From: Dipteris shenzhenensis
Taxonomy: Eukaryota
Direction: 5' to 3' (one strand)
Length of the DNA stretch: 64,000 nucleotides
NCBI GenBank assembly: GCA_047967505.1
Contig: CM106538.1
Below the pieces are notes generated by a model. The model saw nothing but the letters and a program-made list of their open reading frames with translations. It did not search any database and was not told the origin of the DNA. The stretch's first letter is position 1, and the number at the start of each line of letters is the position of its first letter. Below, in pieces: positions 1-64,000 of the stretch. The position numbers were made by a program, and so were the translations under genes.

Positions 1-35
1 AGTAGTGTAGGATTAGTGCAAGATAAGTTATCGCC

Positions 36-255
36 AACACGGTGGTTAGTTTGCATTGGGATATTAACAGCCACCAGCACGGTGGTTTGCTTCTATTATT
101 ACAAGATGAATGGATTTGTAGGATGTGTGGATTTGTTATGGGAAATCAGCACGGTGGTTGTTGGGATATACTAAAAATAATGATGGGATTTACCATTTGG
201 GATTTACAAAAACAATTTAATGAAACTAGCATGGTGGTTGTTTGGGATATACTAA
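36..255. repeat. Short interspersed direct repeats CA(C/T)GGTGGTT...TTGGGATAT, probable subterminal repeats of the Sola2-like transposon
   Basis: CACGGTGGTT/CATGGTGGTT at about 38, 78, 149 and 230; three copies are followed by TTGGGATAT. The cluster lies just 3' of the minus-strand transposase stop codon. Confidence 0.5.
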
Positions 256-349
256 AAGGAAGCAATCTCAAATACAAATTCCATTTTGTAGGACAAGTGG
301 ACATATTGTTTTCTTGCGATGGCACTACATAGATTTTCTTAGTACTATC

Positions 350-491
350 TTAGTCATCCTTGTCCACCACTCCAAGACACCCCAAGATGTTCTCATGCGT
401 GTCTAAATCCAATTTGAAGACACCCTTGCCCTTCTTTCGTTGTGGCACAGGTTGCATCTGGAACTTAATAGCTCTTACTAGATGAGAGTAC
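350..491 (-). pseudogene. C-terminal fragment of Sola2-like transposase, separated from the rest by the Gypsy insertion
   Basis: Minus frame reads YSHLVRAIKFQMQPVPQRKKGKGVFKLDLDTHENILGCLGVVDKDD*. It joins in frame across the GTAC TSD to ...SRTAACV from 11926 onward. Confidence 0.65.
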
Positions 492-1476
492 TATTAACTA
501 GAAAAGAATTCGAGGCATGATGCTAGATGCGAGGCATGGCGACACTCGAGGGCCATAGAGGAAAAGGGAACATGAGGGGAGAAGCATTAACATAGGTGGG
601 GAAAAGGGATTAAGAGAGGTGGGAATGAAGAGGGGGGACTATGGCACAAGGGGTAAGGAAGAGGGGGAAGAGGAGCATGTACATGATGGGAGGTGGAATG
701 TAGAGAAGGAGACATCAAGGGAAGAGAGTCATGCTTTATTTGAAAGGAAGGATGGGAGGAAATCAAAGTACTAGCTAGGTGGCTTTACAAGAATGAGCGT
801 GTTCCCATCCTTTTATAGCCAAGAGAGGAGGTCTCCCAATAAATGCATCCTCCCACATGCATGGTGTGTGTGGAAGAGTCTCCCATGTGGGTTAGGTGGG
901 TATGCACTCTCAATTGTGTGCGACAATCCTTTGCCTCATTTTTCCACGTAAATCAAACCCCATATCCCAAGTCTAAGATACTCCCTTGGTCTCTCTCCAA
1001 TTTTATAATATGTTCAAACATCTAGAAGGACAAGTGGAGGGTTGGCACAAGGAGTCTTGCCACCTCATCCTACTTTCCCCATTAAATAACTTGCACTCTT
1101 GGACTATCTATACCCTCCCCACATGGGCCTATCCTACATAGAGGGAATAATCCAATATAATATCCATCTCCACCTATTTTATATTACTTCTCCCATGGTC
1201 CTTGAGCTATGTCTCACTAAATGTAGCCATGGGACTGCATAGGTGGATGGGTGGCACATAGAGGAACCATGCCACCTTAACATGTTATAATACTACTACC
1301 ATGGATTATGTACAACACACCTTATGGGTCCTCTTACGTGGAAGGGTGGCACATGGTCATGCCCTGCCACCTCAACCCTGGGCCCTATGCACACCATATT
1401 GTATTATACTATTGCCACACATACAAGTACACACATATATTTATGCCTTTTACCTTGGTCAAATTTATCCATAACA
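492..1476 (-). repeat. 3' LTR of the Gypsy element
   Basis: Collinear with 8425-9056 plus 11553-11925. Starts (minus) TGTTATGG right after the PPT and ends GTTAATA. Confidence 0.9.
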
Positions 1477-1490
1477 GTTCCCCCCCCAGG
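1477..1490 (-). promoter_or_regulatory. Polypurine tract of the Gypsy element
   Basis: Minus strand CCTGGGGGGGGAAC immediately precedes the LTR TG. Confidence 0.8.
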
Positions 1491-1499
1491 CAGGGAATG

Positions 1500-4400
1500 C
1501 ATAGCATTTCCATGCTTGGGACCATCACAAACAAAGAAGGGCTTGAGATAACACTTGTTGATCACCTTCTTGCCATATGGATCATGCAGCTCCTATACTT
1601 GTACATACCCATTGCTACGTTCCTTGATGACTTTGTATGGAAGGAACTTTTTATCCATTTGGTGGTCCAATTTGTTATCAAAGCATAGCACAACATCTCC
1701 TTCAGCAAATTTTCTTTCCCATCCCTTGCGAATCTTAGCATCCAAGCGGGCCTTTTGTCAGTTCTTTTGGATATCTGTTTGATGGAGTGCAAGGTGTCGA
1801 GTTTCATCTAGCTTCTCAAGTTGTACCAACCTGGCCTCTACATGTTCATCTTCTGTCATCCTCTGTTCTTGTGCCAATCTCAAGGCCAAAATCTCTATCT
1901 CTAGTGGTAAAATTGCCTCCATACCGTACACCAACTCAAAAGGAGTGTGACCTATAGATGTTTTATGGGTGATGGTGTAAGCCCACACGGCTTCAGTGAC
2001 CTTCTGATCCCACTGGCTCCTGTTCCCTGTGGCCATTATTCCCATGGATTTACAAAGGAGGCCATTGGTCTGCTCCGTTTGTCCCATGGATGTTGGCTAA
2101 TAGATGCTAGAAGTGCGATGATAAATACCCATGTGATCCATGAGCAACTCCACTGCTTCATTTAAGTTAAGAATGGACTCCCATGGTCAGATACTATTTC
2201 CATGGGTGTCCCAAACCTTGTGCAAATAAGTTCAAATATGAAATCTGAAACTGCCTTACCATTTGCAGTGGGGAGGGCGATAGCTTCAGCCCACTTAGTG
2301 ACATACTGAGTGGCTACTAGAAGATACTTCTCTTTGCAGGCAATCATGGGCAGGGGCCCAACAACATCTATTTCCCACTTCTGAAATGGATGGATGGACA
2401 TCACTAGGTGATGCTGTCTAGGACGCAAAACCTTCCTACCAAAGAATTGGCATGGTTCACAAGTTTTGCAATACATAGTGACATCCTTGAACAAGGTCGG
2501 CCAATAGTATCCAGCATGTAAAATCTTCTTAGCTGTACAATCACCGACACAGTGGCCTCCACAAAATCCATTATGATAATGCTTCAATACCTTAGGTACT
2601 TTATTTGCATCAATGGCCCATCTTAGTACCCCATCCATGCCTTGACGGTACAACACCCCATCGAAGATCTCGAGTGTAGCGGCTACTATTTCTGTGGATC
2701 TTCTTTCTCTCATAGCTAGTACTTTCTGGAGGAAAGGAGAAAGCGGTCAAAAATCTATAGATACCACCATACCATGGGTCCCCAACTTCTATGGCCACTA
2801 CAAGGGTTACATCGAGGCACTCCTCCAAATCAATCAAAGCATTCTTCAAGTTGGAACAACTCCCCTTTACAATTTTGAAGGAAAAATCATATTCTTGGAG
2901 AACTGCCAACCATTTGGCCAACTGGCCCATGGGACTTGGTGATTGAAGAACCTGCTTTGCAAGACCATTGGTAGAGACTATAATGAAGGAGTTTCCATCC
3001 CCATAATGCTTAAATTTCTCAATATAGAAAACCAAAGACAAGGCATGCTTGTCAGCTTCAGAGTAGCATCATTTAGTTTCGAGCAATTGTCGAGAAGCAA
3101 ATCGAATGGGATACATGAACCGATCCTCCCTTTGCTAGAGAAGAATACCTACCAGAGTCTGCTCACCAAACCCAAGATTGATATAGAAAGTTTTTGACTA
3201 ATCAGGTTTGCATAGAATGGGTTCTAAAGCCAGAGCACTCTTGATTTGTACAAACCCATGATCACAATCCTCATCCCAAGAGAAATCAACCCCATCTTTT
3301 AATAGAGTAGTCATGGGTCATGTCAAAGCAGCATATTGATCAATGAAGCAATGATAGTACCCTACTAGATTGACAAATGAGCATACCTAACATTTGGTTG
3401 TTGGTGGGGAGAGCTTGAGGATAGCTTCTACCTTCTCAGGGTCAGGCTTGACACCCTCTGATGAGACAATATGCCCTAATAACCTCCCTTGAGTGGCTCC
3501 AATGGTGCATTTATCAGGGTTGAAGCTGCCATTCGCATCATTGTCCCTTTGGAAGGCCAACCTAACCTTCATGACGTGCTCCTTACATGCCGAGAATATA
3601 CAGAAATCATCTAAAAACACCTCCAAGAAAACCCCCAAATAAGGAGCAAACACCATCTGCATAAATCTTTGAAAGGTAATAGGAGCATTGGTGAGGCCAA
3701 ATGGCATTTCTTTGAATGCAAACATCCCCCAGGGTGTGGCAAATGTGGTTTTAAGCACATCCTCCTTGACAATTCTAATTTGATAAAACCGGGAGTAACC
3801 ATCATAGAAAGTATACATCTCATGACCACTTACCTTCTCAAGAATGAGGTCTTGAAAGGGCAGAGGATGATGGTCCCTCTTGGTGGCCACATTGAGTTTC
3901 TTATAATCGATCAAACCCACCACTTATTGTTTTTCTTTGGGGTGACTACTACTGGTGAAACCCATTTAGTATTGTGAACCAAAACAATAAACCTAGCTTC
4001 TACAAGCTTTTGCAACTCTAAGCGCAAAGCGTCGATCTATAGGGGCCCTAATCTTCGATACTTCTGAGCCACTAGCTTAGCATCAGGCTTCAGCTCTATC
4101 TTGTGTTCTATGGCAGTCACATGGCAAAGGTGGTGGTAGCTAGTTACGAAGAGGTCAGGGAAATCTTTGAACATTTCTAGGAACTCATCTTTCTCACTCA
4201 AAGTGAGGTCAATGGAAAGCATAGATTCAAGCTGTTGAGAACTAGCTCTACGGGTGGTGGGATCGGAGACACCCCCATCATGTAAACTTCTTCCTCTGAG
4301 AACTCCTCCCCACCATCTGAATCTTCCATTGACTCAGACACTGAGGATGAGAGAGTATCACTGTCTTGCTCCTTTTCTTCTTCTGGTTCACTGGCACCTA

Positions 4401-6140
4401 GTTGCACTAGGATCTTCTTCTTTGAAGCACCAAAAGACATGTGTCCTGTCTTCCAATAGCTGACTCCATCACTCTTTCTCAACCATAGTCTCCTGAGTAT
4501 GGCTAGGTAACTCTTGCATGTATCTTCAATGTCCACTACATAGAAATTGATAGTGATGGGCAAATCCTCAATGACTCCCAGGGTGGTGAGCCGTCGACCA
4601 TCTAGTACCTTGATTCGAGTGGAGGAACACCTGGTGCATTTCAAATTTAGCTTCTTCATGATATGGGGCACCATGATATTACATGCAGCTCCCCCATCAA
4701 CACACACACTCTTGATACAGCAATTATCTATGATGACATCTACTATATGCGGGTGCCGATCAACTTTTTTAGAGATAAAAGAAATCTCTCATACCTTTTC
4801 CTTTTTCTTGCTCTTCCTTGTTGAGAGCCCTTGCTATAGCTCATGTCTCACCTTAGGACTTAATGCTATTAGTCGAGGAAGCGTGATGCTCAAAGACCGA
4901 TGAGCAAGGTCCTGAATGATGAATAGTCTTCTTGCCCTAAGCCGATAGGATAGTCTTCTTGCCCTGAGCCGATAGGAAAATCCAAGGGCGACCACTTACT
5001 CCTACGAGATCTTTTAGTTTTCTCTATTGGTGGGTTTGCCATCTCAACATCTGAGGGCTCTGAGAAGGACACCTTCTTCTTGGGGTGGCCCAGTCAGTCC
5101 ACGGTTTGGAGAGGGGTCCGAGGTAGTACGACTTCTGTTCCTGAGGTCAAGGACCTCTACGTCAGAATCCTCGGTGCCTGATTCACTTAGAAGATTCACC
5201 CTTGGAATATTGGACATTCGGTGCGATAGTGACCCTTCTGGTGGCACTTGTAGCACACAACATTGGCACATTCTCTTGGAGGGCGATTGGCTTGATTTTT
5301 GATGCCCACCATCTCAAGCCGAAGATCATTTAGGGCCTTGGCTAGGTCATTGACCCTGGGTTCTTTAGTAGGAGGGGCCAGGGGAGTAGGAAGGAGGGGG
5401 GCTCGTGGGCAAGCCTGGGAAAATCTTCCAAGCAGAAGTTGAGGCTATACTCCTTGTTGAGGGTAAGCATCTAAGGGAGGACCATACATTTGAGGTGGAG
5501 GCGGTGAATACATCCCTGATGGGGGGTGGGGGTATGCCCCAGAGTTGGACCCCCCAGGTTGTTGTTGCATGAATTGAGGGGGTTGCGGAGGGACAACCGT
5601 CTTCTTTGAAGCGAGGTCATATTGAAGTTTATCAAACTTTTGAGCAATCTCATGTGCTAGCACCATGGTTTCCGGATTCTCCCATTTAAACTTGAGGAAA
5701 AATTCATCACTTGCTCCTACTACAAGGTAGCCCAGCACATGCTGAATCATTCTAGCTCAAAATCTAGCGTTTTCCTCCTGCATGGAAATTAAACGGTCTA
5801 GGAGCATGGCCGCTCGATCCACATATCGACATGTCGTCTCACCTTCTGACTGCTTCAGGTTTGCCATCTACAGGTACACATTCTCAAGCTCCTCTTCTTT
5901 GCCGAAATACTCGATCATAGCTACTGTTAACCTCAGCCAAGTTTGGCGAACGTCTTTGGCTTGCTTCTCGTGAGGCTTCTCGTACCACACTTGAGCCAAA
6001 CCCTCTAGAAATGTGGGAAGAACCAATAACATTCTATCTTTAGTGAGAAAGTTGAGAGAAACACAATGGCACTTGAAGGCCACAAGATACTCATTTGGAT
6101 TTTCCTCAACCTGACCACACAACATGAGAATGTCAGCCAT
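1500..6140 (-). pseudogene. Gypsy gag-pol, fragmented by stops and frameshifts
   Basis: gag MADILMLCGQVEENPNEYL (6140); protease CVDGGAACNIM (4707); RT YKKLNVATKRDHHPLP...MPFGLTNAP...FLDD (3923-3387); degenerate RH GQLAKWLAVLQEY; integrase HNGFCGGH...GYYWPTL...CEPCQ, DVVGP, IVSDHGS, TPFELVYG. Confidence 0.95.
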
Positions 6141-6367
6141 GCTTGGAAAATTAAAAATAGAGAGACAAAATGAGGCTTATCTATTGGCAAACAATGGAAA
6201 GAGGTAGCTTAAACTGAAAATCAGGTGAAGATACATCGACAAAGCACACATAGGCAGGGTAGGGTGTGACTAGTGTATTGTGAAATACTATACGGGAAGA
6301 ATCCTCAGCATATAATAGCTCATAAATAATTTTAAAAGGACCAACCCTCATGATATTGCATCCATCT

Positions 6368-7101
6368 TTACAAGTGAGGGTTAGAGACACGGCGTTGCAT
6401 GAGGTTGTTCATCAAGGCGAACAAGAATGCCATGACAAATGTCAACAGTTGGAGAGCTTGCACATCACCTTCAGCTTCTTCTAGTTCTTGTAGTCACCAT
6501 GCTATTTCTTCAAGGAGTGTGCAGTTTGGCATCCTTCTTTTGAGCAATGTCCTTAAGAACCTTTTTGATGATGTTCCGAAGTCGGTAAACTCGTATCAAA
6601 TATGCACAACATTGAGTTTCATGATGACCATAACCTTTGCTTTCTTTACAAATGATCACCCTCATTTGTGGATTACAGCTTTGTTGGGGTGGTGCTTCCA
6701 CTCGTTTCATGCGTGATTGAAGTACAAGCTTCACGTGCTAAGAAATCAGCAACTAAATTTTGAGCTCAAGGGATATGCTGAATTTTTACCTCGTCAAATT
6801 GTTGGCAGAGTTCCAATGCTTGTTGATGTCGTGGAATCAAGCCTTTGCTCTGCACCTTCCACTAACTTGTTCACACACGAGTTGAGAATCTCCTTGCACC
6901 TCAAGTTCCCTGACGTGATATTCTTGCACCTTTTGTATCCTAAAAATGAGTGCCAAGTACAACTTGGTTGCAAGTACTTGCAGGTGCAGACTTGCTATAA
7001 CAATACACCTCACCACCCGGTGAAGTGAGCTTCACACCCACACCAATAGCCTTGGTCGAAGTTTTGTATGCTCTGTCAAATTGAAGAATCCAAGATGTCA
7101 T
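6368..7101 (-). pseudogene. Extra ORF upstream of gag: archaeal-type RNase H (aRH/RVT_3-like), zinc-knuckle-like motif, coiled coil and hydrophobic C-terminus
   Basis: Manual translation: MTSWILQFDRAYKTSTKAIGVGVKLTSPGGE...STCNQV[frameshift]YLALIFRIQKVQEYHVRELEVQGDSQLVCEQVSG...VKIQHIP*AQNLVADFLARE, then CKESKGYGHHETQC and ELEEAEGDVQALQLLTFVMAFLFALMNNL. Confidence 0.85.
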
Positions 7102-8400
7102 TACACCAAGTCTAAAATCCGGACATCCCAGGTTTCTTGGTAGTCTAAGATAGGCAGAACGAGAGGGTGGGGAGAATTCAATACTTGAGCAAGATGTTCA
7201 GCACCAAATAAACTTGCAATCCTTTGTTGATAGTTTTATCTTTAGACCAAAAAGAATTACAACTTGAAGCTCAAAATGTGGCACAAAGGGTTGATTAGGT
7301 ATAAAGGGATTCCTTGGTTGAAACATTACCGACCATAATCGAGCCCTAGAAACCTTTGTAGTGAGGTTGAGAAGAAATCATAAGACGAGCTCATCCATAG
7401 GTATTAACAAGCAGATGCACCAAATCTCCCCCCAAGCTTGTGGATCATCCCACCCTTGGAAGAATGTCACCCTTTTAATTACCTCTAATGCAACAAGTAG
7501 CTCAATCACCGCACAATGAGTAGAATTGGAATCAAAGCCCTCCTAGTGTATCACTAGTTCTTCACCTTGAATCATCCATGGTGTATCATCCCACCCGTCA
7601 TCTCCTTGAGAAATGCATTGTATAGTCAGTTGTTGAAGATCGACATGAAGATCAAGAAAGATATCTCACCAATTGGTAGCTGTAATGAGCAAAGCACCAA
7701 GCACCAAATCCTTGAACTTGTCGAGAAGTGACATAAATATCCACCCTCCTTGTGTGGCGTGCATCCAAGGAGTGAACTTGAAAAAGTTTAGAATTTTCAA
7801 TCTAGTATGAGATATGAATAGAGCACATGAAATGAAGTACTTTTGCTTTTTATAGCAAGAGGAAACTCCCTATGGTAAGAGAGTTACAGTTCATGAGATT
7901 TCAACATATAAGCAATATCATTACACTTTCATCAATTCCTATTTGTTGGCCCATTGGTAAGTCTTCCTTTTGTGAATGGCGAGGTCTTGGGTTCAATTCC
8001 AACTCCTTTATAAAAGGAGAGGAGAGGAGAGGAGAAGAGAAAAAGAGGGAGAAGAAGACGAAGAGGTGAACACGAGATCTGTTGCAGAATTTGCAAAGAC
8101 TGCAGGTCGCGACCAGAAGACTCGTTGGGCTCGGAGAAGATGCGCGGTGTGGGCGCAGTGCACACAAGAAGAAGCACGGCGCGGTGCGTGGGTGTGGTGT
8201 GCATAGGAATCCAAAAGACATGCAGGAACCTAGAAGATGTGCAGCGCAACAACAGAGAAGTTCTGTGATTACATGGATGGAGAACCGGAAGCAGATGTCA
8301 CAGATTGGAAGTGTAGAAGATGCCACAGAACCGCACACAGTCGTAGGAATAACCAATGTCGATGGAATGATTATATGCTACCACTAGCCATGGAGACCTC

Positions 8401-8420
8401 GTATCCCAACAACCACACCA
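8401..8420 (-). promoter_or_regulatory. Primer-binding site, probably tRNA-Asp type, decayed
   Basis: Minus strand TGGTGTGGTTGTTGGGATAC lies 4 nt from the LTR end and resembles TGGCGCCGTTGCCGGGGA, mostly by C>T changes. Confidence 0.55.
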
Positions 8421-8424
8421 ATTC

Positions 8425-11400
8425 TATTAACTAGAAAAGAATTCGAGGCATGATGCTAGATGCGAGGCATGGCGACGCTTGAGGGCCATAGAGGAAAAGG
8501 GAACGTGAGGGGAGAAGCATTAACATAGGTGGGAAAAAGGCATTAAGAGGGGTGGGAATGAAGAGGGGGACTATGGCACAAGGGGGAAGGAAGAAGGGGA
8601 AGAGGAGCATGTACATGATGGGAGGTGGAATGTAGAGATGGAGACATCAAGGGAAGAGAGTCATGCTTTATTTGAAAGGAAGGATGGGGGGGAAATCAAA
8701 GTACTAGCTAGGTGGCTTTACAAGAATGAGCATGTTCCATCAAGGAATAGCCCCCTCCTTTTTTAGCCAAGAGAGAGGGTCTCTCATAATAAATGCATCC
8801 TCCTGCATGCATGGTGTGTGTGGAAGAGTCTCCCATATGGGTTAGGTGGGTACGCACTCTCAATTGTGTGTAACAATCATTTGCCTCATTTTTCCACATA
8901 AATCAAACCCCATATCCCAAGTCTAAGATACTCCCTTAGTCTCTCCCTAATTTTATAATACGTTCAAACATCTAGAAGGACAAGTGGAGGGTTGGCACAA
9001 TGAGTCTTGCCACCTCAACCTACTTTCCCCATTATTTAAGTTGCACTCTTGGACTATGTTGAGAGTTGTGGTGCCATGAGCACTTGTAGAGCAAAGGTAT
9101 GAGTAAAGGAAAAGCTGCCACATGCCATGAAGGAGATAACCCACATGTGAGCAAGCAAATGGATGTAAGTACCCTTACCTATAAAAGGGAGGTTCATTTG
9201 AAGTAATATCAATCAAGCACTTTGTACTATCTCAAGATTCTCTTTATGAGTCCAAGCTAATCTATCTTGGAACCTAATTGACTTGAGGTACATGTCATGA
9301 GCACTCTCTTCATCATGTTTTCACATAGGTTCCATCCACCTTAGAGTGCTCCATAGATCGTGAGACATACATGTTTTGTCATGGTATCAGAGCATAGGTT
9401 TAGCTCTCCTAGTTTAGCTCATTAGTAGTTCACTAGGATTGCTTCATTCCTAGATTAGTTGTAGGCATGTCTTAGGAGCACATGTTTTCTCCTAGGTTAG
9501 TTTTAGTTTTAGATTGAGAACAAATTTTCATCCCTAGAGAGAGAAAATTTCCATCCATTGATTCCTTCCATTGCATTGAGGGAATTCCATCATTGAGAAA
9601 GTAAGAGAGATCCATTGTGAGGGATTCAATTCTCCAAGGAGAGAAATATGAAGAGTGCAAAGTAGTTCTGTGTTTTTTGAGAGAGAGAGATTCAGTCTAA
9701 GAAAAAAAGAGAGATATGGATTTGTTCTCAGGTAGTAAGTACAAACAATGAGCTTCCTGACTATCAAATGGCACACCTCTACTCGTAGTAGCTTTAACTC
9801 CCAACGATCAAATGCCTTCTCAAGCTCCTATCTATAGCGCAACCCTATCTGCCATCGTAGCCTTATCAATAGGCTTGCAGTGCTTCCATTTGACAGCTCT
9901 AGAGAGGTGCTCCTATCTCCTAACGACCAGCTACGACCTCCATAGCTCCCAGTGACCCAGCCTTCATGGATAGAGCAATGCTACGACATCAACAGCTGCC
10001 TCACTGCAAGCAATGAAGCTGCTCTGCAATGGCCACAATCTGCATACGCCCGAATCCCATGCTCCTCTATGACCAACGGCCCCTGCATGGGTGACTCCAC
10101 CGACTCTGCGGAGCCTCATAGCTCTCATAGCACCTAGTTACTAGAGCTCTGAAGCTCGTGATGCATAGCAGCACTCCAATAAACCAGCCCAAGCTTCCTG
10201 AGTAGCAGCACTGAAGCAAACGAGTGCAGCTCCAACACACAGCCACGGACAGCGCCTCAAGCAGATGCACAGCCAACAATGTAGGTCATGCTCCAAGCTC
10301 TCGCAAGTCTCCAATTCCTCCTCCACGAGCCCGAATTTGTAACAGCAGCGACTCTCTCTCCATCGAAGCTGTGGTCGTCGCAAGTTCATCGTAGAGAAGC
10401 TTCAAGCCTCCTTCTTCCTTCTCCAAGGTCTCAGATAAATGCCACGTGGCAGGATAAGAATTAACTATGGTTAAATTTAACTTAGCTTGGTCAATGGTTA
10501 AGTAAACACAAGTCCTGGTCCACTCAACCCACACTAAACCATGGTTAGATTTAGGTTATGGGGTTAGTTAAAGTGCCACCTAAGCACTCAGCACCCTTGC
10601 TAAGCACAGTCTTGCAAGCTGCATGTGAACAGCCTCTGCCACATCATCAAAGGCTTTCTTCTTCATAGAATCTTTGACAAGCCATAACTTGCAATCCAAG
10701 AAGAATTTGCTCATGCTCCAAAAAGGAAAAGTGATCGTCTTTTAGAGCTCTACGCACTTGTTAAGTTAGAATCATTGTATGTAGTTAGACACTGCCAATA
10801 TTGAAAGAAATCAATTGGTAAGACCTTTGCAACAAATGACAAATCAAAGCATGAATGCACACATCATTGTCATAAGCATGCCAAAACCTCAAGTGCATGA
10901 GATGACCATAGCAAAAAGCATGGCATCCACACATAAAGCATCAAGGCACATGGAAGAACAAAGCATCATGCATGAAGTTACACAAGGAAGAAGATTGGAG
11001 ATTGAAGAACCAGCAGGTCAACTACGTGGAATCATCATCAAGCCATGGGCAGAATGACAGAAACAACATGTATTGAAAAGCAAAAACCTTGCCAACCTTG
11101 CCTATATTTTGTAAATCAAGCCTGACCACCTGAGAGTAGCCATGTAGGCACCCAGGGGAGGATTTGATCTTGTAGCCTCACATCTGACCACCTTGCAGTA
11201 GCCAAAGGATTATGGCACCAAGGGAGGTGTTGAGAGTTGTGGTGCCATGAGCACTTGTAGAGCAAAGGTATGAGTAAAGGAAAAGCTACCACATGGCATG
11301 GAGGAGATAACCCACATGTGAGCAAGCAAATGGATGTAAGTACCCTCACCTATAAAAGGGAGGTTCATTTGAAGTAATATCAATCAAGCACTTTGCACTA

Positions 11401-11925
11401 TCTCAAGATTCTCTTTATGAGTCCAAGCTAATCTATCTTGGAACCTAATTGACTTGAGGTACATGTCATGAGCACTCTCTTAATCATGTTTCCACATAGG
11501 TTCCATCCACCTTAGAGTGCTCCATAGATCCTGAGGCATACATGTTTTGTCAGACTATCTATACCCCCCCCACATGGGCCTTTCCTACATGGAGGGAATA
11601 ATCCAATATAATATCCATCTCCACCTATTTTATATTACTTTTCCCATGGTCCTTGGGCCATGTCTCACTAAATGCACACATGGGACCACCTAGGTGGAGG
11701 GGTGGCACATGGAGGAACCATGCCACCTTAACATGTTATAATACTACTACCATGGATTATGTACAACACACCTTATGGGTCCTCTTACGTGGAAGGGTGG
11801 CACATGGTCATGCCCTGCCACCTCAACCCTGGGCCCTTTGTACACCATATTATATTATACTATTGCCACATACAAGCACACACATATATTTATGCCTTTT
11901 ACCTTGGTCAAATTTATCCATAATA
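8425..11925 (-). repeat. 5' LTR of the Gypsy element, interrupted at 9056/11553
   Basis: 8425-9056 matches 492-1106, and 11553-11925 matches 1102-1476. Confidence 0.9.
9057..11552 (+). mobile_element. Non-autonomous LTR retrotransposon with Copia-like signals (LARD/TRIM-like)
   Basis: 325-bp LTRs TGTTG...TGTCA at 9057-9381 and 11228-11552, about 9 substitutions by eye. PBS TGGTATCAGAGC (tRNA-Met) at 9382-9393; PPT AAGGGAGG before 11228; 5-bp TSD GACTA (9052-9056, 11553-11557). The 1.85-kb interior has no recognisable gag/pol. Confidence 0.92.
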
Positions 11926-13320
11926 GTACACACATGCAGCAGTTCGTGATTGTGGCCTCTCTTGGATGCTTTTTTGTACCAAAAAGCTCCGACTACTATA
12001 TCCCACTTCTCATAGGTTGTTCCATAATTAGCCTCAAATTTTTCCTCAACCTTGTACTTAGGTTTTGTGTACTGCAATAGAAAGTATGCATCATCTTCTT
12101 CATTCTCCCCAGAATCTACGACAACTACAAAGTTATCCCCCTCTTCCAGACAATCAGTGAGTTCATCAAAACTCTCCCCAAACTATGGCGAGACATTTTT
12201 CTCTCCATTGTTTGTCACTTCATTTGAAGGTAGAGGAAAAACTTGAACTCGTTCCCATGTCTTCATAGTTGCAATGTTCTCACGATCGTCATGATCCCCT
12301 ATGATGCGTGTACTATAGTTCAACAAGAAAGTTTTCTCGATCTAATCAGTTGGTTGTTTGAAAAGCCCCATATGACTTGCAAACCACGAACTCCTTTAAT
12401 TTTCTCGCAATCATTCCGGTTTCTCCTTTTCACTTCATGGAACACTCTGCGTACTACAGTATTCTTAAGGCTTTGGTTAATGTATGTTGAATGTGTGCCT
12501 GTGGAGAGGTTGATTGTAATCCATGTTACAGCATCATGGGCATCATTGAGTTTTTCTTGAGGGCATTCTAATTGGCGTTTAAATAGAGCTTGCTTAATAA
12601 CATCACCGCATCCATCATGTTCACCCTTGCCATGGCTAGACCCAAAGAAATTCCACATCATGTCTAGACCGATCAGGGATTTGAACCTTGAGATGAAGTA
12701 GAATCCACATGCTGATTTAAATTGAGACGCCACACCATTTGACCACACCCAATATTGTTTTATATTTTCTACATGGGGATTTTCCTTTTTCATCCATTCC
12801 AATGCAGTAGAAAAGCATGCTGCACAAATAGGGTGTCATGTTCCCTATCATCTGAAATGTAGAAATAATACATGCATTGCACTGACCTGGACTCTTATGA
12901 GTTAGCAAGCAGACTGGCATCAAGCCTGGAGGAATCAAGCAAATGACTGTACGTTATATGCACAAGAATTATTATCTACTTGTTGTACCAGTGAGCACGT
13001 TGTATCTCACCTTGTTCTTGAAAATAATAATTTTTTGCAAAATCTATGATAGATACAATAGTGTCACGGGGAAAATTCTCAAGGCACGTACTGAGCTACT
13101 TATCCTGCTAGTTGGCCATGAAACTGTGAAGCACATATTTTGGGATGGATAGAACCGTGTGACCTATATACAAGCTCCCTTGGTTCGATGCTCTCCTCCA
13201 TTTTAGAGCATCGTTGTCTTCCCTCATTTCATTTGGATAGACATTAAATGTCTTCTTCTTTGGCTTTAAATTGCAACACTTGCATGTGCCACGAATGCAT
13301 TCAATCATGTGCCACCCACG
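11926..13320 (-). pseudogene. Sola2-like DDE transposase, decayed
   Basis: WSNGVASQFKS...WNFFGSSHGKGEHDGCGDVIK (12320-12802) and upstream CIRGTCKCC. The SDG..SQFK / HGKG..DG pattern is recalled as Sola2-type. Confidence 0.7.
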
Positions 13321-13582
13321 GTCTCCCTTTGGATAAAACCACTGGCTCCCACAAAGACCTTAGGCTACAAAACCTACCCTCCCTTGCAACACAGGATGAG
13401 GATCCAAGTGGCTACAGACTGTGCATTCATTGGGGAGGCATCCCCATGGAGCAATGCTCTGACACGACCATATCTCAAGTCATTCATAGCTTATCGAGGC
13501 AAGTCAAAGTCTATGTGTGTTTTGCAACAACAAACATGTAAGAAGTGCAAAATGGAGCAACTAACCTACGGTCACCGTTCGG

Positions 13583-14149
13583 CCTAGAGCCACATCCGGG
13601 ATCATCTGAGGCTCCGAACGGACCCCGCAACCCCAGAGTGGGCTGCCCTAGGAAATGCTCCATCTACCCTTAGTGCAGTCAGTCATGGGATGCCTTCCCG
13701 CACTTGCATGTAGCCTAGTTGGCGGTCTGCCAACTCTATTTAAAGCCGTCCAGCCATTAGGCCACACATGGCCCCCATCTGGTGTCCAAACCAGGAGCTA
13801 CCGGATAACCGAGCTACTCAAATGCCTTCTCCTCATATGGGGGGCTTACAAGTAGAGTTAGCTGGTTCCTACATAGTTACACGAGAGTGTCTCCATTCGT
13901 GGCCCAGAGCTATCTAGGATCATCTGAGGCTCCAAACGGGCCCCACAACCCGAGAGTGGGCTACCGCGGGAAATGCTCCATCTACCCTCAGTGCGGTCAG
14001 TCATGGGATGCCTTCCCGCACTTGCATGTAGCCTAGTTGGCGGTGTGCCAACTCTATCTAAAGCCATCCAGCCATCAAACCAGGACCTACCGGATAACCG
14101 AGCTACTCAAATGCCTTCTCCTCATATGGGGGGCTTACAAGTAGAGTTG
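13583..14149 (+). repeat. Tandem direct duplication of ~250-275 bp, probably a retroelement LTR/UTR remnant
   Basis: 13583-13859 and 13903-14149 share GGATCATCTGAGGCTCC...GGGGGGCTTACAAGTAGAGTT. The first copy has a ~30-bp insertion. Confidence 0.8.
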
Positions 14150-15039
14150 ACTCTACCAACTTATACGCCCATAGTATCTTCTCCTTTTGTTGGGATTCCT
14201 CTTTGTCCTGCTCTTTGTGCTCTATACATCTTCGAGCCTCTTTCATCTCCTGCCAAAAGAAACCTACATCATGAGCTTGACAAGTACCTTAAAGGAGCAG
14301 AAAAAACAATAGCCGGGGAAATTAATAATCACCGTCTGTGCTGACTCCTAGTAATACACCCACCACTGAAGCATGTCCTCCTTGCAACTATTTTCCTCCT
14401 CCTCCTCCGGGTCTATTTCTGTGAGGATGCCATACAACATCATTTTCAAATAGAACAAAAGCATTCCAAAGTCTTTTAGGTATGCCATAGATTCGTAGTA
14501 GGTGGATCAGTGTACAGAGTTTTGGGGCTAGATTTCATAATGGGCTCTTAGTTGTGTTTGCATTGGACTTAAATAGGGAGAAAGTTCATTGAGCCCCCGA
14601 CCTTCTCATTTTTTAGTCTCATGTTAGTTGTCTAATTAAATCTTTCATCTCACATTAGTTGTCTAATTGAAATCTTTTGTGGTACAATAGTTCACTAATC
14701 AAAATCTTTTAGTCTCACATTAGAGATCTAATCGAAATCTTTTGTCTTACATTACGTGTCAAAATTAAAATCTTTCATCTCATTATTATCATCATGTTGG
14801 CATGGATCAAAGGACACTATCTAGTCACTTAGCTCAGAAAACATTGCCCAAGTAAACTCTGGAGAAGATTAACAATTCAATAGATTACACACAGATTACA
14901 TAGATTACAATCTCAAAGACTCCTTCCCTTCATGTTGCTTCCTCTCTCCTTGATTTGAGCTTCCTCGTTGCATGCTCGGCCCTTTTTTCTCCTTTCTAGA
15001 AGGGGGCTATTTCCTCCCTTAGGCTCCTTTTCCTCGCAA

Positions 15040-16550
15040 TCAGGTTCTCTTGGCCTTCTTCAATTTGAGCTCCTTGTCTTTAAGATCTTTTGCCCAAATG
15101 GCAAATTGAGGTGCAGCATCTACTTTCTTGTCGTAGATAGCTGTAGCAAGCAGGCACATTTGATGTATCCATGACCTGGGCAATGGCAAATGGCATTCTC
15201 TACATAGCGATTTTGTATGCACCCACACTCCAAAGAAAAAAATGTGCATAAGGTGGTAGCATGCAAGCCATCGGATAGAGCAATCATCTATGATGGGGGT
15301 ATGTCAAACCATGCATTTCAAACCCTGCTGCATAGTAGGATAGGCATCCGATTAAACTATTGTAGGTGTCATACCACAGTCTTACTCTATACATGATGAA
15401 GTTACTTCTTGATTCCTTCCTCCCTCATCCTAAGGCTATAGATGTTCTTCATCTCCTCCACTTTTTGCTCACTATATGCAACAACTGCATTAGAATCCCT
15501 CAGCATCTTTTGAACTTTTGTAAATTCCTGAAAAACTTCTTCAGGGGCAGTTTCCAAGACTTCCACTCTAGTTTGGACATCTCGCAGAGCGAGGGACTGC
15601 TTTTCATAATTGTCGAAAGCCATGGCAAGCTTGTGCAAACATCTATCGTGATCTTCTTGGTATTGTAGGTTGCTCTTTGGACTTCCAACAGTATTTTGAA
15701 ACAAAAACCCTCACTATGGTGGCTGCTGCAAAGTTCTCCATCGTGATGGCTGGAACTTACTTCAGCATGGTGGCTGCTCTCTGCATCCTTTTTGGCTTAG
15801 GGAGCTGCCTTGTTGTCTTCTCCACACCAACTACTCTCTGCCCCATCCTTCCTGGCCTCGAAACTCTCTCGTAGTTCCTGCATCACCTTTTGGGTTTTTG
15901 CATTCTCCCTTTTCAGCTCCTCCACCATATGGTCTTTTTCAATATTCAATGAGTTTCGCATGTTGTAGAGCCATTTGTAAAGACCCTCCTTTTCAGCTCT
16001 CTGATCTTCAAGGTCCTTTCGCATCTTTTCTAGCTCCTTGTCTGCCATGTCCCCATCATTTCTACATTGCTCCCCTACTCATCTTCTACTCACCCACTCA
16101 TCTTTAGCATGCCTAGTTGGCCCCCCCCTTCGATGCTCTGTGATTCCAATAATATCTGCCTTCACATATAAGGTCATTGCATTGCACTCGCATGGAATAG
16201 AAATGGTCGCACTAGTGGAGACTCTTCATTCCCGTAAGCGACTCCCCATACATCTGAATGTCATCACCTTGGATAACATGTTCACAGAAGGCCTCTTTGT
16301 GGCTATGCTATATGGGTTCCCCCTAGATGTCAATGAAGCCCTCAATATATTTAGAGTAGAGTACTCTCAACTAACTGGGGGGGTGATTAATTGAGTCCTG
16401 GCAATGTGCATGGTCTTCAGCCTCTCCATCGTATCCTCCTTTGGCTCCCACAAGCTAGACTGGCTAAAAACTGAGTTGTACAAATTCCTCATTGTATGTA
16501 ATGTTTTGGTCTCTAAGAGACTAAGGCAATTATGTGATCTCCTTTTGTTC
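15040..16550 (-). pseudogene. Decayed coiled-coil plus RING-H2 finger ORF, probably TE-borne
   Basis: Coiled-coil ORF pieces (15797-16048, 15402-15704) followed by KCMV*HTPIIDDCSIRWLACYHLMHIFFFGVWVHTKSLCREC at 15193-15318. This fits RING-H2 spacing with two ligands mutated. Confidence 0.6.
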
Positions 16551-17200
16551 AATTTGAGGTTCTAATCATGCACTATTGTTAGCTTTTATATTTGTATTTG
16601 AATGGTTATGGCCGCTACCTATAATCTTTTGTTTAAAGCTCTTAGCAATTGCTGAGTTTTTATAAATGTAAGATCCTCTGTTCAATTTTTGCTCGGTATA
16701 AGTTGATAATTTTTATATAACCTGTTATTGGACGTAAATGTACATTGTAATCTCTTTTGCTTAATTTTTACTCGATATACTGTACTTTTTTCATCATTTA
16801 TATTTATTGCAACAAGGAATAAATACCAAGAAAGAAGGACTACAATTTCCTTGTTTTATGACCAAAATAGTGCTAAAATAACTCCAACGACCCCACCATT
16901 GTGGTTGCATGGAGATACATATAGAAAATACAATTAAACTTTCAAAAAGTGCAATTGACGATATGGCTCCCCTTTACGTGCAAGGGCCATATCGACATGC
17001 CATTTCAATCTAGTGGCATCCTGGATATTGTATAATGCACGTAGATATTGCCCTTGGCCCTAAAGGGGACCCCTCAAGGGCCATATCATCAATTGAATTT
17101 TGCTTGGTTCACGGACATGCCCTGCCACCTCAACCTTGGGTCCTTGCTACTTCATATTATATTCTGCTAATGCCACACACACATTTTCACTTCTACTTAT

Positions 17201-20184
17201 TGTAAAGATAGTGGGAGAGAAGGAAGGAGTCTCACTTGTGGTCAGCTAACTAAGGTGGCATACTAACTAAGCCGTTCTATCGTGTGGTCGGTGGCCTATT
17301 TCGGGACCGACCCCCAGTCGACCGTTTTGGGTGGACTGAGTCAGTCACCAAATTGGCTCTAACCGACTACTTGTGGTGGCTATATAAGAGCAAGCCCGTG
17401 AAACCCATTTCATCACTAGCTACAGTAACCCTGATTCCTTAGCATCCATCCTCCGTCTTCTTCTGTTTCCTGCTTGCCATCGAAGCTTCTTTCACAGGAG
17501 CGCATGGTTAGGAAGTAGTGCCATCTATTGTATCAATTTTACAGTAATCAAATCTTTGATTCTCCATACTATCTATTTTCTCTCTTACGTATGAGATCCT
17601 GTTATCTATTGAGCATAGACATTGTATTGTTTTCTTATGTGGTATTAGAGCCTGGACTCTAGCAAGAAGATTTGGTAGTGTGTTTCTGTTTTTGCAAGCA
17701 GATTCTGAGAGATGGCCCAGCCCACAAGACTGCGAATCCCACCATTCGATGAAAGTGGAATGTTGGATGGCCCAGTAACTATCCACTCTGGAAGTTCAAG
17801 ATCAAGACCATCCTAAGTGCATATGAGCTTTTGGATACTGCTACTGGGGTGGACCTAAAATCGGTCCCGAGACCAAAATCGACCAATGCAGCACAACAAA
17901 TAGTACCAACTGCGGATGAGATTCTCGCATGGACAAGAAGAAATGCAGATTCACTGTGTTCTATTGTCTGCAGTGTAAGTGATTCCATCATGGTGTTAAT
18001 TCAACATGTCACCACGGTGGAGGAGGCATGGACGGTCTTGAAAAATTAGTACGAGACCACCAATCAGATGTGGATTCAGAGTCTAGAGACTCAACTCGTG
18101 AACGAGAAACTGTCTCACTCTAAAGCGACAGAGAAGTTCATCATCAGGGTGAAGAATCTGCGCGATCAGATGACTGCGATTGGCATCACCATCACTAGCG
18201 AGAATCTAGCATGAAGGTGCATACGAATTCTCCCACCAAAGTACGACGGTCTTGTTACGGCACTGAATATGCAGAACAGAAATCCGCCCCTCAACTTTGA
18301 GGATTTCAATGCAATGCTTTTGGAGGAGATGCGTCAAAAGACGAGGACTGGAGAAGATTCGGCTTTCTACGCTGGATCAAAGAAAGATAAGGGTAAGGAC
18401 TTTGGTAACCCATCTTCTTCTGATGATAAAAAGAGAAAGAAGATCAAGTGCTTCTATTGCAACAAGGCAGGGCCCAAGCAGAATGAGTGTCAAAAGAAGA
18501 TTGCAAATGAGAAGAACGAAGTAAAGAAAGAGTCCAGCAACAACACGCAGGCAATACCAGTAGAGCTGTTCGTAGCAATTGACGAGATTTGCATGGAGGC
18601 AATTCATGTACCTGCGGATGAACCGTGGATTATTGACAGTGGTGCATCGTGCCAATGACCAGTCCAAAGGATTGGTATACCTCTCTACAGCCAGTAGGGA
18701 ATGACATCCTTGTAGCAGTCGGCAATGATGCAAAATGTCCAGCAAAAGAAAAAGGTACGATTGCTCTCAAGTTAGATGGAGCTGTAAAATAGTTGTCCGA
18801 TGTTCTTTATGTGCTAGATATCAAGAGGAACTTGTTGTTATTAAGACTTTCTGGGCTGAAGCATGTAACACTACAGTTTACATTCTCAATCTCGGGGGGG
18901 TCACTGAGATCATATGTAACCCTATCACGTGAGTTCAACAAAAGGATATTTTCTATTTCTAAAATTTATAGAAATAAATATACATAAGGGACTATTTAAA
19001 ATAGTTTTGGAAAAAATTTACAGATTTGTATAGAAAAGGGGTACATTTTATTAATGAAAAATTTACACAGATAAGGGATTTTAGAAATATGCCTTGAACG
19101 CACGTGGTATAGAGGGTTTATACATAGTGACCCCCCCGAGTTCTCAATCGTAGCTACACGAAGGCTGTGAATGAGATGACTCCACTGCAGGTCTTTTTCT
19201 ACTAAGAAACCTTCAGCTACACATTTCAAAGTTTTTGGATCTGACTATTTTGTGCATGTCCTGATGCTAACAAGACCAAATGGAAACTGAAGAGCCGGAA
19301 GTGTATTTTCCTGGGCTACAGTGAAGAGGCAAAGGGTTGTACCATCTCTATAAACCTGTTACCGAGAAGGTAATTGTAAGTCGCGATGTGGTCTCTTTTT
19401 AAAGATTATGCAAACTCAGTATAAAATTGAGATTATATTCCAAATTAGAAATGATATGCTCCATAAACAAATGAAACTATAGGACATCAAATTCAATCAA
19501 TAAGTAAATGCAACAAGATGCAAAATTATCAAGTAATGCAACCAGCTAAATTTCTATTTACTTATTCGATAATAGAAAGAGAATATTAGACATTGAGTAT
19601 AGAATTATAATAATGCACATATGAGTCACAATAGAGATACATGATCTATGTATACTCTCCATCAAGAATCACAAATAAAACTATTAAGGATTGAAACTAA
19701 GATATTTTACACAATGGTCATTTTTACAGAGTAATAACTTTTTTTTCCAACTTCTTGAAAAAGTTATGATTTATTTGAGATATTCAATCATTAATCATGC
19801 ATTTATAAACTAATTTTGTGCACCAGTTCTATCATGTAGTCGGTGGCCTACCGACCCCTAGTCGATCGTTTTGAACGGACTGGGTCGGTCACCCAATTGG
19901 CTCTAACCGACTACTTGTGGTGGCTATATAAGAGCAAGCCCGTGAAGAGCATTTCATCACTGGCTACAGCAACCCTCATTCCTTAGCATCCAGCCTCCGT
20001 CTTCTACTGTTTCCTGCTCGCCACATGAAGCTTCTTTCACAGGAGCGCACGGTTGGGAGGCAGCACCATCTATTGTATTAGTTTTATAGTAATCAAATTT
20101 TTGATTCTCCATACTATCTATTTTCTCTCTTGCGTATGAGATCCTGTTATCTGTTGAGCATAGACATTGTATTGTTTTCTTACA
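17201..20184 (+). mobile_element. Internally deleted, decayed Ty1/Copia element
   Basis: LTR 17201-17639 and partial second LTR ~19826-20184 ending TTACA. PBS TGGTATTAGAGC at 17640. gag remnants, knuckle CFYCNKAGPKQNEC, protease WIIDSGASC, integrase FWAEACNTTVYILN. RT/RH absent and no matching TSD found. Confidence 0.85.
18891..19140. mobile_element. 250-bp MITE with 15-bp TIR and 8-bp TSD
   Basis: TIR CTCGGGGGGGTCACT / AGTGACCCCCCCGAG; TSD TTCTCAAT at 18883-18890 and 19141-19148. Removing it restores integrase VYILN-RSYTKAVNEMTP. Confidence 0.93.
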
Positions 20185-20199
20185 GTCCATACCAGGCAA

Positions 20200-21700
20200 G
20201 TCTCCTCCCTATTAGCTCTCCAATCCCAAATCCAGTTACTTGCCTTCCTACGGACTAGTGGTGGATCAAGTTTAGCTTCCATATAGGATGATCAAGTGGA
20301 AGATATTGAGGATGACCTTCATAAACCATCTTCCGCATATGTTTGGAGTGTCACACATTCAAAATAGGGCCACAAATAAGACAAGCATGGTACCCTTGTG
20401 TTTTAAGTCCTACATATATGCATGGACACATAGGTCATTAGAGATGCATAGAACACACCACAATAGAATTATAAAGGTATAAATAGGCATGCAAAACCAC
20501 CATATTTTTGGCTTGTACTTTCTTGACATAAGTAGGGCAAGCATGAGGTGTCCCTTCTTTATTGTTAGCCATGGCGAGATATTGTAGTTCATCAAGACTA
20601 TGGGCCATGTTGACCAAACTATGGAGCATAAACCAAAAGGGTTCACACCATCCTTTTCTATCCTGAGATGTAAATTGTGTGGCTCCCTCGCAAAGTCCGA
20701 CCACATGTTGTCTATGCGCTGCCAAGTAGCACAATCTGCTGGGATCCTCAAAGTGTCATCGGCGGACTAGTGTGTAGCATGCCATGTCATTAGTTGCACA
20801 ATGGAGTTGCATCTGAACATGTGTTGTATTCAGGGGATGATGGAAAAATGTGTCAAGACCTTCACTAGGATCTCATCTCCCCCAGTAAGTCTTGTCTGTA
20901 GTGCTATGCTCCACACTTTGGGCAATTAACCAAATTGCCATAGTCATGATGAAACAAAATACGATCATTAGGGCAAGCATGGATGGTTTCATAATCCATC
21001 GTCAACATCTTCTTTCCTTTGTCTCTGGAATTGGGCATGGTATTTGGGATAGGCTACATCTTTTGGAGCAACCTATTACAATTTGCATATCCAAGAAACT
21101 TGTGAATGAGATACTAATTAATTAAAACAATTAGGAATGAGATACTAAGATCAAGGCTCCAAAGCTCATCAAGTCTGAGACACTTGCATCTGACCATCCA
21201 TACTTTGCTTGCAAATTCAAGATCGAGAGGCAAGCTCATAGTTTTGACATCCTCGCACCATCATACAATAGTGTTGATGCCAAATCTCACATCACAGTCT
21301 CATTCTCAGACATTTCACCCCCATCTCCTCCCGTGGTGCCTCTTTTTAAAAAATCCATCATGTTCACCATACCCTCGTCCTCCTCTAGAGGATCATCATC
21401 AAGATCATCTTGGTCGAACTATGGTGGTGGTGTACGTTCTCCCTTGTACTCTCCTCATCTGTATAATATAATGATGCAAGATTAGTGTGTGCAACAAGGA
21501 CAAGCAACATAAATATCCATGAATCATTCAAATATCATTGGTTTACCAATGATGCACTAGCATGTTGACCAATAGCCTCTTCTAGTGGTGCCTCTCCATA
21601 CATCTGCAAGTGGTGCATGACAATACGGTGCTAATGAAAAACCCCTCACCTGCAATGTGTGCAAGGACAAGGCAATCTCTCACGAAGCCACTCCAAACTC
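20200..21700 (-). pseudogene. CACTA/En-Spm Tnp2-type (Transposase_21-like) transposase remnant
   Basis: RIPADCATWQRIDNMWSDFAREPHNLHLRIEKDGVNPFG...STWPIVLMNYNISPWL at 20410-20751. Outer limits are approximate. Confidence 0.85.
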
Positions 21701-22699
21701 TCAGGAGGTGGCCCCCTCTCTGATGAGCTCTCACTACTCATTGTCTCCACCTGCACACATCCACAACCATCCCCCCTAGTCAATTCAAACACTTAAATAC
21801 CTAAATCTCCCAAATTTCCTTAAACCCACTAATCCCCTCTCTTTCACCAACCACCTCGGGGCCTAAATCCCCCCTAAATCCCTTCAAACATCCACTCACC
21901 CCACGAAATCTCCCATCCCCCAAACCCCCCCTAAAACCCTAAACCCTAAATCTTCAGAAAACCCTTGTTTCGTCAGTATGGGTGTCATTATATATTGACG
22001 ACCATACTGATGTCGATACTGACGCTCTACTTTTATATACCCACTTTCATACCGATGCCCGTATTAACGAGTTATAAGAATTAAAAACCCATGCTATTCG
22101 TCCCGTGATGCCGTTCAATTTTTCGTGCATTCTCCTCCCTCGCTTTCACTTTCAGCTCATGATCACCTGCCTCCTCCCTCCCCCTCCCACCTCTCCATCC
22201 TCTTTTACATTGACCCTCTACACCTACAAGACTTGTTGCAGCTCTGTCTCCATCTCAAGGTAAGAAATCCTCTCTTCCCCTTCTATTTCAAGTTTGTTTG
22301 GTTTCTTTGTCTTTGTTTCTACCTCTCCTCTTGTTTCCCTTCCTCTACTTTCACTTTCCCTTCCTTTCTCTAAACTTTCTCTCCTCCTTTCCTTTCCTTT
22401 TCTTTCTCTAAAGGAAGAAACAATACATGAAAAACAATCATGAAAGAGAAGAGTATGAAAGCTCTACCTATTGTTTTTGTGCTTTCTCCTTTCTAGGCTT
22501 CTCTTTGTCTCCTCAATCCATACCCTTTGGAATGATACTTCTCCAAACTCCTTTCATTAATTAGTTTTCTTTAAATGGTATGTTTCCTCTCTTTTATAGG
22601 GCAATGAACACAAACCACCTCTTCTTTTGAGCGGGATCATCCGGTGGCAAGACACGTCATTTCCAAGTAAGAACGTGCTTCCTCTCTTTTCTATTTTTC

Positions 22700-24730
22700 T
22701 TTTTGTGAATGCATTGGCCTACAATGATGGGCATAGGAACTTTTCTCCTCTCTTCTCCCCTCTCTTTTCCTCTTCCATCCTCTCTTTTCCCTTTCTCCTA
22801 TTTTCACATCCTCTTTCTCCCCCCTCTCTCTCTTATTTCCTCTCTTTTCCCTCCCTCTTTTCCCCCTCTCTTTGCCTCTTCCATCCTCTTTTTTCCCCTC
22901 TCTTTTCTTGTCTCTTTTCCTCTCTTATCCCCTCTCTTATTTCCTCTCTTCTCCCTCTCTTCTCTTATTTCCTCTCTTCTTCCCTCTCTTCTCTTTTTTC
23001 CCCTCTTTCTCCCCTCTTTTCCTCTTCCATCCTCCCTTTTCCTTCACTCCTCTCTTTCCCCTTTCTCTTATTTTCACATCCTGTTTCTGCCCTCTCTCTT
23101 TCTCTCTTATTTCCTCTCTTTTCCCTCCCTCTTTTCCCTTCTCTGTCTTGTAGAGAAATTGATCAGTGACTGCTGTCTACAGTCCCACTGATTGGATGTA
23201 AGGCACTACCTCTAAATCGTGGAGCACCTCGTAGGATATGGTATTGTAATAGTAGCATCAGTAATCTTTGGTGTTGCATTTGACTTGTCAATGGATAACA
23301 ACCCCACTATATTCATCAAGCCAGTCTTGTCTGAGAGGTGAGAATTGGCTGACGTGGAAATAGCAGATGAAAAGCAGTGATTAAGTCATTTTGTAGCAAA
23401 ACCTATAAAGGCATCAGGTTTCCTAAAGCCCAAGCAAAGTATAGTGAACCAACCTTGCTTGTGTGAAGTGATGGATTTGCCATAGCCAGAATCAACCACC
23501 ACAACATCGATGCTTCGAAATTGAATGAACAAATCTCCATAGAACCCCACACCATATGATACACCACAAACATGCCAGAAGTACTCCATCGTCTCACTAC
23601 AACGATGAGCCACACAGAACGTTAGAGAAAACCTACCTATGCCTATATCACACAAACAGAATACAAACAATGCATGCACCAAAGGCGGCCATCATCCATC
23701 ACAAGGCTTGCACAGACAGCCAAGGAATGCCAACCCATGCGTGCATGACTTCATAATCTGCTCCACACATCCACAATCCACTGCAAACACCACTCCCCTC
23801 TCTTCTCCTCTCTTCTCTTATTTCCTCTCTTCTCCCCTCTCTCCTATTTTTTCCCCTCTTTTTCCCTTTTCTTTTCCTCTTCCATCCTCTCTTTCCCCTT
23901 TCTCTTATTTTCACATCCTCTTTCCCCCCTCTCTCTTTCTCTCTTATTCCTCTCTTTTCTCTCTTTTCCCTCCCACTTTTCCCCTCTCTTATTTCCTCTC
24001 TTCTCCTCTATTCTCTTATTTCCTTTCTTCTCCCCTCTCTTCTCTTTTTTCCCCCTCTTTTCCCCTCTCTTCTCCTCTTCCATGCTCTCTTTCCCCCTCT
24101 CTTATCACCTCTCTCTTTCTCTCTTATTTCCTCTCTTTTATCTCGTTTCCCTCTGTCTTTTTCCTTCTCTATTCCTCTTCCATCCTCTCTTTTCCCCTCT
24201 CTTATCTCCCCTCCCTCTCTTTACCCTCTCTTTTCTCCCCTCTTTTTTGCCTCTTTCCCCTATCTTTCCCCTCTTTTCCCCTCTCTTTTCTCCCCTCTTT
24301 TTTGCCTCTTTCCCCTATCTTTCCCCTCTTTTCCCCTCTCTTTTCTCCCCTCTCTTATTTTCTTATTTCCTCTCTTTTCTCTCCCTCTTTTTCCCCTCTC
24401 TTCTCTTTTTTCCCCTCTTTTCCCCTCTTTTCTCCTCTTCCATACTCTCTTTCCCCCTCTCTTCTCCCCTATCTCTTTCTCTCTTATTTCCTCTCTTTTC
24501 TCTCTTTTCCCTCCCTCTTTTCCCCTCTTTTCGTCTTCCATCCTCTGTTTTCCCCTCTCTTTTCTCCCCTCCCTCTCTTTCCCCTCTCTTTTCTCCCCTT
24601 TGTTCCCCCTCTTTCCCCTCTCTTTCCCCTCTCTTATTTTCCACTCTTCTCTTATTTCCTCTCTTTTCTCTCTTTTCCCTCCCTTATTTTCCCCTATCTT
24701 TTCCTCTTCCATCCTCTCTTTTCCTCCAAG
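22700..24730 (+). repeat. Long polypyrimidine (C/T) low-complexity tract, interrupted by a ~650-bp unrelated insertion (about 23144-23792)
   Basis: Near-pure C/T with recurring units TTCCTCTTCCATCCTCTC and CTCTTATTTCCTCTC, followed by a purine-rich block at 24770-25070. Confidence 0.9.
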
Positions 24731-27143
24731 TATGCCTTTAGAGCTTTCTCGCTAGGGGCCATGGGGAGTAGTTGAGAGAGAATGACGAGAAGAAAGTGAG
24801 GAGAGAGGGGCAAGAGAGCAATGAGGAGTAACAGAGTGGAAGGAGAGGAAGGACGGGAATGACAAGATGGGAGTGGTGTGAGAAGGGATATAGCAGGGGA
24901 GAGGTGTGAGACAAAGAAGAGAGGAGGGGAGACTTTAAAGATTGGGGAGGATGAAGCGGGACAAGGGAAAAGCAAAGATTCAAACATACAAAAGGTGAGG
25001 AGGATAAAGAGGATAGGGTGATAGGGGATGTGATTGGCACAGATTGTGGAATAAAGGAGAGTGGATGCAATAAAGTTTCCTAGAATTATCTTTTTGGAAT
25101 ATATTGGCTTGTGCGATGTATATAATTTTTTGAATAGAAGTGAATGTAAATGTAGCTTGTTTGTACCCTGAATTCTTTTATAGATCTTGAATGAGTGCCA
25201 CGATATGATTTGTAATGTGTTTCATATGCCTGTATTTGGTTCTTTTTTTTCAAACTGATTAAAAATGGAACACCCTCCTCCACGATATTCTTCCATAAAC
25301 CCCAACCCGGTTCCCCATGTTGCTATCATTAAGGGACATTGGATAAAGTTTAACATCAAAGTGCATGCGCGTGGGTGGGGTCCAAACCGATTTCACATGG
25401 AGCGGCATTTTCTAAGGGAGGCATAAAACAACCTATAGGATCTCCGTAAGCTTTGGAGAGACCGCTTTGAGCAACTACTTAGCAAGCAGGACCGCAACTA
25501 ATAGTCTAAGAAGAGTATAACTATATATTAGAAGAAGTGGAAGATGATGTCCCGAGTGACCCGTCTAGTGTTGAGGAGGAGGAAAGCACCTTAGATAGTA
25601 ATGCAAAGCAGTAGACCTCCTCCTCTCTTTTGAAATTTTTGAAGAATGTCTCTTGTGGAGATGAATTTTGTTGAATAATACTATTTTTGCACTTGTTTTT
25701 GTATATGAAATCTCTTTTGGAGATAAAATTTGTACCTGAACACTCTTTTGGATCTAAATTTGGTATATGAATACTCTTTTGGATACATATGTTAATGTAA
25801 CTTATGGAGATATATGATAATATACAATGAAGCATTAAGTAAATTGTCTTTTCATAGTTTTAGTAAATTGAACTTGAGTTTTAAGTAGTAAATTGTCTTT
25901 TAAGTAAAGTGTAAGTATTTATTAGTTTTTCACTTCTTACCCGCTCTTGTGTTCGTGTTTGTTTTCTTGTTTGTGTCTATGTTTGTCCAATCTCCCCAAA
26001 TTAGACATGTCAGCACGTTGCACATCTGGAGAGCACAGACCCCGTGATCATGAGCCCCTCATAGGACAAGACATCATGGGTTCTACTCTCCAAAGGACTT
26101 TCTTTCCACTCAGCCAAATCCTGAGGGGCCTACCCCTACGACTACCCCTTGGTGGACTTCCCACCATAGGCCAACTCCTCTCAGGCCTACCCCTGCGACT
26201 ACCCCTCGAGGAACTCCTTTGCTACTAGTAGCCCATGCTCAACCCATGGCTTCATCGAGAGTGGCGACGAGTTTGTTGCATCCATGAGAAATGCAGAGGC
26301 AACGAGATTCTTCTCTCTCCTGTCCAAAGGACCTCGGCTATTCCCTCTCCTACACCCCTTGGGGGTAGATCCAGGACATTGATGGCTTTACCTACTCAAC
26401 AACCATCCCCTGTAGCCCCTTCTGGGGGGTCATCACCTTGGCATACCCATCCAAAAAGAGTAGTAAGGGTCAAGGCTATTGTGGTGGCACGAGGGGTATT
26501 GACGAGTCTGTACACTCACATCCCTATAGGTCTCCCCTTCCTCATGAGATGCAATACCAGTCAGGTGTCTCGGCCTCTCCACACACAAGATGCAACACCC
26601 TAGAGACCACTCGCTCCTTAAGTGCTCGCTCCACCCTTTGCTCTAGCTCTGCTACTCCATCCACCATGAATCCTTCAGACTTTGTTTTTCCCATAGTGTC
26701 TCTTTAAGCCATTCATTTATGAGGCTGCTAGGTGTGAGATCAGAGAGTCATCAAGTTGTGTTTCAGATCAAACAGTCATCTACAACTCGAAGCATCTTCC
26801 TTGTTTCATGGCATGACTCTAATTATTTATTTTTCCTTTTAGTCTCGAGCATTTTCTAAATGACAGAAGCTTAGAAATGACAGCTGAAAGGGTAATGCAC
26901 TACTTAAAAGAGTTTCCATGTAAACATCGAAGCTTTTAACAAAAGCTTTTATGTGAATCCACATGTTAGCTTACATGTTTAATAAGTGCACTCTGTGGTA
27001 GTTTAAGTACTATGCTTTAGATCAGTATGGACAGTTTAAAGTCTTAAGTCAGAAGACTTGAAATGATGTAACAAGCACACAAAGGATGGGTACAAACTTT
27101 GCAAGATCCCCTAAAAATCTATTGTTTGTGAAAGAGGATGAGT

Positions 27144-27560
27144 TCAGAAGTCATGACCAACACTTTGTCCTTTTTCAGAAGGTGGTAGACCACATTGCAT
27201 CTGCAGTTCCTTGAACCTTTCTACATTGAAGTGCCTATTTTCATAAGCTTCCTTTGCTTGGAAGAAACAAGTGTACACATCAAATCTTGAAAAGATGGAT
27301 TTCTAGAGGTAAGAATGAAATACAAAAAACCAGCTATGAGGCCAAGAGATGATACAAAGAATGCAATGGGTTCCATCAAATCCCATGATAACTCCTAGAA
27401 AGTGAGGCGAAAGAAAAGTAAGGTCTGCATTATGACGACCACCAGAGCTATTCAGAACATTTTGCGCGCTTTCCTTAGTGCGATTCTATCAATCTCTTCT
27501 TTCTCCTTTTGCACACCACTCACATTCCTCTCCTAATTGCAAGGTTATCCTCGCAGTTTC
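27144..27560 (-). pseudogene. MCU: Mitochondrial calcium uniporter family pseudogene (pore region)
   Basis: KEEIDRIALRKARKMF*IALVVVIMQTLLFFRLTF*ELSWDLMEPIAFFVSSLGLIAGFLYFILTSRNPSF...SSKQRKLMK[frameshift]HFNVERFKEL. WDxMEP selectivity motif at 27368-27385. Two Trp codons are stops. Confidence 0.88.
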
Positions 27561-28399
27561 TAGCAATCATATAGTTTCAACGTGAAAACAAATGGAAGAT
27601 GAATACACAAGGCAACTAAGACTTACCAGGCAAAGACGATTGAGAGAATAGCACCAAGACAATAGCAGGTGATAGCGATAGAGAAAATAGCACTAGGAGC
27701 AGTCGTTGCTGCTATGGCGATGGTGAAACAGGAACAATAGCAAGCTTTGATGATCGCAATGACATGAAATTTCAAAAGAAGGAAATCTAGTAGGGTGGAT
27801 GACAAAACAGAGCAAGACAGCGATTTGACTAAACAGAGCGAGAAGGCAGTTCGACGAGACAATGGGAAGCAAATTTTGATTTGGAGGGAGTTTCTTGAAT
27901 CAATAAAAAATGAAAATGAAAATATAAACCTGAACCTGACACATGGCTTCACCAGAGGGCAGATTTCCTTTTTATGTCACAATGCTACTTGCCTAAAGAA
28001 AATGAAAGGTAGACTATTGCGTGCCTTTTCCATTCGCTACGAACTCTAAAGAATCTTAAATGCAACGTATCTTTATGTCTCTTTGATTACCTCTTCAACG
28101 TGTACGCCCATAATAATAAGACAATACGTAGCATCATACTAGGGGTGCGTCCTACAGTGACTACGAAAACTCAAGACCGCATCAAGCTATCCACACAATA
28201 AGCCCACTTATCACGCTAGCATAAAAGTAGCAGGTAGAGACCAAAGCAGAGCCATGATAACCCATTAACCAACGCGGTCTTGTATAAATAGTAATTTCTT
28301 TTTCAGTTCAATATTAGTTATTTTTTGCTACTTTCTCTAAAACAACATGCGAGACATACAATCTCTTGTGTTAGACCATATTCTATTCTATTGTGCCTT

Positions 28400-28696
28400 T
28401 GTTGAGATATCAAGCTCTATCCCCGACATATCTCCTGGATGACTATCATTTATGTCACCGTCTATGTTAGTTGTACTCGTGGTGTAGTTAGACTACCACG
28501 TATGTTTTGGTTTGGGTTCACATATGAACCACGTATTCTAGGTTTTGACATATAGGGTATTTCCCTCTTCTATTGTATTGTTGTTGTGTGCAAAAGTGAA
28601 GAAAGGCTTCACCCTCCAACCTTGTGTCCTCTCTCTTTTGTGTGTTGTGAAGAAAGCTGAACTTGAGTCTCCTATCTCTCTCCCTTATTCTTTACA
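28400..28696 (+). repeat. 5' LTR of the intact Copia
   Basis: TGTTGAG...TTTACA, direct repeat of 33588-33884. Confidence 0.97.
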
Positions 28697-28708
28697 TGGT
28701 ATCAGAGC
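28697..28708 (+). promoter_or_regulatory. Primer-binding site (initiator tRNA-Met)
   Basis: TGGTATCAGAGC directly after the LTR. Confidence 0.95.
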
Positions 28709-29274
28709 CTTGTTCGTGGTAAGGAGCTCAAGAAAGAAAGCCAAGTTTGTGGTGTCCTGGTAAGAGGACCAGTGTTGCTTTCCTACTTCGAGTTTGGGAG
28801 CAAATCTCTGCAGGTAGCACAGCCAAAAGTGCAGGAGTGCACTGCTTCAGATTGAGAGGCCCTTCGCGGTGCGGCGAGAGCGCAGTATATGCTGCGGGAA
28901 AAGGGCGAAGCCCTAGGTGACGTTATTTTTTTGATTTGAGGCCGTTTCGGGGCCCGTTTTGAGGGGAAGTTCTTCGCAGGCACTCAGAAAAAGGCCCTGT
29001 TTTTGCTGTGCGACCACTGCGCGCGGCCAGTCGGTGGAAAGGTGCCACAGAAACTGTGTCGTATGCCTGTGTGCAGAGATATTGGGAGTTGCAGATTCAT
29101 GCCTGTTGCCTGTTGATGCAAAATCGTCACTAGGAAGTGACTGTGTGGTGAAATACCACTTTCGTCAGTGTTGCAGATCTGCCCCTGTGAGGCTTTTCAC
29201 AGAAGTTTTGCTATTTGCCCTTGTGAGGCATTTGCTGTGTTTACAGGTTGCTGTTGCAATTCGTGATTTGTAAA

Positions 29275-32200
29275 ATGTCTGAGAATCTGTCTACCATTGT
29301 CAGTGAGAAGCTTGACAAGAACAACTTCCAAGCATGGAAGTTCAGGATGACAAACTTCCTTATGGGAAAGGGAGTTTGGGATTACATCAGTGGTGAAACT
29401 GCAGAACCAGTTTTGGGTACTGCTCCCACTCCTGCTGAATTGAAGGCTTTTAAGGAATGGCATGAAAAAGCCAGAAAATGCTTGTATTGGCTATCTGTTA
29501 GCATTTCAGATTCTATGATTGTGCATATACAGGATCTAGAGACGCCTAAGGAAGCATGGGATACATTGGTGAAGCTGTATAGCACAAATACCAAAGCACG
29601 AAAGATGCAGCTAAAGCAGGAGTTGCACAATGTGCAAAGGAAAAATCTGAATATAAATGAGTATTCCTTGAAGGTGAAAGGCCTTGCAGATTCTCTTGCC
29701 TCCATTGGAGCACCTGTTGATGATGAGGACTTAGTGTCCGTGACCTTGAATGGTCTTGGGAAAGATTATGCACAATTTCGGACATCCATTGGAGTCCGTG
29801 AAACATTTCCTGATTTTCAGGAACTTATTGCTCTCTTGCTGAGTGAAGAGCAAAGGAATGGTGGTTCAGCCACCTCAACTTCTCAAGAGACTGCTTTCTA
29901 CTCGAATACAGGTAGAGGCAGGGGTAGAGGAAGAGGCCGTTCTGGAGGCCGTGCAGGAAATCAGAACCAACAGCAACAACAGGAAAACCAGTCCTATGGA
30001 GGAGGACGTGGTAGTTCTAGAGGCAGGGGGAGCCAAAGAGGCCGTGGTTCATGGCAAAGGAACCAGCAAGTAAATAGCAGCACAGAATGCTATTATTGTG
30101 GAAAGCCTGGACACAAGGAGAATACATGCTATAAAAAGCAGAATGACATCAAAAGTGGAAAGTTGCAGCAAAGCAACTATGCATCATCAAGTGGGCATGG
30201 TGACGACAGAAATGAGCACCTTTTTGTGATGCAGCATATGGTTAACTCCATGTCAGGAGATGCTGCAGCTTGCAATGATGTTTGGTATGTTGATTCAGGT
30301 GCCTCTAACCACATGACCAGTCATGGTGAGTGGTTTCATGATGTCAAAAATTTGGATAAGCCAGGTTATGTTGAAACAGGTGATGATACTGCGCACCCAA
30401 TTACGCAGGTTGGTAAAGTGCCATTGGCTATGCAGGATGGCAAAACAAAGTACTTGGCAGATGTACTTCATGTTCCAAAAATCACTAAGAACCTGGTTTC
30501 AGTTGGCCAGATGGTTGAGCAAGGTCTGCAGGTTAGATTTAATCCTGATGGATGCTTCGTTGAAGACCTGAAAAATAAATGCCGCTTGGTTGCGAAAGGC
30601 AACAAAAATGGAAGAATGTTCACCTTGGATGTTGATATGCCTGAGGTGAAAGCTGCTATGTTTGCGCATGGGAGAGGTGTCATTGCAGATATTGAGATAT
30701 GGCACAAGCGCATTGGGCATGTGAATATACAAAGGCTGAAATCTATGCAAACGAAAAACATTGTTGCAGGTTTGCCTAAATTCAGAGTTGAGGGAATGCA
30801 AAAGGTATGTGAAGCATGCCAAATGGGTAAGCAGGCCAGACATGCATTTCCCAAAAATGCTAAGGTGAGCAAAAGACCTTTGGAAGTGATCCATTCAGAT
30901 GTTTGGACAACCAAAGCTGCTTCTATTGGTGGATGTCATTATTATGTGACGTTTATTGATGACTACACTAGGAAGGTGTGGATTTATTTTATGAAGCACA
31001 AAAGTGAAGTGTTCAGCCACTTCAAGGCTTTTAAGGCCATGGTTGAAAAAGAGAAAGGTGTGCATATTAAAGTGCTGAGATCTGATGGAGGGGGAGAGTA
31101 CTTTTCAGAAGAATTTTGTGAATATCTGAAAGAACAGGGAATTCAAAGGAAGTACTCATGCAGGTCTACCCCTCAGCAGAATGGGGTTGCAGAAAGGAAG
31201 AACAGGCATATTGCAGAAGTAGGACGGGCGATCCTAAATGAGAAAAACATGCCTGATTATTTTTGGGCTGAAGCAGTAGCAACTGCTGTTTATATTATGA
31301 ACAGAACCCCCACTGCAGCTGTCCATGGCATGACGCCTGAAGAAATGTATACAGGCCAAAAACCAGATATTTCTCACTTGAAGGTATTTGGTTGCATAGC
31401 TTATGTTCATGTTCCTGATGAGAAGAGAACAAAGCTGGATCCAAAGGCAAAAAAATGCATCTTTATTGGATATGCTCAGCATCAGAAAGGGTATCGCTGT
31501 TATAACCCTTCCACCCGCAAAATGCAAGTGAGCAGAGATGTGGTTTTTGATGAAATGAGTAGCTGGTATGCACCAACTGTTATGGTAGGAGATGCAGATG
31601 CAGGAAATGGGAATGCTGCAATAAATGCAGAGCAGCAATCTCAAGCCTTGAGTGGACCCAGAGAGTCCTCTACTAGTGGATCTAATGCATGGACAGGGAG
31701 ATTGAGATCTAGTGAATCGTCACATGGCAGCCCTGATAGTGTTGTGCAGGTATCACATAAGGGAAAAGAAAAAGTGGACCATGCTCCAGTGTTTGATGTG
31801 TCTGCTGGTAGCTCTCATGTTGATGGAGAGTCAAGCGGCTCTGAAATGAGCCTTGATGAGGAACTTGGGATTCCTTCTGTTGTTACACCTGGTGCAAGGA
31901 AAGGCAGGCATGATTTAAAGACTCCTGCAACTGATCCAGTTGTACGGAGGTCCACTCGTATTAAGTATCCAGTTGACAGGCTGAGATATGATGGGTATAC
32001 AGCACATCACTATGCTTATATGGTCAAGGTTCTAGAGGAGCCAGAGCCCACATGTTTTGAGGATGCAGCAGGGCATAAAAATTGGGAAGCAGCTATGGAT
32101 GAAGAGATGGCTGCCTTGGATGCAAACCACACTTGGGATTTGATGCCTTTGCCTCATGATAAGAAGGCTATTGGCTGCAAGTGGGTTTACAAAGTAAAGC

Positions 32201-33630
32201 ACAATGCTGATGGGTCTGTTAGCAGGTATAAGGCAAGATTGGTTGCCAAAGGTTTTGCACAGACATATGGAATTGACTATGAGGAAACTTTCAGCCCAGT
32301 TGCAAGGATGGCAACCGTGAGAGCAGTAATTGCTATGGCTGCTGCAAAGGGATGGTCTTTGCATCAGATGGATGTGAAAAATGCCTTCTTGCATGGTGAC
32401 TTGCAGGAAGAGGTTTATATGATGCAGCCAGAAGGTTATGAGGATAATGCACACCCCGATTTTGTATGCAGGTTGCGCAAAGCCTTGTATGGCTTAAAAC
32501 AGGCGCCGAGGGCATGGTCAGACAAGATAGGGCAATATCTTGTCACTATTGGATTTCAGATTTCCAATTCAGATTTTTCACTTTATGTGAAAAGGACAAA
32601 CAGAGGGATTGTGCTTATAGTCATCTATGTTGATGACTTGATTATTACAGGTGATAGTGATGCAGACATTAATGAAGTGAAGCTGCTGTTGAAGCAGAAA
32701 TTTGAGATGAAGGATTTGGGAGAGCTGCGTTACTTCTTGGGCATTGAGGTTATTAGATCCCCGAGTGGGATATGGCTGTTGCAAAGGCAATACGGTTTGG
32801 ACATGCTGTCCAAATATGGGATGACAGGCTGTAAGCCTATTTCTGTTCCATTGGAGCAGAATGTGAAGCTCAATGCAGAAACAGGTGAGCTTCTTGAAGA
32901 TATTACTATGTACAGGCGCATAGTAGGTAGCTTAATTTACATGACTATAACCAGACCAGATTTGAGCTATGCTGTGGGGCTGGTGAGTCAGTTTATGCAG
33001 GCACCGAGGAAGCCACATTTGGATGCGGCTAGGCGCATACTGCGGTATGTGAAGTCCACATTGCATTATGGACTGTTTTATGAAGCTGGCTGTGCATTAC
33101 AGGTACATGGATACACAGATGCTGACTGGGCTGGTAGTGTCTCAGACAGGAGATCTACTAGTGGTTTTATGTTTTCCCTTGGGAGTGGTGCCATCAGTTG
33201 GAGCAGCAAGAAGCAGCCAACAGTTGCCTTGTCGAGCACAGAGGCTGAGTACAGGGGTGCAGCAATGGCTGCATGTGAGGTAGCTTGGTTACGGAAGCTA
33301 CTTGCAGATATGGGACAGTCAGTTCATGCAGCAGTTGTCATTCATTGTGACAACATTAGCAGCATCATGCTTGCTAATAACCCAGTTTATCATGCTAGAA
33401 CGAAGCACATTGAGGTGCATTATCACTTTGTGAGAGAGAAGGTTCTAGCTGGTGAGATTGATCTTGTCTATGTCAGCACTGAGGAGCAGGTGGCTGATAT
33501 CTTTACGAAGGCATTGGGTACCGAGAAGCTTCGCAGATTTAGGAGCTTGCTTGGTGTACGTGAGATGGATTTGAGCTTGAGGGGGAGTGTTGAGATATCA
33601 AGCTCTATCCCCGACATATCTCCTGGATGA
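29275..33630 (+). CDS. Copia Gag-Pol polyprotein (Gag, CCHC knuckle, protease, integrase, RT, RNase H), ~1451 aa from the first ATG
   Basis: CYYCGKPGHKENTC; WYVDSGASNHMT; WHKRIGH...CEACQ; IHSDV, RSDGGGEY, NGVAERKNR; KARLVAKG, YVDD; YTDADWAG, RTKHIEV. The stop lies inside the 3' LTR. Confidence 0.98.
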   Translation: MSENLSTIVSEKLDKNNFQAWKFRMTNFLMGKGVWDYISGETAEPVLGTAPTPAELKAFKEWHEKARKCLYWLSVSISDSMIVHIQDLETPKEAWDTLVKLYSTNTKARKMQLKQELHNVQRKNLNINEYSLKVKGLADSLASIGAPVDDEDLVSVTLNGLGKDYAQFRTSIGVRETFPDFQELIALLLSEEQRNGGSATSTSQETAFYSNTGRGRGRGRGRSGGRAGNQNQQQQQENQSYGGGRGSSRGRGSQRGRGSWQRNQQVNSSTECYYCGKPGHKENTCYKKQNDIKSGKLQQSNYASSSGHGDDRNEHLFVMQHMVNSMSGDAAACNDVWYVDSGASNHMTSHGEWFHDVKNLDKPGYVETGDDTAHPITQVGKVPLAMQDGKTKYLADVLHVPKITKNLVSVGQMVEQGLQVRFNPDGCFVEDLKNKCRLVAKGNKNGRMFTLDVDMPEVKAAMFAHGRGVIADIEIWHKRIGHVNIQRLKSMQTKNIVAGLPKFRVEGMQKVCEACQMGKQARHAFPKNAKVSKRPLEVIHSDVWTTKAASIGGCHYYVTFIDDYTRKVWIYFMKHKSEVFSHFKAFKAMVEKEKGVHIKVLRSDGGGEYFSEEFCEYLKEQGIQRKYSCRSTPQQNGVAERKNRHIAEVGRAILNEKNMPDYFWAEAVATAVYIMNRTPTAAVHGMTPEEMYTGQKPDISHLKVFGCIAYVHVPDEKRTKLDPKAKKCIFIGYAQHQKGYRCYNPSTRKMQVSRDVVFDEMSSWYAPTVMVGDADAGNGNAAINAEQQSQALSGPRESSTSGSNAWTGRLRSSESSHGSPDSVVQVSHKGKEKVDHAPVFDVSAGSSHVDGESSGSEMSLDEELGIPSVVTPGARKGRHDLKTPATDPVVRRSTRIKYPVDRLRYDGYTAHHYAYMVKVLEEPEPTCFEDAAGHKNWEAAMDEEMAALDANHTWDLMPLPHDKKAIGCKWVYKVKHNADGSVSRYKARLVAKGFAQTYGIDYEETFSPVARMATVRAVIAMAAAKGWSLHQMDVKNAFLHGDLQEEVYMMQPEGYEDNAHPDFVCRLRKALYGLKQAPRAWSDKIGQYLVTIGFQISNSDFSLYVKRTNRGIVLIVIYVDDLIITGDSDADINEVKLLLKQKFEMKDLGELRYFLGIEVIRSPSGIWLLQRQYGLDMLSKYGMTGCKPISVPLEQNVKLNAETGELLEDITMYRRIVGSLIYMTITRPDLSYAVGLVSQFMQAPRKPHLDAARRILRYVKSTLHYGLFYEAGCALQVHGYTDADWAGSVSDRRSTSGFMFSLGSGAISWSSKKQPTVALSSTEAEYRGAAMAACEVAWLRKLLADMGQSVHAAVVIHCDNISSIMLANNPVYHARTKHIEVHYHFVREKVLAGEIDLVYVSTEEQVADIFTKALGTEKLRRFRSLLGVREMDLSLRGSVEISSSIPDISPG
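33577..33587 (+). promoter_or_regulatory. Polypurine tract of the intact Copia
   Basis: TTGAGGGGGAG immediately before the 3' LTR. Confidence 0.9.
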
Positions 33631-33884
33631 CTATCATTTATGTCACCGTCTATGTTAGTTGTACTCGTGGTGTAGTTAGACTACCACGTATGTTTTGGTT
33701 TGGGTTCACATATGAACCACGTATTCTAGGTTTTGACATATAGGGTATTTCCCTCTTCTATTGTATTGTTGTTGTGTGCAAAAGTGAAGAAAGGCTTCAC
33801 CCTCCAACCTTGTGTCCTCTCTCTTTTGTGTGTTGTGAAGAAAGCTGAACTTGAGTCTCCTATCTCTCTCCCTTATTCTTTACA
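33588..33884 (+). repeat. 3' LTR of the intact Copia
   Basis: Direct repeat of 28400-28696. Confidence 0.97.
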
Positions 33885-34134
33885 GCCTTTTGCCTTGACG
33901 GAGTTGAAGAAACATGCGAGACAATATATGCAGCAAGCAGACTCTCTTGACACGTTACACAGAAAACAAATCGTATGGATCAGATATGTGCAATGTATAT
34001 TGTCTATGAATGGCTTAGTAGGAGTAAGATTCACCATTTCAGCCACAAGAAGTGCTTCCAAACTAGAAAATTCATGCATATTTGCTAGATAGAACTAACC
34101 ATTTTGTCCTCTTTGTCTAGAGAATTGTATTTGC

Positions 34135-34480
34135 TATATAGCTATCTAGGAAATGTGAGCCTTTATATGGAGAATCAACTGGAATTTTCCTTTCTTATAT
34201 AGGAAATTTGAGTACCTATATTGTGCTATCTAGTAAATGTGACTTTGTATATGGAGAATAGATTGGATTTCAAGTTTGTTATATAGTGAATTATATTTCC
34301 CATATTGTACAAGTATATTGCTATGTAGTAAATGTGAGTTTTTATATGGAGAATAACGTGAATAGTTTGCTATGTAGGGAAGTGTATTTCCTATATAGCC
34401 CAAGTATGTTGCTATTTAGGAAATGTGAGTTTGCATATGGAGAATGAAGTAGCATCTATAATTCCTATATAGAAAATGAG
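34135..34480. repeat. Degenerate tandem repeat, ~85-95 bp x4
   Basis: GCTAT(C/G/T)TAG(G/T)AAATGTGA...ATATGGAGAAT at about 34141, 34225, 34320 and 34411. Confidence 0.75.
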
Positions 34481-35504
34481 GTTTTTATCAAGCAAATTGG
34501 AGAGAATGTATCTATCTATTACTTATTAACCATGGACAAAGGAAAAAAGAAGCAAGGACACTTGGCAACTTGGAGACCAAGAGCATGCCATATATCCAAA
34601 ATTTGAGCCTTTGGACCTTTGAAACTACTCTCCTTCATTTGAGAATTTTGAATTGGAAATGATGCTTGAAACTACCTTCACAATTTTTGAATTTGAAGCA
34701 ATGCATACCTCATGACTGTTTACAAAAACTGACGTTTTAATAGTTAATAAATTATTTGAAACTTTGCAAACATTAAGCAGCAGTCTTTTGTGAACTAGAT
34801 ATGCCACAATACATGATTCATGCAATTCAATCACATCCGTCCATAAAATTGACCAAGGTTGGACGCATCTACATCTATTTATGACCTTCAAGGGACAAAA
34901 CATGAATTTCGTAAGAGATATAACTAGATTACATGGTTTTTGCAAGAAATATAACTAGATTCAAGGATGATTCCTTGATGATTCACGTTTAAAACATGCA
35001 TACTTTGACTGAATATCTAGTGTTGTAATGATTTACATTTTGAATGTGCATAATGCAACTTCATACGTTAATCCAATTCTACAGTGTCATTCAAGATCCT
35101 ATTCAATCTGCCTTGTATCACAAATAGTAGAGTCTTCTAGCTTGTCACCATCATATTTTAAGACTTCCTTGTTAGGTTCTAAATCCAAAATGCATACATT
35201 TAAATCAATTTGGATTTGATTATTGTATCTTTGAGGGCCCAAAACACACAATGGTATTTGTGGCTTCATTGGTCTAGAAGGCGATGAGGATGAGCCAAAC
35301 ACAAGCCTTCTAGTTGAGGTCTAGACCTCAACTTACTACAAGCCCAAACAACTCGCAGTTGATCTCCTCGATTGACTAAGTTAAAATATAATTGAGGGCT
35401 ATCTAAAGAATTCCTCACATAATTTTTCCTAGGAAGAAGACTGATGCTCATAGGCACGACGGGCATCTGCCATAAAACCCCTGCGTGGGGCAGACAAAAC
35501 ATCT

Positions 35505-35600
35505 TGACTTCTCCCCTCACGTTCCCTTTTCCTACATGGCCCTTGAGCGTCGCCATGCCTAGCATCTAGCCCCTTTTCTCAAATTCTTTTCTAGTTAATA
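35505..35600 (+). repeat. 3' end of an LTR related to the Gypsy LTR at 492/8425, in the opposite orientation
   Basis: CTTCTCCCCTCACGTTCCCTTTTCC...CGCCATGCCT...AATTCTTTTCTAGTTAATA is the reverse complement of the 492-585 region. Confidence 0.75.
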
Positions 35601-36694
35601 GTAGCCATCTCGAGAGTTTCACTACCAAGATCTTGACTAACAAGCTGCTCTAGACTAGTTTGGGTGCTTTCAAGTATAGGCTCTAACTGCTCTAGACCAT
35701 TATGGGAGCTTTCAAGTATGGGATCATCACTTCTTGCTAGTACATCATAGCATGGATGAAGCTGCGAGTTGTCAACTACAATCTCCTCACTACTTGGAAG
35801 TACATCTACTTTTCTTATTACTGGTACATCCTTAAGTAGTCCACTTCCCTCTCCCTTCAAAATAATCTCTTTATGAGGTTTCATGCTCTGCATTTGGACC
35901 TCTATTGCTTTCCCTTTCCCTTCCACTGCAGCAATTTATTTTTCTTCCTTCTTATTGCTGCCTTCTTTTATGACCAATGGAACCTCAATGCTTCTTTGTA
36001 ATCTCTCATCCATTCTCTTCTTTGTGCGTAGTTCTGGGTTTGAGTTCTCTGATGTAGTAGGCACATTTTTGCACATTTAGGAAGACCTATTTAATTTTGT
36101 ATTAGGGATTATTGAGTCTTATTTTCCCTAATAAATCCCACAAATAAGCATATAGTTAGTGCCTACCTAATTGACACATCACTGCACTCACACGATTTTG
36201 CATAGGCACATAATAGATTGCATCAATAATAGTACCACACACTTTCATTCCATACTCTCAAAGCATGCAATGAATTCACAAGCAGGACAAGAAGCTATGC
36301 CAAAACTCAAGATGAATTGGCAAAAGAGTCTGCAGCCTCAATAAAACGAGACCCCCGCCAAACATCACAACTGTCTCCTAAATGTAAAAATATCAGACTT
36401 GCATACAAACTTATCCTACAAGCTCAATGATATGGGTGCAATCACATCCAACATGTATGCAAGATACAAGAAATGCCAGCCTCAACAACGAGACCTCCGC
36501 CAAACCTCTTCCCAAGAAGATTGAATGGTAGAGTCCACAGCCTTAGCAATGATATCCCCTTTGAAATTCACAACCGTCTACCCCTCCTCAAGAGGAGATA
36601 AGCTTCCTGACTACATACCATAAATTGTATGGTGCAAAAGCATTATAGTAGCAATGACTCGCATGCCACAAGCTTAATAGCCCACTGGTATTAC

Positions 36695-37010
36695 ACTAGG
36701 CAATGCCCGTGGTGGCTCAAATGTTTTAAGCAAATGACAATCCAATCTTTGTTCTTGTTGATGCACTCCATCCATGAAAAAAACTCGTCTCGATTCTCAC
36801 CATGTTGTATGAAACTCATGCCAATTCTTGGGATAGAGAGTGCCTTATTGACATTCTTTTATCAATAAGGAATCCCAACCCTTGGGATTAAAGACTTTCC
36901 TGGTACTTTCGGGTTCCCACCACCATGGGGCAAGGGTAATTACCATCTAGTCTTATTTCTTGTTGATGGACACCATCCATGAAAGAAACTCATCCCAATT
37001 TTTACCATGC
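36695..37010 (+). repeat. Inverted copy (one full unit plus a partial unit) of the ~250-bp repeat arrayed at 39988-41133
   Basis: GGCAATGCCCGTGGTGGCTCAAATG...CTTGGGATAGAGAGTGCC...AATCCCAACCCTTGGGAT...CCCACCACCATGGGG is the reverse complement of the array unit. Confidence 0.88.
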
Positions 37011-37199
37011 TTGGCGTGCTTGGTGTTACAAATATTTTAGATAACCCCTATAGGAGTAAAAGCGATTCCACTATGAAATGTCTTAGCAATTTTATCTTAA
37101 TTTATAAATGTAAATTTAAGTTTTTAGTAATGGATTTTTATTGTTTTCATTCTTTGGTTAAGGAGGGTGTCTTATGTAATATGTTTTACAATTTCAAGA

Positions 37200-39980
37200 A
37201 TTTGCAATGGTTGTGCCTATTCATGAGAAATTCATAGATCATGCTTGGTTTATGATGGAGAAGCCAAAGAACTACCACCTTGTTATTACTTCAACGAAAG
37301 TGACAAGTCCCAAATTTTCTAGCCAAGCAATTGGAAGTGCTGGAGTTGTCTTGAAGTTGGATGTATTTCTACACAGGGACTTCATGATAGCCATATGTGA
37401 TGACAACATGAAGGGCCAACGTGTACTAAAGTTGAGGACAAGCTCTAAGAAGTACTTCTTATGAGAAGTGCCAAACTCCGTAAAGTATCCATATATAGGT
37501 GATGCCTTGAGTTCTCTTAAGGCTATATGAGATGCATTACCAGATATTCAGGATGGTCAAGATGGTGGTATACTTGGATCTTCTCAAGATTTTGTACAAC
37601 CTTTACCTTCGGTCCCAACTATCCAAGCGCCACAAGTGTAGACTACAATGAGCAAAAAAAAGAAAAAGACATCGTCAAAGCTGATATGGAAGCTATGGCT
37701 GTCCCTCGAAGAGGAGAAAAAAGGCCTCAACTTGAAAGAATTGACCCAAAAGTAACCCAATTATAGCATGGTGAGAGGTTGGATGATGATGACAGTGATA
37801 GCAAGGATGAAGAAGCTAAAGAAGCCAAGCTTATAGAATCACTACTTGCAGGTACTCTTATAAATGCCAATCTACACTCCGATAGTGATGAAGGGTATAC
37901 ATGGGGATTCTCATAGTATTTAGTGCCAACAACACACATCAATTGAGCTACTTCATTTACCAATTAAACAAAGCTAGATGAAAAGTTTGCAAGAAAGTTA
38001 TATGAGGATGCAAGGCAGGCCAAAAACACCAGCTCCCAGTAATATCATGCTACATCCAATATCATTCAAGAAGCTTGTAAGTGATGATTTAGTGTTGTAT
38101 GATGTATCTTCCCGTATGCATGCAGACTTCTGTACAACATTTCAAGAATTCAAACTGACATTGTTCAAGAAGTAGCACTTTATGAGAGCAGATACAAGGA
38201 TGATGATGAAAAGTATATGCTATCTAGAAATAGATTCCTTGAAAAGTGTAGGTTTGAGCCCATTAATGGGCAACCCTTCTGTGAGGCATGTAGAATTGCA
38301 TTTGAGGAGACCAGAAGAGGAAACTTACCATCCAAGGAGTATATGCAAAAGTTTGCAAGAGTCATCGCTTATATTTGTTTGTTCGAAGATGACTTGAAGT
38401 ATATATTGGAATCCCTCAAGTTCAATAATGAACCTTTTCAAAAGAAGAAGAAGTCAACTCTTTTAGAGGTTCTTCTTAAAGCAAGAGAGTTATGGATTAG
38501 GTGCAAGAAGCCACCCCTCTCAAAGGGTAAGAGACCCACTGTGGAGTACTTAGGAGAGTAGGTGCAATTTTATAGGTGCTTTATAGCTATTGTAAATGAT
38601 GTTCAGCCAAGTCTTGTAGAAGTTACAAGAGCCGTCAATAAATATAGGGATTATACGTGCATTGTATTTCATCTTGAAACAATCTTTCAATGGATGTATG
38701 CATTGCATTTGAATCTGGTACGATATCCTTTGAGTCACCTGAGCATGAGGTAAACAAGAAGCAGAAAGTGATAAAGGTTATGCCAATTATTTGGTGGAGG
38801 CCATTGAGATATAGTACTGACAAAATAGTAGTGAAGTTGGTTTGCCAAAAGTTACTAAATGGAGAATGCTTTTTTGGTAAGAAGAGCAAGCAAGGAGCCT
38901 TGAAGAAATAGTTAACCAGGAAGTAAAGACTAAAGCTGCATATAGAGCATTAAAGTTTTTGCTTCATTCAGATGAAGAGTTGGTGGATCAAAAGTATTAG
39001 GTGGACAAGCAAAAAGCACGTGCGCTAGGAAAAATGGTTGACAAGAACTGGGCCTCGCAATGGATAAAATCATGGGATAAAGATGCAGCACCAACAAAGG
39101 AGCTTCGAGCTAAGATGCCTATTTGCATGGAGTTGATGTATGCACATATAAAGTCAAAAACCATTAAAAACAAGATGCAGCTTCAAGTCCTTAATGAGTC
39201 TTTCATGTTCTCCTATGACATTGCAATGTTTGTCAAAGGGTAATTCAAATTATGTTATTGTCAAGGGAGTCGATACGGAAAGATTTATGGCTACAATGGA
39301 CAGTGAACCTTGGGATAACCCATATGCATTTTTCTTTGATGAACTATAGGATTTGTCAGTGTAGGGGATTGTTTAGCTTATACGAATTGTGATACAAGGC
39401 CCTATGGCAAGACAACCAAGAGCAACATTTGTCATGTTTATCACAGATTCACAGCGAGATGCATTGCTTGCTAGTTTGAAATCTGCATTTAGGGGTGTCA
39501 TTGGAAAGATGTTGCATGGTATGGTTTTGTGGCATGAGCATAGTTATCATGGTGACACTGGCATCTAAATCTTGCAACCCTTGATGGTTGCATTTATGCA
39601 TAGGGGTGATGGTCCATTATTTGAAGTTCCCCAAAGACTCTTCATCTCTTGTTCCAAGAGAGAGAAACATTAAAAATAGTCTCCCCTTCTCTTAATTATC
39701 GACATCCAAAGCATCCTTCTCTGATAAAAGAGATAGTAGAAGCATATCGGTTGAAAGGTTGGAATGTAGCATTGTATGGAATGAGGTTAGTTGCAGAGAC
39801 TATATTACGAAAAGGAATTGATGTGGTTGTCATTGATGCCCTCCATCAGATTCAGTACTTTGATACTTACTTCAATTGCATGCCTACATTCTATGATAAA
39901 GAGGAAGGGAGCTCAGATGTGGAATCAAGCAAAAAAGTGCAGCATGGCTCAAGTGAGAAAGTGGTAGAAAATGTAGACTC
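37200..39980 (+). pseudogene. Long decayed ORF of unknown family, possibly with ParB-like and methyltransferase-like segments
   Basis: Chain of co-oriented ORF fragments (37207, 37978, 38217, 38690, 39001, 39649). Motifs RFEPINGQPFCEA and RHPKHPSLIKEIVEAYRLKGWNV. The domain identity is inference. Confidence 0.5.
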
Positions 39981-39987
39981 TACTACT

Positions 39988-41133
39988 CGTGGTGGTGGAA
40001 ACCTGAAAGTATCGGGGAAAGTCTTTATCCCAAGGTTTGGGATTCCTTGTTGATAAAAGAATATCCAACAAGGCACTCTCTATCCCAAGAGTTAGGATGA
40101 GATTCATGAAGCATGGTAAGAATCTGGATGAGTTTCTGTAATGGATGGTGTCCATCAACAAGGCAAGAAGATTGGATTAGAGATTATCTAAAACATTTGA
40201 ACCACTACGGGCATTGCCTAGTGCAATGACCCCTACCCCATGGTGGTGGGAACCCGAAAGTACCGAGAAACTCTTTATCCCAAGGGTTGGGATTCCTTGT
40301 TGAGATAAAAGAATATCAACAAAGCACTCTCTATCCCAAGAATTGGGATGAGTTTCATACAGCATGGTGAGAATCGAGACAAGTTTCTTTCATGGATGGA
40401 GTGCATCAACAAGAAGCAAGATTGGATTGTAATTTGCCTAAAACATTTGAGCCACCACGTGCATTGCCTATTGCAATGACCCCTACCCCATGGTGGTGGG
40501 GACTCAGAAGTACTAGGAAAGTCTTTAACCCAAGGGTTGGGATTCCTTGTTGATAAAAGAATATCAACAAGGCACTCTCTATCCCAAGAGTTGGGATGAG
40601 TTTCATGAAGCATGGTAAGAATCTAGATGAGTTTCTGTAATGAATGGTGTCCATCAACAAGGCAAGAGGATTGGATTACAGTTTATCTAACACATTTGAA
40701 CCACCACGAGCATTGCCTAATGTAATGGCCCCTACCCCATGGTGGTGGGAGAACCTGGAAGTCCCAGGAAAGTCTTTATCCCAAGGGTTGGGATTCCTTA
40801 TTGTTGATAAAAGAATATCAACAACAAGGCACTCTCTATCCCAAGAGTTGGGATGAGTTTCATGAAGCATGGTAAGAATCTGGATGAGTTTTTGTAATGG
40901 ATAGTGTCCATCAACAAGGCAAGAAGATTGGATTATAGTTTTTCTAAAACATTTGAACCACCACGCACATTGCCTATTCCAATGACTCTTATCCCGTGGT
41001 GGTGGGAACCCGAAAGTATCGGGAAAGTCTTTATCCCAAGGGTTAGGATTGCTTACTGATAAAAGAGTATCAACAAGGCACTCTCTATCCCAAGAGTTGG
41101 GATGAGTTTCATGAAGCGTGGTAAGAATCTGGA
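39988..41133 (+). repeat. Tandem array of ~250-bp units (about 4.6 copies) with internal palindromes
   Basis: Unit starts C(A/G)TGGTGGTGG at about 39988, 40239, 40489, 40738 and 40995. Each unit has two ATCCCAA-N3-TTGGGAT dyads, some imperfect. Confidence 0.92.
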
Positions 41134-41134
41134 T

Positions 41135-42300
41135 ATAAATAGATTAACTTAATATAAATTGATTAACTTAAATTAAATATATAAACTTAACTAATTTAAA
41201 TCGATTAACTTAAATTAAATAGATTAGCTTAAATAAATTTAAAATGATTTAAATTAATTCAAATAGATTAACTCTAATTAAATATATTAATTTAAATAGA
41301 TTAAATCAAATTAAATATATTAATTTAATTAATTTAAATAGATTAGCTTAAATTCATTCAAATCTACTAACTTAAATTAAATAGACTAATTCAATTTATT
41401 TAGATAGATTAAATTTATTTAAGATAACAAATTTCTTTTATTTAATTAATTAAATTTAGGCAATTACCTTAAATTAACTAATTTAAATAGATTAACTGAT
41501 CTTAATTTAATATTTAAATAGATTAAATTTATTCACTTTAATTAATTTAAATAGATTAAATAAATTACCTTATATTAATTTGTTAATTATTTTAATTTAT
41601 TAATTAGTTATTTATTTATTTTAAATCATTAACTTAAATTAATTTAAATTAACTAATTTTAGTAGATTAACTAATCTCAATTTAATATGTAATTTGTCTT
41701 TAATTTATTAATTGACTTTAGTCAATTAAATTAAATTGATTATCAAATTAATTGGGCAATTAATTTGATATATTAGTTAATCTAATTTAGTCGATTAACT
41801 AGTTAAATAGATTAGCTTAAATTGATTTAAATCTACTAACTTAAATTAAGTAGACTATTTTAATTTATTGAAATAAATTAAATTTATTTAAGATAATTAA
41901 TTTCTTCTATTTAATTAATTAATTTAAATAAATTACCTTAAATTTATTGGTTAATTTATTTGATTTATGAATCAATCATTTATTTATTTAGTTAATTTAA
42001 ATCAATTACCTTAAATTAACTAATTTAAATAAATTAACTTATCTTAATTTAATATTTGAATAGATTAGATTTATTCACTTTAATCAATTTAAATTGATTA
42101 AATAAATTACCTTATATTAATTTGTTAATTAATTTAATTTATTAATTAGTTATTTATTTATTTATTTTAAATTATTAACTTAAATAAACTAATTTTAGTA
42201 GATTAACTAATCTTAATTTAATATGTAATTAGTCTTTTCTAATCTAATAATTTATTAATTGACTTATCTTAATTTTAACTTAACTTAAATTGAGTTCAAC
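41135..42300. repeat. Extremely AT-rich low-complexity block with internal duplication
   Basis: Almost only A/T with recurring AAATAGATTAACTTAAATT. About 41335-41720 resembles 41805-42260. Confidence 0.85.
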
Positions 42301-42720
42301 GATAGGATTTTTTAAAAAATACTTTTACATCTTGATTTTTTTCTTAATTTTATACCATTAAATTAGGGTTTAGGGTTTTAATTTAAAAACAAGGAAATAT
42401 CCAAAACACAAGAAGCATGTTTTATGCTTTTAATACTCATGCATGATGCATGGTTTCAAGTAAGTGAACAAGGAAATATGCATGTCCAACTGTGTAAATT
42501 ATATTCCAGGTGTTCGATACTTTGCACAAGTGTCTGATACTTTGCATAGGTGTATGATACTTTGCACATGCCTTAATCTTACTAAAGTTAGGCTTGTGCT
42601 TGTGCAAAGCATCATGTCTATCAAAGATACATACATAGGTTAGAAACACACCCTTGCATAATTCATGGGAAGAAAGATGAGTACGAGGACCTATATACGA
42701 GTTAGAGACATGCTCCACTG

Positions 42721-42722
<2 letters not shown>

Positions 42723-42760
<38 letters not shown>
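42723..42760. repeat. (CT)n microsatellite
   Basis: About 19 TC units. Confidence 0.95.
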
Positions 42761-42763
<3 letters not shown>

Positions 42764-43244
42764 ATCCCCATGTGGAAGCAACATGTACAGTTGCAGAGTG
42801 TCAGAGTTCCAAATGGATGTTTTAAATCTTAATATATGCTAATATAATGAAACCTTAATATATTTGAAAATAAATATCCCTATTTAATACTAAACAAATC
42901 TAATTAAATCTTAATTTATATGGAAAATAAATATCCCTATTTAATACTAAATAAATTTATTTAAATCTTAATTTATGATTTTTTAAAAATTACAATATAT
43001 ACTTTGCATCTTAATATATCATACTATATTAAAATATTAATATATTTTAATTAGCTATAATAAATATTAAATTTAAATCCTAATTCAAATACTTTTAAAT
43101 AAATAGATATTAACTAAATATATTATTTGTCTTTAGATTTTAGGGTTAGGGTTTAGATCTTAAACACTTTAGTTATTTTAAAAGAAATTAAATTATATTT
43201 TTTATTTTCATTTCTAAATTAAATGATCTTTGTTTTCAATGCAG

Positions 43245-46200
43245 GATTTCACTCTTGAAGAGGGTTTAGATGTGGTATTGTATAGAAAAAATGAAGTGGT
43301 TGCCTTTGGGCAAATACAAAGTCTTGATTCCATAAGCTTGTGTCAGTTTCAACATTGTGGTGAGAAAAGGTGTGTGATAATAATCACTAAGGTGATTCAC
43401 CCCAAAGTGGATTTGAAGTATCTGCAAGGAGATTTTGAAACACTTGATGACTTACTAGAATGTCAAATTATTGACATATAAGCACAATGACTCCTTTGGG
43501 ATTGGGATGAGATCATCCCAAAGTCTCTTCTTCATGCTCATGATATTGCATTTTAAACCTTTCTTGAGGGAGAAAAGGTTGATATTTTGTCTTGGTTAGG
43601 AGTACTAGGAGTTGGCACATTTATGGGCTATGCTCACAATATACTTTGCATGATCAAGGTTATTAAGTTAACAAGCGAAGGAATTATTCAAAGTGTAATG
43701 GATGGTGAATCACAGTTACAGTTGTAGAATACTATCACTTGGGGGGTAGCGTTCATGAAATCCCATGTGTTTAAAAAGGTATCTTTCAATGTGATGGATG
43801 ACACGTCTAATGTACTACCCAAATAATAGAAGACGACACTTAAAGGGCACCCAAACTGAAAGTAATGTGCTAATAGAAAGCAATGATGCTGGTCATGAAG
43901 TGATTACTGGAATAGAGGATATTGATGATATTTTTAGGATAAGCGATGCAGTAACAGGGGTCAATGATAAAGTTAGTGATACTAGTCATGAAGTGCTTAC
44001 TGGAATAGAGGATATTGATGCTGTTTGTGGGACAAGCGATGCAGTAACAAGAGTCAAGGATAATTTTAGTGATATTGGTCATGAAGCACTTACAAGAGTA
44101 GAGGTTATCGATGCCATTTATGGAATAAGCAAGGCAATAACTGGGATTGATGATAATAATGATATTGGCCATGAAGTTCTCACTAGGCTGGAAGACATAG
44201 ATGCAATTTGTGGGACACAGATTGGTTCAGACATTGTTTCAGACATTGGTCATCATGTTCACACTAAAATGGAGCCGCTTCAACAACGTACTTTTGGATT
44301 GAAACTATTGGCTTCAATGAACTCAATGTCTAAAAGATTGCCATTTTCAAGGTATTACAGATCAACAAATAGTTCTCAAGGCCATTCCACATTTGACTTC
44401 ACAAATGAAAATGCAGGAGAAATGCAGTCTTAAATGGACAACGATGTCATGTCAAATAGGAAAAGAGATCTGCTAGGCTCAAAAAGAAAGCAAGTGTTAA
44501 GAGGCGACGAATCATGGCACCAATTCCAAAACCCAAGAGGCATGTAATGCTATCCAAACAGAATATACAAGAAACTATAATGAAAGTCTGCTACAAGAAA
44601 CTTTGCCTTAGAAGAGTTACAAAGGAAGATTATGAGGCTATACGTGTAGGTATTTAGAGCAAGACAAGGCCAAATAGACATAATCATCTTCTTCAAAAGT
44701 TTTCTTGCTTCCTTCAACAACCTAAAGACATCTTAAAGACAACGCTATGCAAACCTCGGTTGATGCCAATGGTTAATGAACTAGTCATATGTAACCGAGG
44801 ATACCAGGTGTTAGGTGGATTATCACATGGTACCTACTAGGGCTTATGGGCAGAGGTCAAAGATAAGGTGATTCATAGAGTTCATGGAAATGTGTGCAAG
44901 TTAGTAGGACAAAGAAGCACCTTGAATACAGCCGTAACTTTAAAGCAAATCCTTGGAGACAATGCATTGCCACAACCTCATCTTCCACAAACAATGCCAG
45001 ATGGAAGTGTCATGTGCCGACATCATCCTCCTTTAGGAATGACAAAGAAGGTGGTGCTAGAGTCCATTAACAAAACATTACAAGATAGAGAAGAGAGCAA
45101 AATTTCTAGAGCTACTTTTTACAAAATTTGGCGTGGGCAATTTTGCAATGTGAAGACTCCATCAAAGCAAAGAATGTTAAAATGCAAGACATGTGATGAA
45201 TTGAAAAATGCCGTTGGGCACATTAAATGCGAGAAATGTCAAGAAAAATATATAAGATGGAGAGAAATCCATTCACGTCATGTGCAAGATGCTAGAATGG
45301 TGTATCCTTCTTGGAGGAAGGAAGCTATTTCAGATATCAAGAAGTCTATGTGCATCACCATTGATGGCATGGATCAAAATACAACAACTTTGCCTACATT
45401 CAGACACACCCCACCTCCATTGGAGGGTAAACGTGGACTTAAAACACACTTGTGTGGAGTATTAGTACATGGATTCTGACTCTTTTGTGATCTATGGATT
45501 GATTGCTTGCATGAACATGATAGTACCCAAGTAGCAACATCCATCATGAAAGCAATGCGAAAGGTCAAGGATGCACATGGACGTTTACCTCGCATCTTGC
45601 ATATGTAGGCTGATAATTGCTAGAGAGAAAATAAGAATAGATACATTTTTTCTTTGTGCTCTATGCTAGTTGGTTTGGAAATATTTGAACAAGTGGAAGT
45701 CGATTTTCTTCTTGTCAGCCATACACACGAAGACATAGATCAAATATTTAGCGTTATCTCTGGCGGGTTGAAGTCCAGGGATGTTTTGACAATGGATGAC
45801 ATGAAACATAGAATTGGGAAAAAAATCGGAGGTTCTCAAAAGGAAGAGCCAGAAGTGGCTATCTTGGAGAGGATGGTAGAGTGGAGAGCATTCATAGAGC
45901 CTCATTTAAAACGAGGAGATGATGCACTATGTGGACACACAAATCCACACTACTTCTGGTTTAGCATGCATGACAACACTCCAATGATGCAGTGGAAGTA
46001 CTACTCAGTGGACACAAATCATTTATGGAGTGTGCCATATGCATTACTAGAACGAATAATCCCCTTGGAGGAGATTCCATTAGTTCTCACAAAAAACAAA
46101 GCATTGGACATGGATGAAATGAAAGGCTTGCAAGCATTCATTTCTCATGTTAGGAGTATGATGCAAAAATATCCAGAGCAGTCTAAGAAAAATATGGAGA

Positions 46201-46960
46201 TAATCACGGCAAACGAATCTCTTCTTAAATATCTAAAAGAGCAAGAAAATTTACCGAGCATAGAATACTCAGATCTATTTTGGCCGCAACAAATTGAATC
46301 AAGAGAAGATTTTGCATTTGCTAGAGAGTCCACTACAGCTGAAGATATGGAAGACGCTAAGCAATGCCTTTTGCATCTTAAATTTTGTGGTAGGAAGGGT
46401 GATAAGCCATTGCCAGAGTTTGTACCATTCAATGAAATCCAAGAGGGACTTTTTGTTGCCATTTGTGCAATAGATCCAAATTCGAATCAGAGTTGGATGA
46501 CCAAGGGGGACCAATTTGGGTTGCAAAGGTTGCTCAGATAGCAAGGGATGAAATGGGAATCCCTAGCACATTCATAGCATTATGGTATGAACCCAAACCA
46601 TTAAAAAATCTCCTAAAGAGGTATACCATGAAACAGCTTTATGAGGGTTGTTTGGAAAAGAAACAGGAATAGGTTCCAAATAAAGAGAGCTTGGCTGAAG
46701 TGGAGGTGAGTAGCATCATCCATTGTTGGAAATCAAGGACTCGAAATCTTAAAAAGAAGCATGGGTATGATGTGGAAAAAAGTATCACGATCCCTGACAG
46801 CAACCTCGCACATATCAAACATTGTTTGGGTAGACTTGATCCGACTAAAGATGCAGTAACAAAGTCTAATGACTCAGAAAGAGATTCCGAAGCAAAGAGC
46901 AAATATGTCCCTATGTGGCGGTCCTCTCTCGGTGATCTTATACATCATTTTCCAACATAG
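43245..46960 (+). pseudogene. Sola1-like transposase gene, decayed, with N-terminal ~33-aa tandem repeats
   Basis: FYKIWRGQF..VKTP...CKTCDEL; CITIDGMDQNTT; ADNC*RENKNRY; FLLVSHTHEDIDQIFS; C-terminal PIWVAKV...ALWYEPK. Repeats like DIGHEVLTGIEDIDAICG at 43885-44240. Acceptor-like TTTCAATGCAG at 43244. Confidence 0.8.
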
Positions 46961-47599
46961 TGTATCTTTACACCACCTCTATGTTGATATGAACACTCTT
47001 GAATTCTATCTATTAATATTCAGTTTAAATTAAGAAATTAATTATTAATTAATCAAAAAACTAGTTAGTATTAATTAATAATTAATAAAATAATAAAAAT
47101 TAGTAGAAATTAATAATTAAAGAATTAATTATGAATCTAAAAAATAACTAAAATTTAGCTAGTAATAGAAGGCTCAAGCATTAGGTGGACATGTAGGGAT
47201 CAAGCCCTATGTGGCCACATATTAAGGGGTGTGTCACATGTGGCCCCCTCACATTCACTTTCTCACTCACTATACGCAAGCACCTTTGCTTCCACATATC
47301 ATAATTTGTAGAGATAGATATATATAGTGTTCTAAAAAAAACATTTTTTGAGTCTAATAGGTCAATATCAAGTGGAGGTGATTGGGTTGGGAAAAAAAGT
47401 CCAAAACAAGAGAAAATGTCCAAAAATTATGAATATTGTGTTGTTCTCTTTCTCCTCCCAACACTTTTGGCTACAATTGAAAAAGGGAGTGTGTTATTCC
47501 ATGAAGAACAAGTAAAATGGCTACACATTTACCAAGAATAAGAGCTACACCAACAATAAGGAAAAGGACAAACAAAAGACTAAGACTTGGATTGTCAAA

Positions 47600-49692
47600 G
47601 ATCATAAACAAAAGATCCAGTGGCTTCTCAAGAAGAATCCAACTTTATTTCAAATCAATATTGGTCTTTTTAAGCCTAGTGTGTGTGGTCAATAAGGGTT
47701 CTCTACCTTGAATGTCCCCCTTAAATGATTGTTAATCTTATGTGTGAGATTCACCTTGTCAGACCTCTGGGAACTTCCCATGCCATAGTCATTATTCAGT
47801 CTCCCAATTGTAAACCAAAAGACCAAATATCATGTTGGGGTGAGGATTCCCAAATGAGTCTACTGCTGATGCAGCTAGAGTGGGTGCCAGGTTGGGATCA
47901 TGAGTGTTGTCACTAGAGCTAGGCAAGCCATGAAGTTTCCCATGGGGCTACTGCTAGGGTTGAGGTCATCAATTTGTGGGGGGGTATGTTAGGACAAATT
48001 CATTAATGGGTTTATACCAAGGGGTACACGATCAATGTGTGCTTTTGCCTAAGTTAGGTGTGGCTAATGATGTGTCAGTCAGTAGGTTGTGATTGAGTGA
48101 ATCTAGGAGTGTGGTGTGATCGAGAAATCAATGGAGAAATTAGTGGAGCTTGGCTCTCATGTATGTATCAAGTGCCTATATATTGGACTTCTCTCATGAA
48201 TAAAGGACAAGCATTGTTTTGGTTGTTCCACTCCCATCTTGCTGCTTAGCCATGTTCCAACAGAGTTTGTACCCTCCACTTTTGGGAATGCTATTCTAAG
48301 AATCCCTATTGATAGAGCATCCCCCTTTGAAGGTGTAGGGGTTATTTCTACCATGGATTTTCATCACCTTGGTAGGAAGGAGTCTACCCAAGAGAGGTTT
48401 GTTTCAGCTAGCAAGTCAGCTAAGGTGTTCCATTAAACTTCCTTGCACTGATGAGGACTATTAGTTGGAACATACAAGGCCTTGGTGGTGTGCCACATCA
48501 CCACCATAGGCAGTTGATTTGTAATTATCTCCATCTAGATGTTACTGGGGTCCCCACTGATATTATTTTTGTTTAGGACCACAAAGTGGATGCCAGAGAT
48601 TAGTCAGGCAAAATTCTTTTAGGACACACCTTTTGGTCACCTCCCTTCGGCACTAGGGGAGGTACATGCATTTCAATTTTGTAGTCTTTTTCCCCCTTGG
48701 TTAATAGACACAGGGTGATCATTCATTCCAGATCTTAGTAAATTATTCTCATGATTGGGGACATAAAGTTGGATTTCTCAACCTTTATACCCCAACAATA
48801 AAGGGGACTGTGTCCTTATGTAAAAGGAGTTTCTCTCTTCGGCCCCCATTGCAGCTTCTTGGATTATTGGAGGTGACTTCAACATGGTTGAGCTGCCTTC
48901 ATATAAGAAAAAGGGTAGACACAGAGGCATTCACTCCTTGAAGAGAGTAGCTTGAAATTCTTTCTTGTTTCATTTTAGTGGCAAAGATGCTTGGTTTAAC
49001 ACTTATTTCATTAATTTTGGACTCCAAAGTTTACATTTGGACTTATCCTAAAAATCCTTCTCAAATGGAAAGTTTACTTTATGAGGTGGTGTGCCATATC
49101 ACCACCATAGGCAGTTGATTTGTAATCAGCTCCATCCAGGTGTTATTGGGGTCCCCACTAGTATTCTTTTTGTTTAGGACCACAAATTGGATGCCAGAGA
49201 TTGTGCCAAGTCAGACAAAATTCGTTTAAGACACACCTTTTGGTCACCTACCTTGGGCACTAAGGGAGGTACATGCATTTCAATTTTGTAGTCTTTTTCC
49301 CCCTTGGTTGATAGACACAGGGTGATCATTCATTCTAGATCTTAGTAAATTATTCTCATGATTGGGGAACATAAAGTTGGATTTCTCAACCTTTACACCC
49401 CAACAATAAAGGGGACTATGTCCTTATGTAAAAGGAGTTTCTCTCTTTGGCCCCCATTGTAGCTTCTTGGATTATTGGAGGTGACTTCAACATGGTTGAG
49501 CTGCCTTCAGATAAGAAAAGGGGTAGACGGCCAGGCATTCACTCCTTGAAGAGAGTAGCCTGAAATTCTTTCTTGTTTCATTTTAGTGGCACAGATGCTT
49601 GGTTTAACACTTATTCCATTAATTTTGGACTCCAGAGTCTACATTTGGACTAATCCTAAAAATCCTTCTCAAATGGAAAGTTTACTTTATGA
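47600..49692 (+). mobile_element. L1-type LINE remnant (AP-endonuclease region) with a ~600-bp tandem duplication
   Basis: FLNLYTP and WIIGGDFNMVE motifs occur twice. 48484-49084 is repeated at 49085-49692. The 5' limit is approximate. Confidence 0.8.
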
Positions 49693-50349
49693 AAATATCA
49701 TTCGAGAATCAAAGTTTACTTTCTGGCACTAACATTTCACATAATAAATTTCACAATATATCTCTACAATGTTGCACTAATAATGCAAAAACTACTATTA
49801 AATCCTAATTTTGTATTTCTTATCTTTAAGAATCCTATTCATGTTTAAAAAATTCCTTGAGTTATTATTTTAAATCCATGAAATATCACTTAATACAAAA
49901 TAAAGAATTATTAAATTAATCTAATCCGTGCAACTGCACATAAAATTAAATGCCAAAAACTAGGAGAAAACTATAACACTCTTGAAGATTCAAGAAATTA
50001 AAAGGTTATATAGACAAGAGACATGGAAGACTCTTTTGTACTCTAAAAAATAGCAATAGTTACACTTGCAATTTTACATTGTCATAAGTTTACAAGAAAT
50101 ATTGCTCTAGAATAGTCTTTGTACAAAGGAGTCTGTCACGGCCTTTTCAATAATTTAATTCTATCTTTACAATGAGTTAAGTACAAATGGGCAATCCTAA
50201 CATTTGCTTGTTTGAATGTCTCATTCGTCATCACTTGTCATTTGGGTGCCATCTTCATTCACTCTCATCTGACCACAGCCACCTTCAATCTTTATTGATG
50301 CTTAAATGGTGTTATCATGGGCATTCTTCATTTGCGCTATCTCCTTCTA

Positions 50350-51580
50350 CTTCCTCCTTATCAAGCATCTTTAAGAACTCTATAATGTGTGAAATGATTG
50401 GTTGCGATATTTATTTTTTCTTCTACATGTGCTTCTTTGTTTTCTTCGTCCTTGAATTCCAAGATATATGACTGTCTCTGTGGAAATCTTTGAAACTGCT
50501 TCATGGTTTGGGACCCATTCCTTTTTCAAACAACTAGTATATAATGTATTGTTATCTTGGTTCTCCTTCCTACCCCATGGCTCATACCATACCGCTGTAA
50601 ATGTTGTAGCTCTCCCTTGGTCATCCATGCTCACATCCACCACTTTTGCAACCCAAAACTTCATGTTGTCATGTTCATCATCCGATGGTCAAACTGCAGG
50701 AAAAAAATGGACTTCTATGTCTATTTGTGGCATAAACTCTCTCTTCTTTGGTCCACAATATGGATGTGGCAGCAGCGATTAAAACTCATTTTCCAAGAGA
50801 CCACAAGATGGGTGCAAGTCATTACCAACATTTGGCCAAAATAAAGGCCGTTCTCTCTTAACATCATCTTCTCACATTTTCTCAAGGTCCTTTATCAATT
50901 GGTAGGTCTTCCTAATTACAACAGCGGTGTGTTCCTTCCAAGAGGACTTCCAATTAAGAAATCTCTTCAGCATTTCCTCCTTGTATGTAATAAAAGATTT
51001 TAAGACTTCTATTTCACCTTTGGATTTCTCACTGAATTCTTTTATAGGAGCCCATGTTGGATGAATTTCTTTACTCATCGGAATTGAAGTTAAGAGACTA
51101 TAAGGTTCTTCAAGCTCCCATGTTGTATCAAGAGAATAGTGTTGCTACTGCACTCGTTTTTCATCCTTTAAGAAAAAGCGAAAGTAGTGTGGAGCGCTAT
51201 GACCTATCAGGGCATCACCACCTTTTTGTATGGAAGGTAGAATAAATCTCTTCCAATCATACATCCTTTTAACCATGGAGCATAGTATACCTTCTTTGCG
51301 GCCACCAACTTGCCTCCCATATTTTCTTATCAAGTCATCCATCATCTCCATCTCCTTGTGTCTTAGCTCTCTTGAGAGTGCGCTAAATACATGATCGATA
51401 TCCTCATGTGTGTGTCCAACCAACAAAAACCCAACTTCAGTCTCATTGAAGATTCAATGAGCGATTAGCATTGATCAAAATGCACAGAAGAGTATATTCT
51501 TATTCTCTTGTCCACAATTGTTTGCCTGTATTCTCAAATTTATTGGTAGGCAACCTTTTTCTGCATGTACACGAATTTTT
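50350..51580 (-). pseudogene. Second Sola1-like transposase fragment (C-terminal half)
   Basis: IQANNCGQENKNI; LVGHTHEDIDHVFS; FWVAKV...AVWYEPW. Homologous to but diverged from 45600-46900. Confidence 0.8.
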
Positions 51581-52829
51581 GTAGATCGTGGTGACCTATG
51601 CTTTTGGGTTAATGAAATATAAATGCATCCCATGACTGAAGACTTGCTTAAGTGCACACATGAGATCTTCCAAAAGTGAATATCAATAATAGAAATGTCC
51701 AAGTTTTCACTTTTTGTAGACTATACAACAATATATAGCTGCTTTAATGTTTTTTACTATAATGAATGTGAAGGTGAGCCATAGCCAATAGTATTGTTGG
51801 GCATGTAACCTGGGAATATTCATGTAGACTTTTTCATCAGGAAAAGCCATATAGTCAATGCTAAATATGTTAAGTCATTGTCTATCCCAAACATAGAGCT
51901 TTGGATCTTTGCTCACTTCACGTGTGCACAGGCATAAGTGTTTAAAAGCAACATAAGTCTTGGTACTGTGAAGTTTCGCATAGAGCATTCCTTGGAAAGA
52001 GGAGGGGGAAAGGGGGGGTTGGGGGGGGGAGAGTTGTGTGCCATTGTTGGGTTTGCAATGTTCAAGGATGAGACTTGATCGGCACCCTAGTTGATGGGTA
52101 ATATCCTAAATAGCCTCTTTTATGGACATTTGACAGGCACCACTAAAGGATATTGAAAATTTGGGAAAATTTTTAATTGCCTTTTTGACAGGTGACAACC
52201 TTAAGGTGTGAGCGAAGTTAAACCTCAAATTTTGTTTTGTTTTGTGAATTTAAACCTCACGTGAGGAGTGCGTAGGTGGACACTAATTTGGTAGATATAT
52301 CCTCAAAGATGGCTCCCATGGACCGGTTGAAGCCACACATCCAAAGACCTTGAGTCTGTTTAGAGGCTCCATGCACCCAGTTGCTCCCCCGCCTTGAATT
52401 TTGTGGAACTAGTCCACTAGATAGCCCATTCACTTTGTCTTGCCGCTTTGTGATCGGTTGCCTCCTATGGGAAATTTGTTCTGTTCTACAACACTAGTAG
52501 TCCTAGTTCTGTAGCAGAGTCGGTGAGATTCCTCTAGTGACATATGGAGCCTCAAGGAATTTCCAACTCACTCAGTGATTATTAGACGCCGAATAATGTA
52601 GAGTTGGGGACCCATGCACATTTGATGCATGGGGATTGGCTCCTTGAGGCCGTTCCCACGTTTGGCAAAGATGGCAAAAATGCTTGAATTTGCCAGTGCT
52701 TGTTCCATTCCCCTTAGAAATGCATTGCTAGATTTGAGCAAATATGCTCCTTGCTGGAGAAGTAGCAAATGCCTCGCCAGTCGGCTTTGGGCTCTTGTCG
52801 TGTCGAGCTAGTACGCTAACCACTCGTAG

Positions 52830-53525
52830 CTAGAGAAGAGACTCTTGACTGCATAGGAGTACGTCGGCCACTCAAGGATTACCAATGAAAAGAAAAGGCA
52901 AAGGGACATCTCTAGCAGTAATTTTGTTGCCCCCACTGAAACTCGTGCTTCAAATGCACATGGTGAAGCTCATCTTGCCCAAGGTGATAGAGATTTTGTG
53001 TTTGCTGCATTTAATGAGAAGATGGATGCCAGGGGGGATTTGAATGCTGAAAATCAATCAGGGGATGCTTCCCTTGTTGCAAGTCATACATGGTATATCG
53101 ACAAGTGGTGCTACTAAGCACATGACTACTCGCCAGGAGTGGTTTGAGAGCATCACACCTGTTCATGGCAGACAGGTTACATGTGCCAATGATGCTTCTC
53201 AAGACATCATCGGAGTTGGACACATTCCCGTTCAGCTTGATAATGGGAAAGTTAAGTATATTCGAGATGTTTGGTATTTTCTAGATTTGAGGCAAAATCT
53301 GATTTCAGTTTCAAACATTGCCCATGATCAACATATGTTGGTCGAATTTCAGGATAACCAATGCATGATCAAGGATCCAAAGAAAGGGTATGAGGTTGTA
53401 GCAACATGCACATATGACAGAGGCTTATACAAGCTTGATGCTCAGCTTTATGATCAAAAGGTATTGGCTGTAGCAAACACTTCCTAGGCTGATTTATGGC
53501 ATGTCAGGTTTGGAAATCTCGATTT
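52830..53525 (+). pseudogene. Copia remnant (knuckle, protease, pre-integrase region)
   Basis: SGATKHMTTRQEWFES...IRDVWYFLDLRQNLISVS...RGLYKL, then LWHVRFGNL. Confidence 0.8.
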
Positions 53526-54900
53526 AGTGTTTTGTAAGGTTTAGGTGTGATGTTTCTATCTTTTTTAGCAGGCTAGAGAATAGCCTTCAAACGTCAAAGG
53601 TTGGTAATTGGGTTGGCCAAATCTAACGAAATATCCATTATTATTATTATTTATGAAATATCTAAAGCCTATGCAGCAGAACGTGGGATGGGACGTGCAC
53701 GTGGCGAGATGTGATTGGGCAGACGAGAAGGGGTAAGCGGGGCGGTGGGACAGGTGGCGGGAGGAGATTGGAGGAGGAGTTGGGGGACAAAAATACAAGG
53801 GAGAGGTTTGTTGGGAGCGGGAGTACGTAGCGGGAGGTGATTGGTTGGGGGCCGGGTTTGGTTGAGATTTGTGGGTTTTTTCCGTTTCTCTTCTACCTCT
53901 GCTTCTTCCATCTTCTCCAGTTCCTCCTCACCTCCCCCTCTTCAGGTACTCCCTCCACCCCTTTTTCTCGTCGCTTTATCAATTCGTTGAGTCTCGCTAC
54001 CGCACCAGAGGGAACGTAACAGCGGGGAATCGGAGACCTTTCCTCCCCTTTCTCATTGCCGGAACCGGCGGCACGGAGGGAGAGCAGCGGTTCTTGTTCG
54101 CGCAGGTAGACAGCGAGTGTTATTATGCAAAGACTCGAAGATGACCGCGGCGGAGAGAGAGAGATTGTAGCGGAGAGGAAGACTGAGGGATAGCCTTTAC
54201 TGAGACAGAAAGGAGAGCCTTGCGGAGATTGTGAAGCAGAGGAAGACTATGACACTGCAGGAGTATCAACCCCAATGCGCACAAGGACGCTTGGGGGGGC
54301 GGAAAGAGAGACAGAGACAGAGACAGAGACAGAGACAGACAGAGCTCCAGGAAGAACTATGTTAATTTGTGGCATGCTGATCGCTTCTAAAGGTGTCGGT
54401 GGCTTCAGGCGGAAGAGCTGCGGGTCAATTTGCGCATGAAAATCGTTTCCTTTCTACTCCATGGTTGTGTGTTTCTCTTTTCTGCACTCGCTTTTTGTGC
54501 ATAGAAGAAAAATGGAGTTTTACCCCGTCAGTCGTCGTAAAAATGGCCAACAATCATACCTTTTAATATCGTTAGTTGTCGCCGAAATGTCCGATTCGTA
54601 CTATGCGTTCCCACCCTTTTTGTTTTGTCTTGAAGGCCCTTGTACGGCCGAACAAATCCTGCGTCCTCCCCATTCGATGGTAATTAATGAAGTGTGACGG
54701 ATTACAGAAAATGTTGGTTTGCTGAATAAGTTTCAGTGGTATTGAATCTGAACCGAGCTACGCTGTGTTTTGCAGGGCTCGATAAAAAGAGGATTAATTT
54801 GTACATACAAATTGTAACGGCAAAACTGGATACGTGTGTTAGAAATCTGAGTTTCGTGCAGCATCTTGCTGTGTTGAACACCAACGAAAGTAGATTGGAA

Positions 54901-55037
54901 ATGAGTGACATGGGAAGGTTTAGAGCTGGACTTCAGGCTGATGCATGTGAAGAAGTCATTTGTCCCAAGCCTCAAAGAATGCCTCTCATTTCTTGTTGCG
55001 CTCCTGAGCTTCTCAAGCCTAAGCGTCAGTGGCAAAG
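54901..55037 (+). CDS. Coding exon 1 of a conserved plant protein of unknown function (VCPKPRR / SPPSRA.NP / RIEGFDC family; At3g02555/At5g16110-like by recall)
   Basis: MSDMGRFRAGLQADACEEVICPKPQRMPLISCCAPELLKPKRQWQ; donor AG|GTACGG. Upstream acceptor TTTTGCAG at 54775 suggests a 5'-UTR intron. Confidence 0.85.
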
Positions 55038-55956
55038 GTACGGAAAAGTACTGAGTTCGATTACGTGCTTTTTTTAATGCTTATTGAATGGTCGGTTCTG
55101 TTTGAAGAAGACCTTAGATCTAATTCGTGAGGAAAGGTCCTGCATTTTGAGACTGTTGCCTACACATTCTTAAGTTCTCTTCTGACTTTGAATTGATCTA
55201 ATGCTCAAATTTTGTCACCTTAAATCATTTTGATCGTAGAAGGTACTGCTAGTGCTTTTGAGCAGAGTTCGAGGGCTGACTGGAAGCAGGATTTCATTGT
55301 TCTGGGACATCTCTGCCCTGTGTGATGTCTCTTCTGCTGGAATTCAAGTACCAGGCCTTGAGCTACTAGTTGCTTAAAGGCTTTAAAACAAAAAAGAAGC
55401 TGGAGTTCAGAACTTGGAAACTATATCATAGAGAATAGAGTCTATGGAGGAATGTGTAAAGCTTTGTTCACACTTAAACGTCTTGGACCTGCATGAATCA
55501 CGAATACAGCTTTGACATTGAGTTTATCCAAGTATAATGCAGTTTTGCTGTGGTATGTGTGTGTGAAGCAAGTCAAAGGGTGATAATACTCTTCAACAGT
55601 GCATTGTTGCTATTTCATCAAGTTTGTACTTGCCTGTGCCATTTACAGCAAATTGGCTGTGCAACTGCCAATATCTCTACTCTATTACTTGTCATCAATA
55701 ATCTTTTCTTCCATGATTACTGGTAATAGTTTCTCTTTTGACTGTATTGTTGTGTATGCCGGCTCTGAAGGAGGCGATGATCATGAAGATCAGAAATGTA
55801 CTTGAAGGTGTAAGTTGGAGCCCTCACAAACAAAACTTTGTAGCTATCACCTCCACTGAAACTGAATGTATGGCTGTTTGCTATTCTACCACGAAACACA
55901 AATGACATCTCATCATAGCCAGGCTTCTTCATGTAATCTTTCACATTTTAGAAACC

Positions 55957-56523
55957 TGTGGGGTCTCTCATGGGGTTTGCACACAGTTGTGACCTAGTCA
56001 CCAGTAAAACCAAACTCAGCCAATCCTCAATGCTCCAGATGCAGCCCACTGGTGAGCTGCAAAGCTTGTATTATGTTACTTTAAAGGGTTGCAACATGAA
56101 GGTATCATCTATTAAACTTACAGATGGAGGTTGCTTGCTGTAGCCAACCCTCCCGTAGTGGAAGGTTATGTCTAGGAATCACTCAATGGGTAAACAAATC
56201 TCACTATGTCTCATGCCAAAAACAAAATAGAATGCACAAAATAGGCAAACCCTATTGGCACTCCCACCTCCACAGTGCACCTCTAACTTTGTTGACCTGT
56301 GTGCTCCAAAGCAGGCTGGCAAAGATATGAATGGGGCCCTTTTATAGGGCTGGAATGCCTCCCAGACTGGCCAACTAGTCTATTCACTCGCGCGTGCACA
56401 CACACACATGGGCCCTTTTATAGGGCCAAAATGCCCCCCAGACCGGCCAAAAAGTATGTTCCTGCAGCTTCACACACACATGCGTGCTCATGCATGCACA
56501 CATGCCCTCACCCGCGTCTGCAT

Positions 56524-56569
<46 letters not shown>

Positions 56570-57062
56570 GTGTGCGTGCATTCTGGAATGCCCCCGACTG
56601 ACCCACCAATCTGTTCCTGCAGCTTTACGCATGCATGCGTGCACACCTTTTTTGGGGTGAAATCACATGTGCAAGCGCACACACTAGACGGGCACACGCA
56701 CACATGCTCTGGGCTGCCCTAGTCTGTGCTCATACTGACCCGCCAGCCCGACCACTGGGCACCTGTACAACCAATCCAGTCTGCAGTCCATGCAGACTGT
56801 CCACTGTCCTCTGATCCTTGCTGCTGGTGACCTGTCAGCATGCTCTGCCAACATGCCCTGCCTACAAGTATGCTGGCAGCCCCAAACAGGCTGCTCCACA
56901 CGTGCTGCTGCGGTTGCTACCTCCTCAGCCCTCTTCTAGGCTTGTGCAGTAGCCACATATGATGCCCATGCCCACATGGCAGCCTGCATGCTGCCTATGT
57001 GGCAGCTCTGCTTCGCTTTCCGTGGCAGCCTTCTTCTCCACCCACGTGGATTCTCACTGACA
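55957..57062 (-). mobile_element. Probable LTR fragment inside intron 1, among Copia RNase H remnants
   Basis: Minus strand AGAGAGGGATTG (PPT-like) then TGTCAG...CCCACA, with an internal duplicated CCTTTTATAGGGC and (CT)n. Flanking STETE-like and YADS-like Copia RH remnants at ~55850 and 57150-57540. Confidence 0.45.
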
Positions 57063-58216
57063 CAATCCCTCTCTGAGATTATCCTCTCCCATGTCCTCCT
57101 CGTACAGGGGCTCACCTGTGGGGTTCATGTTCTCTAATCATGCACCACAACTTTTTGCATATGCTGACTCCAATCAGGGCGGTAATTATACCGATCAGAA
57201 ATCTACTTGGCGATCAGAAATCTACCTGAAAGTATGTCTTCCTTCACATTGGCTCCCACAAACAAAACTTTGTAGCTCTTTCCTCCACTGAACTGAATAT
57301 ATGGCTGTTTTCTATACATAAATGGCTTTACAAGCTCATGCAAGGACTCAGTATTGTTGTTACAAATTCAGGCCCTTACAACCACCCTGAGGGATGCATC
57401 TGCACCATAAAGAATGGGGGTCCCACAGGTAGACTAAATACATTGACACTTGATAGCATTATGCCTGGGGTCTTGTTCAAGTTGGCAAACTCCAAGTGCA
57501 GTATTGACTCAACAGCGTCATGTTAGCTGATCTGTTTATGAAACCCCTCATTTGCATTGCTCCATTTCCTCTTGGATCAAAGGTGTCTTGTGGCAGTGGT
57601 GATCTATTGGAATGCAACTAATGGTCTTTTACCAACTTACTGCCTTGCTAGGTATGCAATTTTGTTGTAGGAGTTCTTGGGAAGTTTACAATTCGTAGAC
57701 AGCTAGAGTGGCTTCTTGATGCAATCTTTCACTTTTACCAACTTGTCGGTTTTCATTGTTTCGATGCCACCACAATGTTTTCCAGCTTTCTCTTCTTCGT
57801 CATCTCACCACTTTAGTCTCCTTGCCTTGGCTAGAATCATCATGACTCTTTGAGAACCACCTAGGTTGTCTGTTGGACATCTGCCATTTCTGTAGAGCAA
57901 CATCTATGACAAAATCTCTGATGGCTGATCTGCAATGCAAGCATACAATGTGCATTCTAGAGCCTTGAAACTGTAACGCTAATATGACCCTGAGTTGATA
58001 TTTTGTAACATTATGGCGAATCATAATGCGACTTGACACATTTGTCTGTACATGAGTGTGAAATATATTTGCAGATTCATGACTGATGATTGTCTTTACT
58101 TTGTAACCTTGTGGGCATCATAATGCAACAAATTCCACTTGACACTTTTGTATGTACATGATGAGTGTGAAATATGTTTGCAGATTCATGACTGATAATT
58201 GTCTTTATTTTGACAG

Positions 58217-58280
58217 CCCTTCTTCTCGAATACCTGAATGTGAGGCTGGATACGAGATACTGGAAATTTTCCTGAACATG
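58217..58280 (+). CDS. Coding exon 2 of the same gene
   Basis: TTTGACAG|C CCT...PSSRIPECEAGYEILEIFLNM|GTGGGC. Phase is compatible with exons 1 and 3 and matches the family motif AG.E.L.I.L. Confidence 0.85.
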
Positions 58281-58399
58281 GTGGGCTTTGCATTTGTCTG
58301 GATACTAATGCTTGAGTTTTCATGAATAGCAAGGAAAACACAATCAAATTTTGCATTTTTATGATTGTGGGCTAACATATTTAGTATTATCTTGTACAG

Positions 58400-58648
58400 A
58401 ATGTTTGTGGCGAGTCCCCAAAATTTGGATGCTCACCCCCGTACTTTTTGGATTCACCACCCAGCCGTGCTGGTAATCCCATTGTACATGATGTGCAGTT
58501 TTGTTATCCAAGGTCTCCCCCACCCACGGTCCTTACTGATCCAAAATCTCGCAGCAGGCTATCCCTCACTCCTAGTCCATCCATTCGAATCGAAGGGTTT
58601 GACTGTTCCCACCGCGATTCACGGTGTGGTGTTCCGGCCATTGCATAG
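58400..58648 (+). CDS. Coding exon 3 of the same gene (protein ~149 aa in total)
   Basis: GTACAG|NVCGESPKFGCSPPYFLDSPPSRAGNPIVHDVQF...PSIRIEGFDCSHRDSRCGVPAIA*. Confidence 0.88.
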   Translation, partial: NVCGESPKFGCSPPYFLDSPPSRAGNPIVHDVQFCYPRSPPPTVLTDPKSRSRLSLTPSPSIRIEGFDCSHRDSRCGVPAIA

Positions 58649-60425
58649 CTAGCCTTCCAGCCTCAATTAGGTTTTTGAGGTCACGAGCAGATGAGGGCTT
58701 GTATTTTCTGTAAGCCGTACTGTTTATCCTCGATGTTATGTGTGCAGTACAGTATTGTATTATAGTCTAATCAACAACTATGTTTTACCTGATACCGGAA
58801 TGGGGCATCCAGATGTTTTGTGAGAGGATACGAGGTAGTACTAACCCACTAGAGATGTGTATTCTTCAGCTGAACTTGCCTGATGGTTAAACAGCAGCCT
58901 TCTTGCCTCATTTTTCCTTAGACATTAGTCTAGATGCAGTGAGAATCCTTGTTAAAACTTCTCCAAATTTTCTGCCCCTGCTGTGTGCAAAAAGGAAACA
59001 TGTAATTATTGTAAACATTCTGAAGAGATTTTATAAATTTCTCTGGCCTGCTACAGGCCCTTTGTACAAAATGGAAAGTTTTGTTCATTTGATTGTAAGC
59101 CTTCATTGTGTGTCAAGTACTGTAGGCTCTTGTGCTTCTCTTGTTATTTTGAGACAAGCATCTGTGTTGTGCATTGTTTGAGATGAATGGTCAGTGCGAG
59201 GCAAGTCTTCAGACGAGGAAGCATGATTTGTCTGCATGGCTAGCATCAGCCCTGCATGTAGAAAAGGTGGTTTTGAAATTCGTTCTCTGTATCTGCAATT
59301 CACTTGATTCATTGCAGAGAAAAAAATTAATGCACGTGTGGCACTAACAATGTTATTGCCGATTGAGGTGTGGGTGATAATCATTGCTTAGTATAAAATC
59401 AACATTTATGTGTTTGGCAAGAACAACATGTGGATCAGATTCTAATAGCCACATAAAGAGGTTAGAATGTAGTCTCTTAAGCATTGAATGAAGTGTCCTA
59501 ATCAAGGAAAGCTATATGTGCCCCAAAAGAGTTAGTGTTTGCAAGCAGTTAATACCACCCTATTATCAAGTGAGCTAACCATGATTAGCAATAGTCATTA
59601 TGCCATCCTTACTACCATAGACGAATTAGGAGTGTTTCACTAAGATCACCATAAGATTTTTGCAAATTTTCTTAACCCTACTCTTGATGAAAGGTTAGAT
59701 TTGTTGTAAGAAGTTAGCCTCTTTGTTCATAACCTCCATTCTCTCCTTTACAAGTTGATCCTCATCTCAATAATGTGACATTTTCTTGTTTAGTCTTGTT
59801 ATGCATTTAAGGTGAGTCTTTCTTTTGGTCAAGTGTATCCTAAGTTTTGCTTGCTGTATACGAGCACCAAATTCAATCTCTCTCTCTCGAAGATATTTGA
59901 CATCAATGCTACATCCTTTGGCCCTATGTTAAAAGATCCTTAGAATGTTGTGTTATGAACAAGTTTGCATTCAACCAATTCTTCCATTTGATTAATCATG
60001 TTAATGAAATAAGGCTTTATTGTTGTTGATCCAGATACGAAGCTCAACTATTCATCATTGTTAGTCTACAATTGTCCTAAAAACAATGATGGATGAGTTT
60101 GGGGATCTTCCTCTAGATGTATGTTCATCAACAACCATATCAACTGCGAACAATCAAGATAATCATGTAAGAGGCAGTTGAGCATGTGGCACAATTTGTT
60201 TAACTTTATCAGCTTTTGTTGAGGTAGAACTTTAATGATGAAAGTAAAGAAATTCTTCTTGTGATCGACTTTTTTTTTTAATTTTTTTTTCAATTGTGGA
60301 TCATGCAAATCATGAAATACTGGCAATGTACCTCCAATCCAAATACAAGAGGCTAACACTATAAGAGTACCCATTGCTCCATTATGTGTAGGGGGGTGTG
60401 TGTTGAACAAAGACGAAGAGGAATA

Positions 60426-60456
<31 letters not shown>

Positions 60457-60755
60457 TCTCTCTCTATATATATGTGGGGGGGGGGGAGGGGCACTAGGGC
60501 AAGGCAAAGGGCTTTTATGGATAAGGGTTGCTCCCCGAAAGAGCTTTTTAAAAGCTTGCATCACAAAAGGCAATTGGATAATATTTCCAGGTTAAACTTT
60601 TGGATGGTACCTGGACCAATTACTAGTTGAGGCTTGTGTTTCTTACTTTGCTCAAATTTTTGGCGATTTGATTCTCCACCCAGGATGCTATCACAGCTCG
60701 GTAGGTGCTGTTTTAATTCTTTCTTGCAACAAGCCTTGCAGCTAAAGTCTCCTTT

Positions 60756-60791
<36 letters not shown>

Positions 60792-61899
60792 AAAAATGCT
60801 ATTCGAGCATGTGGAAAATGGAAATTCTAGGGTGGGATGGTCTCACAGTGTTTTATCCTATATTATTATATATGGTCAATCAAGTGTGGCAAACTCAATA
60901 GAGGCCTCCAGTTGTTGGAAGAAAGGTTTGGTGAAGCTATTCCCCAAAAAGCATGTATGTGAGTCCTTCGTGGATTAGAGACCCATTACTCTTATGCCTA
61001 TAATCTATTAGTTGGTCCCTAAGATGATTGTGGCTTGGATCAAGGGCTTTTTGCATGATGTGTTACATTCTTCTTGGTATGGTTTTATTCCCCCCCACAT
61101 ACATATTACTGATATTATTGGCGATGCCTATGTGGGGATAAAATATTCAAAGTACAGTGAGCAAGATGTTCCCCTCTTTATTACAGGTGGACATAAATCC
61201 TTCAACAGTCTAATTCTGCTCAATGTTGTGATTATTTGTTAATCCCTTCTAGCCACAGGTGGGCAATGTTATGACAAATCTTCTACTGAAATTTGATGAC
61301 ACATGGTCCAAAAAATCAGCCGGAATTGTCAAAAACACAGTCAAAATTGAAGGGCTTCTCTATGGCAACCCGGTGCAACATTGCACTCTCTCTTGGTTGA
61401 GGATAATCTCTGGTATACGGCCTTCATTTCTACATAAAAATCCCCTTGGATAGAGCTACGAGCTATGCGAATTTTGGTCTCCAACTTCCATGTTTGTTGT
61501 TTGAAGAATTTTGACAGTTTTTGTTGAAGAATCCATTGCACTGACTTTGAGCAAGTGTTGGAAGTTCAAGACTTTTATTCATCTGCAAGTACTTGACTAG
61601 TTTGAAGTGATAGTTGAAGGGAGTATGCCCAAATCTTGTTGTTATTTCTAACTTCTTCAAGAAGAAGAAAACATTTTTGAGAGGTTTTATGGTTGAAATA
61701 AGTATAAATGTGTGTTGAGGTTGATGCATTGATAGGAGACTTCAGTTCTAAAAGCATTGAAGCATAACATGGTGAAGACATGCCAACATATATGGAGATG
61801 AGCAAGTATGGTATGCATATGGTGAGACAAACTTTATTGAATTCTCCTCTACAATCATGAAGTCTATGATCACTCATAGTGGTGAACAAATGGATGCAA

Positions 61900-63400
61900 A
61901 TATTGATGACTATGTTTCAAAGTATATTTCCTTTTGAAAATGTTTTGTACTTCGCAAGTACAACATTCTTGATGATGAGATATTCTTGGTGACTCATGCT
62001 ACATGCATTTTGGCAGGGGATATTACAAATCATTGGACTCCTTTTTCTTTTGTACGGCAAGGTTGTACCCTTGGTGAGTTATTTTATGCCATCGCCACTC
62101 ATCCCATCCTATAATATACGGATCATTTCATAGATACAGGTGCTTTGCATGGTCTAGAGATACATGGCAGCAAACCTTTGATTGCACATGCATATGAGGA
62201 TGGTTCTTTTTTCTTACCACCGAACACTGAAAGAGATCTTTCTTACCTCATGCGTGCCTTACCTTTACGGTAGGTAACCTAGAGAGAAGTTTTCTCTTTT
62301 GGAGCCCTTATGAAGCCACATTAGGAAAGAAGGGAACTCATTTTGGGGCCCTCTAAGAAATTCACTATTTACCTATTTTTGTTGCACTCAAAATATGGGA
62401 AATGCCATAAAATGTTAATCTAGTACGCAGGCATCACATTAAATGCATATATAAGATCCTTGATTTTCTGCGCAAAATTTGGTGATTCTGACATTGCCAA
62501 CACGTCCAATGCCAACTGGCCAAATCGTGTTTTTGTGCAAATTCCCCAATCCTGACATTTTTGCCCTATTTTGGGCCTCCGGGCATTGATTTTTTGTGTC
62601 TCTAAGGTCGATTTGGGGGTTTTGGCCCACTCTAGGCACGCTGGCGATGTCAAAATCATAAAATTATGTGCATAAAATCATCTTTTGAAGATCAAGTATG
62701 TCTCACATTATAAAATAAAAAGATTTTGAATATGACTTATTTCATATTTTTACATGGTTTTTTGTATTTTTCCAACATTACGTTGGCCCTCTTTTGATTA
62801 GTCAAGAGCCTATTTTTTCTAAACCCTAAAAGGCCCCAAAATGAGCTTCCTTTTTTCCTAAGGCTTGGCACAATTATAGGCATTGATCATCATGAAGATC
62901 TTATGGCATGAATCCTATGGATTGATTTAAGCTAATTAAACTACATGTTCCAAATTTGTGGTCCTAGCTTTTGGATTTTGATATTCCCATGCTTTTTGGG
63001 TGGAATAGTGTGTTTTCCTACATGACATACCTTATGATGTAGATCAACATTTACAAGATGCAGATGAAACCGTTTGAGAATGGAAACTATAGCATCATGA
63101 TGGACGATGGCTGCACCATTGTCTCCAGATCATGAACTTGGTTGATTGTATTAGGGAAAGAAGGATTGAGAAGGAGGTAATCCAGAGGACCTTCTTGTGA
63201 TCGTTTTGCTTCTTTCTTTCTTGACAGATTGCGACAATTCTGAAGAGTACCTGGTTTGATATTTCAACCCAGAATTTTGTAGAAATCGCACAAGGAAGTA
63301 AGAATTTTGGAGAGCTAGTTCCATCCATTTTACCAAATATCCTTTTGCACCAACTGAGAGATCAGACGTCCTCATCAACTTCTTTGGTCCCCATCCTAGA
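61900..63400 (+). mobile_element. Highly decayed L1 reverse-transcriptase remnant
   Basis: VRQGCTL (RQG.PL motif) at ~62052 and AHAYEDG (YADD-like) at ~62184. Confidence 0.5.
62313..62866. mobile_element. MITE-like insertion with ~30-bp imperfect TIRs
   Basis: TTAGGAAAGAAGGGAACTCATTTTGGGGCC (62321) versus GGCCCCAAAATGAGCTTCCTTTTTTCCTAA (62832-62861). TSD not resolved. Confidence 0.6.
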
Positions 63401-64000
63401 CTTGGGGTTCTTCTGAAAAATTCACCACCTGCTCCATTTCCATTTAGTCACTCTATATTTGATGACAACAATCAAAACAAAAGTGGTGAGGAAAGCAATG
63501 ATATTATGCACAACAAAGCTAGAATGTGCAATACGAATATGATTATTGACATTCAGGTAATATGTCAATCTCTTATCCATCCACGAGACTTAATTGCAAT
63601 GCTAATATTCTAAATAATCTAAATCTTGATGCCTAAGGAAGGGCCCATTCCCTCAGATTATAATTCTTTGGGTAAGGAAGTGCATCCCCTCCACATCCAC
63701 ACATTGTGTGGTTATAATAATAATATCATATATAATTATTATAAAATTAGTTTTAACTTCTTTCCTTGTCCTATATATTTTAACCACAATCTAAATTCTT
63801 ACAACATTTCTCTCTTTTGATGCATGTTTTCGATGCGAGGAAAATTTGATATCAACAGCAAAGATAGCCAAGATGGATGCAAGATCGAAGGATGACAATT
63901 CATGTGGTTGTAATTCATGTCACAATAGTATAAAGGTTGCCATTAAGGATGAATCATGATCTCTTGTGAGCTTAGACTCATTCATGTATTTCTTGGACAT

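Follow-up and report, generated by a model that had tools for sequence, protein, structure and literature searches.

Among LTR retrotransposons, an archaeal-type RNase H (aRH) is a mark of the Tat lineage. In the passages of Biryukov and Ustyantsev (2023, PMC10508981) that deal with element architecture, all aRH-bearing LTR retrotransposons are Tat elements, and five Tat structures are defined, of which structure #4 has an independent aRH ORF ahead of gag. This structure is recorded there for the clusters Tat B (four mosses) and Tat C (Selaginella tamariscina); for Tat D, the cluster of ferns, the main text gives structure #1 only. According to the same passages, the native RNase H (RH) is degraded in all aRH-bearing structures, and the authors raise the question of how an aRH that is located outside pol functions. 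Prokopeva et al. (2026, PMC13468544), in the part that concerns this layout, named the arrangement with upstream aRH 'pre-capsid'; in the main texts of both papers, ferns appear with the in-pol aRH layout only. Ustyantsev et al. (2015, PMC4408406), where the position of the aRNH is treated, describe it at several sites within Pol, the extra ORFs upstream of gag encoding other domains. A full-text literature search for aRH upstream of gag and for aRH in Tat, fern and Ty3 elements yielded no further relevant account; per-species supplementary tables, where a fern record of structure #4 is possible, lie outside such a search.

We analysed a stretch of 64,000 nucleotides of DNA (the window), in which an element of this kind occupies approximately positions 491-11927 of the minus strand. 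Very probably, it is an old, dead representative of the Tat lineage of Ty3/gypsy elements that belongs to the published structure #4, or pre-capsid, type and whose free aRH would act in trans. In the direction of transcription the order is LTR, PBS, leader of about 1.3 kb, aRH ORF of 154 codons, spacer of about 0.5 kb, gag, (PR), RT, degenerate RH, INT, PPT and LTR. It shows these features of structure #4: an RVT_3-type aRH with its own ATG and stop ahead of the gag ATG at 6140, no room for an aRH in pol, and an apparently degraded native RH. An earlier note, made from the letters alone, had proposed a Ty3/gypsy element with an archaeal-type RNase H encoded by a stand-alone ORF 5' of gag, and the layout supports this. 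The note had also taken the architecture for an undescribed one, which it is not, as it was published in 2023 (PMC10508981) and again in 2026 (PMC13468544); Tat structure #4 (PMC10508981) is precisely the kind of published lineage with the same arrangement that the note had named as an argument against itself. The architecture itself is thus not new. Coordinates of the features are listed in Table 1.

Table 1. Parts of the aRH-bearing element and of the element nested in it, by position in the window.
Feature	Position	Strand	Evidence
3' LTR of Tat-type element	491..1478	-	direct repeats with 8424-9057 and 11553-11927
Integrase region of pol, broken into frames	1758..2746	-	tblastn of P0029 residues 1198-1458, and ORF pieces
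Native gypsy-type RNase H, apparently catalytically degenerate	2835..3190	-	Pfam RT_RNaseH 30.2 bits, piece 2613-3068
Reverse transcriptase	3390..3923	-	Pfam RVT_1 68.3 bits
Putative protease region	4198..4788	-	position between gag and RT, and D-G-G-A-like motif
gag, decayed, ATG 6140	5199..6140	-	zf-CCHC and weak Retrotrans_gag
Spacer, aRH stop to gag ATG	6141..6645	-	no Pfam family in three frames at E<=0.1
Stand-alone aRH ORF (archaeal-type RNase HI, RVT_3), decayed	6646..7101	-	about 154 codons when intact
5' leader, about 1.3 kb	7102..8423	-	PBS 8420->8397
5' LTR, interrupted (8424-9056 and 11553-11927)	8424..11927	-	direct repeats; split by nested element
Nested small LTR element in 5' LTR	9057..11552	.	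terminal direct repeats, target duplication

The 3' LTR is 91.8% identical to 8424-9057 over 635 nt and 94.4% identical to 11553-11927 over 377 nt. A matching duplication of 4-5 nt flanks both ends of the element, the exact LTR ends being ambiguous by 1-2 nt, and a G-rich polypurine tract stands directly upstream of the 3' LTR on the minus strand. The PBS starts with TGG, 3 nt inside from the end of the 5' LTR; apart from two C>T changes, it resembles what we take to be the complement of the 3' end of plant tRNA-His. No Pfam domain was detected in the three frames of the leader. In gag, Pfam recognized zf-CCHC (22.4 bits, 5199-5444) and weakly Retrotrans_gag (5871-6176), and a database protein, P0073, could be aligned to gag from 6110 to 5586 with 50% identity, its start lying close to the ATG at 6140. 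The region assigned to the protease gave no match in Pfam, and the assignment, made from position and the D-G-G-A-like motif, is putative. Taken together, the paired LTRs, target duplication, PBS, PPT and the order gag-(PR)-RT-RH-INT are those of a Ty3/gypsy element. Comparison of the window with itself revealed no second internal copy, only LTR-like fragments at 35508-35603 and 17110-17183.

The split of the 5' LTR is explained by the insertion of the nested element, which is 2496 nt long, has terminal repeats of 325 bp at 97% identity and TG..CA ends, and is bordered by a 5-bp target duplication (9052-9056 = 11553-11557). It is no part of the aRH system. Its LTR bins display the highest summed contig depth in the DNA run X1 (approximately 3300-4800), so that it probably represents a very abundant non-autonomous family. 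At the outer borders of the whole insertion, four contigs of run X1 join the left flank (488-491) to the right flank (11942-11949) with 35-40 other letters between them; possibly, these are unoccupied copies of a repeat that hosts the insertion. Elsewhere in the window, an uninterrupted ORF of 1467 aa (29227-33630, plus strand) encodes a Ty1/copia-type gag-pol, and the element containing it is apparently intact and probably young. Long, low-complexity open frames rich in S, L, P and F, with strong negative GC skew, occupy 22600-24775 on the plus strand and look like a simple-repeat tract, not a gene.

Next, we examined the aRH ORF. In a three-frame translation of the minus strand from 7260 to 6100, it begins with an ATG at 7101 and ends with a stop at 6648-6646. 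All five RNase HI-like motifs that had been read there before are present in order on this strand: WILQFDRA, GVGVKLTSPGG, STCNQ / YLALI (with a frameshift between the two halves), ELEVQGDSQLVCEQVSG and HIP-stop-AQNLVADFLAR. The reading frame from the ATG (frame 0) gives MTSWILQFDRAYK...GVGVKLTSPGGEVYCYSKSAPASTCNQ; after the first shift, frame 1 continues with YLALIF...ELEVQGDSQLVCEQVSG; after the second, frame 0 is resumed as WKVQSKGLIPRH...KIQHIP-stop-AQNLVADFLAREA. One frameshift falls near 6960 and the other near 6862; internal stops interrupt the ORF at 6768-6766 and 6675-6673. The description of the ORF as ATG-initiated and now decayed was therefore correct, and the frameshifts account well for its absence from the ORF track, as had been supposed. 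The catalytic Glu position has been lost to the first frameshift, and the three Asp positions are kept. Precisely at this first frameshift, two contigs from one DNA run differ from the window by a 2-nt indel.

The profile search that had been recommended for 6368-7101 did find RVT_3 (PF13456), at 28.3 bits (cut-off 21.6), on the C-terminal piece of the ORF, where it covers profile positions 77-123. The middle piece matches profile positions 45-80 at 18.7 bits, below the cut-off, in an order collinear with the C-terminal match; from the N-terminal piece, scanned alone against Pfam, no match was obtained. When the intact relative P0003 (154 aa) was compared with the window by tblastn, it covered 7101->6649 end to end with an E value of 4e-56, a homology far beyond chance. 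Judged from its sequence, the RNase H remnant at 7101->6646 is genuine.

Relatives of this remnant exist in intact form in public assemblies. A database search with its single-frame read-through (P0002, stops written as X) led to two clusters, the representatives of which, P0003 and P0004, are both 154 aa long and carry PF13456 and PF00075. At 90% identity the clusters comprise 8 and 25 members, i.e., 33 sister proteins. Among the 23 of these 33 that are listed, 14 are exactly 154 aa long. Their contigs range from 596 to 8128 nt (0.6-8.1 kb), so the common length is set by a real start and stop and not by contig ends; the stop is equivalent to that at 6648-6646 of the window. In a sample biased towards called ORFs, the DEDD residues D9, E48, D72 and D122 are invariant in all 14 full-length proteins, which vary at 30 of 154 positions and share 89-99% pairwise identity. 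One sister protein, P0007, finds RNase HI chains of solved structure (4e19 at 2e-17, also 3hst and 2ehg/3aly), the acidic residues falling into register, and its nearest Atlas clusters are RVT_3/RNase_H families (score 0.95). The solved chains, which we take to be stand-alone type-1 RNases HI of archaea and bacteria, resemble the window family in consisting of a single domain, approximately 140-150 residues long and built around a DEDD core (E values from 2e-17 to 4e-12); they differ from it in being cellular enzymes, whereas the aRH of the window family is encoded by a retroelement.

The pol region was compared with P0029, a pol protein of 1458 aa from the fern Adiantum nelumboides that holds RT, RH, aRH and INT in one chain and ranks among the named proteins nearest to the window RT. 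By tblastn, its residues 647-994 align to 3911->2835 and residues 1198-1343 to 2683->2165; the portion 1198-1458, identified by Pfam as Integrase_H2C2 and rve, reaches from 2683 to 1815. Opposite the 203 aRH-bearing residues in between (995-1197), the window has only some 150 nt, or about 50 codons (2835 to 2683), and the window pol is consequently without an aRH. In alignments of the native RH, the positions of the expected acidic motifs are substituted in the window and equally in Adiantum P0028 and P0030. We assigned the catalytic columns of these alignments from what we presume to be the family motifs. The native RH thus appears degenerate, in agreement with the published 'tether-like' degradation. 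Both the tblastn of P0029 and the RH alignments bear out the view that pol contains just a degenerate RH beside the integrase and lacks an aRH.

These results suggest how active copies of the family may work. The free RNase H of 154 aa would be the product of the first cistron on the genomic RNA and would supply RNA-strand degradation for reverse transcription in trans, the pol-encoded RH presumably being no longer capable of it. Translation of gag and pol could then be reached by leaky scanning, by re-initiation or from a separate transcript. The window copy itself is non-functional. It might be objected that the aRH ORF, while belonging to the family, is a functionless relic and that the host or helper elements provide the RNase H activity; the doubts of the 2023 authors themselves about the function of an aRH outside pol (PMC10508981) speak for such a view. 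We consider it very improbable, given that the four catalytic residues and the length are constant in 14 intact variants differing at 30 positions, which is suggestive only, the sample being biased as described, and given that the native RH is degenerate, as it is in all aRH-bearing Tat elements.

In one sister read-through, P0120, the first 74 residues align to the window leader from 7326 to 7102, directly upstream of the aRH. Logan contigs of the DNA run X1, placed at a likeness of at least 80%, provided 1564 pieces that cover all 30 bins of the window between 400 and 12000. Summed depth amounts to 386 and 365 in the aRH bins, which is within what the gag and pol bins show; this measure is not equivalent to a copy number. 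None of the Logan pieces listed (228-1897 nt) bridges aRH and gag in another copy, and the linkage of the two in other copies rests on the shared leader, the contig coverage and the window copy. Among sequencing runs, the search listed a single DNA run, which shared a small fraction of words (0.05), and no RNA run. Scans of JGI metagenomes with P0007 and with P0108, the nearest stand-alone relative, gave pattern matches, none of which was confirmed. The 33 sisters, the leader of P0120 and the coverage in X1 of all bins show that the copy is not a one-off, and they argue against the one-off capture that had been considered as a possible refutation; the family is abundant, and its member in the window is dead.

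Plant LINEs and host genes commonly contain RVT_3 domains. The RNase H piece could accordingly be foreign, either part of a plant L1 LINE that became nested here (an aRNH closes the ORF2 of such LINEs) or an RVT_3 gene captured from the host, and confined to this copy. The top-ranked matches that were scanned fit such an origin, as they contain several RVT_3 domains and, in two cases, a SAP domain as well; moreover, an integrase like that of P0029 occurs in only 4 of the 150 best representative matches, and one of these 4 matches the native RH of P0029 as well. The surroundings of the ORF tell against it. The aRH is an ORF to itself, opened by an ATG at the beginning of the domain and closed by a stop, and neither extra repeats nor a target duplication surround it. 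The setting of a plant L1 LINE aRNH is not seen, no LINE RT or zf-RVT adjoining the ORF in the 1.3-kb leader or the spacer (Pfam) and the ORF having an ATG of its own. In addition, there are 33 near-identical sister proteins, one with the same leader, repeat contigs of run X1 extend over the entire stretch, and a pol without another active RNase H means that the element needs one. A foreign origin confined to this copy thus seems to us highly unlikely, and we retain the aRH as a regular part of the family.

According to the earlier note, the ORF extended to 6368 and included a CCHC-like knuckle, a coiled coil and a hydrophobic C-terminal helix, so that its product might be tethered to membrane or particle. 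Knuckle-like, charged (coiled-coil) and hydrophobic stretches are indeed present as letters between 6640 and 6370 of the minus strand. The knuckle-like string reads C-x2-S-x4-H-x4-C, with the second Cys replaced by Ser, and lies in another frame than the aRH; the coiled coil and the hydrophobic stretch lie in a third frame, which is that of neither the aRH nor the knuckle. As a zf-CCHC knuckle this string is not supported, given the Ser and the lack of a match at E<=0.1 in Pfam. The scan of 6141-6647 in three frames against Pfam, which began at 6647 and hence inside the knuckle-like motif, likewise found nothing at E<=0.1. A database search with the read-through of 6737 to 5871 (P0072) returned one protein, which covers gag only and leaves the spacer uncovered. 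Positions 6141-6645 are therefore treated here as a spacer, with no coding content that its sequence would support. The longer ORF is not upheld, since sisters stop at the equivalent of 6648-6646; the knuckle, coiled coil and helix belong to other frames beyond this stop and to no Pfam family; and the tether is left unsupported, as intact sisters have 154 aa and end ahead of these stretches. An aRH ORF whose C-terminal zinc knuckle, coiled coil and membrane helix tether it to RNA, particle or membrane is hardly credible, the only point in its favour being that the C-x2-S-x4-H-x4-C string and the charged and hydrophobic stretches exist, while they sit in two frames other than that of the aRH, are matched by no Pfam family (zf-CCHC included) at E<=0.1 and are covered by no database protein, and 14 of the 23 listed sisters finish at residue 154, at the same stop that is found in the window.

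Affiliation of the element was assessed separately for RT and aRH. The best named matches of the window RT are proteins of Adiantum nelumboides (51-59% identity). In a tree of 40 rows, built from the 39 of 46 matches whose alignment covered at least 150 query residues and containing no named Tat or Athila references, the window RT falls into a clade with 100/100 support together with all 9 Adiantum rows, outside the Adiantum subclade. The same clade holds one unnamed Logan protein and P0068, an unreliable row on a very long branch. In the Adiantum proteins of sufficient length, an aRH is located inside pol, between RH and INT. Membership in Tat is by phylogeny indirect, suggested via this aRH-bearing Adiantum clade.

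The aRH offers a different picture. The window family is only 33-39% identical to the aRHs of Adiantum pol. In a tree of 148 rows and 146 columns, it stands apart from the 7 pol-embedded aRHs and is grouped (SH-aLRT 88) with short JGI metagenome proteins annotated as 'ribonuclease HI', each found on 7-21 contigs. This tree, from which rows with a domain match of fewer than 100 model positions and the family fragments P0074 and P0120 had been dropped, was made by a quick method and is weakly resolved, with many unresolved forks, so that it serves as a lead only. In the representative search with P0007, the matches other than these two family fragments are 27-49% identical. All 10 top-ranked ones that were scanned have two or three RVT_3 domains, two of them also SAP; with such a make-up, rank does not reveal kinship.

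Some of these proteins merit description in their own right. P0075, P0081 and others consist of two or three tandem RVT_3 domains, two with an N-terminal SAP domain. P0108, P0152/P0224 and P0154/P0230 (JGI) are stand-alone 'ribonuclease HI' proteins of 100-146 aa, each recorded on 7-21 contigs, the longest reaching 24 kb, and are the nearest aRH relatives outside the family in the quick tree. Their recurrence on multiple contigs points to a further repeated element that carries a free aRH.

A more specific reading can be formulated, which we regard as possible, if rather doubtful. The element would be a pre-capsid Tat element with an RT in sister position to fern (Tat D-like) elements and with an aRH closer to the short stand-alone RNases HI of metagenomes than to the aRHs of fern pol. 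It would then represent either an old lineage with stand-alone aRH that survives outside mosses and clubmosses, or an independent second origin of the layout, by fresh capture and not by relocation from pol. The fern-like affiliation of RT, combined with the separate placement of the aRH, may be what is novel here.

The element is a natural example for the question put forward in 2023, namely how an RNase H encoded outside pol serves reverse transcription. Many intact natural variants of the 154-aa protein are at hand, which could be expressed and assayed. If the host proved to be a fern, the known range of the rare upstream-aRH layout would widen, and this would bear on whether aRH moved within Tat or was captured more than once.

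The element can further be compared with known systems. Tat/Ogre-type elements with an eORF of plant mobile domain (PMD) and coiled coil (lineage IV in the relevant part of PMC4408406) share with the window element a sense ORF between leader and gag, and hence the same problem of gag translation; unlike here, their eORF encodes the plant mobile domain, not an RNase H, and the aRH is kept in pol. The fern Tat D elements of structure #1 (P0029, P0030, P0033) have their RT in the 100/100 clade with that of the window, exhibit the same degeneracy of the native RH and possess an RVT_3 aRH. In contrast, their aRH lies inside pol between RH and INT, where the window pol has about 50 codons, is only 33-39% identical to that of the window family, and is placed in a group of its own by the quick tree. 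Closest are the elements of Tat structure #4, the pre-capsid type. From their Tat B and Tat C representatives, compared by description, the window element differs in that its RT is nearest to named fern proteins (51-59%), perhaps a reflection of which proteomes have been deposited. With structure #4 as such it has in common the independent 5' aRH ORF ahead of gag, a pol without aRH, the degenerate native RH and the Ty3/gypsy backbone.
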